In this document: positions 1 to 48,298 of the stretch, in pieces
How positions within the stretch are numbered: position 1 is the first letter of the stretch
Layout: every line of letters begins with the position of its first letter
DNA from: a virus
IMG/VR virus record: IMGVR_UViG_3300037762_000149
DNA: 48,298 nt
Reading direction: 5' to 3' (one strand)
Program-made: the position numbers and the translations under genes
The notes under the pieces: model-generated
Seen by the model: only the letters and a program-made list of their open reading frames with translations
The model's database searches: none
What the model was told of the DNA's origin: nothing

Positions 1-127
1 CCGAGCGCAAGATCCCGCAACGCGGCATCCGCAAGCGCGTGCTCGGTGATGGTGAAGGCGACTACTGCATCTACGAGATCGCCGGGCCAGACCTGAATCT
101 GCCCAAGGGCACGTTGGTCCCGATTCC
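1..127. repeat. Exact terminal duplication (copy 1); identical to 48172-48298, so the contig is circular
   Basis: Base-by-base comparison: ccgagcgcaagatcccgcaacgcgg...ggcacgttggtcccgattcc occurs at both window ends, 127 bp with no mismatch. Confidence 0.97.
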
Positions 128-329
128 GACGATCCCGCGGTTCGTCGACACGCAGAAGGCGCTGCAGTGGATCAGGAACGAGAGTGGTGATCTGCTGGCT
201 GGCAAGCAAGTGATGATCTTCCGGGCGTGCGAGATCCTGTCGCTGGTGGTGCAGCAGAAGCCGACCGTGGTGATCCAGAGCAAGCCCAAGGTGACGGTGA
301 CGAAGCCGGAGACGAGCAGTAATGGGTAA
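1..329 (+). CDS. Hypothetical early protein, 3' part of a junction-spanning ORF (134 aa in the closed circle)
   Basis: The frame of the track ORF 39..329 stays open upstream through the junction to ATG 48096, which is preceded by two in-frame TAG stops at 48081 and 48084. Stop is TAA 327-329. No recognisable motif. Confidence 0.55.
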   Translation, partial: ERKIPQRGIRKRVLGDGEGDYCIYEIAGPDLNLPKGTLVPIPTIPRFVDTQKALQWIRNESGDLLAGKQVMIFRACEILSLVVQQKPTVVIQSKPKVTVTKPETSSNG

Positions 330-606
330 CGGCACTGAAGGCACTGACGAGGGCCCGCGCAGGCCACAGGCGCAGGTTGCGACGCCAACCCACGACGAGC
401 TGCGGCGCCGCTTCTTCTACCGGGCACCTCGCGATGAGCAGGCTGCCGCAGATCACCACGCCGTGAGTCATGAGACCTTCGAGCTCGCATGCAAGCTCGT
501 CGTCCTTTGCCCACCCGGCCGCAACCTGTCGCTCGCGCTGACAGCTCTCGAAGACGTGCGCATGCGAGCCAACGCGGCGATCGCCGTGGATGATCCTCGG
601 CCTTGA
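322..606 (+). CDS. Small two-helix protein; candidate Acb2/Tad1-hairpin-like nucleotide sponge (hypothesis only)
   Basis: 94 aa. The ATG overlaps the upstream stop (AATGGGTAA). The motif FFYRAP...CPPGRNLSLALTALEDVRMRANAAIA matches a widespread phage helical-hairpin family as I remember it. Confidence 0.55.
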   Translation: MGNGTEGTDEGPRRPQAQVATPTHDELRRRFFYRAPRDEQAAADHHAVSHETFELACKLVVLCPPGRNLSLALTALEDVRMRANAAIAVDDPRP

Positions 607-661
607 CTGCTGGCCGCTGAGCGGCATCATTCAGGCTCACCCCTAACCCGAGATCGAACAG

Positions 662-925
662 ATGACCGAAATGCGCAAGGTGATGCTCAGCATCGAAGTG
701 GACACGGTGCTCAGCGTCGAAGAGCTCAAGACCCTCCAGGCCCTGGTGTTCGGCCGCATGCGTAGCGACAGCTACGCGAAGGTCAACCGGATGACCATCA
801 AGCACCACATGCCGGCTGGCTTGAACCACGACGTGCGTGGCACCATCGTGCAGGTGCAGGCGAACGTCATGCAGCAAAAGCCGATCGCCAAGGTCAGCAA
901 GCGCAAGGCTCGCAAGGCCGGCTGA
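662..925 (+). CDS. Hypothetical early protein, basic C-terminus
   Basis: 87 aa ORF with a protein-like composition, in series with + strand neighbours. C-terminal KVSKRKARKAG. Confidence 0.55.
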   Translation: MTEMRKVMLSIEVDTVLSVEELKTLQALVFGRMRSDSYAKVNRMTIKHHMPAGLNHDVRGTIVQVQANVMQQKPIAKVSKRKARKAG

Positions 926-939
926 GCGCTGAGGCAACA

Positions 940-1680
940 GTGGGCAAGAAGGCCAGCAAGCCGCCGCCGCTGGCGAACCCTGCCGCGCGCGAGCAGCTCG
1001 AAAGAGCTGCAGCCGCTGCAGGTCTTTCGGTGCCCGAGCTCGCCGATCTCGTGTTCGAAGCCGGGGTCATCCCTCCGAAGGGTCTGGACGGGATCACGAT
1101 CCGCTACACGCTCGAGGAACTCGGCACGCGCATGTGGTGCACGATGCAGACCGTGCCGAAGAGCGACCGCGCGAAGTGGTTCTCTGAGCTCGTGCCGGTG
1201 CAGAAGACGAGCATCATCGTGGTGCTGCGCGACCAGGGTTTCCGCACCGAGGTGATCGCGCGCGACCTGGGGCTCGACCCAACGGAGGTGATGCGCACCT
1301 GGAACACCTACGCGAGCGAGCTCGGCTCGCAGGTGCTCGGCATTCGCCTGGACACGATCGCCGGGCAGCTTCAGCTCGCCAGTGAGCGCTCCCAGGAGCT
1401 GGCGATCAGGAACGGTGACCACTCAGCCTACTGGCGCATCGAGCGCGAGAAGGTCGAGCTGCTGCAGTCGCTCGGCGTGGTCGAGCGCGCGATCCATCGC
1501 AGCGAGGTGACGCACAAGGTCAGTGAGGAGCAGATGGCCGAGATCGAGGCGTTGACCCTGCTTCGACAGAAGCAGGGCAAGCGTCGTCTCGAGATCGAGG
1601 AGCTCAAGCAGCTCGAGGACAAGGGCGATGCCGTGCCGGCCGAAGTGGCCACAGCGGACTACGATGACGATGAGGACTGA
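940..1680 (+). CDS. HTH plus coiled-coil DNA-binding protein; candidate small terminase subunit
   Basis: 246 aa with a GTG start. Two HTH-like segments (LSVPELADLVFEAG; FRTEVIARDLGLDPTEVMRTW), then a coiled coil and an acidic tail ADYDDDED. The architecture fits TerS, but the gene lies 3.4 kb upstream of terL. Confidence 0.5.
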   Translation: MGKKASKPPPLANPAAREQLERAAAAAGLSVPELADLVFEAGVIPPKGLDGITIRYTLEELGTRMWCTMQTVPKSDRAKWFSELVPVQKTSIIVVLRDQGFRTEVIARDLGLDPTEVMRTWNTYASELGSQVLGIRLDTIAGQLQLASERSQELAIRNGDHSAYWRIEREKVELLQSLGVVERAIHRSEVTHKVSEEQMAEIEALTLLRQKQGKRRLEIEELKQLEDKGDAVPAEVATADYDDDED

Positions 1681-1683
1681 GCT

Positions 1684-1959
1684 ATGAGCGACTTCGACGA
1701 CAAGGAGCACCATCAGATCGTTGAGATCCGCTTCAAGGCCACGAACGCGGAGGCGAACGCCATCTGGCTTCGGGTGGTCAACAGTCCTGAGTGGCAGGAA
1801 TACGATGCGCTCGACGACTGCTTGCGATACGGCCACTGGCAGATCCACCTCGAAGGTGTCACGGAAGTGATGCGTCGGGCCGCTGACCGCAAGGTAGCAC
1901 TCAGGGCAAAGCTATCAGCGATGGTCATTCAGTTCGTGAAGGAGGCCGAACTCGAATGA
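1684..1959 (+). CDS. Hypothetical protein
   Basis: 91 aa. The stop overlaps the next start (ATGA at 1956-1959). No motif recognised. Confidence 0.6.
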   Translation: MSDFDDKEHHQIVEIRFKATNAEANAIWLRVVNSPEWQEYDALDDCLRYGHWQIHLEGVTEVMRRAADRKVALRAKLSAMVIQFVKEAELE

Positions 1960-2681
1960 GCATCCTCGCCATCACCCCCTACGCCGGCAGCGAGAATCTC
2001 GTCAGGATGACGGAGCGCATGCTGATGGCGTTCGATGGCTGTCCGACGATGGCCGAGGACGTCATCGCCACCTTCGCCGTCAACAACGCAGCCGTGCGGC
2101 CGGTGAACCATCCGCTCACGTGGCACGCCCACATGGACAAGAACGAGGGCTTCGGCGTGGCGGTGAACCTCGCGATCAAGCGCGAGATCTTCGACATGAA
2201 GAAGAGTGGCTTCCCGACCACGCACACGCACGTGCTGGTGCTGAACAACGACTTGGAGTTCCCTGAGCCGTCATGGCTCATGTCGCTGTTACGCCATCGC
2301 GAGGGTAACCTCGTTCTCTCGCCGTGCACGGACATCACGGCGACGAAGGTCGCCGTAGCGGAGTCCTCACGGGATCTTGATCCCGTGCGTTGGGATCAGG
2401 TCTCAGCGTTCTGCTGGCTCGTGCCGGTGACGACGATCGAGATGATCCGCAAGAAGTTCGGCTTCGAACTCTTCTCGCCCGAGTTCAGCAACTACGGCAG
2501 TGACGACGTCACGGGCGCCGTGCTGCGCAGGCTCGTCGGCCACAAGCCGTTCAAGGTCGTGCCGCGCAGCTTCGTCAAGCACAAGAAGGCGCAGACCGCC
2601 AACGAGCTTGGCGTGAAGGGTGGCACCAAGGAGCTGCTGCAGCGGATCGCCAACTGGAAGCGCATGAGGAGGCTGGCGTGA
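1956..2681 (+). CDS. Family-2-like (GT-A fold) glycosyltransferase
   Basis: 241 aa. Motifs NEGFGVAVNLAI, VLVLNNDLEF and NYGSDDV. ATGA and GTGA coupling to both neighbours. Confidence 0.8.
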   Translation: MSILAITPYAGSENLVRMTERMLMAFDGCPTMAEDVIATFAVNNAAVRPVNHPLTWHAHMDKNEGFGVAVNLAIKREIFDMKKSGFPTTHTHVLVLNNDLEFPEPSWLMSLLRHREGNLVLSPCTDITATKVAVAESSRDLDPVRWDQVSAFCWLVPVTTIEMIRKKFGFELFSPEFSNYGSDDVTGAVLRRLVGHKPFKVVPRSFVKHKKAQTANELGVKGGTKELLQRIANWKRMRRLA

Positions 2682-3244
2682 CCACGGACCCCCTGATGGC
2701 TCGCTTTCAGCGGCTCTGCGGCGAGGAGCATGACATCAGTGAGCACCTCGGGCTCCTGCGCGGACTCGCGTGCGACCCGGAAGTCGGCATGATCGTCGAG
2801 ATTGGGTTCCGCACCGGCGTCAGCGCGACCGCTCTGGCCACCGCCGACAAGCCGCTCCACTGCTACGACATCGAGCCGTGCGCCGTGGCACGTGGCAAGC
2901 TCGCTGCGCTCGCGCCGAGATTCCGATTCCACCAGGGCGACAGCCTCAAGGTCGAGATCCCGGTGTGCGAATTGCTTCATATCGACTCATTGCACACCTA
3001 CAAGCATCTCAGGGAAGAGCTGCGTATCCATGCGCGCTTCTGCCGCAAGTGGATCGCACTTCACGACACGGAGACGTTCGGCAAGATCGGCAAGGATGGC
3101 ACCAAGCCGGGCTTGGTCGCGGCGATCGATCAGTTCCTAAGCGAGAACGAAGGCGAATGGACACGTCACCTGCACCTGACGAACAACAACGGCATGACTC
3201 TGCTTCGGCGGCGCACAATGAGGCCACCGTCTACACCGCTTTGA
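2678..3244 (+). CDS. Class I SAM-dependent methyltransferase (Methyltransf_24/CmcI-like, sugar O-methyltransferase type)
   Basis: 188 aa. SAM motif I IVEIGFRTGVSATAL, then LHIDSLHTY and IALHDTE. Ends NNNGMTLLRRR, a typical family C-terminus. Confidence 0.8.
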   Translation: MTTDPLMARFQRLCGEEHDISEHLGLLRGLACDPEVGMIVEIGFRTGVSATALATADKPLHCYDIEPCAVARGKLAALAPRFRFHQGDSLKVEIPVCELLHIDSLHTYKHLREELRIHARFCRKWIALHDTETFGKIGKDGTKPGLVAAIDQFLSENEGEWTRHLHLTNNNGMTLLRRRTMRPPSTPL

Positions 3245-3837
3245 CGAAGGGCTACGACAAGCGGCCGATGAGCATCAGCGATGAGCCAAAAGTGCTCACC
3301 GAGGTGCGGATTGCGCCTGACGAGATCAAGGAAGGTCGCGAAGGGGTGCTGTGGAACCGCGAACAGAAGATCCTGCATCCGCCGAAGACCGGGCTCTGGT
3401 CGCTATACCTCGACGCCTCCTTCTCTCCGAAGGGTCCGGTGCGCGATTCGGTCGAGACGTGGCTCGAGAAGCACGATGCTGCGATGTTCAGGCATCCGTC
3501 GCGCACTTGCGCCTATGACGAGATCGATGAGTGCGTGAAGGTAGGCAAGCTCACGGCAGTTGAGGGTGAGAAGGCGCGTAGCACGATGATGCTGGCTGGC
3601 TTCCCTCGACACTTTGGCTTGTGGGCTTGCGGCGTGATCGCGCGCCGGGTGCACTGCAACGCACTTCAGATCTTCACGGCACCGCTCTGGTGGCAGTTCG
3701 TGAAGGACCTTCCGCGCGATCAGATTTGGCTGCCGTTCGTGTTGTGGAAGATCAAGGACTCACCGAAGCGCATCTACACCATCGATAAGGACATCTACAG
3801 CAATAAGCTGTTGTCGTTCAGGAGACATGGCTCATGA
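3157..3837 (+). CDS. DUF616-type glycosyltransferase-like protein
   Basis: N-terminal TVYTALTKGYDK resembles the conserved DUF616 vYTaifGgYD start. ATG 3157 is the only canonical start upstream of it, giving an 88-nt out-of-frame overlap with the methyltransferase. ATGA coupling at the 3' end. Confidence 0.7.
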   Translation: MDTSPAPDEQQRHDSASAAHNEATVYTALTKGYDKRPMSISDEPKVLTEVRIAPDEIKEGREGVLWNREQKILHPPKTGLWSLYLDASFSPKGPVRDSVETWLEKHDAAMFRHPSRTCAYDEIDECVKVGKLTAVEGEKARSTMMLAGFPRHFGLWACGVIARRVHCNALQIFTAPLWWQFVKDLPRDQIWLPFVLWKIKDSPKRIYTIDKDIYSNKLLSFRRHGS

Positions 3838-4355
3838 GTAAGTATGTCGAGCGTGGTGCCTACCACTACGCTGAGTTCGATGACTCGACGACGCCTTATC
3901 ACAAGCACGTGATGGATCTCGTGCAGAGGATCAATGTCTTCGTTGAAGGAGATAGGATCTTCGAAGTTGGAGCTGGTGAGGGATTGATCCTGCGCCAGCT
4001 ATCCAGGCTTGGTTTCAGTTGCCTGGGCTGCGACATCGATGGGCGAGCGGTCGAGCTGGCGGTCGAGAAGGGCAACGACGTGAGACTTGGCTCGATCGAG
4101 TCCTTTGAGGCTGGTAGCTACGACGCAGTCCTGATGTGCGACGTGCTCGAGCACGTGGAGGACTTCGACCGGACGATCGAGGCGGCGCAGAAGATGGCAA
4201 AGGTCGTGGTCGTGGCGGTGCCTGACCGCCTCGATCGGCACGCGGTGCGCCAGCACATCGTGGATGCCGTGAGCACGAAGTTCCTGAGCTGGGAGCTGCA
4301 GCACATCGAGCAGCGTCATGCACGCTGGTTGATGATCTTCAAGAACCACAAATGA
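3834..4355 (+). CDS. Class I SAM-dependent methyltransferase (Methyltransf_11/23 type)
   Basis: 173 aa. Motifs IFEVGAGEGL (motif I), CDIDGRAVELA and LMCDVLEHVEDF. Confidence 0.85.
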   Translation: MSKYVERGAYHYAEFDDSTTPYHKHVMDLVQRINVFVEGDRIFEVGAGEGLILRQLSRLGFSCLGCDIDGRAVELAVEKGNDVRLGSIESFEAGSYDAVLMCDVLEHVEDFDRTIEAAQKMAKVVVVAVPDRLDRHAVRQHIVDAVSTKFLSWELQHIEQRHARWLMIFKNHK

Positions 4356-5119
4356 CTGAGCTCACACTGGTCATGGCTGTGTATGGGCAGCCCTTGATGC
4401 TGGCGAAGCAAATAGAGATCATCGGTCACTACTCTGCTGACGTTCGATCAAAGCTAAACGTTGTCATCGTTGACGACTGTGGTGTGCCGAGCGTGTCCGT
4501 GTTGGATGTGGGCTTCACAGCGCCACTCGTGAAGAGCCTCAAGCTCTTCCGCGTCGACAAGGACATTCCATGGAACCAGCCTGGGGCCCGCAACCTTGGC
4601 ATGCATCACAGCGCTGGTTGGTGTCTGATGATCGACCCGGACATGGTGTTCGATGATCCGACGATGCGGCGCATGCTGCAAGCGGCCGAGAAGCTCACGC
4701 GTGGGCGCGCCGTGAAGTATGGGCTCAAGCACGAGAACAGTGGCAAGCTGGATATGACGAGCCCGAACACGTGGTTGCTGCACCGCGACGACTTCTTTGC
4801 GGTTGGCGGCTACGACGAGGACTTTGCTGGAGCGAAGGGTTGGTCTGACGTGCAGTTGCTGGACATCCTGCGCTCGTGCTACAAGGTGGAGAACAGGCCA
4901 GATCTGTGGGCTCACTTCTACGGCACCGACAGCATTCCCGACGCGATGGTGAAGTCGCTCGATCGCAGCACGGCTGCGAACCGGAAGAAGCGGGTCAAGA
5001 AGGTGGCACAGGCTCGCAAGGCTGGTGGCTGGGCGCGGTGGGCCAAGACCGAGAGGGTTGCCGCTGAGCGGCTCCGGTTCCCATGGACACAGCTCTTCCC
5101 GACACCCTCAAAGGATTGA
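4352..5119 (+). CDS. Family-2 glycosyltransferase
   Basis: 255 aa. Motifs VVIVDDCG, NQPGARNLG, MIDPDMVF (DxD) and GGYDEDF. Confidence 0.85.
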   Translation: MTELTLVMAVYGQPLMLAKQIEIIGHYSADVRSKLNVVIVDDCGVPSVSVLDVGFTAPLVKSLKLFRVDKDIPWNQPGARNLGMHHSAGWCLMIDPDMVFDDPTMRRMLQAAEKLTRGRAVKYGLKHENSGKLDMTSPNTWLLHRDDFFAVGGYDEDFAGAKGWSDVQLLDILRSCYKVENRPDLWAHFYGTDSIPDAMVKSLDRSTAANRKKRVKKVAQARKAGGWARWAKTERVAAERLRFPWTQLFPTPSKD

Positions 5120-6816
5120 GCCCTGAGGAGCTTCGCAACTATCGCCTCAAGGAAGAGGTCGATTACTACAAGACGGTTGAAGGGTTCCTCGACTTCGCTC
5201 GCGACTCGGGAGCTGCACCTGACGCCAAGCAGTATCCGCACGGGAAGGGTGCGAACGAGATCCTCAACTGGACGTGGCGACCGGATCCGCAGAGTGAGCG
5301 AGGGATCTTCACCTACAAGCTGCAGCTCTGGCCTCGTGGCTCATTCAAGAGTGCTGTCTTCAATGTAGCCTTGGTCTGCTGGGAGATCGCCAGGAACCCG
5401 AACATCCGCATCTGTGTCGCCTCGGAGACCGGCAAGCAGGCGAAGAAGTTCGTGAAGCAGGCGATGAAGATCATCGACTCGGAATGGTTCCGAGAGCGCT
5501 TCGGCGTGCACAGGGGCAAGGACTGGAAGGAGGGCTCTGGCGAGTTCACGAGTGCGCTGCGCACGATCAAGCACGCGAAGGAAGCGACGCTGCTGGCCGC
5601 TGGCTGTGGTGAAGTGTGGACCGGGTCGCACTGGGACCTGATCGTGATGGACGACGTGGTCAGCCAGGAGAACACGAAGACGATCGATGGCATCCAGTCC
5701 ACGTGGCACTGGTTTGGCGAGATGCTCGCCCAGCTCGATCCAGGCTGCCGCATCCTGATGATCGGCACGCTGCACCATTACGCCGATCTTTACTGCACGA
5801 TCCTCAAGACGAAGTCGATGCGCGATCTCTTCGAGACGAGCATCCACGGCTGGAAGAACCAAGACGGAACACTCTTCTTCCCAGGTCGACTCACTGAGGC
5901 GTTTGTTGCTCAGCAGAAAGCGCTATTGCCGCCGCGCCAGTTCGCCTGCTACTACGAGAACAAGCCGACGACCGATGAAGAAAAGATCTTCAAGGGCAAC
6001 TACTTCCGGGTGATCGAGGATCGCGACATCCCGCAGCACGTCTGGACCTACATCTTCACGGACTTTGCCTTCATCGCTGAGGAGAAGAAGAAGGGCAAGG
6101 CTGACCGCACGTGCTTCTGGGTCGTGTCGATGGACTGCAACCGCGTGGCCTACGTGCGTGACTTCTACGTTGGCCGCTGGAAGCCGAGCGACTCGGTTCG
6201 CATCGCGTGTGACCTGTGGAACCGCTACCAGACGATCGCCGTGCGAGGCATCGTCGTGGAGGACACGACGCACAAGGAGTTGCTGCAGTCGTTGTTCGAG
6301 GAGATCCGGCGTGAAACGTTCATTCGCCCGAAGCTCATCGCGGTGCCAGGCCGCAACCAGGAGATCAAGGAGATGCGCATCGAGGCGAGCGAACCTCGGT
6401 TCCGTGGTGGCCACATCTACTTCGCCCGCAGCCTGCGCGAGCAGCACCGCAAGTGGGCGCCGATGTTCAACGAGATGACCGAATGGCCCTACAGCCAGCA
6501 CGACGACATTCCGGATGCGATCTCGGACATCGACAAGCAGGACAAGGAAGGGCGCATGATCGCGCCGGCCCCGCCGGCCGGGTGGCGAATGGCGACATCG
6601 ATCAGGCAACAGCCGTCGATGGTCGACGGGAAGCTCAATCCCGACTATGGTTTCCCGGCGCGAGACAACATCCGGCGCGACCAGCAAGCAGGACTAGCAG
6701 GCAACCTATGGCTCAACCGATCGGCGGACGATCCGTCCAGCGAGCGCCCAGAAAGCCACCAAGACAGTTTCTTCCGGAGGCCACCGCAGCAGCCCAGGCT
6801 ACCGGGGAGATCCTGA
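5083..6816 (+). CDS. terL: Terminase large subunit
   Basis: 577 aa. Walker A-like LWPRGSFKS, Walker B WDLIVMDDVV, MIGTLHH, and nuclease acidic motifs YIFTDFAF and QHDDIPDAISD. Confidence 0.9.
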   Translation: MDTALPDTLKGLSPEELRNYRLKEEVDYYKTVEGFLDFARDSGAAPDAKQYPHGKGANEILNWTWRPDPQSERGIFTYKLQLWPRGSFKSAVFNVALVCWEIARNPNIRICVASETGKQAKKFVKQAMKIIDSEWFRERFGVHRGKDWKEGSGEFTSALRTIKHAKEATLLAAGCGEVWTGSHWDLIVMDDVVSQENTKTIDGIQSTWHWFGEMLAQLDPGCRILMIGTLHHYADLYCTILKTKSMRDLFETSIHGWKNQDGTLFFPGRLTEAFVAQQKALLPPRQFACYYENKPTTDEEKIFKGNYFRVIEDRDIPQHVWTYIFTDFAFIAEEKKKGKADRTCFWVVSMDCNRVAYVRDFYVGRWKPSDSVRIACDLWNRYQTIAVRGIVVEDTTHKELLQSLFEEIRRETFIRPKLIAVPGRNQEIKEMRIEASEPRFRGGHIYFARSLREQHRKWAPMFNEMTEWPYSQHDDIPDAISDIDKQDKEGRMIAPAPPAGWRMATSIRQQPSMVDGKLNPDYGFPARDNIRRDQQAGLAGNLWLNRSADDPSSERPESHQDSFFRRPPQQPRLPGRS

Positions 6817-7166
6817 CTCAGCGCTTTGGCGCTCAGTCGTGGATCGATCAGGTGGTGACTGCGGTGAAGAACGCGGTGCAGAACGGGATCGAGAACCTCA
6901 GTGGCACAGCGGTCAGCAGCAACTCTCACCCCGGCGATGGCTACCGATTCCAGGCGCGCACGAAGGACGAGCTCCTGCAGTCACAGCAGCTCGCCGCGAT
7001 CGCTCGAGAGGTCGGCCGCAAGGATCGCCCGATGGATCCAGCGGCGCAGTACCTCCAGTCGCTGCCGGTCGACGACAACGGGGTCATCATCATCCCTGGC
7101 GCAGGACGGCCGCATACCGCCCCCTCTTCTCAGAAGGCCAAGCAGCCTGAAGGCTGGATCCTCTGA
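6708..7166 (+). CDS. Hypothetical protein (start uncertain)
   Basis: The frame has good third-position GC from about 6820 onward. Candidate starts are ATG 6708 (109-nt overlap with terL), CTG 6813 (CTGA junction with the terL stop) and GTG 6852. The stop overlaps the next ATG (TGATG at 7164-7168). Confidence 0.45.
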   Translation: MAQPIGGRSVQRAPRKPPRQFLPEATAAAQATGEILTQRFGAQSWIDQVVTAVKNAVQNGIENLSGTAVSSNSHPGDGYRFQARTKDELLQSQQLAAIAREVGRKDRPMDPAAQYLQSLPVDDNGVIIIPGAGRPHTAPSSQKAKQPEGWIL

Positions 7167-7405
7167 TGGCCTTGGAGACCCCAGGCGACACGGTCCTAGT
7201 GCCGTGTCACGGCTGCAAACGAGATGTGATCTTGCCTGCAGGGCCGGTCCGCGCCAACATGCGCGCTGGTCGAGCGGTTGTCGCTTACTGCTCACGCAAG
7301 TGCGAACGTCGACATTCAGCCCGCGAGGGCGCCAAGCAACAGGAGAACAGCCTTGCTCGACATCATCTGTCCCGTGCCGATCAGCAACGTGGAGCTGGCG
7401 CCTGA
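7166..7405 (+). CDS. Small zinc-ribbon protein
   Basis: 79 aa. CHGC...CSRKC four-Cys arrangement. TGATG coupling to the upstream ORF. Confidence 0.5.
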   Translation: MALETPGDTVLVPCHGCKRDVILPAGPVRANMRAGRAVVAYCSRKCERRHSAREGAKQQENSLARHHLSRADQQRGAGA

Positions 7406-7970
7406 CGCCATCACCTCGATAGCGCAGAACACCGACGTTCCGTTCCGCCTCATCGTGATGGTCGACGGCGGGGTCCGGAAGGACTTCGAGCAGCTCGAGA
7501 CGTTCCTCGCCACCTTCGGTCACTCGTGGCAGCTCTTGCACAACAACCCGGCGGTCGGATTGAACCAGACGCTGCGCGAGGGTCTCGACGAGTGCACGCA
7601 GAAGCTGACGGCCATCATCGGTCCGGAGGTCCGTCTCGCCGACCCGCAGTGGTTCGGCAAGGTCCAGGCTGTGTTCCATCGCGATCCCATCTGTGGCATC
7701 GCGGACACGTGGCCGAACACGAAGAGCGCGACGCTGCACCCGGTGCGCCGGGCGCACAACAACCCGACGAGTGAAGGGTGCAGGCTCGTGGTCGTGCAGA
7801 CCGCCTTCGCGAAGAAGACGCCACCGTTCGGCTCGAACGATCCGATGACCTACTGGTCGCGATTCTGCATGAGCAATGGCGGGTCGTGCTGGGCGGTGCC
7901 AAGCGTTCGCTACAGCGAGGTGGAACACTCGCCTCACGAGCTCAGCCGCGTGACGGTCGCTCGTGGCTAG
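7353..7970 (+). CDS. GT-A-fold glycosyltransferase-like protein
   Basis: LLDIICPV...PFRLIVMVDGG and NPAVGLNQTLREGL resemble a GT2 N-terminal half. TTG 7353 is preceded by AGGAGA (7341-7346). The track start at 7278 is the alternative. Confidence 0.55.
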   Translation: MLDIICPVPISNVELAPDAITSIAQNTDVPFRLIVMVDGGVRKDFEQLETFLATFGHSWQLLHNNPAVGLNQTLREGLDECTQKLTAIIGPEVRLADPQWFGKVQAVFHRDPICGIADTWPNTKSATLHPVRRAHNNPTSEGCRLVVVQTAFAKKTPPFGSNDPMTYWSRFCMSNGGSCWAVPSVRYSEVEHSPHELSRVTVARG

Positions 7971-9303
7971 AGAGCTTGGAGTAGGGGTTGGAGGCAAGGT
8001 TCGCGTGGCGATCGCTGATGATTCGGGATTGGTGTATAGCGATGACTACCGTCTAGGTTGGAAGAAGGGCTTCGAGTCGCTAGGCTGCGAGGTCAAGATC
8101 TTCGACATCAGTGCGCTGCGTCGGATTGGGACCACTACTCCCTCTCCGTATCGAAGCCGGACGATGCCGGGGACAGCGAAGTCGATCGCCGATCAGATCG
8201 CCAAGTGGCGACCGCATCTGGTGTGGTGCCACCATGGACGTGCGGCCAGCAACGAGGAGTTCCTTCAGCGGTTGCGTCGAGATGGGATCAAGACCGCTGT
8301 CTACCTCTGCGATGAGCCCTACGAGACCGGCGAGACGGCGCGCTACAGCCCGCGCTTCCAGTTCGTGTTCACGATGGACGCCTGCACCGTCGAGATTCAC
8401 CGAAGATCGAGGAAGGACCGATCACACGTCTTCTACCTGCCGCCAGGAGTCGACGTCGACCACTTCGCCTACCGGAACTACGACCAGCGGACGACGTCGG
8501 CCTTCTTTCTCGGCAACGCGACCTTGGTGCCGCGTCTGGAGTGGCTAAAGCCTGTCGAGCGAGTCGTCGACGGGGCGGACATTCGCTTCTTCAAGACGGT
8601 GGCGAAGCGTGATTCGAAGTGGGTCGCGGTCAGCGATCATCCGCGCTTCTATGGTGGTTGCCTCGTAGGGCTCAACGTCCATCGCAATCCAGCCATCACC
8701 GCGGAGTGCTTCAAGAAGCGGGTGCTTGGTCGACCCAAGTCGATGCATGTGCCTGAGGGATTATCGCTCTGCGTTCAGATGCCGAAGAAGGAAGGAACTG
8801 GTTTCTGGAACGATGCAAACCTTCCGGCGTCGCATGTGAACCCTCGATTCCTCGAGATGGCATCCTGTGGCACCTGCGTCGTCAGCGATGACCATCGCAG
8901 CGAGCTGAGGCGAATGTTTCCGATGGCGCCAAGGGCGCAGACGCCGGAGCATTTCGTCGAGCTGATCCTGCACTACATCAAGAACCGCGACGAAGCGGAG
9001 AAGATCGGACGCGCATGCTCCTTCCTCATTTCAAAGCGGCACAGCTACATGCACCGAGCGGCCGAGGTGCTGATCCGAACTGGCTTGCAAACGTCGGACA
9101 GGGGCGGCCCGCTTTCCTCCTTGGGGGTGCCGGAGGATTGGTTGAGTCCTCAGGACTTATCGCTGCTGCTGGAGAGATCGTCATCGGATCCAACTGGACC
9201 CTCCGCGCGTTGGTCCCCAGCGTATGGCATGTCGTTGATCTCACTGTCTGGAAGTCCGAGCGAGAGCGACTCGCTCGATGTCCCGTCTCCCTGGTTGTCG
9301 TAG
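7963..9303 (+). CDS. CgeB-like glycosyltransferase (DUF3880 plus Glyco_trans_1_2-like)
   Basis: 446 aa. NPRFLEMASCGTCVVSDD...FLISKRHSYMHRAAEVL resembles the C-terminal signature of the CgeB/spore-maturation GT family. The last ~70 codons overlap the next gene out of frame. Confidence 0.7.
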   Translation: MARELGVGVGGKVRVAIADDSGLVYSDDYRLGWKKGFESLGCEVKIFDISALRRIGTTTPSPYRSRTMPGTAKSIADQIAKWRPHLVWCHHGRAASNEEFLQRLRRDGIKTAVYLCDEPYETGETARYSPRFQFVFTMDACTVEIHRRSRKDRSHVFYLPPGVDVDHFAYRNYDQRTTSAFFLGNATLVPRLEWLKPVERVVDGADIRFFKTVAKRDSKWVAVSDHPRFYGGCLVGLNVHRNPAITAECFKKRVLGRPKSMHVPEGLSLCVQMPKKEGTGFWNDANLPASHVNPRFLEMASCGTCVVSDDHRSELRRMFPMAPRAQTPEHFVELILHYIKNRDEAEKIGRACSFLISKRHSYMHRAAEVLIRTGLQTSDRGGPLSSLGVPEDWLSPQDLSLLLERSSSDPTGPSARWSPAYGMSLISLSGSPSESDSLDVPSPWLS

Positions 9304-10031
9304 CCAACAAGAAGATCTTCGGTGGAGGCCCCTACTCGGTCGCTGGCAGCAACGCCCTGCGAACGATCGGGCAGAGGAAGTGGCCGATCGCCGAGATCTC
9401 GATCGACATCCCTCGAGCGGTGAAGCGAGCGAAGAACGGGCAGATCCAGCGGCAGCACTCGCCCGGCTTCATGCCGAAGACGTTCCGCGACGCCTACCAC
9501 CCTGGTGGCAACTCGCTGTGCTACATGATCCAGACGGCGCATCTGATGGGCTGCGCGCCGATCTACTGCCTCGGCTTCACCCTCTCCGCAGGGACCGGAT
9601 ACTTCTTCGGTCTGGAGAACCCGGTCACCGGCAAGCGGAGCTTCTACAGCGACCCGGACCGTGCCATCGAGTGGCTTCGGTGGTATAGATCGCAGTGGCC
9701 TGGCAGAGCGATGCTCTGGCCAGGATGGTCAGGTCCGGTCTACAACGCGCTCGAGGTGGTCGATGAAACCGAAGTCAGAAGACTCATCGAAGGTCGCTCT
9801 GCCAACGGAGAGCGACACCAACCAGAAGCGTCTGGTGGAGTGGAGCCCCAAGATGCAGTTCGGGTCGGCGAAGATCGACACGAACCAAGTCCGCGAGGAG
9901 GGGATGGTGCTCAAGTCGAGCGACTTCGACGAGAACGACCGGATCAACCCGTTCACGCAGATGGAAACCAACCCGTGCGGCGGACACCGGCCCACCGGAA
10001 AGGGGGCCTGATCCGTGGGCGACCGCACTGA
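9015..10031 (+). CDS. MptE/DUF115-like (Maf-type) glycosyltransferase candidate
   Basis: GRPAFLLGGAGGL...IVIGSNW...VWHVVDL and GGNSLCYMIQTAHLMGCAPIYCLGFTLS resemble the DUF115 fold. Only ATG 9015 precedes the motif. The C-terminal ~85 aa are Arg/Gly/Pro-rich and overlap ORF 9763..10011. Confidence 0.6.
   Translation: MLLPHFKAAQLHAPSGRGADPNWLANVGQGRPAFLLGGAGGLVESSGLIAAAGEIVIGSNWTLRALVPSVWHVVDLTVWKSERERLARCPVSLVVVANKKIFGGGPYSVAGSNALRTIGQRKWPIAEISIDIPRAVKRAKNGQIQRQHSPGFMPKTFRDAYHPGGNSLCYMIQTAHLMGCAPIYCLGFTLSAGTGYFFGLENPVTGKRSFYSDPDRAIEWLRWYRSQWPGRAMLWPGWSGPVYNALEVVDETEVRRLIEGRSANGERHQPEASGGVEPQDAVRVGEDRHEPSPRGGDGAQVERLRRERPDQPVHADGNQPVRRTPAHRKGGLIRGRPH
9763..10011 (+). CDS. Hypothetical small protein upstream of portal
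   Basis: 82 aa from ATG 9763. It has very high third-position GC and a protein-like sequence (MKPKSEDSSKVALPTESDTNQKRLVEWSPKMQFG...), in contrast to the overlapping DUF115 tail frame. Confidence 0.55.
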   Translation: MKPKSEDSSKVALPTESDTNQKRLVEWSPKMQFGSAKIDTNQVREEGMVLKSSDFDENDRINPFTQMETNPCGGHRPTGKGA

Positions 10032-12417
10032 GCTCGGGAACACGCTCGCGCCGGCATCGCCGCCGAACCCGCGCACTGGCGTGATGACCCAGCCGCAGCG
10101 CGGCATGGGCACGTTCTCGAGGCGTCCCGACACTGAGCCGATCCGTGGTCCCTACACGCTGACCGAGGATGCGTTCGAAGAAGGCACGCAACCAGAGGCA
10201 TCGGCTCGGCTCTACGAGGAGAGCGTCGGGTTCAAGAACCTCGCGAAAGATCCGTTCGTAGTCGAGCAAGCCAAGAGCGCTGTGCAGTCAGGACTCAAGG
10301 ACGTGTTCAACGTCATGGAGTTCCTGCGGAACAAGTGGCTCATCCTCTACCGGCTGTATCGAGGGGAGTCGCTCGACACGTTCACCTACGGCCGCCAGCG
10401 GCTGCACAGCCCGGAACCATTCAAGGCGGTCGAGACGTTGCACCCGAAGATCTTGCGCACGCTGTTCGCCACACCGCGCTGGTTCAAGATGTATGGGGAG
10501 CACACCGAGCACGACGCGGCTGCAGAGATGCAGGAGATGCTCTGCCGAGACCATCTGACGAAGACGCGGTATCGGCCGAAGTCGAGCCGGTTCCTGCGGG
10601 ACGGCTTGATCTACGGGACGGCGATCCAGAAGACCTACTGGCGCCAAGAGCTTCGCGAGATGACCTACCGGACCGCGAAGCGGGTTCCGGATCCGAACTT
10701 CCCTGGCGCATCGACGCTGGAGCTCGACAAGCTCACGCGGCAAGAACTGGTCTTCGACGGGAACGAGGTGCAGAACGTCTCGATCTTCGACTTCCTCACG
10801 AGCCCGAACGCGAGCTCGGTCGACGAGGCGGAGTGGGCCGCTGATCGGAGCGGATGGCCCGACTACAAGGTCAAGGCGATGGGCGAGCTCGGGCACTGGT
10901 TCAACCTGGAGGCGCTCAAGGAGCATCCTGGCAGCAGTGACACGAGCTTCGGTGATGAGTTCAAAGAGAGGAAGAGTTATGCCTATGGCGTCTTCGATCC
11001 TCGACAAGCGAGCTGGGCGCCTCACATCCCGCACTACGAGGTGATCGACTGGTGGGGTCCGCTGGTCATCAAGAACGACCGCGGCAACTACCAGACGAAG
11101 CTGTGCAACGTGGTGATGGTCGAGCCGAAGGGCTTGCAGCTCGTCGTGCGCGTGACCGAGTGCCCGTTCTGGCACCAGCAGAAGCCCTACCAAGCGTGGC
11201 GCCCGATCAGCCTGGAGGACGAGTTCTACGGCATCGGCGTCTTGGAGATGATCGCGCGGCTGTCGATGGAGAAGGACATGAAGCGCAACCTGCTCATGGC
11301 CTCCACGCAGCTCGAGGGCAACCCGATGTGGCTCATCGCCGACGATGCGAACGTGCCGGCGGGCCAGATCATCATCGAGCCAGGGCATGCGATCCGTGTC
11401 CCGGACATCGAGAAGTCGATCGCCCCGCTGCACGTGCCGCAGGTGAGTGACGCAGCGTTGAAGGCCGAGAACGTGTTGACGGTCGATATCCGCGAGACGA
11501 CAGGCGCGACGTCGCCTTCGATGGGCGGCAAGGATCCCTTCTCCGAAGGCAAGACGGCGACGCAGCACATGAGTGAGATCGATGAGGCGAACCTGCGTCT
11601 CGTGCCGATGATCGAAGCGTGGGAGGAAGAAGTCGGCGTTCCGATGCTGGTTCAGATGTCCTGGAACAACCAGCAGTTCATGTCCTACGAGCGCGTCGTG
11701 CGCGATCTGGGACCGATGGGGCTGCGTTACCAGGACCGCTACAACATCCGCCCGCAGGACATCATTGGCCGCTTCCTCGCGATCCCGCTCGCCAGCCACA
11801 AGCTGACGACGAAGATGGCGAACACTCAGCAGCTAGTGAACATCCTTGACCGTGTTCCGATCTTGATTCAGACATATGGGCCTCAGGCCATCAATGGTCC
11901 GAAGCTGCTGGCGATGATCCTCGAGCACGGGTTCGACATCCGGAACGTGGACGAGATCGTGAAGGTGCCGAACGAGCTGAACCTGCTTACCCCGTCGCAG
12001 GAACACGAGCTCTGGTATCACGGCAACGTCCCGCCGCGGAAGCCGGACGACAACGACATGCGGCACATCCTCGGCCACCTCGAGGAGATGTCGTCGACGC
12101 GCTTCAAGGAGCTGGAGAAGCGAAGCCCAGGCACGGCTGCGCGCGCGAAGGCTCACACGATGGAGCACATGGCCAAGCTGGAACAGAAGCAGATGTTCCA
12201 GGAGGACATGCTGCAGCAGTTCGCCCAGGTCGGTGCGCAGATGGGCTTGATGAACGGCCCAGGCGGCGGTGGCGGCGAGTCGCCGATCGCTGGCGCGGCC
12301 GGGCCAGATCAGGAGCCTGGATCGCCGAAGGTCAGGAGCAACGAGAACGAGCGTGGCGAGGGTGGTGGCGCGAAGAGCGAGGGCATGCGCAACGCTCCGA
12401 ACGGAGGCGCCCAATGA
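10015..12417 (+). CDS. Portal (head-tail connector) protein
   Basis: 800 aa, positioned between the terL block and scaffold/MCP. FLRNKWLILYRLYRGES...PEPFKAVETLHPKILRTLF resembles T7-type connector proteins. Gly-rich basic C-tail. The GTG start could be later (ATG 10084). Confidence 0.85.
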   Translation: MGDRTELGNTLAPASPPNPRTGVMTQPQRGMGTFSRRPDTEPIRGPYTLTEDAFEEGTQPEASARLYEESVGFKNLAKDPFVVEQAKSAVQSGLKDVFNVMEFLRNKWLILYRLYRGESLDTFTYGRQRLHSPEPFKAVETLHPKILRTLFATPRWFKMYGEHTEHDAAAEMQEMLCRDHLTKTRYRPKSSRFLRDGLIYGTAIQKTYWRQELREMTYRTAKRVPDPNFPGASTLELDKLTRQELVFDGNEVQNVSIFDFLTSPNASSVDEAEWAADRSGWPDYKVKAMGELGHWFNLEALKEHPGSSDTSFGDEFKERKSYAYGVFDPRQASWAPHIPHYEVIDWWGPLVIKNDRGNYQTKLCNVVMVEPKGLQLVVRVTECPFWHQQKPYQAWRPISLEDEFYGIGVLEMIARLSMEKDMKRNLLMASTQLEGNPMWLIADDANVPAGQIIIEPGHAIRVPDIEKSIAPLHVPQVSDAALKAENVLTVDIRETTGATSPSMGGKDPFSEGKTATQHMSEIDEANLRLVPMIEAWEEEVGVPMLVQMSWNNQQFMSYERVVRDLGPMGLRYQDRYNIRPQDIIGRFLAIPLASHKLTTKMANTQQLVNILDRVPILIQTYGPQAINGPKLLAMILEHGFDIRNVDEIVKVPNELNLLTPSQEHELWYHGNVPPRKPDDNDMRHILGHLEEMSSTRFKELEKRSPGTAARAKAHTMEHMAKLEQKQMFQEDMLQQFAQVGAQMGLMNGPGGGGGESPIAGAAGPDQEPGSPKVRSNENERGEGGGAKSEGMRNAPNGGAQ

Positions 12418-12833
12418 GGCGCGCCGAAGACGGATTGCCGGACAGCTTCTGGGACGTCAAGGTTCGGGAGCAGTCCGAAGAGGACTACTTTCGTCGGGAG
12501 ATCCTCGATCTGCAGGTGCAGCTCGAAACGATCACGAAGGTCGAGCTGATTCGTCACGCGCCAGGGTTCCAGGACTTCCTGAAGGCCGTCCAGGCTCGAC
12601 ACGCGCTGGCCAGGGAGAAGCTCGTCGGGGACGGGAACCTCACCAACGATGGCCTGCGGGAGCAGCGTGGCCGCGTGAAGGAGCTCGAGAGCGTTCTGGC
12701 CTTGTTGACGAAGCCTCAGATGCACCCGGAGCTTGCGCAACACCTCGCGGAGCGCAAGAATCAGTTGGCCGAGGTGCTCCGGCGTCGGCCGAAGCCCAAG
12801 ACCGAAAACCAACCAACAGAGGTGAAACCGTGA
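12414..12833 (+). CDS. Coiled-coil head-assembly protein (scaffold-like)
   Basis: 139 aa. ATGA overlap with the portal stop. Heptad-rich charged sequence. Confidence 0.6.
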   Translation: MRRAEDGLPDSFWDVKVREQSEEDYFRREILDLQVQLETITKVELIRHAPGFQDFLKAVQARHALAREKLVGDGNLTNDGLREQRGRVKELESVLALLTKPQMHPELAQHLAERKNQLAEVLRRRPKPKTENQPTEVKP

Positions 12834-13030
12834 GCAACAACGAGACTCCAGGCCCGATCCAGGCCAAGACCGGCGACAACGCGAAGGCCATCGTCCGCTC
12901 GACGGGCCTCGCGGCGACCTGCAGTGCGATGGATAGCAAGACCCGGAGCGGCCACCCGGCCACCGAGGTCAACAACCTGTGGCAGGACACCCCGTGCGGG
13001 TGGGGAGATGGCAACAACGTCAAGACGTGA
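12830..13030 (+). CDS. Hypothetical small protein
   Basis: 66 aa from GTG 12830 (GTGA overlap with the upstream stop). Very high third-position GC. This is the 3' end of the longer track ORF 12269..13030, whose upstream part is a portal shadow. Confidence 0.55.
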   Translation: MSNNETPGPIQAKTGDNAKAIVRSTGLAATCSAMDSKTRSGHPATEVNNLWQDTPCGWGDGNNVKT

Positions 13031-13132
13031 GCAGCCGCAAGGCTGCTCTGAGCGGTCGACGTGATTCCATCTTTATCGCCTCATCGGCGACTGATTTCGA
13101 TGATCGTCCACCGCTCAGAGCTTTCTTGCTCT
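13029..13132 (+). promoter_or_regulatory. Multi-stem structured intergenic element
   Basis: 8-bp stem gagcagcc/ggctgctc with GCAA loop (13029-13048). 11-bp long-range pair ctctgagcggt (13046-13056) / accgctcagag (13110-13120), which encloses tcatcg/cgatga (13081-13086 / 13098-13103). Then agagc/gctct (13117-13132). Confidence 0.5.
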
Positions 13133-13208
13133 GATCGCTGAACCCGGAGTCGCGACCGGACGGCACTGAATCCTGAATGACGGAAGTCGTGCACCGTCGA
13201 AACGAACG

Positions 13209-14207
13209 ATGACACAGCCAGGAGAACAACCTCCCAGCAACTTCGATGCACGAGCCGACAAGGCGGCTCTGGCGTTGAGGCAAAACCTCAACCGTCAGGG
13301 TCGACAGGTGCCGGAGTCGGCCCCTGTCGAAGTCGATTCACGAGGCAACCCTCCTCATCCCCCACCTCCGAAGGGCAGCTACGCTGCGCAAGCGATGGAC
13401 CGTCAACTGCAAAGGACGCAAGCTCGCATGATGCAACCGCCGCCACGGGCTGAGGGGTTGATGGCCGAAGGGGACGACGTCTCGGATGAAGCTTCGCCGC
13501 GGACCGTAGAGCCAACTTCGCAGAGAGCAGAGCAACGGATTCAGGAGCTGGTAGGCCAGCTTCGCAGCAAGGATCAGGAGCTCCAGACCGCGATCGAGAT
13601 GGGCAAGAAGGCCACGGAGACTGCTTCGCAGTTCCAGGCGCGACTCGCTTCTCTCGAGCAGCAGCATCAGAACATGCTGCAAGCGAACCTGGATCGTCTC
13701 GATCCCGACACGCGAGCGCAGGTCTTGATGGACGCCCGGATGCAGCAGACGCTGGGCGAGTTCGAGCAGCGGATCCTGGGCAGGATCCAGCCGACTTTGA
13801 ACACCTTGTCACAGGCGGCCGCGCAGTCCGAAATGGTCGCGCTCGGCCAAAAGTATTCAGGGTTCATCTACCAGACGCATGCCCCGCTCATCGATCAGTT
13901 TCGTGCGAGGAACCCGCACTGCTCGATCGAACAAGCGTTCCGTGCGATTGCCGAACCCGAAGAGCTGGTTGTGCGGTCAGCGGTCCGTGCGCAGGCAGTC
14001 CCTCCATTCGTTCCCCCTGGGAACGGAGATCTGGGAGCCGCGCGCTACGCGTCTCCGAGTGCCCGACAGCCGCAAGCCCAACAGGAAGACGAGCTGGTCG
14101 AAGAGGCGCGCCGCATTAAAGAGCTGCGCGCGTCGACCGATCCAGCGAAGCAGAAGGAAGGGATGCAGCTTCTCGATCAGCACTTGAAGCGCAGACTCGG
14201 CGGCTGA
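13209..14207 (+). CDS. Scaffolding protein candidate
   Basis: 332 aa, Q/E/R-rich with predicted coiled coil, immediately upstream of the major capsid gene (T7-like order portal-scaffold-capsid). Confidence 0.65.
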   Translation: MTQPGEQPPSNFDARADKAALALRQNLNRQGRQVPESAPVEVDSRGNPPHPPPPKGSYAAQAMDRQLQRTQARMMQPPPRAEGLMAEGDDVSDEASPRTVEPTSQRAEQRIQELVGQLRSKDQELQTAIEMGKKATETASQFQARLASLEQQHQNMLQANLDRLDPDTRAQVLMDARMQQTLGEFEQRILGRIQPTLNTLSQAAAQSEMVALGQKYSGFIYQTHAPLIDQFRARNPHCSIEQAFRAIAEPEELVVRSAVRAQAVPPFVPPGNGDLGAARYASPSARQPQAQQEDELVEEARRIKELRASTDPAKQKEGMQLLDQHLKRRLGG

Positions 14208-14221
14208 CAGGTCGCGGCGGG

Positions 14222-14249
14222 GCTGCCTGAGACTTCCAACTCAGGCAGC
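14222..14249 (+). promoter_or_regulatory. Perfect 10-bp hairpin 4 nt upstream of the capsid ATG
   Basis: gctgcctgag-acttccaa-ctcaggcagc. There is no Shine-Dalgarno between it and ATG 14254, and no T-run. Confidence 0.6.
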
Positions 14250-14253
14250 AAGC

Positions 14254-15282
14254 ATGGCCTTCGTGGCAAACACCGCAGTCCTCAACTCGTTCGATGTCGG
14301 AACGGGTAACCGCGAGGATCTCCTCGACATCATCACCAACATCTCGCCGATGGACACGCTCTTTCTGAGCGGGTTCGAGAAGGTTCCGGCGAACAACATC
14401 AGCCACGAATGGCTGGTCGACATCCTCGCCGCGTTCGGCGATCCCGATGTGGGCAACGCGGACGTGCAGGCCACGCCCGAGGGTTCGGACGCCACGTTCG
14501 ATCCACTCGTGCCGCGCAAGCGCCTCTGCAACCTGACCCACATCATCCGTCGCACGTTCGACGTGTCCGACACGCAGCGCGACATCAACACCGCGGGGAT
14601 CAGGGACGAATACGTCTACCAGCTCCGCAAGGCGACGATGGAGCTTGCCCGCTTCATCGAGTTCGCGCTGGTGCACAGCGAGCGCCAGAGCCAAACGGCT
14701 CAGGGCAACAGTGGCGGCGTGCTGCCGCGCAAGATGGACGGCTTCTACGCCTTCGCGGCGGCCTCCGACCCGACCTGCGCGACGACGCTCGGTCTCAGCG
14801 CCGACGAGATGGGGACCGTGACCACGGTGGTCGGCAGCTCGCCCGAAGACTGCATCACGGAGTGCATCCTGAACGAGCACCTCCAGGCGATGTGGGAGAA
14901 GGGCGCAATGACCGACACGCTGTGGGCCAACGCCGCACAGAAGCGGTCGTTGAGCAATCTCACGCTCAGCCCCAACAGCAACGTCCGCTACAACATCCCC
15001 GTCGCGGATCGGACGGTCATCAACACGGTCGACTTCTACCAGAGCGACTTCGGCACGCAGCGGATCTACCTGCACCGCTACCAGCGCAACGACCGCATCT
15101 CGATGGCGGAAGCCAACAAGCTACGCATCGCCGTGCTGCGTCCCGTGCTGGCGGTGGAGCTCGCGAAGATCGGCTCCAGCACGAAGGGCATGGTGGAGTG
15201 GGAGGGCACGCTCGAGGTGCTCGCGCCCAACGCGATCGGCTACATCGACGGACTCTGCACCGGCGTCAGCGGGTGCCCGTGA
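14254..15282 (+). CDS. Major capsid protein (HK97 fold, SU10/DUF5309-like)
   Basis: 342 aa. The N-terminal NREDLLDIITNISPMDTLFLS motif is characteristic of this capsid family, and the gene follows the scaffold. Confidence 0.9.
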   Translation: MAFVANTAVLNSFDVGTGNREDLLDIITNISPMDTLFLSGFEKVPANNISHEWLVDILAAFGDPDVGNADVQATPEGSDATFDPLVPRKRLCNLTHIIRRTFDVSDTQRDINTAGIRDEYVYQLRKATMELARFIEFALVHSERQSQTAQGNSGGVLPRKMDGFYAFAAASDPTCATTLGLSADEMGTVTTVVGSSPEDCITECILNEHLQAMWEKGAMTDTLWANAAQKRSLSNLTLSPNSNVRYNIPVADRTVINTVDFYQSDFGTQRIYLHRYQRNDRISMAEANKLRIAVLRPVLAVELAKIGSSTKGMVEWEGTLEVLAPNAIGYIDGLCTGVSGCP

Positions 15283-15419
15283 TGGCTGAGCGGGTCTGTG
15301 CAAAGTGCATGGCCCCGGTGAGAGCGGAGCGGTCAGCCACACGGCTGACCCTCCGCTGCACCAACGTGACCTGCGGCTACAAGGTCGTGAAGAGCGTGGT
15401 GGCCAAGGGCTACGGCTGA
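15282..15419 (+). CDS. Mini zinc-ribbon protein
   Basis: 45 aa (MAERVCAKCMAPV...LRCTNVTCGYKV). CxxC...CxxxxC. The ATG shares one base with the capsid stop (TGATG). Confidence 0.5.
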   Translation: MAERVCAKCMAPVRAERSATRLTLRCTNVTCGYKVVKSVVAKGYG

Positions 15420-15472
15420 GGCGGCAAGAAGCGCCCTTGCGGTCGCAAGCGGCTGGTGGTGCGAGGTCGACG

Positions 15473-15898
15473 ATGATCTACACGTTCAAGTGCAACCGTG
15501 GGCACGTGGCTGAGGTCTCGGCCCCGATCTCCGTTGGCCCACCGCCCGCTCTGGCTTGCGACTGCGGTCGCGCCATGGAGCGAGACTGGAAGGCCGATGC
15601 GCCGATGCTCGATACCAGCGCTTGCCGCGATCACAGCGAGATCAGGGCCGACAAGCGCGCCCGTAGTGCGTGGGACGGCAACCAGAGTCCGGATGCCGTC
15701 GAGTCGAAGTTCAAGCAGCACGTGCAGCATCGGCGAAGGGAGATTCGCGAGGCAGGAGGGCAGCAGGGCAGCCTCAAGCAGACGCACGCGGTGCCAGCAC
15801 ACCTCTACCATGGCAAGATCAAGGAGACCGGCGACCAGAACTACTGGAGTGATCCGAAGAACCTAAGCAGGCACAACGACTGTAAGGTGGACGAATGA
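15473..15898 (+). CDS. Zinc-ribbon-like protein (FmdB-style N-terminus)
   Basis: 141 aa from the internal ATG 15473 of track ORF 15305..15898. MIYTFKCNRGH...ACDCG. ATGA coupling to the next gene. Confidence 0.55.
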   Translation: MIYTFKCNRGHVAEVSAPISVGPPPALACDCGRAMERDWKADAPMLDTSACRDHSEIRADKRARSAWDGNQSPDAVESKFKQHVQHRRREIREAGGQQGSLKQTHAVPAHLYHGKIKETGDQNYWSDPKNLSRHNDCKVDE

Positions 15899-17571
15899 CG
15901 TCACGCTTCATCGACAAGTTCGCGCGCGCTGACGGAGAGATCGGCAGCAACTACACCGTTGCGTGTGGTGGGGTGCTCATCAGCGATGAGGCGGTCATCC
16001 CGATCAACGCTGCGGAGGTCATCAGTGGTGTCTCACCGTTGTTCCCTGCTGGAGTCACATCGCTCAAGACTCAGGTGCTCTACACTGCTGAGGCGATGGA
16101 CGGGCCGCACTACGTGGTTCGTGGCACGTGGGCGCATGATGGCGAGGAGCCGAGCGCGATCGATCCTTCGACCGTCGACACGCCGAGCAGCTTCACGCTG
16201 CTCGCGCGCATGACGAAGGACCCGTTGCTCTACGACCTTGGCACCGAGGAAGACCCGGAGTGCTACGACCAGGGATACGGGGCTCGGGTGACGATGCCGC
16301 GGGATGGCACGGCGCCGACGCTGAAGATCGTCAAGTTCATGCCGGCCCGCCGGCTGCCCGGCCTGAATCGCCCGGTGTCGACCGAGGTCGATGGCATGGT
16401 GGTCCTGGCGTCAGCGGTGCTGGCATTGAACGACCTGAACCTGGATCCGGCGGCCGACGTCTCGGACTACGAGACCGGCGACGTGATGCCCTACAAGGGC
16501 TTCTGGCAGGACATGCGGTTGCGCATCCGGCGCACGGACAGCGAGGTGATCCTCGACGTCTACCTGAACGACCGGAACCTCAACCAGCCGAAGCTCAGCT
16601 ACACCGACAAGACGGACCCATTGTGGGGTGCGGTTGGTGTTCCAGGCTTCGAGTTCCTCAGCGGCAAGCTCGTCGATCAGCTAGTAGGCGTCAGTCCTTT
16701 CAGCCTTACTGGTCTGTCGCTGTTGCGCTGCGGCATCTTCTCGGCCGAGACGTTCTCGGACGTGCGCCGGCCGGTCCGCGTCGCGCCCGGCGGGGCGATG
16801 ACCTACGCGCGGGTGGTCAACCGCGTCATCACGTTGGTCGAGAAGGATGGGGACGCGAAATACAACGCGACCACGGGTGCGACCACGAAGTTCGACACCT
16901 ACCTGCAGTTCGTGCTGGAGGCCGAGGCCGACATCATCCGCAAGGAGGGCTATTGGGAGTGGTTGCGTCGCGAGGAGCGGATCTACCTCATCAACGGCGT
17001 CGACGAATACGAGATGCCGGCGAACTTCGCCGAGCTCGAATACATCAAGCCCGGCAACTTCCAGGGTCGCCCGCTGCAGGAAGTTCAGCCGTTCGAGTTC
17101 GAGAGCATGCTGGCCAACGTGCAGCTTGGCGGCGGCAGGCCGATGGTGTTCTACCGGAAGGACGTCGGGCCGAACGAGATCCTCAGGATCAGGATCACCC
17201 CCTGTCCACTCATCCAACAGTCGACAGAGCCAGGGCAGAGCACGGATCCCTACCTCACGGTCGCCTACTACGCGCGACAGATCTGGCCCAACGAGTCGGA
17301 TGCGGAGCTGCCGTTCGTGCCGGCGGCCGACATCGACGTGCTGATCTACGCTGCCGCGGCGCACGCTCTGCTGCTCGACACGGACAGCGAGAACGCAGCG
17401 AACATGGGAGCCGTTTACCTCAAGAAGCTGCAGGACCTGAGGAGAAAGAACAATCGGCTCATCAGTCAGCGTATCACGATCCGTAGCGCTGCCGACGTCT
17501 ACCGCGGATCAAGCAACACAGTCCCCCTGACCCGAGCAGCCTCGCTCGGTGAGAGCTTGCTGGCGTTCTGA
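15895..17571 (+). CDS. Virion structural protein, head-tail adaptor-like C-terminal half
   Basis: 558 aa. YWEWLRREERIYLINGVDEYEMPANF...VFYRKD...LRIRITPCP...YLTVAYYARQIW resembles podovirus adaptor proteins. The N-terminal ~290 aa are unassigned. Confidence 0.65.
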   Translation: MTSRFIDKFARADGEIGSNYTVACGGVLISDEAVIPINAAEVISGVSPLFPAGVTSLKTQVLYTAEAMDGPHYVVRGTWAHDGEEPSAIDPSTVDTPSSFTLLARMTKDPLLYDLGTEEDPECYDQGYGARVTMPRDGTAPTLKIVKFMPARRLPGLNRPVSTEVDGMVVLASAVLALNDLNLDPAADVSDYETGDVMPYKGFWQDMRLRIRRTDSEVILDVYLNDRNLNQPKLSYTDKTDPLWGAVGVPGFEFLSGKLVDQLVGVSPFSLTGLSLLRCGIFSAETFSDVRRPVRVAPGGAMTYARVVNRVITLVEKDGDAKYNATTGATTKFDTYLQFVLEAEADIIRKEGYWEWLRREERIYLINGVDEYEMPANFAELEYIKPGNFQGRPLQEVQPFEFESMLANVQLGGGRPMVFYRKDVGPNEILRIRITPCPLIQQSTEPGQSTDPYLTVAYYARQIWPNESDAELPFVPAADIDVLIYAAAAHALLLDTDSENAANMGAVYLKKLQDLRRKNNRLISQRITIRSAADVYRGSSNTVPLTRAASLGESLLAF

Positions 17572-18470
17572 TGACCAAGTGGCAGGAGTTCCCGTTGCGT
17601 CCCCAAGGCCAGCCGTGGCCGGGGCTCAACACGCGCGGCGGCAAGCTCGATCCTGGCGCCGGCCAGCTCGAAGACGGCTCCTTCAACGCCATCATCAACG
17701 AGGCTGATCTCCTCAGTAAGCGCAAAGGCTTCATTCGCGGCCTGGACGAACGCTTCACGGGCCCGGTCTGCGGGCTGTTCCGCTACACGGACGACTGCGG
17801 CGTCGAGTATCTCGTGGTGGCCGACCAGGATGGCATCCACGTCCGCACTCCGTTCGACATCCCGACCTTCCTTGGCAGCGATTCGCTCCCCAACGATGAC
17901 TTCGAGGCGTCAGAGGTCAGCACTGATCGCTGGTCGAATACCGACGACTACACGACGTTCCTTGGAAGCCTCGTCACCAGGATCACGGCGGCGACCTTCG
18001 ACACGATGACCGTGCCTGAGGAGCGTCTGCTGCAGTGGTTCAAGGCCGCAGCTCTCACGAGCTACCGGGTCGAGATCCAGTATGCACTCGTCGCCGAGGG
18101 CGGACAGCAGGTGGTGGCGGTGGCGATCAAGCGCGTGACTGACACCTACCTGATCGCGCACGTCGAGCGAAACCCTACGAGCTACACGGTCCTCCTGCAG
18201 CTCGTGCAGGCCGGCGTGGCGACCACACTGGGCAGCTCGGAGCTCGGTGGCGCCTCGATCTCGGACGGCTTCCTGCGCCTGTCCTACGACGCCGACACCC
18301 GCACGGTCACCTGCCGGGTCATCCCCTCCGGAGGGTCCACGGTGGTGCTCACAGCCGTGCTCACGGAAGCCCAGGACAACAACCTTGGCCAGAACAGCGC
18401 GATCGGTATCAGCACGGCCAGCCTGAACGATCAGGCTGAGATCCTGCAGGTGACTGGTGGAGGGCTCTGA
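17571..18470 (+). CDS. Virion structural (tail) protein
   Basis: 299 aa. TGATG coupling at both ends, and it lies between the adaptor-like and nozzle-like genes. Confidence 0.65.
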   Translation: MTKWQEFPLRPQGQPWPGLNTRGGKLDPGAGQLEDGSFNAIINEADLLSKRKGFIRGLDERFTGPVCGLFRYTDDCGVEYLVVADQDGIHVRTPFDIPTFLGSDSLPNDDFEASEVSTDRWSNTDDYTTFLGSLVTRITAATFDTMTVPEERLLQWFKAAALTSYRVEIQYALVAEGGQQVVAVAIKRVTDTYLIAHVERNPTSYTVLLQLVQAGVATTLGSSELGGASISDGFLRLSYDADTRTVTCRVIPSGGSTVVLTAVLTEAQDNNLGQNSAIGISTASLNDQAEILQVTGGGL

Positions 18471-21400
18471 TGGCACGGCGCTTCGCCAGCGGGTTCCAGA
18501 TAAACGCGGAGAAGAGCACGCGGGTCAGCAGCTCTGCGGGCACCGACATCCTGGGAACGAGCACGATCATCGCGTCGGCGAATGGTGGAATCGTTCACGA
18601 CGGAAGCGTGAACAGCCTACTGCTCGTGTCGCCTTCTGCTTACAGCGAGGTGCGCAAGGTCGTCTTCTGGGCCTGCTTCATGCACGTCTACACAGGAGCA
18701 GAAAGCTCGGCGCCAGTTCGTTTGCGAGTGAAGCCGACGACATCGAGCACAAGTGTGCGCACCCTGGTAAGCGCGATCATCAATGAGGGAACAACGAACT
18801 TCGAGGATACGAACGCTGGCGGATTGTGGGATGCAGCGGTGCTGACAGGGCTCAGCGAGGACGTCTTCTATCCTCGCAACTCGGAGAAGGAGAATCTCGT
18901 CCAGACGATCCAGAGGACCGACTCCGGTGAGCAAGGAACACAGCTCGTCTACCGCGAGTTCGATCGATTCGTGGCTGGCGATGCCGACTTCTTCGCGGAT
19001 TGGGACTCGATCGCTGCTGATGGGAACGACGATCGATACGTGGGCTACACGCTTGGCGTGCAACGTGTGGACGGAGGGATATGGAACACCACCATCTCCA
19101 GCCCGAACAATCGACCGTTCGTGCTGGCGGTCGGCTTCGCGGTGATCCAGGCGCCGTCGACAAACAACCGCACGAAGATCTATCTGCCGGTCGGCAACAC
19201 TCGTGGACTTGATGAGGCATTTGGAATCCCAGGCTTCAATACGGTGCCGGCGGCTGGAGGAGGTGAGCGTGTGCAGGGCTTCGCCTACCATGCTGACGAG
19301 TGGAGTGGCAGTGTGGAGGCTCGAGTTCTCTACCGAGTTGGCTCTGGACTAACTAACTCAACGGTCACGGTAGAATCGTTGACTCAAGCACAGCAGGGTG
19401 GAACGCAGCTCGCGACACAGAGCGTTGTGTCGGCTTCGTCGCGATCACTGCTGTCGCGATCGAGCGACTTCTTCTCAGCGTTGACGGATGGAGACTTCGT
19501 TGCTGCGCGCATCAACCGGAATACTGGCACGCCAATTCTCATCGGTGGATTCTTCGAGATCCGGGTCACTGGCTTCAACCGCATCCCACTCTTCTTCCCT
19601 ACTGGTGGCGGCCTTCCGGACCCGACCTACATCCCTGGGGGGCCGCCAACCCCGAGCACTACTCCGCAGTTCAGTAACTCCTCAGCACTCTTTGATCCAC
19701 TCTGGTTCCAGGACATGGAATCGGAGCTGTTCATTAGCCGTCGAGTGCAGGGCGGAATCTACCAGCTCGGCCTTGGATCGCCGTTCCAGGGGCTGTCGCT
19801 GAATGCGAACCTTGCCGTTCTCACGGATGGTTCCGGCTTCAACGCAACAGTCAGTCCTGGCATTGGCACCCCTGGCGCTGGTTTCCTTGGCGCCTCGCTT
19901 CTCGACAGCGAAATCACGGCGAACGATCCGCTGAATCTAGCCGGCAAGCGGAAGATCACGACCTACTACGCTGGTGGCGGTTGGGAGCTCGGCAACGACG
20001 CCTTTGGTGGTTGTCTGCAGCTCGTCTACGTAACCTTTGTTCCGAACACGGAGATCGTCGATCTCGGGCCGCTGTTCGACCTGGGCGCCTTCAACCCGGA
20101 AGGCTGTGCGTCGACCAGTGCTGGCCTCGGGGAGCCACCGCTTCTCATCATCACGAATGGCTCGACTCTCCCGCAGAAGTTCAATCCGACCGCGGCCGGC
20201 ACGGCAGGCGAGGTGGAGGATGCTGGCATTCCGACTCCGTTCGAAGGCGAGGCGCCGCAGGCTGTAGCCAGCGATGCGGCGTCTTCGCCGAGTGGTGGCC
20301 TCGATCTCGGCACCTACCGCTACCGCTACACGTTCCGCAACTGCTGCACAGGAAAGGAGAGCGACCCGAACACGGACGACATCGTCGTGGACACGAGCGG
20401 CCAGTCTCCGGCAGCGCAGGTGACGTTCAGCTTTGCAGGCGTTCGCATCCCAGGCGACACGCAGATCTGCGAGATCTGCCTCTATCGCACGGTGGAGGGT
20501 GGCGACTTCCCGATCATGGCGAAGGTAGGATGCTTCAACATCGAAGAGACAACAGTCTTTGTCGATGACCTGAGCGACGACGCGCTCGACTTCGTCAACG
20601 ACGGCCTTTCGATCCTGAACGCACCGATGCCATGCGTGCCGATCGTCGTCGAGTTCAGGAACCGCCTCTTCGGCATGGGCGACATCCCGAACCTTGCGCC
20701 AGCCGGCACGGTCAGCGTGGAGGAGGGCAGCGATCTCGTCATCGGTAACGACGAGGTCGAGTGGACGCGCTGCCTGGAGGGCAAGTTCATCAAGGTCGGC
20801 AGCGACTGTCGCAGCTACGAGATCCTTCGCGTCTTGCCGCCCGATCTCGGCGAGTCTCCTCCGATAGCCCGTCTGCGGCTCGTCGACGCCTACGAAGGAG
20901 CTAGCGACTCAGGGCTTAGCTACGAGGTCTGCGGCCGTCCGAACCGCCTCTACTTCTCGGAGCCGCTCGAGCCGGAATACTGGCCGGCGGCGAACTTCCT
21001 CGACGTCGAGCCGGGCGATGGTGATCGCCTCATGGGCGCTGTCTCGAACTTCGATCGTTTGGTGATCTGCAAGCGCCGCAAGACCTACGTGCTGACGTTC
21101 CGAGAGAACCCCGGCTTCGAGGTCTACGTGCCGTCGCGGATCAGCAGCGACATCGGCTGCATCGGTCCGCGCACCTTCGCGCAGGTTGAGTCTGGCAGCG
21201 TGTGGCTGGCGGACCGCGGGCTTGCGATCTACGACGGCCGCACGGTCATGCACGTGCCCGAGTCGCAGGCGATGAATGACATCTTCGTCGATCCTGACAA
21301 CCCGAACTACGTGCGCCGGGACCGCAACGGTCGCGTGATCGAGGCGGTCGGCGTCTTCTATCCGAAGGCTGAGCAGTATCTGTTGCTGCTGCCAACCGTT

Positions 21401-22303
21401 CAGACGAACCGTGGCTGCAACATGATGCTCGTCTGGGACGTGAAGCTGAAGAACGTCACGCTACTCAAGTTCTGCCAGCAGTTCCTGTCCATGGTGGTCG
21501 CCAAGGACGCTGACGGCAACGAGCGGGTCTACCTGGGAGACGTGAATGGATTCGTCTGGATCTACGACATCGGTGACTGCGATGGGGTTGGTGTTCCGAA
21601 CGCGACCGGCACGGTCCGAGGAGATATCACACTTGCTGGAGTCGACACTGCCACTGGCGCCTCGTTCCTCGATGATGACACAGCGGTTTTCATTGAGGGA
21701 GGAATCCCTGGTCTCGGTGGTCTGTCAGGGATTGCTGGACTTAGTGGAGCATTCGGAGGTGGAGACACTGGCCTAGCTGGCGTCTGCGTCTACACGCGCA
21801 AGAAGGGTGCGTCCTACGACGATCCATGGACGGTGCGCACGATCTACGCGGCTACCGGCACGCGGCTCTTCGTCACGCCGCAGTGGGGTCCTGACGTTCC
21901 ATTCGACGAGACCGGCGAGAACGAATACGAATACATGATCGGGGCGATCGAGCTCGATCTGCTGTTCAAGCCACAGAACTACGCGACCGACGACATGAGC
22001 AAGCGCGACTGGAAGCAGATCGTCGTGCATCAGGTCGAGCAGTTCGCGAGCAAGCTGCGGGTCGACTTGCTGCCAGACTTCTCGCAGAGCGATCCGGAGG
22101 CCGAGACTGTCGTGGACACTGTCACCGGAGAAACTGGCGAAGGCCGTGTCTTCCGAATGGACTACGCCAAGGGGCGGCAGAAGCATCCGGTCGGGCGGCT
22201 GGTGCACTGGTATATGGGAGTGCGCATGCGCAACTTCGCGCCCGAGGAGCCGATCGAGGTCATCAATCACGTGCTCTGCGTTGAGCCAAGGACGAGCAAG
22301 TAA
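18470..22303 (+). CDS. Large tail/nozzle protein (tail tubular B-like beta-propeller)
   Basis: 1277 aa. NRLYFSEPLEPEYWPAANFLDVEPGDGDRLMGAVSNFDRLVICKRRKTYVL resembles the propeller blades of podovirus nozzle proteins. Confidence 0.75.
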   Translation: MARRFASGFQINAEKSTRVSSSAGTDILGTSTIIASANGGIVHDGSVNSLLLVSPSAYSEVRKVVFWACFMHVYTGAESSAPVRLRVKPTTSSTSVRTLVSAIINEGTTNFEDTNAGGLWDAAVLTGLSEDVFYPRNSEKENLVQTIQRTDSGEQGTQLVYREFDRFVAGDADFFADWDSIAADGNDDRYVGYTLGVQRVDGGIWNTTISSPNNRPFVLAVGFAVIQAPSTNNRTKIYLPVGNTRGLDEAFGIPGFNTVPAAGGGERVQGFAYHADEWSGSVEARVLYRVGSGLTNSTVTVESLTQAQQGGTQLATQSVVSASSRSLLSRSSDFFSALTDGDFVAARINRNTGTPILIGGFFEIRVTGFNRIPLFFPTGGGLPDPTYIPGGPPTPSTTPQFSNSSALFDPLWFQDMESELFISRRVQGGIYQLGLGSPFQGLSLNANLAVLTDGSGFNATVSPGIGTPGAGFLGASLLDSEITANDPLNLAGKRKITTYYAGGGWELGNDAFGGCLQLVYVTFVPNTEIVDLGPLFDLGAFNPEGCASTSAGLGEPPLLIITNGSTLPQKFNPTAAGTAGEVEDAGIPTPFEGEAPQAVASDAASSPSGGLDLGTYRYRYTFRNCCTGKESDPNTDDIVVDTSGQSPAAQVTFSFAGVRIPGDTQICEICLYRTVEGGDFPIMAKVGCFNIEETTVFVDDLSDDALDFVNDGLSILNAPMPCVPIVVEFRNRLFGMGDIPNLAPAGTVSVEEGSDLVIGNDEVEWTRCLEGKFIKVGSDCRSYEILRVLPPDLGESPPIARLRLVDAYEGASDSGLSYEVCGRPNRLYFSEPLEPEYWPAANFLDVEPGDGDRLMGAVSNFDRLVICKRRKTYVLTFRENPGFEVYVPSRISSDIGCIGPRTFAQVESGSVWLADRGLAIYDGRTVMHVPESQAMNDIFVDPDNPNYVRRDRNGRVIEAVGVFYPKAEQYLLLLPTVQTNRGCNMMLVWDVKLKNVTLLKFCQQFLSMVVAKDADGNERVYLGDVNGFVWIYDIGDCDGVGVPNATGTVRGDITLAGVDTATGASFLDDDTAVFIEGGIPGLGGLSGIAGLSGAFGGGDTGLAGVCVYTRKKGASYDDPWTVRTIYAATGTRLFVTPQWGPDVPFDETGENEYEYMIGAIELDLLFKPQNYATDDMSKRDWKQIVVHQVEQFASKLRVDLLPDFSQSDPEAETVVDTVTGETGEGRVFRMDYAKGRQKHPVGRLVHWYMGVRMRNFAPEEPIEVINHVLCVEPRTSK

Positions 22304-23352
22304 TGGCTGGTGGCGGCAAGATCAGGATCGCAGATGCCGACAACCTTTCGGAGCTGGCTCGTGTCGTCAATGGTCGCCTGCTAGTCAGCTCGGCTGGCGG
22401 CGGTGGCGGCGGTGGCGACGTCAACATCACGCAGGTTGGTGGGGTCGCGATCGGGGCGACGGTGCCGGTGAGCGGCGCGGTGGCGGTCAACAACTTCCCT
22501 GCGACCCAATCGGTCACGCAAGGGACGTCGCCTTGGGTGGTTGGCGGCACGGTAGCTGTGACTCAACCGATCACTGTCGTTCAACCGACGCACACCAATC
22601 TCAAGGCCGACGTTCGGTTGCAGGGCGCAGATTTAGCTAACTTCTGTTCGATCTTGCACGACGCTGGGCCTCTGACGGCGGACGTCGATGGCCCGCCGCC
22701 GATGTTCGAATGTGTCGACACGGACGCAGGCTTCCCTGTCACACTTCCGGATGCATACAGCAAGGCTTTCATCAACTCCTCTGGAGAGATCCTCGTCAGC
22801 GCGCGTGGATTGGTCAGCATCAGCGCAGTCACTCCGGGGACTGGCGCCACGCAGCTAGGCAAGGCCGAGGACGCTGCACACGCGAGCGCTGACGTTGGCG
22901 TTATGGCGCTGGCCGTGCGGCGAGACACCTTGGCCTCGTCAACTTCGGCCAACGGCGACTACGCGACGCTTTCGGTGACGGACAATGGAGCTCTGTGGGT
23001 AAGGGAGGCAGGCGTGCAAACTCTCGTTCTCAGCGGAAGCACTCGTGGCCGTCCTATCGCGATCGCTGCGACAGCGAGCGCTGGAACGCTGCTGCACACA
23101 GCGACGACGACGGCCGGTCAGCTCGACAAGATTTTCATTTGGCTATCCAACATCAGTGCGGCCGCGGTCATCGTGACGATCGAGTTCGGTGCTGCAGGAG
23201 CTGGGTTGGAGCTGGACGTGATCGTGCCGGCCAACGAAACAGTCCTGGCGGTCAACGGCGCAGTCCTTGGCGGCGCCGCCACTGACACGATTCGAGCCTA
23301 CGCAGGGACTGCCAGCGTCGTCAACGCCATCGGCAGGGTGGAACGCCTGTGA
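22303..23352 (+). CDS. Tail fibre/spike-like protein
   Basis: 349 aa. Poly-Gly linker GGGGGGG followed by repetitive V/T/A-rich beta sequence. TAATG coupling. Confidence 0.65.
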   Translation: MAGGGKIRIADADNLSELARVVNGRLLVSSAGGGGGGGDVNITQVGGVAIGATVPVSGAVAVNNFPATQSVTQGTSPWVVGGTVAVTQPITVVQPTHTNLKADVRLQGADLANFCSILHDAGPLTADVDGPPPMFECVDTDAGFPVTLPDAYSKAFINSSGEILVSARGLVSISAVTPGTGATQLGKAEDAAHASADVGVMALAVRRDTLASSTSANGDYATLSVTDNGALWVREAGVQTLVLSGSTRGRPIAIAATASAGTLLHTATTTAGQLDKIFIWLSNISAAAVIVTIEFGAAGAGLELDVIVPANETVLAVNGAVLGGAATDTIRAYAGTASVVNAIGRVERL

Positions 23353-23765
23353 CCGGACGCGAAAGCAAGTTCGATCGGATGCTGGTGCATCACCTCGCCT
23401 ACGGCGACGCGATCGGGGCTGGAACGACTCAGGTGTTGTTCCAGATGGACAACCAGTCCATCACTCCATTCAGTTGGTGCCCAGCTCTGCCGAGAGCGGC
23501 CAAGGCTGTGCGGGTAGCGGTCACCTCTCAGTGCGCGGTCAATACGACCCCTGGCAACTGGACCCTGCGTCTCCGGAAGAACGAGAGTGTCGTCGCCGAC
23601 GAAGCGACCTTCTCTGTTGCCGTGACCACCGCCCTGGCGACAACTGTCGGCCCGTGGTCTGCGGAAGCACTCTTCCAGGCCGGCGATCGCTACTACATCG
23701 TGGCTGACGGACCATCCAAGGACACCGTGATCCTTCGAGTCGTTCTCGAGTGGGAGATCCTGTGA
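23349..23765 (+). CDS. Hypothetical tail-associated protein
   Basis: 138 aa. GTGA coupling at both ends. Confidence 0.6.
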   Translation: MTGRESKFDRMLVHHLAYGDAIGAGTTQVLFQMDNQSITPFSWCPALPRAAKAVRVAVTSQCAVNTTPGNWTLRLRKNESVVADEATFSVAVTTALATTVGPWSAEALFQAGDRYYIVADGPSKDTVILRVVLEWEIL

Positions 23766-23989
23766 CGACGATCCGCAAGATGGAGGCGCTGTCGATCTGG
23801 GACTGGATCCAATGGCGGCTTCCGCCCGAGGTGTGGCTGGCGGCCCAGGACGTTTTGCACAACGCCACCATGCCCTCTCCGACAGATCCACAACTCGCTG
23901 CTGGCTTCGCTGAGCTCATCAACCCGGCGACCACCAACGCGAGAAAGCTCATCCTGCTTCGCCAACTACTCAACATCATAAAGGACTGA
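23762..23989 (+). CDS. Hypothetical protein
   Basis: GTG 23762 forms a GTGA overlap with the upstream stop (the track start at 23750 is the alternative). 75 aa. Confidence 0.5.
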   Translation: MTTIRKMEALSIWDWIQWRLPPEVWLAAQDVLHNATMPSPTDPQLAAGFAELINPATTNARKLILLRQLLNIIKD

Positions 23990-24204
23990 TGATTCAGATA
24001 TCAGAGAACTTGGCTCAGCAAGTAGTTGACTACTTGAAGAATCGTCCCTACGTCGAAGTGTTCCAACTGATCGAAGGGATCATCGGAGCTTCCAGGAATG
24101 CCGCCCAGAATCTGCAGCGTCGAGCCGTTCCGCTACCAAGCGACCCCGCAGCCAGTGGGGGAGCAGGGAGCGAGCGCGAATCAGGTCAACGAACAGCAGA
24201 TTGA
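23989..24204 (+). CDS. Hypothetical small protein
   Basis: 71 aa. The protein-like N-terminus MIQISENLAQQVVDYLKNRPYVEVFQLIEGIIGA is convincing. The last ~35 codons overlap the next gene out of frame. Confidence 0.5.
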   Translation: MIQISENLAQQVVDYLKNRPYVEVFQLIEGIIGASRNAAQNLQRRAVPLPSDPAASGGAGSERESGQRTAD

Positions 24205-24733
24205 GGACTACCTCAATCGGCTTCGAACAGCCATCTGCGAAGACATCGAAGAGATCGTCTCCGCTGAGAGCTTCCTTGCCCTGTCAGACACTCCTGACAC
24301 CTACGCCGGAGCTGCCGGTCAGGCCGCATTGGTGAATGGGACGGAGACAGGGCTGGTCTTCGGAGAAGTGCTCGACGAGGACGGGCTCATGCTCGACATG
24401 GGCACGACGGAGCAGCAGACCAACCGGACCTACATCGACGGCAAACCGATCTTCCAGAAGACGCTGCAGCGGGCCGGCAACCTCGGAGTGGGAGGCACCA
24501 ACATCGCGCACGGAATCACCGGGCTGGATCGGGTCGTCTTCATGCTCGGCGACGTTCTGCGCAGCAACGGCGGTCGGTTCATGGTGCCATTCGTCGATCC
24601 AGCGACACAGTTCCTCGTAGGCGTCCAATACGTGGATGGCACCAATCTCAGCATCAAGCTCGGCGCCGGCTGGACTGGTGTTGGGAACGTGCTGAGCGAT
24701 CTCAATCTGACGATCTGGTATACGAAGACGTGA
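24098..24733 (+). CDS. Tail fibre / receptor-binding protein
   Basis: 211 aa. FLALSDTPDTYAGAAGQAALVNGTETGLVFGEV is a connector motif common in phage fibres. The C-terminal TYIDGKPIFQKTL...GTNIAHGITGLD looks like a receptor-binding domain. Start uncertain (ATG 24098 or GTG 24155). Confidence 0.65.
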   Translation: MPPRICSVEPFRYQATPQPVGEQGASANQVNEQQIEDYLNRLRTAICEDIEEIVSAESFLALSDTPDTYAGAAGQAALVNGTETGLVFGEVLDEDGLMLDMGTTEQQTNRTYIDGKPIFQKTLQRAGNLGVGGTNIAHGITGLDRVVFMLGDVLRSNGGRFMVPFVDPATQFLVGVQYVDGTNLSIKLGAGWTGVGNVLSDLNLTIWYTKT

Positions 24734-24743
24734 GCGTTAGCCC

Positions 24744-25565
24744 ATGAGCAGCATCCCGCCCCCGAACCAACAGCAGCCGCAACAGCCAGCCACTGGCAGC
24801 CAACAACAAACCCAGGGCTTGCCTCCGACTGGTCTGCAGCAGCAGCTCGCATCACTGAACAGCTACTACGGGCAGGTGTCCAACGTGCGCATGGCCGGCG
24901 GGCCGATGGGAGGCGGTGGCAACATCGGCTTCAACGTGCGGCAGAATCAGTTCGCACAGTCGCAGCTCCAGCCCGGCCAGGGCGAGATGCAGGATCAGCA
25001 GATCGGCAGCAGCTCGCTCGACGCGATGGCTCGCAACCTCGCACAGCGCTACGGCATGCCGATCGGCCGCGGTCGGCTGGTCGACGAGTATGGGAACTTC
25101 CTGATGACGCCGCAGCAGATGGCGGACGCCAGCGGAGGGTCGGTGACGTTGGGCGAGGCGGCCACGCAGATGAACTACATCTCGCAGGCGATCGCGCGAC
25201 GCCAGAACGAGGAGCAGCAGCAGAAGGGGATCGCGTCACTCCAGGCCGGCATGGGTCAGGTGCAGTCGCGCGGCCGTGGGTCTCTGGCCTCAATGATGAG
25301 TGGTTACTACGAAGGGATCGCCGATCTCTACGCGAACCAGGAATACGAGGCAGCCGACTTCTCCTACTACATCCAGAAGGAGCAGCTCGAAATCCAGCGC
25401 GAGCTGCAGCGCAAGGCGGAGAAGCTCGCCAGGAATCAGGCGCGCACACAGTTCGTCGCCGGCGTTGGAATGACCGTGGCCGGTATCGCCACTAGCAACT
25501 ACGCCATGGCGGCCGGCGGCGCTGGCATGGCAACAGGGTCTGCATCCCAAACAGGTTGGTTCTGA
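24744..25565 (+). CDS. Internal virion protein candidate (Q-rich, hydrophobic C-terminus)
   Basis: 273 aa. N-terminal QQQPQQP low complexity and a C-terminal membrane-like FVAGVGMTVAGIATSNYAMAAGGAGMATG. Confidence 0.65.
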   Translation: MSSIPPPNQQQPQQPATGSQQQTQGLPPTGLQQQLASLNSYYGQVSNVRMAGGPMGGGGNIGFNVRQNQFAQSQLQPGQGEMQDQQIGSSSLDAMARNLAQRYGMPIGRGRLVDEYGNFLMTPQQMADASGGSVTLGEAATQMNYISQAIARRQNEEQQQKGIASLQAGMGQVQSRGRGSLASMMSGYYEGIADLYANQEYEAADFSYYIQKEQLEIQRELQRKAEKLARNQARTQFVAGVGMTVAGIATSNYAMAAGGAGMATGSASQTGWF

Positions 25566-25567
25566 CC

Positions 25568-27013
25568 ATGGCACGCACCAGCAAGACGAAGATCGGTGAC
25601 AGCGGTGAGTCGAGCGATCGCATGATGCGTGCGGCGGCCAGCGGTGCCGAAGCCGTGTCGCAGGCGAGAGGACAGCTTCTCGGTCAGTATCGAGAGGGTG
25701 CCGAGAACGCGAGGAACCTCAGCCAGACCGCCTCCAGCCTCGTGCAGCAGCACGAAGACCGGAAGACGCAGAAGGAGCAGTTCGCGAGCAAGATGGAGCT
25801 CGAGTCCGCGCAGATGGCCCAGCAGGAGTCGCAGTTCAGCCGTGGTCAAGCGCAGCAGGAGTCACAGTTCAGCCGTGGCCTACAGCAGCGGGAGAGCGAG
25901 ACCGAGCTCGAGGCGGCGAAGGCCGGGTTAGAACCCAACCAAGGCGGTCAGGGCGAAGGCGGCCAGGGCGGCGCGATGGCCGGCGCGCAGGCTGGCGCTG
26001 AGGGTGGAGCTCGCGCTGCTCAGCTCGAAGCCGAGATGGCGAAAGGCCAGGGCCAGCCGACACTTGGCCCACTCGATCCCGAGTCGCAGCAACGACTCAG
26101 CGACACGACGACGCAGCCGCTGGAGATGGACAGCCAGGGACGCTGGCGTCCGACCGCCGCGCGCAAGTCCGCTCAGGAGAGAGCACAGAAGCGTGAGGAC
26201 TTCCAGGCCGACACGGAGCGCATCCGTGCGATGGCTTACGAGCAGCAAGTGTCCGTGGCGGCGCAGAAGGCATTGATGGCCGGCGACATGGAAGCCTACG
26301 AGGAGCACGCGCAGATCCTCGCCAACGTGCCGAACGACCGGCAGAAGCAATACGACAGACTGATGACTGGTAAGGTTCCAGAGTCCGATTGGTCGGATAT
26401 CGCCAAGGAGGCGGCTGACAACCCAGAGCCCGGCCTCGCCGAAGACATCAAGGCTCATAACTTCTCACCGCGCGTGCAGGCGTTCATGCGGGCCCAGGTC
26501 GGCAAAGGTTCGCTGAAGGCGATCGTCGGCAGTCTTGGTGATACAACGAAGCTCAAGATCGACTGGACCAACCCGGTGATGGTGCAGTTCCAACAGATGG
26601 TGCAGACCGACGCTGAGTTCATGCGCGCGAACCCGGCGCTCGGCCAGCTCGGGTTCATCAAGAGCACCGACGACAAGATGCGCTTCCTCAACGTGACGGC
26701 GGCGGCCAAGATCATGATGGGCATGGGCCGCGCTCCGAGGGGAAAAGCCTCCGGAGGGATGGTGCCGGCGACGGAGGGTGGCGGCGGGGCTTCAGCCGGT
26801 GGTGCACCGGCTGAGTTGCCTCCTGGGAGCACGCAGGTGCCGGGCCGGTCCGAGGGCGCAGCGGCCGTCCGAGGCGCCAGGGCGGGCGGTGCGACGCCGC
26901 AGCAGGCGTTGCAGGCTGGTCAGCGGGTGGCGCCAACTGGACGTCCGACGCCTGAGGAGGAGGGCTACGGCAGCGAGTTGAGGCGGCGAGCAGGTCAGCG
27001 CTACCCACGATGA
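25568..27013 (+). CDS. Internal virion protein candidate (low-complexity, Q/E/G/A-rich)
   Basis: 481 aa from ATG 25568, just after the upstream stop. Contains a 33-bp tandem duplication. ATGA coupling to the giant gene. Confidence 0.65.
   Translation: MARTSKTKIGDSGESSDRMMRAAASGAEAVSQARGQLLGQYREGAENARNLSQTASSLVQQHEDRKTQKEQFASKMELESAQMAQQESQFSRGQAQQESQFSRGLQQRESETELEAAKAGLEPNQGGQGEGGQGGAMAGAQAGAEGGARAAQLEAEMAKGQGQPTLGPLDPESQQRLSDTTTQPLEMDSQGRWRPTAARKSAQERAQKREDFQADTERIRAMAYEQQVSVAAQKALMAGDMEAYEEHAQILANVPNDRQKQYDRLMTGKVPESDWSDIAKEAADNPEPGLAEDIKAHNFSPRVQAFMRAQVGKGSLKAIVGSLGDTTKLKIDWTNPVMVQFQQMVQTDAEFMRANPALGQLGFIKSTDDKMRFLNVTAAAKIMMGMGRAPRGKASGGMVPATEGGGGASAGGAPAELPPGSTQVPGRSEGAAAVRGARAGGATPQQALQAGQRVAPTGRPTPEEEGYGSELRRRAGQRYPR
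25820..25878 (+). repeat. 33-bp tandem duplication inside CDS
   Basis: cagcaggagtc[g/a]cagttcagccgtgg occurs at 25820-25845 and 25853-25878, encoding QQESQFSRG twice. Confidence 0.8.
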
Positions 27014-30000
27014 GCGGCCAAGCCCCACAGTTTCTGGCGCCCGAGACCGACTACCTGCTCGAACGGAAGAAGGCGGCGATCGGGTCAGCGATCACGGCGT
27101 CGAGCGGTGGCGATCCGCTTGTCGACCCGCCCGCGTTCGGCTACCCGATGTCGATGCAGGTGGAGGTCGAACGCCGGCTGACGCTGGAGCTCGACCGCAA
27201 CCAGAAGGTCAACGCGGTCTTCTCGGATCCGAACAGCGGCTGGGGCGACTTCCAGTCGTTCATGGACGGCGTCTTCGACAAATACAAAGCGCAGAACGAT
27301 GACCAAGTCATCAAGGTGCCTAAGGACGAGCAGGAAGCCATCAAGCAGATGCAGCAGATGCGCCCTGTGCAGGTGGACCCGAACGAGCTCGCCAACATCA
27401 AGCAGATGGTGGTGCAGAAGCTGATCCCTTCACTCAAGGCCGCCGATCCGCGTTTCGACTTCTGGAGCGATCCGCGCACGAAGAACTACGCGGACTGGCT
27501 GAACCGCGAATCTGGCGCCGGGACCGCTGGCTTCATGCAGAGCGGTGAGCAGGAAGCCTCGATCCCAAACGAGGTCTTTGGCATCGATACACACATCCCA
27601 GGTCTTGGTCGTGGGGCTGTAGCAGCGTGGCAGGGGATCGAGGGCATTGGGTCAGCGGCGACATCGGTCGTGCATGGACTCTGGGATCTCGGTCGCCAGT
27701 CGATCAACGCGATGGGCGGCCCGGACATCGGGCCCAGCTATCCGACGAACTACATCGAGACCGAGGACGGCCAGCTCGTTTCCAACGGAGGGAAGGCGCC
27801 GTCGATCATGGACGGGATCGTGATGACCTGGGCCTACGCGACGAACCAGAACATCGAGAAGTTTGCTGCGCAGGCAGGACGCGCCCAGGAGTGGGAGCTG
27901 GCGAACCGCGCGGGCCTTGGCGGGATCGCCACCTCCGTCAGTCGTCTCGGTGGCGAGCTTGTTGGCATGGCGCCGGGGTTCGGTGCCGCAGCAAAGCTCG
28001 GCGAGATGACGCTCGGCAAGCTGACGCAGAAGGGTCTGCAGTCGCTCGGCACGTTGCGGCTGGCGAAGGGAGCGCAGCAGAGCGATCGCGCCTTGAAGAT
28101 CATCGCCGCGATGGGGAAGGGCATCGGGCAGGCGAGCGGCATGGCGGCCTACGAGTCAGCGACCCAGGGCCGGGTGGAGGGCTACGGGGCCAGCTATCTG
28201 CACGGTTTGATGATGGCGCCGGTGCTGATGACGCTCGGCGCTTTGGGCAAGAAGACTGAGTGGTTTGCCGCGAACAGGATGGGCATGCCGGGAGCGGCGT
28301 CTCGTGCGATCGCTGGCGCGATGGAAGGTGTGGGCTTCGGCGCGATCGAGACGACGATCCCTGGCTTGCTGCCGTCTGCGTGGGGCTTCATCCGCGACCC
28401 GAACCAGTCGACCTGGGAAGCCTACGCGAAGAATATGCTCGCCTTCTCCATGGTGAAGATGGGGACAGGCCACACGGCGATCGCGTCACCGGAGCAGATG
28501 CAGATCCGCCGCGGGATCGGGCGCGCGTCGTTCGCCGAGAAGGTGGCTCGTGGTGAGGCGACGCCGGAGGAGATCAGCAAGGCACCGATCGCAGACGAGG
28601 CCAAGCTCCGCGATCTCGGCGAGGCGTCAATGCGCTCGCGTGAAGCTCAGACCGTTGGGGAGCGGTCGGCAGCGACGAAGCGGCAGCGCGAGATCGAGTC
28701 GGAGATGGACGTCGAAGAGTTCGGGCAACGACCACCGGCTGAGAAGGAAGTCGAGCAGGCGATGGAGGATGGTGGCGTCGAGAAGCTCTCGCGTGAGAGC
28801 GCCGAGCGCTCCAAGAAGTGGGAGAGTATCGTCTCGGAGACGAAGGAGCTGATCGCCAAGCAGCGTGATCCAGAGAAGCGGCTCACCGACGTCGAGCGCA
28901 AGCGGCTGATCGAGCTGATGGACATCACAAGCCGTGAGGCGCGCAAGGACGTGCTCGAGGGCCACCGGCGAATCCAGGAACACGCTCGAGAGCAGAGCGA
29001 GCAGGAGATGGAACGGTCACGTGAGGTGATCGAGGCCGGGGACGTCGCTGAAGCACTGCGTAGTGGCCGGCAGGTGACGGACATCCGCGCCGAGCGTACG
29101 AAGAAACTGGCCGAGATGGGGATCACGATCCCGGAGCGCAAGGAGCTCGTCGAGCAGCGGGCAAAGGAGGCGGAGCCGGGCGGCCAGGACCCCGAGATCG
29201 CGGCCATGGCGAAAAAGCTGGGGGTCTCCTACGAGGATATGCTGAAGGAGATGGGGGAAGAAGCGCCTACTCCGGCTTCACTTAAGCAAAACGTTCCACG
29301 TGAAACTATCGTTTCTGGCACTCCACACGACGTGATTGAGCCTGTGGAGATCGCTGATCTCGCCGCCCGCGTCGGAGACACCCGCACGCCAGCCGGCGCG
29401 CGAGCCGGGCCGCAGTCGCTGCAGGCGCAGCCGACGCAGCAGATCGAGGCGACACCTGGCACCGAGCAGGTGATGGCCCGCGACATCTACTCCGAGATGG
29501 AAGGGCGGCCGGGCAGCAAGGGCTTCCGCATCCCGCTCACCAGCATCCGCGTCGGCGGCGAAGCGCCTGACGTTGTGCGTGTGCCGATCCGTGGCGGGAA
29601 GATCGGCGGCAGGAACGTGCTCGGCGTCTTCAAGGCGTTCGAGAACCTGATCCGCACGAAGGAGGGACGAGATCTCGCCGTAGCCGCGCATGAGTGGTCG
29701 CATGCGATGCAGCGGCATACGATCAGCGACGCTGGTGGCAAAGACTTCATCTCTAAGTCCAAAGCGCAAGTTGAATCAGCGCTCAGCGGTCCTGATGGAC
29801 CAGCCATCGGCTTCGAGATGCGAGAGACGCTCAAGGACTACCCTGGCAGCGAAAACATGCCGAAGTGGTTGCAGTGGGCTGAGACGTGGGCCGAGTGGCA
29901 TGCTCGCAACCTGCTTGGTGAAGTCGGTCTCGACAAGAAGCTGCCGGCGATCTCGAGTTACATGCGGCAGTGGTTGGCTTCTCCGCAGCAAGCTGCGTTG

Positions 30001-32712
30001 CGCAACCAGTATGGCCGCATCCAGCAGATGCTCAACCGCTACAACGCTCAGGGCTCACTTGGCCGCTTGCGCCAGAGTCGGGTCAGCGGAGCTGCGCCAC
30101 GGACCGAGACCGAGAAGAAGACCAAGCCTGGACTCCTCCGTAGGGCACTCACCGCTCTGAACAAGTCGATGCTTGATGATGCGGCCGAGCTCAAGGAGTC
30201 GCAGGACAAGTGGCTTGCTGCCGCTGGTCGCAAGCCGGAAGACGTGTCAATCACCGAAGATCCGGCTCGCATGTTCGATGCGCTCCGGATGACCAGCGAC
30301 AAGACGGTGGAGCACTACGTCAACCGCGGCATCCGGCTTCCAGACGGGACGAAGGTGCCCGGCCTCAAATCGGTCATGGATGCGGTCGAAGGTCGCACCG
30401 AAGACTTCCAGGACTACGTCGTCGCTGTGCGCTCGCTCGAGCTCTACAAGAAGGGCAAGGAAGTCCAGCTACCCATTCAGGACTATGTGGAGAGCATCAA
30501 GCAGCTCTCCGCCAAGAACCCGGACTTCGTCGACCAACTGCAGAACCTCAAGCGATGGACCGACGCGCTGGTCGACTACGTCGCCGGGGCTGGCAACATC
30601 AGCGTGGAGGATGCGCAACGCATCAAGGACAGCTACGCGGTCTACGTGCCATTCTTCCGCTCGATCGAGGGCCCGGCGCAGCACGGCCAGGGTCGTGGTG
30701 TTGCCGAGCGCGGGACCGGCCTCTCACGCATCAAGGGCAGCACCTACGAGATCAAGGATCCGTTCATCTCGCTGCAGCAGGTCGCGCGCAGCATGGTCGG
30801 CAAGGCGCACCAGAATCAGGTGATGAGCGCCCTGTTCAAGATGGCGATGGGCCAGGAGGCCGGCGGCCTCGCTTCGATCGTCAAGCGCACGAACGTCCCG
30901 ACCGAACATCCTCTCCGTCAGCTCCTCGACGCGATCGAGAAGAAGGTCGAGCTGCCCGGCGACATGCAGCATGAGCTTGAGTCGGTGTTCGACGCGCTGC
31001 GACAAGCCGACGCGCTGAACCTGGAGACGGTGACCACCTTCGCGCAGAAGGTGATCCCGACCGGCGAGCGCAACATCATCGCCTTCACGCCACGGCTCAC
31101 GGAGAGAGAGATCGGTGAGTTGGTCAAGGAAGGCGCGCACCGCCAGACCGTGGAAGCAGCGAACAACAAGCTGCAGTGGCTGGAGGTCGACACGAAGGTC
31201 TACGAGTCGTTGATGGGCATCGACAAGATGCCGCAGCTCCCCGAGGCAATGCAGCCGGTGATGCGATGGCTCCAGGCTCCCCGCGATCTCGTTCGCTTCT
31301 TCGCCACCGGCGTCGCTCCTGGTTTCGTTGCCGCGAACCTTGTCCGTGACGCACTCTCGGCTCCCATCTTCGACCGCCAGGGCAAGTTCAGGCCGTTCGG
31401 TGGCTTCGTAAAGCTGATCCGAGGCGCGATCGAATACCACAGGGACGGCCGGATGCGCGATCTCTACGAAGAGCTCGGCGTGAAGACGTCATCGTTCTGG
31501 ACTGAAGGACGCCAGCGCGCGCTGATCGGTGAGGAGGTTGGCCTCTGGAAGAAGGCGATGGCGACCGCGGACAAGGTGCAGATCTGGTTCGCGCACCCTG
31601 AGAACTACATCCGCATGGCGGAGTTCAAGGACACCTACGAAGCTGCGATCAAGTCAGGCAAGACCGAGATGCAGGCGCGACTGGAGGCGCTCGAGGCCGG
31701 CCGCGAGATCACCGTTAACTTTGCTCGCGCTGGCATCTGGGCTCGCGTGCTGAACCAGACCATCCCCTACTTCAACGCGGGCCTGCAGGGCCAACGCAAG
31801 CTGTGGGGTCAGCTCCTCGCAGGCGGCATCGAGACGAAGGGCGACGAAGCGAAGGCTCGCGTGCAGCGTGGAGCGATCCTGAACGGCATCGCGAACCTCA
31901 CCGTGCCGGCGACGCTGCTGTGGCTGCTGAACAAGGACGAGGAGTGGTATCAGGACCTTCCCGAGTGGAGGAAGGTCGGCTACTTCAACATGAAGATCGG
32001 CGGCGAGATCGTCAGCGTGCCGAAGCCCTTCGAAGCCGGCACCGTGTTCGCCTCGCTGCCCGAGATCATGCTCGACCACATCGCAGGCGAGAACCCTGCC
32101 AGCATGAAGGCGGCGATGCACTCGATCGCCGGGCCCTACCTCGAGGTCGGCAACCTGATCCCAGCGTTCATCAAGCCGATCGCCGAGGTCGCGTTCAACC
32201 AGAACTTCTTCACTGGCAGACCGCTGACCCCCGAGTGGATCGCCAAGTCCAATCCTCCGCAGGAACAAGCGACCTTCTACACGACCGAGGTCGCCAAGGT
32301 GCTGTCGCGAGCGCTGAACGGTCTGCTGACGCCGACGGAGATCGAGGCGTTGGCTGGCGGCTACACGGCCGGGGCGACCACGAAGGCGATGCGGCTGCTC
32401 GATGAGATCTCAGGGCTCAAGGATCATCCAGGCATCACGATGAACCCGTTCCAGCGCTTCACCAGCCAGCAGGAACACGGTCAGAGCTCGTTCGTCGACC
32501 AGCTCTACAGTCTCAGCACGCGGCTCGACCAGAACGAGGAGACGCTGTCGACGCAGGATCTCGGATTGAAGCGCCGGGTCGACACAGCGAAGCGCCAGAT
32601 CAGCGAGCTGCGGAAGCGCTACCGTGCTGGCGCCATCAGTCAGGAGCAGGCCGAGGAGCTGAGCTACAAGCTCGCGCGGCCGCTTGTGGAGCAATCCGAT
32701 CGAGCCAGATAG
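27010..32712 (+). CDS. Giant internal/ejection polyvalent protein with zincin HExxH motif
   Basis: 1900 aa. The N-terminal third has several Gly/Ala-rich hydrophobic segments (LGGIATSVSRLGGELVGMAPGFGAAA, LHGLMMAPVLMTLGALG, GAMEGVGFGAIETTIPGLL). Next comes a charged coiled coil, then AAHEWSHAMQRH (HEWSH at 29689-29703), then a ~900-aa C-terminal region. Confidence 0.85.
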   Translation: MSGQAPQFLAPETDYLLERKKAAIGSAITASSGGDPLVDPPAFGYPMSMQVEVERRLTLELDRNQKVNAVFSDPNSGWGDFQSFMDGVFDKYKAQNDDQVIKVPKDEQEAIKQMQQMRPVQVDPNELANIKQMVVQKLIPSLKAADPRFDFWSDPRTKNYADWLNRESGAGTAGFMQSGEQEASIPNEVFGIDTHIPGLGRGAVAAWQGIEGIGSAATSVVHGLWDLGRQSINAMGGPDIGPSYPTNYIETEDGQLVSNGGKAPSIMDGIVMTWAYATNQNIEKFAAQAGRAQEWELANRAGLGGIATSVSRLGGELVGMAPGFGAAAKLGEMTLGKLTQKGLQSLGTLRLAKGAQQSDRALKIIAAMGKGIGQASGMAAYESATQGRVEGYGASYLHGLMMAPVLMTLGALGKKTEWFAANRMGMPGAASRAIAGAMEGVGFGAIETTIPGLLPSAWGFIRDPNQSTWEAYAKNMLAFSMVKMGTGHTAIASPEQMQIRRGIGRASFAEKVARGEATPEEISKAPIADEAKLRDLGEASMRSREAQTVGERSAATKRQREIESEMDVEEFGQRPPAEKEVEQAMEDGGVEKLSRESAERSKKWESIVSETKELIAKQRDPEKRLTDVERKRLIELMDITSREARKDVLEGHRRIQEHAREQSEQEMERSREVIEAGDVAEALRSGRQVTDIRAERTKKLAEMGITIPERKELVEQRAKEAEPGGQDPEIAAMAKKLGVSYEDMLKEMGEEAPTPASLKQNVPRETIVSGTPHDVIEPVEIADLAARVGDTRTPAGARAGPQSLQAQPTQQIEATPGTEQVMARDIYSEMEGRPGSKGFRIPLTSIRVGGEAPDVVRVPIRGGKIGGRNVLGVFKAFENLIRTKEGRDLAVAAHEWSHAMQRHTISDAGGKDFISKSKAQVESALSGPDGPAIGFEMRETLKDYPGSENMPKWLQWAETWAEWHARNLLGEVGLDKKLPAISSYMRQWLASPQQAALRNQYGRIQQMLNRYNAQGSLGRLRQSRVSGAAPRTETEKKTKPGLLRRALTALNKSMLDDAAELKESQDKWLAAAGRKPEDVSITEDPARMFDALRMTSDKTVEHYVNRGIRLPDGTKVPGLKSVMDAVEGRTEDFQDYVVAVRSLELYKKGKEVQLPIQDYVESIKQLSAKNPDFVDQLQNLKRWTDALVDYVAGAGNISVEDAQRIKDSYAVYVPFFRSIEGPAQHGQGRGVAERGTGLSRIKGSTYEIKDPFISLQQVARSMVGKAHQNQVMSALFKMAMGQEAGGLASIVKRTNVPTEHPLRQLLDAIEKKVELPGDMQHELESVFDALRQADALNLETVTTFAQKVIPTGERNIIAFTPRLTEREIGELVKEGAHRQTVEAANNKLQWLEVDTKVYESLMGIDKMPQLPEAMQPVMRWLQAPRDLVRFFATGVAPGFVAANLVRDALSAPIFDRQGKFRPFGGFVKLIRGAIEYHRDGRMRDLYEELGVKTSSFWTEGRQRALIGEEVGLWKKAMATADKVQIWFAHPENYIRMAEFKDTYEAAIKSGKTEMQARLEALEAGREITVNFARAGIWARVLNQTIPYFNAGLQGQRKLWGQLLAGGIETKGDEAKARVQRGAILNGIANLTVPATLLWLLNKDEEWYQDLPEWRKVGYFNMKIGGEIVSVPKPFEAGTVFASLPEIMLDHIAGENPASMKAAMHSIAGPYLEVGNLIPAFIKPIAEVAFNQNFFTGRPLTPEWIAKSNPPQEQATFYTTEVAKVLSRALNGLLTPTEIEALAGGYTAGATTKAMRLLDEISGLKDHPGITMNPFQRFTSQQEHGQSSFVDQLYSLSTRLDQNEETLSTQDLGLKRRVDTAKRQISELRKRYRAGAISQEQAEELSYKLARPLVEQSDRAR

Positions 32713-32723
32713 GTGAGGCGCCC

Positions 32724-33410
32724 ATGAGAAACCGACTTCCACTCCGTGTCTCGTTGCCGGCTATCGCACTCATGGCGATCCTCATGTGGGGGATCATCAT
32801 TCTGCTGGTCACCGGCTGCTCGGCTGTGCGCCCTGGCCTTCCAGGCACGATCGTCGCAGCGAAGGAGGCGACGATGGAGCAGGCACTAGCGCCGCCAACG
32901 ATCAAGGCTTTCCGGTCGCTACTCGTCGATGAGGATCCGCACTACGGCATCACCAGGAGGCTGTTCGGCCGGACTGGATGCGAGGGATCGATCCCGGCCC
33001 CATACATCATCCCGGCGCCGCGCGTGCCAACAGTCGGCCAGGAGTGGGAGTGCCTGTTCGTGACGTGCGTGTGCAGCTCGCCGCCTGAACCAGACTGGCC
33101 GGCCTGGATCATCTGCAGCACCAAGCCACCGGGGACTGGCTTCCCGGTCGATCTGACGCCTACTGGCCTGCCGGGCTGCTGGCTGCACGTGAACCCGGAG
33201 CTCCTCATCAGCGTGCCCGTGGGGTTCGAGGCCCCAGCAGGGTCACTGCTGACCCGAGTCAAAGGCCGTGGCCAGATCCTTCTCCGTTGGACCCCGCAGC
33301 CGGGCATGGGCGGCCAGCACGTCTGGATGCAGCTCATGGTACACGCTCCAGATCACTCGCCTGGCGGCTTCCTTCTCAGCCACGCGATTGAGGTGATCGT
33401 CGGGAGCTGA
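32724..33410 (+). CDS. Lipoprotein, Cys-rich, last gene of the rightward arm
   Basis: 228 aa. Signal peptide with lipobox LLVTG-C and six further Cys. SD-like AGGTGAGG lies 5 nt upstream of the ATG. Confidence 0.75.
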   Translation: MRNRLPLRVSLPAIALMAILMWGIIILLVTGCSAVRPGLPGTIVAAKEATMEQALAPPTIKAFRSLLVDEDPHYGITRRLFGRTGCEGSIPAPYIIPAPRVPTVGQEWECLFVTCVCSSPPEPDWPAWIICSTKPPGTGFPVDLTPTGLPGCWLHVNPELLISVPVGFEAPAGSLLTRVKGRGQILLRWTPQPGMGGQHVWMQLMVHAPDHSPGGFLLSHAIEVIVGS

Positions 33411-33583
33411 GGTGGCAACTCGAGCAGGCCATGCCTTCAAGCTCGAGTGGCTCTACGAGCACCGGAGCTCGGCTGAGCTCGATGCAGCGATCGAATCCGG
33501 CAAGTGTCTCTCTGGCTTCTTCACGCGGAATCCCTGCCTGCAGCCAGCCCGGTGGATGGGCCGATCCAGCCGGAAGGGAACGT

Positions 33584-34009
33584 TCAGCCCGTGGCTGGCG
33601 TGCGACCGGCATCGCTTGCGGACGGATGTGCCGCATCCGAGGTGGGGATCCATCCACGGCGCAGGGCTTCCCTCGCCAGCCCCAACTCCAGCCGAGCATG
33701 CTCGCGAGCGTGGGGCCGAAGGCTCCGACCGTGCTGATACCAGTGCAGGTAATGCGACAGGTCGTGCAGCAGAGAGTGCCAGCCACCGAACCGTCCTCCA
33801 GTGCGGTTCGGGTTGATGTAGTAGGTCGTGCCGCGAGGCCACGTGTAGCGACGGCCGGACGTGATCTTCACCTTCCCTCGCCACTTGTTCTTGGTGACGA
33901 ATCGATAGAGGCGGCGCACGGCATTGATCGCCTCCTTTTCAGATGGTGGCGGCGTGTCAGGGGGAATCACCGCATTCACGCGGCGATACCATTCTTTCAG
34001 TGTTACCAT
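33584..34009 (-). CDS. Hypothetical His-rich protein, last gene of the leftward arm
   Basis: 141 aa. Good codon usage from ATG 34009. GWHSLLHDLSHYLHWYQHG...HAREHARLE is a His cluster. Overlapping + strand ORFs look like shadows. Confidence 0.55.
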   Translation of the reverse strand: MVTLKEWYRRVNAVIPPDTPPPSEKEAINAVRRLYRFVTKNKWRGKVKITSGRRYTWPRGTTYYINPNRTGGRFGGWHSLLHDLSHYLHWYQHGRSLRPHAREHARLELGLAREALRRGWIPTSDAAHPSASDAGRTPATG

Positions 34010-34057
34010 GTGTGAACGTGCTCATCGTTGAGCGATCACACCATTATAAACTACCTG

Positions 34058-34498
34058 TCAAGAGCGCTTGATCGGTAACCACTGATCGAGTAGCGCCAAA
34101 TGGCAGTTGGGGCCAAACATCGGGCGAAGAAAGATTCTTGATATTTTTTCCCACGGGATGGAACGTCGATCTCGCGCGAGCTCGGAGGCAACGTCCATCG
34201 GGATCGTGGCGCAAACCTGCCCGCGGGCCCAACAGATGAGGGCTAAGCAGCCAGCTCGATGTGCCTCGGTCATCTCGTTCCACTGGTGAGCTGAAAGCCC
34301 TGGATTGCCACCGACCTTCAACGACGTCGCGTTCACCATCTTCGCTTCGATCAGGATGGCCCGGCCAGCCACCGTGAATCCGATGAAGTCGCACGGCGTC
34401 TGCTGCATCTCCTCGGGGATCTTGTAGAAGCGAGCTACCTGATAGTCCGCAAGCTCGCGGCCAGCCTTGCGGAGAAGGATCTCGAGTCGGTTGCTCAT
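34058..34498 (-). CDS. Holliday-junction resolvase, RecU-like PD-(D/E)xK nuclease
   Basis: 146 aa from ATG 34498 (TGATG junction with the primase-helicase stop). CDFIGF...GRAILIEAKMV, then LSAHQWNEM...GCLALICW. Confidence 0.8.
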   Translation of the reverse strand: MSNRLEILLRKAGRELADYQVARFYKIPEEMQQTPCDFIGFTVAGRAILIEAKMVNATSLKVGGNPGLSAHQWNEMTEAHRAGCLALICWARGQVCATIPMDVASELARDRRSIPWEKISRIFLRPMFGPNCHLALLDQWLPIKRS

Positions 34499-37400
34499 CA
34501 GAAAGGAATGTCGCCTTGAGCGAACATCTCTGCGGCTGAAGCGTCCATCGGCACAAGTGCTGGATCGTCCTTCTTGCCGGTGGTCACGGCAACCGCCCAC
34601 GCCTTGATCGCGTGGTAGCGCTCACGCCACTGCGTCTCGTCGTGCTCAGCCAACCGGATCAGATTGCTAACGAGCTCGCGTCCGCCGTCCGTGAGCTGGT
34701 AGCTGAGGTTGTGGCTGTTAGGCTGGCGAGCCCGTTCGAACACGTGCAAGGCCACCATGCGCGCCAGCCAACTGTGGCCGGCATGAATCTCCTTCCCGGT
34801 CAGGGTGGTGATCTCCGTCGGTCCGAACGGCGTGAGGAACATGCTGAGGATGGAGACCGCGATCTGTGGATCCTCTAGCGACAGGTCCCAGGTCAGCAGG
34901 CGCTCAGCCTCGAAGATCTTGACGACGCACTGCTGGTCACGGCGCTTGGTGCTGTAGAGGTCGTAGCCGCTGGCCCGCCAGAGATGCACGAGCCAGTTGG
35001 CCGCCCAGTCGACGTGCACCGGCCGCACGTGCACGCTGTGAGGATCGTTCTTCGGCTGCGAGAAGGTGAGGTTGGCGATCGCGATCGCGATCCGCATCAG
35101 GCTGTAGCACTTCTCCTCGGAGGTGAAGAGTGGAAGCTGTTGCGACTCGTAGACGCCTTCCCAGTCCTTGCAGTGTTGCTTTGCGAGGTTGAATGAATCC
35201 TCGTCAATGAGCACTTGTTCCGACTCCATCGCCCAGGCGCGCAGGATCAGGGAGCGCGTCATCTCCTTCGTCCAGAACTGCGGGACGACATCGAGCGAGA
35301 ACTGCTCCGGCTTGTCGTTCACGACGACAGCGAAGTCCATGCGCGCAAGGGTCTCGGGGGAGCCGTAGAGCGCACCGAGGTGCTCGCAGTCGAACTCGAA
35401 GATGCGGCGCTTGTTCCGCATCCAGTTGGCGATGGCGACGAGCCGGACGCCAGCCGGCAAGTCGCGGTTGCCGTAGATCTTCACGCCGCTGGCGACCCCG
35501 TCGTCTCGGGCACTCTGCATCCAGCTCATGGGATGCTCGACCGTGTTCTGCACGAGGAAATGGAACTCGTCGAGCATCAACGCCTTGCCGTTGCAGCGCG
35601 GCAACAGCCCAGGCTTCAGCATGCCGTTCTTGTCGGCGCCCATCAGCAAGCCGGCTCTGCTGATGTTGCTCACCGCTGTGTGGTGAATGCCGAGCCCGTG
35701 GAAGTCGAACATCCGACGGAAGGTCAGTGACTTGCCGGTGCGCGTGTCGCCGTAGACGCAGATGTCCAGCCACGCGCGTTGGTTCGCACCCCACAGCTTG
35801 GCGCGCCGCACGGAGTGCATCAGCAGGTCGTGGGCGATCTGGATGTCGCGCCTGCCGTAGATCTTCGTGACGTGGTAGCCAAGGTCTCGAGCTCGACGCT
35901 CCAGGTAGGAGTCAATGTCCTCGACCTTGTTCGTGTAGGCCGGGCACTCCTGCAACAACTCCTGCTGCACCGGCAGCAGGTCCACTTCCATGCGATCGAG
36001 CTGCTGCACTGACGAAGCCAGCATCACGAGCCCGTTACCACGCGCGTTCGGGTAGCAGATTCCTTCGACTTCCATCTCACCGCTCAGGCTTGGAGCATCA
36101 GCAGAGAAGACGTGAAGCGAGCGCTGAGCACTGTCCTCGACCTTCCCTGGCTGCATGCCTCGCCACTCTGAGCCATTGGAGATGTCCATCGGCACCACCT
36201 CGAGACGCGGGCAGGTTCTGGGCTTCTGGATGACGTCCTTGATGATCTTCTCGCTGACGTTCTGCTGCTCCAGCCCGACCGCCAGCTCGCGCTGGTAGTC
36301 CCGCATGTCGACTACTCCGTCGGGGAAGAGCCGCGCGCCTGGGCAGACCGCGCAGGCTGCATGCTGGCCCATCTCGCACTTCATCTCGAACACGTGAGCC
36401 AGCGTGACGTCGTCACGAGCGATGGCCTCCACCTGAACGCGTGTGCGCACGAGCTTGTGCGGCACGCTGAACACCTCGCCGAACGCGACGTCCACGATGA
36501 CGCGGCCGAACTCTGGCAGATCGTCGAGCGGGAAGGCTTTCCAGTCAGTGAAAAGCTCACGGCCGCCGTCGTTGACCCAATCGCGGAAGTCGCCGCCATA
36601 CTTCACCTGCGGATCCACCGGGCACTGCAGAACGGTGACCTTGCAGCCGAGAGACTTGAACAGCGGACCGACCTTGTCGAGCAGGTTGCGCAGCCGCTGT
36701 TCCATCGCTACGCGCGCGTGCGATGGATCCTTGCCCGGCTTGGTCTCGAAGTGGTAGCCGCTGTAGTTGGGGCCCTGGAAGACGTCGTTGTCGTAGCCGA
36801 TGAAGAGTTCGCGCCCGTGCAGTGACCGCGGCACGTCCTTCGGAGCAGGGCAGCTCGTGGCGCCAGCCGTCCACGTGCACACATGGAAGCCCTGCTCGTC
36901 TAGACGAAGGCGGATCAGCGCGGTCATCACGTCGGACTCGCCTTCCAGCAGCAGAACCCGGCTGCCTTCGGCAGCCGGGCGGCTCGGCCAAATGCCAGGG
37001 CCGCCAGTCCCTGCCCCGAACCACATCCACTTGGCCTTGGGGTTGAGAGGGTTCCAGCAGCGGTAGCGTTCGTGTAGCGTGCCGCCCTCGTCGCGGGTCG
37101 GGAAGACGATCCAGCCCTTGATCCACCCCACCTCGAGCTCGGTGATCATGGCCTGGTCGTCGAGCTTGCGATCAGCGAGGATCGCCCTGGCCTGCTCCGC
37201 GTCCTTGTGCTCCCAGAGGTCGACCAGCGCTTGATCGAGCACCTCCTGGGTCATCCGGATCGGCATGACCTTCCTGGAGCGTGCTGGCGTCTTCAGTGCT
37301 GGCAAGGAGACTTGCAGCCGGGCGGCCAGATCCTTGCAGAGATCCCAGGCTTTCTTGCCAGTGCTGCGAGAGAGCCAGTCGAAGACGTCAGCCTTCGTGC

Positions 37401-37605
37401 TGCACTGGTGGCACTTCAGGTAGAGCTGGTGCGTGAAGCTGGCCGAGCCGCTCTTGTCGCCGCAGAGCGGGCAGAGGAAGCCCGCTGTCCAGTCACCCTT
37501 GAGTCTTGTTCCATCACGCTGATGCCTGACGCCATACTCGGCCAAGATCTCGTCTGCTGCCGTAGCGATTGCAGCCTTGACCTTCGTGAACGCGGTGTCG
37601 GCCAT
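34498..37605 (-). CDS. DnaG/T7-gp4-type primase (Zn ribbon plus Toprim) fused to an MCM-family AAA+ helicase
   Basis: 1035 aa. Primase motifs: CPLCGDKSGSASF...KCHQC (Zn ribbon); VLLLEGESDVMTAL and IGYDNDVFQG (Toprim). Internal Cys cluster: CEMGQHAACAVCPG. MCM motifs: GDTRTGKS (Walker A), SRAGLLMG...ALMLDEFH (Walker B), VRLVAIAN (sensor 1), LARMDFAVVV (SRFD-like Arg finger). Confidence 0.9.
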   Translation of the reverse strand: MADTAFTKVKAAIATAADEILAEYGVRHQRDGTRLKGDWTAGFLCPLCGDKSGSASFTHQLYLKCHQCSTKADVFDWLSRSTGKKAWDLCKDLAARLQVSLPALKTPARSRKVMPIRMTQEVLDQALVDLWEHKDAEQARAILADRKLDDQAMITELEVGWIKGWIVFPTRDEGGTLHERYRCWNPLNPKAKWMWFGAGTGGPGIWPSRPAAEGSRVLLLEGESDVMTALIRLRLDEQGFHVCTWTAGATSCPAPKDVPRSLHGRELFIGYDNDVFQGPNYSGYHFETKPGKDPSHARVAMEQRLRNLLDKVGPLFKSLGCKVTVLQCPVDPQVKYGGDFRDWVNDGGRELFTDWKAFPLDDLPEFGRVIVDVAFGEVFSVPHKLVRTRVQVEAIARDDVTLAHVFEMKCEMGQHAACAVCPGARLFPDGVVDMRDYQRELAVGLEQQNVSEKIIKDVIQKPRTCPRLEVVPMDISNGSEWRGMQPGKVEDSAQRSLHVFSADAPSLSGEMEVEGICYPNARGNGLVMLASSVQQLDRMEVDLLPVQQELLQECPAYTNKVEDIDSYLERRARDLGYHVTKIYGRRDIQIAHDLLMHSVRRAKLWGANQRAWLDICVYGDTRTGKSLTFRRMFDFHGLGIHHTAVSNISRAGLLMGADKNGMLKPGLLPRCNGKALMLDEFHFLVQNTVEHPMSWMQSARDDGVASGVKIYGNRDLPAGVRLVAIANWMRNKRRIFEFDCEHLGALYGSPETLARMDFAVVVNDKPEQFSLDVVPQFWTKEMTRSLILRAWAMESEQVLIDEDSFNLAKQHCKDWEGVYESQQLPLFTSEEKCYSLMRIAIAIANLTFSQPKNDPHSVHVRPVHVDWAANWLVHLWRASGYDLYSTKRRDQQCVVKIFEAERLLTWDLSLEDPQIAVSILSMFLTPFGPTEITTLTGKEIHAGHSWLARMVALHVFERARQPNSHNLSYQLTDGGRELVSNLIRLAEHDETQWRERYHAIKAWAVAVTTGKKDDPALVPMDASAAEMFAQGDIPF

Positions 37606-37624
37606 CGATCTCTCCTGAACGAAT

Positions 37625-37666
37625 ACGGCCCGTCACCCTGACCGGGGAAACGGGCCGTTGCTTTTT
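37625..37666 (+). other. 9-bp hairpin followed by a T-run on the + strand, between two - strand genes
   Basis: acggcccgt (37625-37633) pairs with acgggccgt (37650-37658), followed by tgcttttt. The orientation suits a + strand terminator although the flanking genes are on the - strand. Confidence 0.4.
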
Positions 37667-37683
37667 GGTGAGTGATGAGCGAG

Positions 37684-38451
37684 CTAGTCGTCGCGATTCT
37701 CGTCCGTGGTTCCGAACCTGCCCTTCGCATGCGCCGCCATCACCGTTGTGTAGATGCCACGCGCAGCTTCCTGCACTTGGGGCGGGACATCTTCGCGCTG
37801 CAGCCACTTCGTTTCCATCACGTGCGTTGTGGATTGCCGGCCCTGGACGATGTCCGTCCTGGTCTTCGTGCTGATGACCAGCGGATGGCTCCACAGCGGG
37901 TCTTGGCTCATGGACCACTGCGTGAGCAGCTTCTTCGCCGCCTTGATGGACGTGCGCTGGAAGCGCATCACCGCCGGGCCGAATGGAGTCAGCACGGTGA
38001 AGTTGTGCGACTCACTACAGGCAGGGGGTCGGCCTCGCTCGTTGTCCCACTGGCTGTGGGGGCATTCCGCACACACGCCGTAGCGTGTGCCTTCCTTGGC
38101 GTCCGGGCTGCGGCACTCCTCGAGCCCCTCGTGCTCTGGCTTGTCCTCCTTTGGGAACAGGGCACGACTCTTGGTGTGGGCGCAGGCCAGCACACGCATG
38201 GGAGGCTGGAATGGCTCCTCGGCGCCAGACAGCCAGAAGAGGCCAGCGCGGGCCCCATCGACTCCCTGCTTCACCTCCTCGGAGCTTCCTTGGAGGAGTT
38301 TCAGCGAGGGGAGGATCAGATCCTCCTGCTCGATCGCCTCGCGGCCGATCAGGTCACCCTTCTGCGCGCCGAGCGCGGTGGGCAGAAGGTCGGAGCCGTT
38401 GAACTCGCTCGGCTGCCACAGCGTGACTTCTTGTTTTTCGTCCTTGGTCAT
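37684..38451 (-). CDS. Hypothetical protein with Cys cluster; possible ssDNA-binding/annealing role by position only
   Basis: 255 aa. ILPSLKLLQGSS...GLFWLSG...ECRSPD...GVCAECPHSQW...PPACSESHNF. It sits between a Gp157-like gene and the primase-helicase. Confidence 0.7.
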   Translation of the reverse strand: MTKDEKQEVTLWQPSEFNGSDLLPTALGAQKGDLIGREAIEQEDLILPSLKLLQGSSEEVKQGVDGARAGLFWLSGAEEPFQPPMRVLACAHTKSRALFPKEDKPEHEGLEECRSPDAKEGTRYGVCAECPHSQWDNERGRPPACSESHNFTVLTPFGPAVMRFQRTSIKAAKKLLTQWSMSQDPLWSHPLVISTKTRTDIVQGRQSTTHVMETKWLQREDVPPQVQEAARGIYTTVMAAHAKGRFGTTDENRDD

Positions 38452-38482
38452 GTCGCTTCTCGCTTGTTGGTGAGTGGTCAGT

Positions 38483-38914
38483 CTACTCCTCCGCCAGCCC
38501 TTTCCAACCGGAAACCCGCAGCGATGGCCGCGTGTCCGGCTTGAGGAAGTCGGGGAAGTCGGTGACGTCGTCGCCGGCCTTGAGCTTCTTCTTGACGAGC
38601 TCGAGGACAGCAGGCTTGCTGACGATGGTCTCGACGAAGTCCGAGTCGTCGCCCTCCGTCTCCATCAGCCACTGGCGGATCGCGTCGTAGTTGTCCTTCG
38701 TGACGCTGATGCTGACGGAGGAGACGAGCAGGGGCTTGGTGCCGTCCTCGCGATCGAAGCCCTTGATCTGATGCTCGATCATGTAGTCGACAAGGTCCGC
38801 CTCTCTCTGTCGACGGACCTTGTCAGCCTCATTGCTGAGCGCTTTCTTCTGATCGTAGTCGCGGCGAGCTTCGTAGTAGAGCTCGGTCTTTAGGTTCAGT
38901 TCGTTGGGTTCCAT
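38483..38914 (-). CDS. Acidic coiled-coil protein (Sipho_Gp157-like by architecture)
   Basis: 143 aa from the internal ATG 38914 of track ORF 38483..39127. N-terminal coiled coil ELYYEARRDYDQKKALSNEADKVRRQREADLVDYM. Confidence 0.65.
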   Translation of the reverse strand: MEPNELNLKTELYYEARRDYDQKKALSNEADKVRRQREADLVDYMIEHQIKGFDREDGTKPLLVSSVSISVTKDNYDAIRQWLMETEGDDSDFVETIVSKPAVLELVKKKLKAGDDVTDFPDFLKPDTRPSLRVSGWKGLAEE

Positions 38915-39078
38915 GGATGAGTCGTGAACGGAATCAGGAGCTCCACCAACAAGGAGTGCAGGCGACCGGGGAAGGTGGAGATGTAGGCCCCTATCGCCTG
39001 TTCGAGTGTGCAGAGACAGCGTTCCTTGTCGTCGCGCCACCAAGTGAGAAACTTGTGGATCTCGGGATACTTGTTCAC
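38896..39078 (-). CDS. Hypothetical small protein (lower-GC patch)
   Basis: 60 aa. The GTG start forms a GTGA overlap with the upstream stop. Confidence 0.45.
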   Translation of the reverse strand: MNKYPEIHKFLTWWRDDKERCLCTLEQAIGAYISTFPGRLHSLLVELLIPFTTHPWNPTN

Positions 39079-39329
39079 GCGAGGAGCTGTGAGTGGATTG
39101 AGAATTCGAGGTGTAGCTCAGTTGCAAGAGTGCCGGTTCTCTTCATTGCTTTGATGTAGCTCTGCACTGACTTTCGGCGCTCGAATCGTTCAAGCAGCAA
39201 AAGCCCAAGCTCCGCCGCGACCTTTCCCGAGTTCGTGGAGTGCGTGACGCCAAGGATACCGTGTATCCCTGGCAAGCGATCATAGCAGTAGTAGACGATG
39301 GCAACGTAGGTTGGTTTTGATTTAGTCAT
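39075..39329 (-). CDS. Hypothetical small protein (lower-GC patch)
   Basis: 84 aa with an ATG start. Preceded by a 114-nt intergenic gap. Confidence 0.5.
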   Translation of the reverse strand: MTKSKPTYVAIVYYCYDRLPGIHGILGVTHSTNSGKVAAELGLLLLERFERRKSVQSYIKAMKRTGTLATELHLEFSIHSQLLA

Positions 39330-39443
39330 GAGTGAAAAGAGGGCCCCCGGAAACTTCGGGTTTGTTGGGGAAGAAGGAGAGTCAAGTTTTTACGTCCGTT
39401 ACGTCATGCTGGCGTAAGCAGGACAACGGAGGCCCATGAGTGC

Positions 39444-39698
39444 TCAGTTGCGGTAGTTCTTGTAGTCCTCGAACGACTTGAATCCGTCGTCGTCGTCTTG
39501 GTTGCCTGCCTGCTCACGCTTCTCGGCTAAGAGCTGATCTTCGTGCGCTTTCAGGTAAAGGTAAAGCCCTGGCCAGTCCTTGATCCAGGTCTGCTCGAAC
39601 AACCAGAGCAGGTAGGACGCGGGGAGATCCTTGAGCGTCTTGCCCTTGTGCGTGCCCCATGGGATCACCGTTCCGTCGGTCCATGGTGATGGGGGCAT
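39444..39698 (-). CDS. DUF3820-family protein
   Basis: 84 aa. IPWGTHKGKTLKDLPASYLLWLFEQ resembles the conserved DUF3820 core. Acidic tail. Confidence 0.8.
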   Translation of the reverse strand: MPPSPWTDGTVIPWGTHKGKTLKDLPASYLLWLFEQTWIKDWPGLYLYLKAHEDQLLAEKREQAGNQDDDDGFKSFEDYKNYRN

Positions 39699-39708
39699 GG
39701 CTATGGCT

Positions 39709-40254
39709 TCAGCCTCTGGGTCTCGTGATGCGGGCGGCGAGCAGGCGGTCGATTCGCTTGAGGATCGCGAAGCCTGACTCCGTGGTGCCGTGCTCGTCGA
39801 ACACGAAGTCGCGCAACTCCCGCAGCCCCTCGTCGCCGCGCGAGGCTCGGAAGCGCTCGTTCTCTTCGACCAGGTCCGACATGCGGTCGCGGATCTCCTT
39901 GCGCTTCTGCTCCTCGTCCATGCAACGCATGAGCTTCATCAGCTTGGCGTCGCCTACAGCGTCCAGCGCTTCCGTTGGCAGCGCGTCGATGACATCGTAG
40001 ACAAGGCACAGCTCGGCACGTTGCCCTGCGATGAGTTCACCGCGCCCTTCGCTCTCAGCGTGCAGCTTCGCAAGTTCGCGCCTCAAGTCGTCGCGCTCTT
40101 GGCGCCATGAAGCGACTTCCCGCCCCGCGGGAGTCGTGTCCTCGCGAATGATCTTCTGCAGCGTTGCAACTTGATCGCGCGCCACTTCAAGTTCCCGTGT
40201 TAGGCGCACGATGGTCGCGTTGGCGGCGGCGAGTTCGGATTCGGGGGTGGTCAT
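39709..40254 (-). CDS. Coiled-coil hypothetical protein
   Basis: 181 aa from ATG 40254 (ATGA overlap with the upstream stop). Confidence 0.65.
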   Translation of the reverse strand: MTTPESELAAANATIVRLTRELEVARDQVATLQKIIREDTTPAGREVASWRQERDDLRRELAKLHAESEGRGELIAGQRAELCLVYDVIDALPTEALDAVGDAKLMKLMRCMDEEQKRKEIRDRMSDLVEENERFRASRGDEGLRELRDFVFDEHGTTESGFAILKRIDRLLAARITRPRG

Positions 40255-40637
40255 GGCTTGCACTTGCTGCCGCGGTCGATTGGTTTGATCGGTCTATTGA
40301 TCGAACACTTGCCGCCTCTGTCGATCACATTCTGCGCGAACGTCTTGTCAGTGGAAAAATCAGCAGGGCCCGTCTGACCTGTTCCACCGGCACCGGAAGG
40401 CGCCGGCCGGACCCCGCTGACGATCGCCCGACGCAGTTCCATGCAGACTGCGTCCGCGATCCTGAGTTTCATTTTGGCGGCCTCGAGTTCAACGGAGCTC
40501 AACAGCTTTGTGTTGAGCTTCGTTTGGAGCTCCGACATCACTTGACCAAGGCACCAAAGGCAGCGGCCACGCTCGTTCGCCGTGGCTTCGATGGCCGCTT
40601 GGTTGGCGGCAGCGAGCAGCTTGTCGCGCATGCTCAT
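40251..40637 (-). CDS. Hypothetical protein
   Basis: 128 aa. TGATG coupling. The C-terminus repeats IDRGGKC / IDRGSKC. Confidence 0.6.
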   Translation of the reverse strand: MSMRDKLLAAANQAAIEATANERGRCLWCLGQVMSELQTKLNTKLLSSVELEAAKMKLRIADAVCMELRRAIVSGVRPAPSGAGGTGQTGPADFSTDKTFAQNVIDRGGKCSINRPIKPIDRGSKCKP

Positions 40638-40960
40638 CAGGCTTCACTCTCGCATGGCGCGATTGACTCTCCAAGGATGAATCGCACGTCGATCAGCGCG
40701 CCGCTCCTGAGTTCGTCCCAATGCTCTTCGATGTAGAGATGCGCGGTCTGGAATGTGCGATCTCCCCAATCGTAGGGGTCGACCTTGCAACCACGGTTCG
40801 GGTCGCTCATGTGCGTCACGATCACCGCGCGACTGTCCTTGTAGCCGTAGCGCCACGCCATCTTTGCCTCGAAAGCGGTGCCGCTTGTGGAGCTGGGCTT
40901 GATGCAAAGGAGCGGGATGAACGTTCCATAATCGCGGAGCTCGAATAGCTTGGTTTCCAT
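40637..40960 (-). CDS. Hypothetical protein (conserved phage family by memory, function unknown)
   Basis: 107 aa. DPYDWGDRTFQTAHLYIEEHWDELRSGALIDVRFILGE. Confidence 0.65.
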   Translation of the reverse strand: METKLFELRDYGTFIPLLCIKPSSTSGTAFEAKMAWRYGYKDSRAVIVTHMSDPNRGCKVDPYDWGDRTFQTAHLYIEEHWDELRSGALIDVRFILGESIAPCESEA

Positions 40961-41307
40961 CAGTCTTCATCCTCGATCAAGTGCTTCATGGCTTCCACGG
41001 CCAACTCGATCATGCTACCACAGATCATGCTAAAGTGGTAAGCGGGATCCTTTTTCCCATCAGCGATCAGCTCAAGCTCCAGATTCATCGCCTTCAGCTT
41101 CTCGTGGGCACTGATGAGCTGGGTGGTGTAGATCGGATCGTTGATCGCCCACAGCGCGACCCCTTGCGCGAGGAAGCCGAGCATCGCCTTCATCCCTGCC
41201 GTGCTGAGCTTGACCTCGCCCATGCTGCAGCGGAACGACTCGCGATGGTAGCTGTTCTGGAACCAAGCCTTGAGCTTGGCCTTCGTGGCTTGGTGGTCTT
41301 CCGTCAC
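40960..41307 (-). CDS. Hypothetical protein
   Basis: 115 aa. GTGA overlap with the SNF2 stop. Confidence 0.6.
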   Translation of the reverse strand: MTEDHQATKAKLKAWFQNSYHRESFRCSMGEVKLSTAGMKAMLGFLAQGVALWAINDPIYTTQLISAHEKLKAMNLELELIADGKKDPAYHFSMICGSMIELAVEAMKHLIEDED

Positions 41308-43109
41308 AACGCCTCCATCAGCTCTTCGATCGTCACGGTCTTCAACGCTTGGTTCGCGTCTGCGCCCTTCGCACGCAGCCTGCGGTCGATCATCACCTCG
41401 ATTGTCTTGCGCACGATCGGAATCTGCACATTTACCGTGCCGGTCTGCCCCATGCGATGCGCGCGATCCTCGAACTGCATGTTGATCGCTGGCGACCAGT
41501 CACGCCCGAAGCACAGCACGTCCTGGCATCGGGTCGCGTTCCATCCTTCAGCGATCTTGACCTGAACGATAAGGGCGTGAATCTTCTTCTGCTGGAATGC
41601 TTCAAGCGTCACAGCTCGCTCATGGGCTCCTCTGCCGCCATGCAAGATGCCAGCATCGATCCCGCGATCGAACAGAGCCTTCAGCAGCCAGTCGATCGGA
41701 GCGTTGAATCTCGTGCCGATCATCGGCGCCCCGCCCTGCTTCACAACCGACTCCACTGCTTCCAGTAACCACAGCAGCTTCGGTGCTTCCGGGAAGATCA
41801 GCTCGTTGGGGCGCCCTGGAATCCGCTCGGCATGCTTCAAGATCTCAGGCCCGACCTTCGCCATCACCGGGTCAGGAATGCCACCGATGAACCCCTGGGC
41901 GATCTGCTCGCACCGCAGAGCCTGCTCCACAGCACTCTTGGCCCGCGGATCGAAGATCGTCACAGGCCCCACTCCGTTGGCGTCCACCTGCGTTGCAGTG
42001 GCCAGCTTGCTGAGTTCGATCTTCGCGAACTCCTTCATCGCCTTGTAGAGCTTGAGCAGCGGCCCCTCGAGCTCGAGCTCGGGGTAGGTGTAGACCTTCG
42101 GAGGTAGGTCGATGGCTTCGCTCTTGGTGCGGCGGATCTGCAGGGTGTTCATCACGGCATTCAACTCTGTCAAGTTTTTCGTCCCAACGATCTTCTGCAC
42201 GTCACGCTTACCGAACTTGACTGACTGAATGACTAGATACCGCTTTGCGAAATCGCGATAGCTTGTCCAGGTGCCAGGGCGCACGAGCTCGACCTGGGTG
42301 AACAGGTCATCAGCCATGTTGCGAATCGGGGTTCCCGTGAGGCAGCACACGTAGCGCGCCTTCGCTGCCAAGGGCGAGCACTCGTGCAGCCGCTTGGCCG
42401 TGCGGTTCTTGAGGTAGTGGCTCTCGTCGAACACTACGAACGCACCCTTGCTGAACTCGATCAGCCACGCACGCTGTGCGTCCGTGATGTGGATCAGCAG
42501 GTCGTAGTTGATGATGACTGCTAACCCGGTAGCTGTGGGGCTTTTCGCATGAAGGCCAGCTTCAACGAACTGATCGGCGCGCTTCTTCGCGCTGCCATTG
42601 ATGACGACGGTCCTCCAGCCATCCCCCAACGTCTCCATTATCTCGTTCTGCCAGTTGAACTTGACGCTCACTGGGCAGACGACCAGCAGGTGGGAAGCCT
42701 TGGCTTCATGAACAGCCCATAGAACTGAGCTTGTCTTGCCTAGCCCCATGTCGTCGGCGAGCAGCACGCGGTTGCCCATGTGCTCCATGGCTAGCACGGC
42801 CTGCGATTGATGCTTCCGTGGGCTTCGCGATGTTGGCAGCAAGACCGTGTGTTGAGCCCCGGAGAGCGCGTCGCGTGCGCGCTGCAGCTTCGCGAGCAAT
42901 GAGTCACGCACCTTCGCCGCATCCATCGCCCAGCTCAGCGTCACCGCTGGCGACTGCTTGATACCCAGCACGCTGCTCGGGTAGCACGGCGCCACGTAGC
43001 TACCGTAGGGCATGCGGCGCCAGCCGATCCATTCACTGATCGCCGGCACGACCTGCTTGTTCGTGTCGATGACGAACTGCGTGCCGACGTAGGTGACTAG
43101 GAGGTTCAT
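41304..43109 (-). CDS. SNF2/Rad54-family helicase
   Basis: 601 aa. Motifs: LADDMGLGKT (I), VVFDESHYLKN (II), LTGTPIRN (III), QFEDRAHRMGQ (VI). Confidence 0.9.
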   Translation of the reverse strand: MNLLVTYVGTQFVIDTNKQVVPAISEWIGWRRMPYGSYVAPCYPSSVLGIKQSPAVTLSWAMDAAKVRDSLLAKLQRARDALSGAQHTVLLPTSRSPRKHQSQAVLAMEHMGNRVLLADDMGLGKTSSVLWAVHEAKASHLLVVCPVSVKFNWQNEIMETLGDGWRTVVINGSAKKRADQFVEAGLHAKSPTATGLAVIINYDLLIHITDAQRAWLIEFSKGAFVVFDESHYLKNRTAKRLHECSPLAAKARYVCCLTGTPIRNMADDLFTQVELVRPGTWTSYRDFAKRYLVIQSVKFGKRDVQKIVGTKNLTELNAVMNTLQIRRTKSEAIDLPPKVYTYPELELEGPLLKLYKAMKEFAKIELSKLATATQVDANGVGPVTIFDPRAKSAVEQALRCEQIAQGFIGGIPDPVMAKVGPEILKHAERIPGRPNELIFPEAPKLLWLLEAVESVVKQGGAPMIGTRFNAPIDWLLKALFDRGIDAGILHGGRGAHERAVTLEAFQQKKIHALIVQVKIAEGWNATRCQDVLCFGRDWSPAINMQFEDRAHRMGQTGTVNVQIPIVRKTIEVMIDRRLRAKGADANQALKTVTIEELMEAL

Positions 43110-43134
43110 CGCTCGGTGAACGTCTTCGAGAGGT

Positions 43135-43199
43135 GAGCGCTGAGCTTACCACTCAGCGCTCAGCTTGCAAGCCCTTGGTCGCTTTTCAAGCGACCAAGG
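43135..43199 (-). promoter_or_regulatory. Two tandem perfect hairpins between the secreted-protein gene and the SNF2 gene
   Basis: First hairpin gagcgctga/tcagcgctc (43135-43161, 9 bp). Second hairpin ccttggtcgc/gcgaccaagg (43173-43199, 10 bp). No clear U-tract on the - strand. Confidence 0.5.
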
Positions 43200-43203
43200 A
43201 GGA

Positions 43204-43614
43204 TCAGCCCGGATGCGGAGCTGGAGGGTAGATCCCCTTCATCAAGCGCACCAGATCACGATGCACCCTCAAGGCGGACTCGAGGCCCGCTGGAGTGGTG
43301 CTCGGGATCGGTGTCGTGATCGTGTGCGTCATCCCGTCCTCGTCCTTGTAGGCCGTCGTCAGGGTGGGGATGGGACCACCGGTTGTTGGCCCCTGCGGCA
43401 ATGCATGCGCGATCGCAGCGTTCGCTGCGCTCACCGTCACCGTGCCTTCGACATCGACCAGCATGGTGGCCGCACTGCCGTCGTCGAACAGCAACGAGAT
43501 CACTCCTTCGCTGCTGACGCAGCTCCAGACCACGCCAGGGTCGATGGCAGACGGCGCCGATGAGATCGGCACCGGAAGCAGCAAGAGCATCCAAGACGCG
43601 AACAAGTTCAGCAT
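43204..43614 (-). CDS. Secreted small protein (moron-like unit)
   Basis: 136 aa from ATG 43614, with a strong SD GGAGGA 5 nt upstream. Signal peptide MLNLFASWMLLLLPVPISSAPSA. Confidence 0.7.
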   Translation of the reverse strand: MLNLFASWMLLLLPVPISSAPSAIDPGVVWSCVSSEGVISLLFDDGSAATMLVDVEGTVTVSAANAAIAHALPQGPTTGGPIPTLTTAYKDEDGMTHTITTPIPSTTPAGLESALRVHRDLVRLMKGIYPPAPHPG

Positions 43615-43726
43615 CGGACTCCTCCGAGGGAAACAAGTGGCCCCGTCGATTGGTTGCGGCACACAAGCGCCGTCCACGGCGGTCCATGGAGCTTATCGAT
43701 CAGCGCTCAGCCTGCAAGGAGGACAA

Positions 43727-43764
43727 GAAAAAAGCCCCGCCGAGCGTTCACTCTCGGCGGGGCT
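43727..43764 (-). terminator. Rho-independent terminator for leftward transcription
   Basis: 12-bp GC-rich stem agccccgccgag/ctcggcggggct (43733-43744 / 43753-43764). On the - strand it is followed by TTTTTTC (A-run 43728-43733 on the + strand). Confidence 0.75.
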
Positions 43765-43890
43765 GGAGCCCGGCAAGGGGCGGTCAGGAGGGGCTAGAAC
43801 TTGCCGACTCACCATGGAGGGTGTCGAATGGCTTCGACGCGAGAACAGTAGCTTGCGGTTAGGAAGGATGCAAGGCATGCTGAGTGGTGA

Positions 43891-44304
43891 GTGGTCGAAT
43901 GGCGCAAGATCCCTGGCTTCCCGGGCTACGAGGCCAGTGAGGAAGGGCAGATTCGTGCCTCGAATCCTCGCTACAAGCGCGGCTACAGCCCCACGCTCAG
44001 GCCATGGATCGTCGAGCGCCATGGGCGTCAGGCTGCCTGGGTCACGCTCTGCATCGATGGGGAGCGGAAGAAGGCCCTCGTGAATCGCCTCGTCACCCTC
44101 GCCTTCCATGGCCTCCCTCCGGAGGGGAAGAACGACTCGTGCCACATCGATCACAACTCACTGAACAACCGTGCATCCAACCTGCAGTGGGGTTCACGCA
44201 GCGATAATGTTCGTGCGAACTTCGATCGCGAGCAGGAGATCTCTCGCGTCGCTGAGGGGGAGCTCGAGCCGATCGGCGAAGAGTGGCCGGACATGCCATT
44301 CTGA
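43891..44304 (+). CDS. HNH homing-type endonuclease (NUMOD4 plus HNH_3-like)
   Basis: 137 aa with a GTG start. EWRKIPGFPGYEASEEGQIRA, and the HNH core CHIDHNSLNNRASNLQWGSRSDN. It is the only + strand gene inside the leftward arm. Confidence 0.85.
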   Translation: MVEWRKIPGFPGYEASEEGQIRASNPRYKRGYSPTLRPWIVERHGRQAAWVTLCIDGERKKALVNRLVTLAFHGLPPEGKNDSCHIDHNSLNNRASNLQWGSRSDNVRANFDREQEISRVAEGELEPIGEEWPDMPF

Positions 44305-44412
44305 GCGCATCGCTCGCGTCGCCATGGTAGGATTGCCGCCGCGCGGCGAGCGGCCCCGGAGTGAATGTGGCCAGGGCCTGACGAAAGGCGAGACGAGGCT
44401 CGCCGCGCGCTT

Positions 44413-44715
44413 CTAGCTGCGCGGCAAGCCTTGCTGGCGCGTCTTGGCGTTGAACTCCAGACACCAGCGCAGCGTCTCATGATCGCGGAGGCACCGGCGC
44501 ACCACGCGAAGCGTCGCTGCGACGCTCCGCGGGGTTGGCAGCGGCAACCGTCGCGCCTCGAGCTCTCGCTCCAGGCGCCCTAGCAGCTCATCCAAGCTGC
44601 CAATGATCGACGTCAGCGGCACCGAGTCAGCGTGGGGCTTGAGCGTCTGAGCTTCGATCCGATCGTCAAGCCGTTCGATCGCGCGCAGGGCGCGGAGGCC
44701 GAAGGGGAGCCTCAC
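44413..44715 (-). CDS. Hypothetical protein
   Basis: 100 aa. GTGA overlap with the DUF932 stop. Confidence 0.55.
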   Translation of the reverse strand: MRLPFGLRALRAIERLDDRIEAQTLKPHADSVPLTSIIGSLDELLGRLERELEARRLPLPTPRSVAATLRVVRRCLRDHETLRWCLEFNAKTRQQGLPRS

Positions 44716-45785
44716 CGGATCCCCGCGAGCGCCATCGCCTCACTCTCCGCACGTTCCCGCACCTGCGCGCCGTTGCCGAACCACGTGCTGGCGAGCCGCG
44801 TGCTCGCGTTGTGGCCGTTCACGTGGTCGCTGTAGTGCGTCGCCGCCATGTAGAGGCCGAACGGAGTGATGCCAGCGCTGTCGGCGCCTGGGCCGTCATG
44901 AAGCAGCTTCCACACGTGCGGCTCGGCGCGGATCTCTGGCAGGTCGTCGACCGTGCCATCACGCTTCGCCTTCTCGACGGCAGCCGCCGGAGAGAACACG
45001 AGCCGCGTGTAGCGTTGCACCACTGCGGCGAGCTTCTGCGAGCCGCGCGGAGCAAGCTCGGTGCGTGCCATCTCCTGCCAAAGCAAAGCTTTGGCAGTGA
45101 AGTCACGAGACGCGAGGTTGATGGTCTCTCGGACACCAGCGAGCGTGTTCGCAGCAGCGCGGGTGTGGCGGACCTTCCGAGTCGATGCTGCAGCAGCATC
45201 GGCTCGGCGGTTCGCTGCTGACAGCGTGTTCCAGCACACCACGCGAATCGGCGTGAACGCGACGGTGACGGCGCGCGAACCATCGTGGCTGTTGGAGAGA
45301 AGCAGGTAGGGGTTGGCGACGTCCTGCGGGTCGCGGCCCACCTGGACGGGTGCGGTGTTGATTTTGGCCAGGATCCACACGTGCCGGCCTTCCTTCACGC
45401 TCCCGGCCGCCTCGAGCGTCACGTCGTGGTCGCCGATGAGCGGGTCGAACCACGCGAAGGCGTCCGTGTTCTGCAGCGGCACGTAGCGCGTGCCGACGAT
45501 GCCCAGCACGTCGGACGTGACCGAACCGTCGGGTTGCTGGATATCGCGCACCATGGCGCGCGCGTCGGGAGCATGCAGCAGGTCATCGACGTGAGCTGCG
45601 TTCGGATTGTTCGCGTCAGCGGGAAGGGTTGGCGCGCAGAACACCGGCGCAAGGTTGACGTGCCAGTCGAGTCCAGCGACGCGGAGCGCCTCGCGTGTGT
45701 TGCGCGGTGCTTCCTTCAGCACCGTGCCGAGCCCGTGCCATGCTTCCTCGCGCACGAAGAAGCCTGATTCAAAGTAGTGAGCCAT
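44712..45785 (-). CDS. DUF932 (phage/plasmid-like protein TIGR03299 type)
   Basis: 357 aa from ATG 45785 with GGAGA 9 nt upstream. MAHYFESGFFVREEAWHGLGTVL...AGLDWHV is the family N-terminus. The track ORF runs on to 46430 only because the frame stays open through the GCC repeat. Confidence 0.8.
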   Translation of the reverse strand: MAHYFESGFFVREEAWHGLGTVLKEAPRNTREALRVAGLDWHVNLAPVFCAPTLPADANNPNAAHVDDLLHAPDARAMVRDIQQPDGSVTSDVLGIVGTRYVPLQNTDAFAWFDPLIGDHDVTLEAAGSVKEGRHVWILAKINTAPVQVGRDPQDVANPYLLLSNSHDGSRAVTVAFTPIRVVCWNTLSAANRRADAAAASTRKVRHTRAAANTLAGVRETINLASRDFTAKALLWQEMARTELAPRGSQKLAAVVQRYTRLVFSPAAAVEKAKRDGTVDDLPEIRAEPHVWKLLHDGPGADSAGITPFGLYMAATHYSDHVNGHNASTRLASTWFGNGAQVRERAESEAMALAGIR

Positions 45786-45864
45786 GAGTGAACGTCTCCA
45801 AGGGTTTCGGCCGTTGCTGCGGCCTTCATCAGGCACGCGAAGTAGCGTGCGACCCGGCGGAGGG

Positions 45865-46398
<534 letters not shown>

Positions 46399-46401
46399 GA
46401 C

Positions 46402-46908
46402 CTAGGCTCCTCCGTCCTTTGGCTGCACAAGTTCGTCGATCATGGCGCGCGCCCGATCACTGGTCTGTGCATAGGCGATATGGAATCCGCCACGACTGAT
46501 CGAAAACCCCTCGAATAGCCTACGGATCAGGTATCCGCGGTAGGCACGCTGCGCTCCTGGGCATCGCTCCCATTCACGTTCGGGCGTGTTGGTGATGCCG
46601 CGTGCACCACGCTCCAGGTCTTCGGCCTCTCGCTGACGCGCGATCACGTCAGCACGTGCGGCTTGGTGGTCGATGCCGTTGCGCAGCGGCTGAGCGACGG
46701 GCGGGATCTTCACCGGCCCGAACGTCGAGCCAGGCGCAAGGTTGCTCGGGTGCGGGACTGAGTTGCCGGCAGCGCGCGCTGCGGCAGCATCGGTGCCACA
46801 GCACGACACGCGGCCCTTGCCGAACCACCGCGCTGTCGACCCGGCGGAGAGAGAGGCGCCACAGTCGAAACACTGGGCGGCGAAGCGGAGAACGATCGAG
46901 CGAGCCAT
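46402..46908 (-). CDS. Zn-ribbon protein, first gene of the leftward arm
   Basis: 168 aa from the internal ATG 46908 of track ORF 46402..46986. CFDC...SCC motif. Confidence 0.6.
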   Translation of the reverse strand: MARSIVLRFAAQCFDCGASLSAGSTARWFGKGRVSCCGTDAAAARAAGNSVPHPSNLAPGSTFGPVKIPPVAQPLRNGIDHQAARADVIARQREAEDLERGARGITNTPEREWERCPGAQRAYRGYLIRRLFEGFSISRGGFHIAYAQTSDRARAMIDELVQPKDGGA

Positions 46909-46917
46909 GGTGAGTGT

Positions 46918-46975
46918 CCTGAGCCTGAAGCTCAGGCCGGCGGGATTGCCGGGTGAACGGAGCTTCAGGCTCAGG
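46918..46975. promoter_or_regulatory. Perfect 16-bp inverted repeat (operator or leader hairpin) at the leftward promoter
   Basis: cctgagcctgaagctc (46918-46933) and gagcttcaggctcagg (46960-46975), with an inner hairpin ccggc/gccgg (46937-46952). It abuts the -10 element and ends 9 nt before ATG 46908. Confidence 0.8.
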
Positions 46976-46976
46976 G

Positions 46977-47005
46977 AGATTACCACGAGCTGGGGGAGAT
47001 GTCAA
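46977..47005 (-). promoter_or_regulatory. Sigma-70-type promoter for the leftward arm
   Basis: On the - strand: TTGACA (47005-47000), a 17-nt spacer, then TGgTAATCT (extended -10; hexamer at 46982-46977). Confidence 0.55.
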
Positions 47006-47130
47006 GTTGGATGATCGGAGGGCGGAGAGAACGCTTCGGTGGTGTGGAAGCAAGATCGAAATGAGACGGGGATAGATTGGTGAAGGGAAGCCTGGAGGCA
47101 AGTTCTGATAATCGTATGCAGTATAGTGCA

Positions 47131-47147
47131 TCGCGCATAATGCGCGA
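47131..47147. repeat. 17-bp palindrome in the non-coding control region
   Basis: tcgcgcat-a-atgcgcga, with 8-bp perfect arms. Confidence 0.7.
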
Positions 47148-47207
47148 CCAACTGTCAGGATCGCATGTTGCATGCGCTCCCCTCATCCTGCCCTCCTCTC
47201 GCCCCCT

Positions 47208-47243
47208 CATCACGCGCGCCCAGCGTCCTGGCATCACGCGCGC
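47208..47243. repeat. 12-bp direct repeat catcacgcgcgc x2 (a third partial copy near 47264)
   Basis: catcacgcgcgc at 47208-47219 and 47232-47243, with ttacgcgcgc at 47265-47274. Preceded by a pyrimidine tract at 47178-47206. Confidence 0.7.
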
Positions 47244-47376
47244 AAGCTCGCAGGGGCGCAGGTGTTACGCGCGCAGGTTGCGAGACCCGATCGGGGTGGG
47301 GCCCACCTCACCTCGGTGTCGAATGAGGCCCGCGCTCCCTGCCTACGTATTTCCCAACGGAGAAGTATCATCATCG

Positions 47377-47406
47377 TCCCACAACCCTAGATTTTTTCCC
47401 ACAACC
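47377..47406. repeat. 10-bp direct repeat tcccacaacc x2, 20-bp period
   Basis: 47377-47386 and 47397-47406, flanking a T6 run. Confidence 0.7.
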
Positions 47407-47561
47407 AACCCAAAACCGCCTTACCACCATGTTTTCAAGAGTCACCTCTACTTAGAGTAGACACACACACGAAGTGTGCACGGGTGGCGCGCACGCGGGC
47501 GCACACGCCTACGTGTGGGAGCGGAGAGTACAGAACGGACCTAAAAACCTTCTCTCTAGTA

Positions 47562-47589
47562 TTGCGGTGTTCCTGGCGTGAGGTATCAT
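47562..47589 (+). promoter_or_regulatory. Sigma-70-type promoter candidate for the rightward arm
   Basis: TTGCGG (47562-47567), a 16-nt spacer, then TATCAT (47584-47589). The 10-mer gtatcatcat also occurs at 47365-47374. Confidence 0.45.
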
Positions 47590-47595
47590 CATGCC

Positions 47596-47826
47596 ATGAA
47601 ACAAGGCTACAGCATGGTGAGGGTCGAGATCGACGCCAGGACGCTCGAGCGGCTGAAGGCCGTGAACGACCAGCTCGACACGATCCTGGATCGCGGCCGG
47701 CTGCTGACGAGCAACGTCATCAGCTTGCTGCTCGACCACTGGCAGAGTGGGTCACCGCCGAGCCGCGAGTGGATCAAGAACCAGGGTGGCCTCTACCCAG
47801 GGTTCAGCCGGAGGAGTGGGCGATGA
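47596..47826 (+). CDS. Ribbon-helix-helix-like regulator, paralogue 1
   Basis: MVRVEIDARTLERLKAV is a beta-strand/helix start typical of RHH proteins. Shares ...LLDHWQSGSPPSREWIK with the next gene. Start is ATG 47596 or 47614, because the track start at 47578 lies upstream of the putative -10. Confidence 0.6.
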   Translation: MKQGYSMVRVEIDARTLERLKAVNDQLDTILDRGRLLTSNVISLLLDHWQSGSPPSREWIKNQGGLYPGFSRRSGR

Positions 47827-48065
47827 CTGCGATCTCCTACCGACAGTTGATGATCGATGCTCATGTGCACGACGAGCTCACGGACGCTCGCACAGCGCTG
47901 AGCCAACTACTGTTCAGCAAGCCGAGCGTGATCGGGCTCAGCGCGATGATCGCCGTGTTGATGGACCACTGGAGGGAAAGCCCGCCGAACCCAGAATGGG
48001 TTCGGAAGCGCCGCGATCACGTGCCCAAGCGCGGGCGGCCGAGGAAGTCGGAGCCGCTTGCTTGA
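47823..48065 (+). CDS. Ribbon-helix-helix-like regulator, paralogue 2, with C-terminal AT-hook-like KRGRPRK
   Basis: 80 aa from ATG 47823 (ATGA overlap). ISYRQLMIDAHVHDEL...AVLMDHWRESPPNPEWVRK parallels paralogue 1. Confidence 0.6.
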   Translation: MTAISYRQLMIDAHVHDELTDARTALSQLLFSKPSVIGLSAMIAVLMDHWRESPPNPEWVRKRRDHVPKRGRPRKSEPLA

Positions 48066-48095
48066 TCTTCGCTCAGCGGCTAGTAGACTTCGGCG

Positions 48096-48298
48096 ATGGC
48101 AAAGACCCCTCTCCCTCCTCCGTCGGCTCCCGACGTGCCCGCAGGTGTTGCCACACCTGCGGACCCGGTCCCCGAGCGCAAGATCCCGCAACGCGGCATC
48201 CGCAAGCGCGTGCTCGGTGATGGTGAAGGCGACTACTGCATCTACGAGATCGCCGGGCCAGACCTGAATCTGCCCAAGGGCACGTTGGTCCCGATTCC
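48096..48298 (+). CDS. 5' part of the junction-spanning ORF (continues at base 128 and ends at 329)
   Basis: ATG 48096 follows two in-frame TAG stops. MAKTPLPPPSAPDVPAGVATPADPVPERKIPQRGIRKRVLGDGEGDY... runs off the window end in the same frame as track ORF 39..329. Confidence 0.55.
   Translation, partial: MAKTPLPPPSAPDVPAGVATPADPVPERKIPQRGIRKRVLGDGEGDYCIYEIAGPDLNLPKGTLVPI
48172..48298. repeat. Exact terminal duplication (copy 2) of bases 1-127
   Basis: Same 127-bp string as the window start. Confidence 0.97.

Follow-up and report, generated by a model that had tools for sequence, protein, structure and literature searches.

The island described here, wrapped around the terminase gene of an uncultured tailed phage, most likely serves a cytoplasmic, stepwise glycosylation of virion proteins with a methylated oligosaccharide, a function to which we give about even confidence on the grounds of gene sequences and of analogy with known systems. 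The window, that is, the whole stretch of 48,298 nucleotides analysed (IMGVR_UViG_3300037762_000149), is a complete SU10-like podophage genome of ∼48.2 kb with a 127-bp terminal repeat, and its relatives are metagenomic. Between positions 1956 and 10031, eight glycan-enzyme genes flank terL on the + strand, the same strand as terL and portal, and comprise three GT2-like proteins (A, E and G), two class-I SAM methyltransferases (B and D) and the proteins C, H and I. The enzyme families, the gene order, their conservation, the solubility of the products and the absence of export and base-modification genes are all direct observations. The features of the block are:

940–1680, + strand: probable terS, left border of the variable arm; weak HTH/RepB-like matches at residues 82–119
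1684–1959, + strand: small ORF of 91 aa, taken from the ORF list; its last 4 nt are shared with the start of A
1956–2681, + strand: A, divergent GT2-like (GT-A) glycosyltransferase of 241 aa, assigned via homologs with PF00535
2678–3244, + strand: B, class-I SAM methyltransferase (family Methyltransf_24, PF13578: 30.9 bits, threshold 26.3)
3157–3837, + strand: C, TOD1/MUCI70 (former DUF616) glycosyltransferase-like protein; PF04765 in five of six orthologs
3834–4355, + strand: D, class-I SAM methyltransferase (Methyltransf_23/11, UbiG/MftM-like; PF13489 52 bits, PF08241 49 bits)
4352–5119, + strand: E, GT2 glycosyltransferase with a canonical DXD motif, directly 5' of terL
5083–6816, + strand: terL, large terminase subunit (phrog_38, E 1.5e-70)
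6864–7166, + strand: F, small protein (100–116 aa) between terL and G, with a frame-3 GC3 signal
7353–7970, + strand: G, divergent GT2-like (GT-A) protein of 205 aa, assigned via homologs with PF00535
7963–9303, + strand: H, CgeB-type Glyco_trans_1_2 protein of 446 aa (PF13524, 61.5 bits against 25, residues 291–370)
9015–10031, + strand: I, MptE/DUF115-like, sialyltransferase-like protein, from structure and profile matches
9763–10011, + strand: J, small ORF of 82 aa (frame-1 GC3 0.83–0.92), overlapping the non-conserved tail of I
10015–12417, + strand: portal, SU10-type (phrog_1216; PF23899 SU10_portal), right border of the island

Gene boundaries were set by GC3 frame tracking and ortholog alignments, which placed the starts of all eight genes, every one on the + strand, where an earlier note on this DNA had put them; the alignments bore out even the start of I at 9015, despite its 289-nt out-of-frame overlap with H. 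Neighbouring genes overlap by 4–8 nt at the junctions A/B, C/D, D/E and G/H, and by longer stretches at B/C (88 nt) and E/terL (37 nt), so that the translational coupling claimed earlier is plausible. Terminator-like sites within the island block showed no excess over chance, and terS, terL, portal and the island form one tightly packed same-strand block. The island had been described as lying after the early genes. It does lie 5' of portal, but its left arm is bounded by the product of 940–1680, probably the small terminase subunit; this protein, coiled-coil in the middle and acidic at the C-terminus, is kept upstream of the island in relatives; hence the left arm is the terS-to-terL interval and does not directly follow the early genes. 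The adjacent ORF at 1684–1959 gave no match in the family search and has a counterpart only in the near-identical relative L005. Two small ORFs within the island, F and J, had been left out of the earlier description. F is kept in all relatives compared, the frame-1 ORF that contains J (9661–10011) is retained at 91–117 aa in most of them, and family searches with either protein gave no match. On the right border, the portal N-terminus is conserved from codon 1 among relatives.

The fold and family assignments of all eight enzymes hold, although the profile, ortholog and structure matches behind them grade in strength from gene to gene. The window copy of A has no Pfam match of its own; PF00535 is found in four homologs that are 43–49% identical (P0185, P0186, P0198 and P0223), one MAG copy is annotated as a glycosyltransferase, and the ortholog alignment shows an invariant NND at the DXD position together with a YGSDD motif. 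TOD1_MUCI70 reaches a best E of 2.6e-6 among the orthologs of C, whereas the window copy scores 16.6 bits, below the cut-off of 21.4, and matches the glycosyltransferase family phrog_26101 (E 1.7e-6). D matches the NCBIfam models UbiG (1.4e-10) and MftM (1.7e-5). The window copy of E alone gives a weak GT2 score (17 bits); its orthologs in the relatives L053 and L041 and in phage S20 exceed the PF10111/PF00535 (GT2) cut-offs, its profile matches the GT2 enzyme PglI (9jma_A, E 3.1e-6), and the motifs VDD, DPD and GGYDED are invariant among orthologs. In the right arm, the window copy of G matches PF00535 at E 0.032 and AglG at E 0.014, carries a GT2-like strand at the N-terminus and a VDGG motif, and has four homologs, 43–57% identical, in which PF00535 is found (P0292, P0322, P0323 and P0324).

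The assignment of I relies on structure and profile matches. Its core spans residues 1–255 and is followed by a low-complexity, variable tail, while all relatives retain the first 95 residues, which independent gene calls include as well; the AF2 model reached a pLDDT of 91.6 at full length versus 79.9 when truncated. A Foldseek search of BFVD with the full-length model gave 16 matches below 1e-3, five of the 16 named MptE-like, and phage MptE-like proteins matched at E 7e-6 to 1e-4. The top-probability PDB match was the GT42 sialyltransferase CstII (1ro8_A; probability 0.84, TM 0.44–0.46). The fold is common to I, CstII and the Maf (DUF115) flagellin glycosyltransferases, with the GGxGxL and GxNS motifs and a GF(T/D)L strand in alignment. 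I differs from Maf in that GGAGGL replaces the usual GGGPSL, the flanking Maf domains are absent, and the window protein has no Pfam match, PF01973 included. The earlier argument from Maf to protein glycosylation stands as similarity at the fold level, not as demonstrated specificity for a protein acceptor; likewise, the argument from CgeB retains the C-terminal domain shared with H, which covers only about 80 residues.

The comparison with ∼30 distinct metagenomic relatives indicated that the island is conserved, as the earlier note had asked. Down to a terL identity of 53%, all relatives examined that include the terL–portal interval keep F-G-H-I there, which therefore suggests a function tied to the virion module. 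H is the most conserved gene of the island (56–76% identity among relatives, on par with terL), with mostly non-synonymous changes in its last ∼62 codons (9111–9303), and G, found in 11 of 11 further relatives, belongs to the same conserved core. By contrast, the terS–terL arm is a swappable cassette, into which an HNH endonuclease, a GT9 enzyme, an FkbM/RfbT-like methyltransferase and other Methyltransf_23 alleles can enter. B is an accessory gene present in some relatives only, its slot being occupied by the HNH endonuclease in L002 and L014; C, another accessory gene, is missing from L011 and L014; and D, allele-swapped among relatives, falls to 39% identity even where terL is 98–99% identical. 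E is nearly universal (10 of 11 further relatives), and a methyltransferase lies directly 5' of it in most left-arm-bearing relatives and in phage S20, an extra ORF separating the two in L053 and L041. This swapping of left-arm enzymes resembles surface-glycan loci under diversifying selection.

The fold shared with Maf brings up an acceptor other than the virion: a host protein (flagellin, pilin or S-layer protein, for instance), a non-structural phage protein, of which F and J are examples, or some small soluble molecule. F and J are two conserved in-island proteins of no assigned role, and the similarity of D to the small-molecule/oligosaccharide methyltransferases UbiG and MftM would suit the last of these. 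Nothing positive points to any such acceptor, though; F and J are not Ser/Thr-rich, and a host target is hard to square with six to eight enzymes kept beside packaging and portal genes in ∼30 distinct relatives. We regard this explanation as improbable. Against the virion as acceptor, in turn, stands that its proteins contain no Ser/Thr-rich tract and that the capsid protein lacks a C-terminal extension.

Family searches of the complete 48.2-kb genome detected no nucleotide-sugar synthesis, Wzx/Wzy or Gtr genes and no integrase, in agreement with the earlier statement; neither a priming phosphoglycosyltransferase nor a flippase was detected. All island enzymes appear soluble, since the hydrophobicity scan (maximum KD19 = 1.50) found no transmembrane-grade segment in any island protein. 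The lack of export, Gtr, priming and sugar-nucleotide genes fits a direct transfer to a soluble cytoplasmic acceptor. Nevertheless, lipid-linked envelope glycans are also made by soluble enzymes of the GT2, GT9 and MptE-like kinds, which work on the inner membrane face and depend on host flippases, and hence the enzyme set alone is compatible with a host-envelope target. The transferases could act late on lipid-linked intermediates of the host's O-antigen, capsule or LOS; with the receptor changed on infected cells and on debris, progeny would be spared or superinfection blocked. Envelope-glycan synthesis typically employs GT2, GT9 (the heptosyltransferase family), FkbM methyltransferases of the RfbT-like type and sialyltransferase-like proteins; PglI, the nearest solved relative of E, acts on an undecaprenyl-PP-linked glycan, and a variable cassette would suit the tracking of host serotypes. 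Such remodelling nonetheless seems unlikely, given that no lysogeny module or integrase was detected in the genome, that GtrA/B/C, flippase, polymerase and membrane segments are lacking, that genes beside terL and portal rather than among the early genes leave little time for surface turnover, and that right-arm conservation equals that of structural genes across deep divergence.

The packaging enzyme is flanked by the island, and 5hmC/5hmU glycosylation is known for phage GT-A and GT-B enzymes, some of them encoded near terminase genes (bioRxiv 10.1101/2023.12.21.572611). The enzymes could build a glycan on a modified phage base and evade restriction, in the manner of the T4 alpha/beta-GT or of 5mYOX- or ThyS-linked systems, where several glycosyltransferase genes sometimes stand side by side. 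Known pathways, however, cluster with ThyS-like hydroxymethylases or with a C5-methyltransferase and 5mYOX/TET, and neither these nor other base pre-modification genes, a DNA polymerase or nucleotide-metabolism genes were detected in the complete genome. B and D are of O-methyltransferase/small-molecule types and not DNA methyltransferases, and the families that this study describes as DNA glycosyltransferases do not include MptE-like, CgeB-type or TOD1/MUCI70 proteins. DNA hypermodification appears very improbable.

Virion glycosylation remains the best reading because the enzymes are soluble, base pre-modification genes are absent and phage Corndog offers a precedent. The island would be expressed together with the head-assembly genes, and a glycan would be assembled from host nucleotide sugars and placed on virion proteins; sugars, acceptor and order of steps are what we infer beyond the observed set. 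The fixed right arm, G, H and I, perhaps with F, might lay a conserved inner part, which could contain a nonulosonic-acid-type sugar. The swappable arm would then extend it through A, C and E and O-methylate it through B and D, GT9 and FkbM enzymes substituting in relatives. If so, related phages would differ in glycan type by left-arm swapping.

Giant viruses, such as chlorovirus PBCV-1 (A064R and others) and Mimivirus with its gene clusters, decorate virion proteins by a cytoplasmic multi-enzyme pathway with GT-A enzymes and a sugar O-methyltransferase, independently of host secretory glycosylation. The likeness considered here is one of enzyme set; these viruses are eukaryotic and many encode their own nucleotide-sugar synthesis, whereas for the present phage we infer the function. 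Closer in setting are the mycobacteriophage cassettes (Corndog gp35–38; also Che8 and Myrna), which likewise combine glycosyltransferases and a methyltransferase in a structural-strand head block, as soluble enzymes using host sugar donors, export genes being absent. In Corndog the cassette consists of a methyltransferase and three glycosyltransferases (gp35–38), encoded among the head genes and immediately 5' of the one for the major head protein. According to PMC12363180, which cites Freeman et al. 2023, the virion proteins of Corndog carry glycans and the capsid is not glycosylated without gp38; PMC12619734, citing Freeman 2023, also reports the virion glycosylation. With four genes in Corndog against eight (six core) here, and 13 glycosyltransferases reported in cyanomyovirus S-SCSM2R (PMC12801897), the earlier claim of an island far larger than known one-to-three-gene cassettes was too strong. 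Those cassettes belong to actinobacterial siphophages and myophages, whereas the present one belongs to an SU10-like podophage with a probably Gram-negative aquatic host; it has MptE-like, CgeB-type and TOD1/MUCI70 families and fixed and variable arms around terL, and its capsid protein shows no C-terminal extension. No homology to the mycobacteriophage enzymes was detected for the island glycosyltransferases, except for a 45-residue motif match between E and Corndog gp37.

Two further islands, for which the literature surveyed yielded no experimental study, share homologous genes with the present one. The first is that of ‘Tetraselmis viridis virus’ S20/SI1: S20 has a methyltransferase and GT2 pair orthologous to D–E (E 30% identical, 216 aa) and also encodes MptE-like, GT-D, FkbM methyltransferase and more glycosyltransferase genes, placed after its capsid genes and before those for head closure or in the reverse order. 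The second belongs to Caulobacter phage CcrColossus and relatives. In CcrColossus it comprises gp126–131, directly after the tail genes; gp126 is a homolog of I (hhalign 94.4%, E 8e-8), and a GT-A protein, a methyltransferase and GT9 come next. Both differ from the present island in their siphophage or jumbo-phage background, in their position within the late module and in lacking a CgeB-type H; S20 and CcrColossus are unrelated cultured phages, and both carry analogous islands in late modules.

The island of glycan enzymes around the large-terminase gene terL is a real feature of this genome, and the gene calls of the earlier note, including the starts, were reproduced by GC3 frame tracking and ortholog alignments. 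Its eight glycosyltransferase-type and methyltransferase genes span ~6.2 kb, corresponding to 13% of the genome, and their junctions overlap by 4-8 nt or more. Two conserved small ORFs, F and J, have to be added to the earlier list.

Genes of the island and its borders (gene calls reproduced by GC3 frame tracking and ortholog alignments, with F and J added)
1956-2681, +, A, glycosyltransferase-type gene
2678-3244, +, B, methyltransferase gene
3157-3837, +, C, glycosyltransferase-type gene
3834-4355, +, D, methyltransferase gene
4352-5119, +, E, glycosyltransferase-type gene
5083-6816, +, terL
6864-7166, +, F, conserved small ORF
7353-7970, +, G, glycosyltransferase-type gene
7963-9303, +, H, glycosyltransferase-type gene
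9015-10031, +, I, glycosyltransferase-type gene
9763-10011, +, J, conserved small ORF
10015-12417, +, portal

Upstream of A, the ORF at 940-1680 looks like the small terminase gene terS, with an HTH-like segment and an acidic C-terminus, so that the left arm of the island (A-E) lies between terS and terL, and the right arm (F-G-H-I) between terL and portal. Since the window carries an identical 127 bases at both ends (exact direct repeat, 1-127 and 48172-48298), it represents a complete genome of ~48.2 kb that was assembled as a circle. The + strand carries the late genes, from about 39 to 33410, and the − strand the replication genes, from 34498 to 46986. Families of SU10 type account for the portal (PF23899), the major capsid protein (PF17236) and the adaptor (PF24175), and TerL matches phrog_38 (E 1.5e-70); protein identity to the nearest cultured phages is at most 26% for TerL and about 30-34% for the capsid protein. 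Near-identical DNA was absent among 50,697 phage records, in which megablast of the island gave zero matches. The genome contains no tRNA genes, neither an integrase nor a DNA polymerase was recognised in it by family searches, and promoter-like and terminator-like sites did not rise above shuffled expectation. Upstream of the late operon, 322-606 (+) encodes a 94-aa product with PF24729 Acb2_Tad1_hairpin (precomputed Pfam, identical contig), a candidate anti-CBASS/anti-Thoeris nucleotide sponge. Elsewhere, 27010-32712 (+) encodes a 1900-aa late protein with PF18857 LPD38, and 34498-37605 (−) a 1035-aa protein with primase-like and helicase-like PHROG matches.

The firmest assignments within the island come from matches of the window proteins themselves. 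B belongs to Methyltransf_24 (PF13578, 30.9 bits vs a cut-off of 26.3) and D to Methyltransf_23/11 (PF13489, 52.1 bits vs 27; PF08241, 49 vs 21.2), which firmly predicts two class-I SAM-dependent methyltransferases. By the same token, H is firmly assigned a Glyco_trans_1_2 domain (PF13524, 61.5 bits vs 25; residues 291-370 on profile positions 62-143 of 144), within a protein whose motif FLEMAACGTLVV is invariant. CgeB has this domain in common with H, but an orthologous relationship was not borne out, as only ~80 of the 446 residues match the shared domain and the context is a phage genome, not sporulation. The N-terminal 290 residues of H gave no family match, sequence-profile searches of the PDB found no relative, and tblastn against the phage records returned zero matches. 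A scan of genome contigs with H yielded three matches, all of them phage contigs binned into MAGs and therefore providing no clue to the host.

For the GT2-like genes the evidence comes largely from their relatives. The window copy of E reaches 17.1 bits vs a cut-off of 27.3 (PF00535/PF10111), and its orthologs exceed the GT2/GT-A cut-offs in contigs L053 (33.0 and 28.1 bits) and L041 (29.1) and in phage S20 (30.1 and 26.5). The profile of E orthologs matches the GT2 enzyme PglI (E 3.1e-6), and the motifs D41-D42 (VDD), D95-x-D97 (DPD) and GGYDED (E156) are invariant across 8 orthologs; by ortholog profile and by DXD/acidic motifs, E is thus predicted to be a GT2 glycosyltransferase. The sequence of A has no family match of its own, and that of G matches PF00535 only at E 0.032, while precomputed Pfam assigns PF00535 to four homologs of each (43-49% identical for A, 43-57% for G). 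GT2-like motifs are present near the N-terminus and in the DXD region of both proteins, with NND in A and xAD/IDD in G at the DXD position; A and G are tentatively called GT2-like, with possibly atypical catalytic centres. Comparison of the A, G and E profiles, which are shallow, by hhalign gave no significance, and a PDB sequence-profile search with A recovered spurious TAL-effector repeats alone. As for C, the window copy scores 16.6 bits vs a cut-off of 21.4 for TOD1/MUCI70 (PF04765, the former DUF616), a family matched by 5 of 6 orthologs (best E 2.6e-6) over the C-terminal part of the profile only, 185-310 of 314; C also matches a PHROG glycosyltransferase family.

The earlier note had started I at 9015 and read its product as MptE/DUF115-like. 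The start near 9300 chosen by gene callers is ruled out by frame conservation, by synonymous and non-synonymous counts and by longer independent gene calls. In every relative, frame 3 stays open ahead of 9300 and shows strong conservation there, and the longer calls begin with 'ML.PDF..', the equivalent of the ATG at 9015. Within 9111-9299, synonymous substitutions outnumber non-synonymous ones when the sequence is read as I, and the reverse applies when it is read as H (e.g. 11:6 vs 2:14 and 13:11 vs 4:22). This indicates that the I frame is the selected one and gives the final ~62 codons of H the appearance of an overprinted by-product. The overlap of H and I, 289 nt long (9015-9303) and out of frame, is kept in all relatives. 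An H-I fusion via a −1 frameshift was considered, and nothing was found in its favour.

Cut at 9300, I is a 160-residue piece whose model (pLDDT 79.9) has no structural neighbour; a PDB sequence-profile search with this version gave nothing meaningful, and an exhaustive HMMER search with its profile delimited a narrow family of 44 representatives at E up to 0.001, with P0275 and P0276 as weak matches. The AF2 model of full-length I reaches pLDDT 91.6 and pTM 0.91. Its highest-probability neighbour in the PDB is the sialyltransferase CstII (probability 0.84, E 0.064, TM 0.44-0.46 and hence below 0.5), and 16 viral models match below 1e-3. Five of these are phage proteins named MptE-like, which match at E 3e-5 to 6e-5 with probability 1.0; a DUF115 protein of ChoanoV1 also matches. 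Furthermore, the I profile aligns with gp126 of the Caulobacter phage CcrColossus, annotated as alpha-2,3-sialyltransferase (hhalign 94.4%, E 8e-8, 155 columns). Full-length model and gp126 alignment together uphold the start at 9015 and, at the level of fold and homology to annotated members, the MptE/DUF115-like call. A match to the PF01973 profile did not materialise: neither 9015-10031 nor 9015-9800 hit it even at E 10, and relatives stayed below its cut-off of 34.6 (P0276 25.9 bits, P0018 13 bits). Likewise, tblastn of I against the phage records gave zero matches. Maf flagellin glycosyltransferases attach pseudaminic or legionaminic acid, supplied as the CMP sugar, to Ser/Thr residues of a protein.

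The tail of I, about 9780-10031, is Arg/Pro-rich and unconserved and overlaps J. GC3 in the J frame (frame 1) is 0.83-0.92, substitutions in 9763-10031 show no frame preference, and a longer frame-1 ORF containing J is kept in most relatives. That J, instead of I, is the real product of 9661-10031 was rejected, given that both ORFs are kept in relatives and the I tail is simply unconserved.

Conservation was assessed in ~30 distinct related contigs, duplicates set aside, drawn from two IMG/VR scans and one genome scan. F-G-H-I stand between terL and portal in every relative covering that region, including those with TerL identity as low as 53-55% and portal identity of about 60%, and H, 56-76% identical, is about as conserved as TerL. 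Nearly all relatives have E immediately ahead of terL. The other genes of the left arm vary: B is often missing, C is absent in L011 and L014, and the identity of D falls to 39% in phages with 98-99% identical TerL. In more distant relatives, the terS-terL slot holds a GT9 (heptosyltransferase family) and an FkbM/RfbT-like methyltransferase gene in L053 (1866-4114), a GT9 and another Methyltransf_23 gene in L057 (3737-5331) and an FkbM methyltransferase gene in L041 (3091-3786); in L022 the families are the same but differently ordered. The island thus combines a fixed arm, F-G-H-I, with a tailoring arm between terS and terL whose content can be swapped. Families A, G and I occur only in this phage clade (131, 76 and 175 clusters among 5.8 billion proteins), for which JGI, ENA, Logan and Tara data contain >100 protein clusters at 90% identity.

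In the slot of B, L002 and L014 carry HNH homing-endonuclease genes (PF13392, E 1e-12 to 1e-14; L002:7725-8120 and L014:8357-8773), which may drive cassette exchange in the variable arm. A separate observation concerns the major capsid protein (14254-15282), whose 85-96% identity in L002, L008, L020 and L036-L058 is unusually strong; the same relatives are 53-80% identical in TerL, 60-78% in portal and 38-62% in scaffold. One may speculate that this conservation is linked to recognition by the glycosylation enzymes.

Searches of all larger ORFs with Pfam and PHROG, together with precomputed Pfam on identical contigs, revealed neither nucleotide-sugar synthesis, Wzx/Wzy, Gtr, priming-transferase or integrase families nor a thymidylate-synthase-like hydroxymethylase, TET/5mYOX or C5 DNA methyltransferase; as many ORFs lack any match, these are absences of detection only. 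No island protein contains a transmembrane-grade hydrophobic stretch. Remodelling of the host envelope is an explanation suggested by these enzyme families, for which lipid-linked envelope glycans are common substrates, a point that also weighs against a virion target. However, an island devoid of transmembrane-grade segments, in a window where GtrA/GtrB/GtrC, flippase and integrase went undetected, does not resemble a serotype-converting Gtr/O-antigen module, and we consider this explanation unlikely. Hypermodification of DNA appears very improbable, as neither a linked ThyS-like hydroxymethylase nor a C5-methyltransferase with 5mYOX/TET was found, within the detection limit of Pfam and PHROG searches on the larger ORFs. 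Action on another protein or on a small-molecule acceptor seems decidedly unlikely, and the remaining probability falls to something else.

We give about an even chance to glycosylation of one or more virion proteins by the island. The enzymes would form a soluble stepwise pathway, made together with the head-assembly proteins, that draws on SAM and nucleotide sugars of the host and assembles a methylated oligosaccharide on an acceptor in the cytoplasm, most likely virion protein(s). The conserved part of the glycan would come from the fixed arm and could include a nonulosonic acid, in view of the sialyltransferase-like nature of I; its extension and methylation would fall to the variable arm, so that related phages would bear different glycans. 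Direct support exists for the enzyme families, their linkage and conservation, the solubility of the enzymes, the missing export and base-modification partners and the positional parallels with mycobacteriophage Corndog, whereas the acceptor, the sugars and the order of steps are what we infer. Counting against a virion target, the late proteins show no striking Ser/Thr-rich tract and the capsid protein no C-terminal extension that could serve as an acceptor signature, and homology to mycobacteriophage glycosyltransferases is limited to a short motif. More tentatively, and with considerable doubt, we propose that this clade of uncultured aquatic podophages and, convergently, S20-like and phiCbK-like phages may build phage 'glycotypes' from a conserved core (G, H, I) and a hot-swappable terS-terL cassette. 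The overlapping genes G, H and I would place an inner glycan, perhaps with nonulosonic acid, on the unusually conserved capsid protein, and the cassette would diversify and methylate the outer sugars.

In the literature found, phage-encoded virion glycosylation has been demonstrated only for a few mycobacteriophages. If the island glycosylates virions, the trait extends to a large environmental podophage clade, and MptE/sialyltransferase-like, CgeB-type and TOD1/MUCI70 families would join phage protein glycosylation. A fixed core with a swappable tailoring cassette could then give different surface glycans on otherwise near-identical capsids, with bearing on virion stability, adsorption to particles or mucus, grazer recognition and phage-surface engineering. 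Should the glycotype proposal hold, virion glycosylation would be widespread, modular and evolvable in phages of Gram-negative hosts, and no mycobacteriophage curiosity. Related islands are carried by phages already in culture (CcrColossus and its relatives, S20/SI1), and the island enzymes offer a source of soluble glycosyltransferase and methyltransferase sets without need for membrane machinery.

Glycosyltransferase and methyltransferase genes embedded in a structural operon are, in gene order, the arrangement of the mycobacteriophage cassettes. In Corndog, the methyltransferase gp35 and the glycosyltransferases gp36-38 lie in the head-gene block just upstream of the major head protein gp41. 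Virion proteins of Corndog, Che8 and Myrna are glycosylated, and gp38 is essential for capsid glycosylation in Corndog, according to PMC12363180 (citing Freeman et al. 2023); PMC12619734 places the glycans at the C-termini of capsid and tail-tube subunits. Comparison of the island proteins with gp35-39 by blastp and phmmer did not establish homology to gp36-38, the sole match being E vs gp37 over 45 residues (E 6e-5 in a 21-protein database), and tblastn of E and H against the 50,697 phage records hit no mycobacteriophage. Another comparator is the siphophage 'Tetraselmis viridis virus' S20 (NC_020840), whose nine-gene island (5421-11690) between capsid genes and head closure contains a methyltransferase and GT2 pair orthologous to D-E, two sialyltransferase/MptE-like genes, a GT-D, an FkbM methyltransferase and another glycosyltransferase. 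In CcrColossus, the island (6992-11545) comes directly after the tail genes and has gp126, homologous to I, together with a GT-A, a methyltransferase and a GT9; I-like genes also occur in 13 Caulobacter, 5 Brevundimonas and 2 Xanthomonas jumbo-phage records. Literature searches on DUF115/MptE-like proteins in phages, the S20 and CcrColossus islands and the phiCbK sialyltransferase found no relevant paper. The earlier note's statement that known cassettes comprise one to three genes was too strong, since there are four in Corndog, and PMC12801897 reports 13 glycosyltransferases for a cyanomyovirus. Glycosylation cassettes encoded by phages within structural operons are a known kind of system; what is new here is the phage lineage, the enzyme families, the two-arm fixed/variable design around terL, a size twice that of the Corndog cassette and the conserved out-of-frame overlap, 289 nt long, between the two most conserved genes.

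Follow-up and report, generated by a model that had tools for sequence, protein, structure and literature searches.

A predicted DnaG-type primase and MCM-family helicase in one polypeptide of a 48-kb tailed phage

The studied bacterial-phage primase-MCM fusion is BcMCM (BC1863), which is encoded by the Bacillus cereus prophage phBC6A51 (PMC2715239, PMC3273815). Phage P4 gp-alpha joins a DnaG-type primase to an SF3 AAA+ 3'-5' helicase and a winged-helix origin binder, and P4 relies on the host polymerase (PMC4889955). The DUF3987 phage helicases belong to SF6, are distantly MCM-like, and are fused to or lie beside AEP or DnaG primases; Kazlauskas et al. noted DnaG fusions to SF6/DUF3987 helicases in 2016 (PMC4889955).

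Here, we analyzed a window of 48,298 nucleotides, which is a near-complete 48-kb phage genome. The ORF list and its translation gave a 1035-aa ORF with an ATG start on the minus strand. The parts of this gene, called P0001, are given below.

34498..37605, minus strand: whole primase-MCM gene (P0001, 1035 aa; stop codon 34498-34500)
37297..37491, minus strand: predicted DnaG-type zinc ribbon (aa 39-103; CPLC...CHQC), from the family profile and Pfam
36526..37257, minus strand: predicted primase RNA-polymerase domain with Toprim fold (aa 117-360), from profile, AF2 and Foldseek
35986..36504, minus strand: predicted MCM N-terminal tier (aa 368-540) with zinc site and OB-fold beta strands, from VIA-align, AF2 and conservation
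34942..35985, minus strand: predicted MCM AAA+ motor (aa 541-888), from the family profile, Pfam, Foldseek, VIA and motif alignment
34546..34941, minus strand: predicted C-terminal helical region (aa 889-1020) with a winged helix at about aa 913-971, from AF2, VIA and profile
34501..34545, minus strand: flexible acidic C-terminal tail ending ...GDIPF, from AF2 and homologue endings

All the motifs quoted in the first-pass annotation were located in this ORF. The zinc-ribbon Cys pairs CPLC and CHQC occupy residues 45-48 and 65-68, the Toprim strings LLLEGESD and YDNDVFQG residues 218-225 and 271-278, and the internal Cys cluster CEMGQHAACAVCPG residues 410-423. The MCM strings are GDTRTGKS (619-626), SRAGLLMG (649-656), ALMLDEFH (675-682), VRLVAIAN (720-727) and LARMDFAVVV (753-762). 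Homologues of P0001 (n = 50) show 34-79% identity, and many are on 46-48 kb contigs. Across 48 diverse homologues, the primase residues E221/G222/E223, D272 and D339/D342, the N-tier zinc site C410/C418/C421/C465 (present in 46-47 of 48) and the motor residues K625, D679/E680, K709, N727 and R755 were invariant or nearly so. With these key residues conserved, chance resemblance does not account for the motifs.

From profiles and models, a complete DnaG-type primase with conserved acidic metal ligands is predicted in the N-terminal 360 residues, its zinc ribbon serving to recognize the template. The family profile matched the zinc domain of Bacillus stearothermophilus primase (1d0q, E 1.6e-4), and Pfam Zn_ribbon_DnaG matched 29/32 close members and 30/48 diverse members. 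C45, C65 and C68 were nearly invariant in the 48 diverse members, while position 48 was His in 34 and Cys in 11, so the zinc site is of the CHC2 or C4 type. The following domain carries a K192 'PKY(L)NS'-like motif, EGESD (221-225), DND (272-274) and GGDFRDW (337-343), and Toprim_2/3/4 Pfam matches are present in relatives. Aquifex DnaG (2au3) was matched by the 108-sequence family profile with an E-value of 1.4e-28, spanning the Zn ribbon, the RNA-polymerase domain and Toprim. The N-terminal AF2 model had a pLDDT of 95.2, and all of its top 37 Foldseek matches (E <= 0.001) were DnaG-type primases, including Aquifex DnaG, T4 gp61, T7 gp4, Twinkle and E. coli DnaG. These results accord with the first-pass reading of a bacterial-type primase with Zn ribbon and Toprim.

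It is quite unlikely that the protein is a helicase or initiator only, with a degenerate primase scaffold as in metazoan Twinkle and with host DnaG doing the priming. Primase activity is a prediction from sequence and structure, and host DnaG binds SSB-Ct (PMC5872125), so that a C-terminal tail mimicking an SSB tip could in principle recruit it. However, the zinc ligands, the K192 motif, E221, E223, D272, D339 and D342 stay conserved even among highly divergent members, which argues for selection on catalysis, and all three primase parts align to Aquifex DnaG as described above.

Residues 368-1020 are predicted to be an MCM-family helicase, in which the zinc/OB N-tier is followed by the AAA+ tier, with every catalytic motif present, and then by a C-terminal winged helix. 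The family profile, built from 108 sequences, matched Sso/Pf MCM (4r7y, E 1e-21), and each of the 60 profile matches listed was a DnaG primase or an MCM. Pfam MCM (PF00493) matched 36 of 48 relatives (best E 4e-14), with Toprim and Zn_ribbon_DnaG in the same proteins. The top 50 Foldseek matches of the C-half model were all MCM (E 1e-19). VIA-align superposed model residues 8-523 on residues 64-604 of SsoMCM (6mii_B; Z 28.6, 442 residues), an alignment spanning the zinc/OB N-tier and the AAA+ tier, and 6sko_4 (MCM4 C-tier) aligned to model residues 181-528 (Z 26.5, rmsd 3.0). Both AF2 models had a pLDDT of about 95 and a pTM of 0.91.

The predicted motor comprises Walker A (GDTRTGKS), Walker B (LDEF), a short helix-2-insert hairpin (~655-665), the pre-sensor-1 hairpin with K709, sensor 1 (N727), the Arg finger R755 (ARMDF) and a lid; the motifs align with those of archaeal-virus MCMs. 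AF2 secondary structure shows OB-fold strands in the N-tier (aa 368-540), where most of MCM subdomain A has no counterpart. At model residues 553-611 AF2 placed the three helices and beta hairpin of the winged helix. Asgard MCM (8x7u_C) was aligned by VIA as far as residue 604 of the model and 668 of the chain, and full-length SsoMCM (4fdg) is covered up to its C-terminus in the profile alignment. The sensor-2 position is Arg in 30/48 relatives and Cys833, with K832 adjacent, in the P0001 clade, and the helix-2-insert hairpin is shorter in P0001 than in relatives; the motor may thus differ in detail.

P0001 alone gave no Pfam MCM match, at threshold or otherwise, and none in a single-sequence PDB search, so the MCM assignment draws on family profiles and predicted structure. 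This would also be expected if the ATPase half belonged to another phage helicase clade (SF3/D5-P4, DUF3987, DUF927/Cch or DnaB/RecA) with superficially MCM-like motifs, and Kazlauskas et al. assigned most phage SF6 helicases to DUF3987 (PMC4889955). However, MCM was the only AAA+ group among the family-profile matches listed (E 1e-21), DUF3987 was found in 0/48 relatives at E <= 0.001, and the SsoMCM superposition takes in the MCM-specific N-tier. DUF3987 proteins in BFVD gave E-values of 1e-8 to 1e-10, ten orders worse than the PDB MCMs. A non-MCM ATPase is therefore extremely improbable, and this reading is largely refuted by the profile and model comparisons.

The first-pass annotation had recognized an MCM core, and had proposed domain-wise profile comparison, structure prediction and a phylogeny of the AAA+ core. 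The first two recovered a DnaG-type primase plus an MCM. Its assignment of LARMDFAVVV to the MCM SRFD arginine finger agrees with R755, and the internal Cys cluster, which it had placed at the MCM zinc position, lies in the N-tier beside OB-fold strands. The phylogeny put P0001 and BcMCM in one bacterial-phage MCM lineage, split from archaeal-virus MCMs with 100/100 support.

The same annotation had regarded the fusion as an unusual chimera crossing two lineages, and this did not hold. At least 47 records of cultured phages (hosts Microbacterium, Arthrobacter, Bacillus and Weizmannia) carry the Zn_ribbon_DnaG, Toprim and MCM architecture, as do Paenibacillus phages. Cultured phage records matching the BcMCM motor comprised 47 DnaG-fused and 4 AEP-fused proteins. 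About 900 metagenomic clusters (at 50% identity) matched at E <= 1e-10, and the best-scoring, near-full-length ones have the DnaG-MCM architecture. Thus, a search of viral databases shows the fusion to be common, and Toprim joined to a non-DnaB 3'-5' AAA+ helicase was already textbook knowledge from P4 gp-alpha (PMC4889955). P0001 is not a one-off; a very large family of phages has kept the DnaG-MCM fusion. The usual database label is only "DNA primase/helicase", the paper on Microbacterium phage Krampus names the gene only 'DNA Primase' with its MCM nature unstated (PMC7302621), and our literature search found no paper that explicitly describes a DnaG-MCM fusion.

The neighbouring genes were compared in 14 related loci. 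They form a conserved module of SNF2 helicase, gp33-like, gp34-like, primase-MCM and resolvase genes.

34058..34600, minus strand: Holliday-junction-resolvase-like gene, directly downstream of primase-MCM (phrog_843, E 8e-13); syntenic in 13/14 loci
37684..38451, minus strand: Pam3 gp34-like gene, directly upstream of primase-MCM (Pfam PF23977, E 1.3e-15); position kept in 13/14 loci
38483..39127, minus strand: Pam3 gp33-like (DUF7307) gene (Pfam PF23984, E 7e-8); position kept in 11/14 loci
41304..43109, minus strand: second helicase of the module, of the SNF2 family and SF2 (SNF2-rel_dom, E 6e-32; phrog_62, E 2e-87); syntenic in 12/14 loci

The listed resolvase ORF overlaps the 3' end of primase-MCM, so its true start may be further in. 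The protein atlas gave no functional lead for the gp34-like protein. The resolvase and SNF2 neighbours, together with the failure to find origin-like iterons near the gene, might suggest a role in recombination, repair or counter-defence, with the SNF2 helicase or host DnaB driving the fork. We regard this as very unlikely: primase-helicase fusions are a hallmark of dsDNA-virus replicative helicases (PMC4889955), P0001 is the sole primase found in the genome, and homologues in Microbacterium, Bacillus and Paenibacillus phages adjoin DNA polymerase genes.

The scanned ORFs of the window matched no polymerase family in Pfam or PHROG profiles, which a divergent polymerase could escape. The nearest complete record (G001) holds a 100% identical copy of the primase-MCM gene; six-frame profile search found no PolA, PolB or DnaE in it, and none of the three turned up in five other complete family genomes. 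Canonical SSB was likewise not found in G001 by Pfam/PHROG profiles, which a divergent SSB could escape. The absence of polymerase that had been noted at first pass is thus borne out by profile searches, but in phages of such a size it is nothing out of the ordinary and does not make the module unusual.

Taken together, the gene probably encodes a primosome in a single polypeptide, serving as replicative primase-helicase for a tailed phage of ~48 kb in which no DNA polymerase gene was detected. The steps of this role are modelled on the established biology of MCM, BcMCM and P4 gp-alpha. The protein would form a hexameric ring around the leading-strand template and move 3'-5', with R755 of one subunit completing the ATP site of the adjoining one. 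Six primase domains would crown the N-tier face, in place of MCM subdomain A, and prime the excluded lagging-strand template with RNA. Host Pol III would take over these primers, since neither a phage polymerase nor a canonical SSB was detected. More speculatively, the DIPF tail may tether host factors such as the clamp-loader chi subunit to the C-tier face of the ring, from which the leading-strand template would emerge.

The tail itself can be read in two ways. The pLDDT falls to 55 in the last residues of P0001, an ending of [VLTI]PF is found in 40 of 49 close full-length homologues, and the last 15 residues of close homologues hold 3.2 acidic against 0.3 basic residues. The bacterial SSB-Ct motif is DDDIPF (PMC5872125). 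P0001 closes with DIPF, the same four residues as in the E. coli SSB tip, and PF endings recur in distant subclades (P0062, P0064, P0071, P0073, P0139, P0142, L015 and L019). Mimicry of the SSB tip, tethering host factors that bind it, is our tentative suggestion, and we lean against it. There is about an even chance that the tail is instead an internal regulatory or partner-binding element, docking on its own primase, the winged-helix domain or the gp34-like protein. Acidic Phe-terminated tails act in this manner in T7 gp4, where the C-terminal tail contacts the polymerase, and in T7 gp2.5, and many distant relatives end in T7-like [DE]F. Ala is also commoner than Asp ahead of the hydrophobic position (17 versus 8 of the 40 tails). 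Against an internal tail stand the identity to the SSB tip, the recurrence of PF and the lack of a detected phage polymerase for it to bind. Cultured relatives with their own polymerase lack the [VLTI]PF ending, but so do several family members without a detected polymerase, so the correlation between tail and polymerase absence is incomplete.

Compared with known systems, DUF3987 helicases fill the same functional slot, but they have no Pfam match in the P0001 family and their structural similarity is far weaker than that of true MCM. P4 gp-alpha likewise places its Toprim primase ahead of an AAA+ ring helicase and carries a winged helix at the C-terminus, whereas its helicase is of the SF3/D5 clade rather than MCM/SF6 and lacks the zinc/OB N-tier. 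T7 gp4 and Twinkle are also primase-helicase fusions, with a homologous primase half among the top structural matches; however, their helicase is a 5'-3' RecA-fold SF4 enzyme encircling the lagging-strand template, unlike the predicted AAA+ MCM of P0001. Archaeal and eukaryotic MCMs (SsoMCM 6mii, 4r7y) share the N-tier zinc site, the OB fold, the AAA+ tier with helix-2 insert, the pre-sensor-1 hairpin, sensor 1, the SRFD-type Arg finger and the C-terminal winged helix, but have only 13-19% identity to P0001. In P0001, which a virus of bacteria encodes, the primase takes the place of subdomain A and the helix-2 insert is short; its clade does not conserve the sensor-2 Arg.

The cultured-phage 'DNA primase/helicase' fusions have the architecture predicted for P0001, in which MCM follows a Zn-ribbon/Toprim primase. 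These are the proteins of Microbacterium phages (such as Krampus gp47), of the Arthrobacter phage Wollypog (gp50), the Bacillus phage BSP7 (gp45), the Weizmannia phage Youna2 and the Paenibacillus phage SV21. They are 930-1005 aa long with 21-26% identity to P0001, are supported by Pfam and an N-terminal family HMM (E 1e-50 to 1e-80), and none has been characterised. They differ in forming a separate, distant clade of the tree, in lacking the ...PF tail, and in that their genomes encode DnaE-like or PolA polymerases. Judged by sequence, BcMCM is the closest studied relative of P0001. It has an archaeo-eukaryotic primase (Pfam DNA_primase_S) rather than the DnaG/Toprim type, and a PolA gene adjoins it in phBC6A51, whereas none was detected in the P0001 phage. 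At 1028 aa it shares the order of N-terminal primase and then MCM motor, and its MCM half is homologous to that of P0001, with 26% identity over the N-tier and AAA+ tier (tblastn, E 6e-19).

P0001, the 1035-aa primase-MCM protein of the window, belongs to a large DnaG-primase/MCM family that is so far uncharacterised and that forms a variant within the familiar class of primase-helicase fusions of viruses. The ORF list and the translation showed that its gene is a single minus-strand frame running from 37605 to 34498, with an ATG start and 1035 aa. The frame reported by the first-pass annotation is thus real, and all the motifs quoted from it were found (aa 45-68, 218-225, 271-278, 410-423, 619-626, 649-656, 675-682, 720-727 and 753-762).

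The window seems to hold a nearly complete phage genome in circularly permuted form; no tRNA genes were found in it. The nearest complete virus record, G001, is 48,458 nt long with a CheckV completeness of 100%; its copy of the gene is 100% identical to that of P0001 and is split over the record ends with an overlap. Contigs bearing close homologues of P0001 are 46-48 kb long. The alignment of close homologues, used as a query against the species-genome collection, matched two MAG contigs only; thus, neither a host assignment nor a prophage context could be obtained.

Single-sequence searches of P0001 were uninformative, and family profiles were needed. The Pfam zinc-ribbon (DnaG) model matched P0001 alone only weakly (E = 0.023), and a phmmer search of the PDB with the single sequence gave zero matches. 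PHROGs assigned aa 17-274 to a 'DNA primase' family and aa 512-884 to an unnamed family. The curated models are weak on P0001 because this sequence alone is too divergent. Among its relatives, Zn_ribbon_DnaG (Pfam) matched 29 of 32 close relatives and 30 of 48 diverse members, and Toprim_2 (Pfam) matched 24 of the 48 diverse members, each scanned singly. The profile of 108 family sequences matched Aquifex DnaG (2au3, E = 1.4 × 10−28) over the zinc ribbon, the RNA-polymerase domain and Toprim. The CHC2/C4 zinc ribbon is present as CPLC...CHQC, and both the family profile (E = 1.6 × 10−4) and Foldseek matched it to 1d0q (chain 1d0q_A in the latter).

The AF2-type model of aa 1-375 has a pLDDT of 95.2. 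In the Foldseek search with this model, the top 37 matches (E ≤ 0.001) were all DnaG-type primases, and no unrelated fold scored better than E = 0.03. The structural matches included Aquifex DnaG, T4 gp61, T7 gp4 primase, Twinkle, and the DnaG proteins of E. coli, S. aureus and M. tuberculosis. Across the 48 diverse members, the zinc-ribbon cysteines are invariant or nearly so, with His or Cys at position 48; R146, R182 and K192 are conserved and correspond to the DnaG PKY(L)NS motif in the 2au3 alignment; and the Toprim acidic set (E221/G222/E223, D272, D339/D342) is invariant or nearly so. P0001 thus has both an RNA-polymerase domain with its basic N-subdomain and a Toprim fold that bears the Glu and DxD ligands. 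The profile match to 2au3, the Foldseek result and the conserved ligands therefore bear out the bacterial-type primase (zinc ribbon plus Toprim) that had been proposed for the N-terminal part.

The C-terminal DnaB-binding domain of DnaG is absent from P0001, in which Toprim passes directly into the MCM N-terminal zinc/OB tier (N-tier) at about aa 360-368. TIGR01391 (NCBIfam dnaG) gave 22 bits on P0001 against a cut-off of 284, which is far sub-threshold. Because the DnaB-binding domain is lacking, P0001 belongs to the fused phage branch and is not a cellular DnaG orthologue. In T7 gp4 and P4 gp-alpha, as in P0001, a covalent fusion likewise stands in for this domain.

We investigated the ATPase half in the same two ways. 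P0001 alone had no match to Pfam PF00493 at E ≤ 1, and PF00493 matched 6 of 32 close and 36 of 48 diverse relatives, with a best E of 4.2 × 10−14. The family profile matched the archaeal MCM hexamer 4r7y (E = 1 × 10−21), and each of the 60 matches listed for the 108-sequence profile was a DnaG primase or an MCM. The match to the MCM sequence model thus holds at the level of the family, through 36 of the 48 relatives and the profile matches to PDB MCMs, and not for P0001 alone.

The model of aa 361-1035 has a mean pLDDT of 94.6 and a pTM of 0.91, and its Foldseek top list contained archaeal and eukaryotic MCM chains only, with E down to 1 × 10−19. VIA-align against SsoMCM (6mii_B) gave Z = 28.6 over 442 residues and placed model residues 8-523 on chain residues 64-604, that is, on the zinc/OB N-tier and the AAA+ tier. 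The isolated MCM4 C-tier aligned to model residues 181-528 (rmsd 3.0). The alignment to an Asgard MCM (8x7u_C) continued into the C-terminal winged-helix domain, which the model builds from three helices and a beta hairpin at about aa 913-971. The MCM subdomain A mostly has no counterpart in P0001; because Toprim runs straight into the N-tier, the primase would, judging from the model, occupy the place of this subdomain.

The AAA+ motifs of P0001 are Walker A GDTRTGKS (K625), Walker B LDEF (D679/E680), sensor 1 AIAN (N727) and the arginine finger ARMDF (R755/D757), and they align column for column with the archaeal-virus MCMs and with 4r7y. K625, E680, N727 and R755 occur in 48/48 members and D757 in 46/48; the D679 column is divided between Asp (39) and Glu (9), and R700 and R721 are also invariant or nearly so among the 48 diverse members. 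The helix-2 insert and pre-sensor-1 hairpins are present in the model (aa ~655-665 and 704-717), with K709 at the tip of the latter in 46 of 48 members. The zinc cysteines of the N-tier (C410/C418/C421/C465) are kept in 46-47 of 48 members. These results agree with the earlier reading of the C-terminal half as an MCM AAA+ core, on the strength of the 4r7y profile match, PF00493 in 36/48, the Z score and the conserved motifs. They also confirm two of its details: LARMDFAVVV is an arginine finger of the SRFD type, and the cysteines of aa 410-423 fall at the MCM N-terminal zinc position.

In the clade of P0001, the helix-2-insert hairpin (~nt 35611-35643) is shorter by ~4-7 residues than in relatives. 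In the lid, a candidate sensor-2 column holds Arg in 30 of 48 relatives and Cys833 in P0001, and the adjoining K832 is conserved within the clade (~nt 35107-35112).

The DUF3987, SF3/D5 and DnaB readings of the ATPase half were rejected. PF13148 (DUF3987) matched 0 of 48 members at E ≤ 0.001, and the question whether the core is non-MCM (D5/SF3 or DnaB) was answered by the family profile and the structure search, in which the AAA+ matches listed were all MCM.

The fusion had been regarded as unusual, on the premise that phage MCMs go with an archaeo-eukaryotic primase (AEP) and Toprim primases with a DnaB-type helicase. This premise mirrors the literature, not the databases. BcMCM (BC1863 of Bacillus cereus prophage phBC6A51), described in PMC2715239 and PMC3273815 and reported as an active helicase in the former, carries an AEP, and MCM is paired with AEP in bacterial mobile elements (PMC5862659). 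Our exhaustive homologue search returned 1310 cluster representatives at E ≤ 1 × 10−3 and 901 at E ≤ 1 × 10−10; among the matches listed, the homologues were mostly 900-1050 aa long and matched in both halves. A tblastn search of P0001 against ~50,000 phage records matched 53 records: 36 Microbacterium phages, in which the gene is called 'DNA primase/helicase' or 'DNA primase', together with phages of Arthrobacter, Bacillus, Paenibacillus and Weizmannia and two uncultured siphoviruses.

Pfam detected Zn_ribbon_DnaG and/or Toprim plus MCM in Wollypog gp50 (Arthrobacter), Youna2 (Weizmannia), BSP7 gp45 (Bacillus), SV21 (Paenibacillus) and MW202657, and Toprim in Krampus gp47 (Microbacterium). 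Among the proteins scanned with Pfam, only BcMCM combined DNA_primase_S (AEP) with MCM. An HMM of the N-terminal part matched all 44 non-AEP rows of the tree described below, with E = 1 × 10−50 to 1 × 10−80 for the cultured phages, and neither AEP protein of the tree set. When the BcMCM motor alone was the query, 58 records were found, of which 47 are DnaG-fused, 4 AEP-fused and 7 archaeal-virus MCMs. With 47 DnaG-fused against 4 AEP-fused records, and 901 clusters at the stricter threshold, the supposed rarity of the Toprim-MCM fusion does not hold.

The first-pass annotation had also allowed that the fusion might be common and already described. It is common in the databases, and no explicit account of it was found in the literature searched (the supplementary tables of Kazlauskas 2016 lay outside that search). 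The Krampus paper names the gene simply 'DNA primase' (PMC7302621). Misleading public annotations, 'DNA directed DNA polymerase' and 'DNA primase small subunit', stand on homologues with Pfam Zn_ribbon_DnaG/Toprim plus MCM: L024 (MW202657.1 27488-30334), L023 and L031. The name 'DnaG-type primase/MCM helicase' could replace these two and 'DNA primase'.

The AAA+ core tree was calculated with IQ-TREE (LG+C20+F+G4, careful search) from 316 columns of 50 proteins; its rows draw on a spread of 37 from 198 retrieved proteins, with most of the 198, fragments and all cellular MCMs left out. The 46 bacterial-phage MCMs were split from four archaeal-virus MCMs with support 100/100, on a long branch that calls for caution. 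P0001 was placed in a well-supported clade with ~47-kb metagenomic relatives. Two AEP-fused proteins, the BcMCM pair (L021 and L031), nest with support 98/93 in a 31-row clade that is otherwise DnaG-fused (L020, L022-L026 and metagenomic rows). Such a placement points to an exchange of primase modules, with AEP replacing DnaG. However, a tree uniting all DnaG-fused rows was not rejected by the AU test (p = 0.228), so that the replacement is a lead, not a result. In bacterial viruses, the main MCM form, and possibly the ancestral one, may be DnaG-MCM and not the better-known AEP-MCM of B. cereus.

P0001 and BcMCM match in tblastn (L021:1810-4896 against window 34501-36525, minus strand) not only over the motor but also over the zinc/OB N-tier (query 24-523 of the C-terminal half). 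A 2009 abstract presents BcMCM as being without the typical MCM amino-terminus. Since the match covers the N-tier, BcMCM may have an MCM-like N-tier after its primase.

The genes around P0001 and the landmarks of the opposite arm are as follows.

44712-46430, minus strand: DUF932/TIGR03299 protein, first in transcription order of the minus-strand arm
41304-43109, minus strand: SNF2 helicase, second, and then small ORFs
38483-39127, minus strand: Pam3 gp33-like protein (DUF7307), function unassigned; position kept in 11/14 related loci
37684-38451, minus strand: Pam3 gp34-like protein (PF23977), function unassigned, immediately upstream of the primase-MCM gene; position kept in 13/14 related loci
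34058-34600, minus strand: Holliday-junction-resolvase-like gene, after the primase-MCM gene
5083-6816, plus-strand arm: large terminase
10015-12417, plus-strand arm: portal

The order SNF2, gp33-like, gp34-like, primase-MCM and resolvase is kept in 12-13 of 14 related loci, at 33-68% identity. The gp33-like and gp34-like genes might encode a loader, an SSB-like protein or a partner that binds the origin; the protein atlas returned no function for the gp34-like neighbour. Besides the terminase and portal, the plus-strand arm encodes a capsid and adaptor of the SU10 type, and this structural arm closes with a 1900-aa protein (27010-32712, plus strand) that has an LPD38 'large polyvalent protein' domain near the C-terminus (aa 1644-1809). 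The latter could be a polyvalent protein that is ejected or associated with the virion. Genes resembling those of glycosyltransferases and methyltransferases occur ahead of the large terminase and between terminase and portal (2770-3837, 3834-4355 and 7963-9303, all plus strand), which is an unusual position for such genes.

No polymerase or SSB family matched among the window ORFs scanned, a six-frame search of G001 gave no PolA, PolB, DnaE or SSB, and PolA, PolB and DnaE were all absent from five further complete genomes of the family. The earlier statement that a DNA polymerase gene is absent is thus upheld as far as profile searches reach. Its description as unusual is not, because many phages of similar size have just a helicase and a primase of their own and rely on the polymerase of the host (PMC4889955). 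When tandem, direct and inverted repeats were sought within and near the replication arm as signs of an origin, no iteron array was revealed, and the promoter scan gave nothing above shuffled expectation. The only array found lies in the coding sequence of the DUF932/TIGR03299 gene (45919-46086), where a 6-nt unit of the GGC/GCG type is repeated ~21 times and would encode a low-complexity Ala/Pro-rich linker.

The tail of P0001 (aa 1021-1035; 34501-34545, minus strand) is acidic and ends in ...AQGDIPF, and model confidence (pLDDT) drops over it. An ending of the form [VLTI]PF occurs in 40 of 49 close full-length homologues and recurs in scattered distant members; the last 15 residues of such tails hold 3.2 acidic against 0.3 basic residues. 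Among the long stop-to-stop frames of the window, 2 of 442 end in PF. The other one (43891-44304, plus strand, EEWPDMPF) lies opposite two ORFs of the minus strand and may be no real gene.

In its acidity, its low model confidence and its hydrophobic-Pro-Phe end, this tail resembles DDDIPF, the C-terminal tip of bacterial SSB, onto which many proteins of genome maintenance dock (PMC5872125). We tentatively propose that it might recruit host factors that bind the SSB tip. Cultured relatives with their own polymerase are without the PF ending. Within the family, however, the tail and the lack of a polymerase were not correlated, since the six complete genomes tested are all without PolA, PolB and DnaE whether they have the tail or not; only the contrast with the polymerase-encoding cultured phages remains.

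The mechanism that we propose starts from what the analysis showed directly, namely the domain identities, the conserved catalytic residues, the conserved fusion and module, and no detectable polymerase. A 3'-5' polarity is established for MCM, and BcMCM is reportedly a 3'-5' helicase. The hexameric ring of P0001 would translocate 3'-5' on the leading-strand template. In CMG, the N-tier face is the first to reach the fork, and it is at this face that the excluded lagging-strand template lies. The N-terminally fused primases would form a crown on the N-tier face and prime the excluded lagging-strand template, and the primers would then be extended by host Pol III. Like that of P4 gp-alpha, the C-terminal winged helix might bind DNA of the origin or duplex DNA.

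The replicative motors of archaea and eukaryotes are MCM helicases, and the papers searched discuss MCM in bacterial viruses through one AEP-fused example, BcMCM. Here, a very large and mostly metagenomic phage family joins MCM to a bacterial DnaG-type primase. Tractable cultured phages, for example of Microbacterium foliorum and Bacillus subtilis, carry the same protein, which is predicted to offer a simple homohexameric system for studying how a 3'-5' MCM ring cooperates with a Toprim primase. Polymerase-less phages like that of the window would in turn be a system for how an MCM ring cooperates with bacterial Pol III, and here the SSB-tip-like tail supplies a concrete hypothesis. It is these cultured homologues, and a tail hypothesis open to direct test, that raise the interest of the family.

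It is conceivable, though on balance unlikely, that an MCM-type 3'-5' helicase of archaeal/eukaryotic style runs a bacterial fork with the host Pol III holoenzyme, the SSB-tip-like DIPF tail on its trailing face coupling it to the host and the DnaG-type primase on its leading face priming the excluded strand. If true, this would be a natural hybrid replisome with a CMG-like layout, polymerase behind and primase in front, made of bacterial parts.
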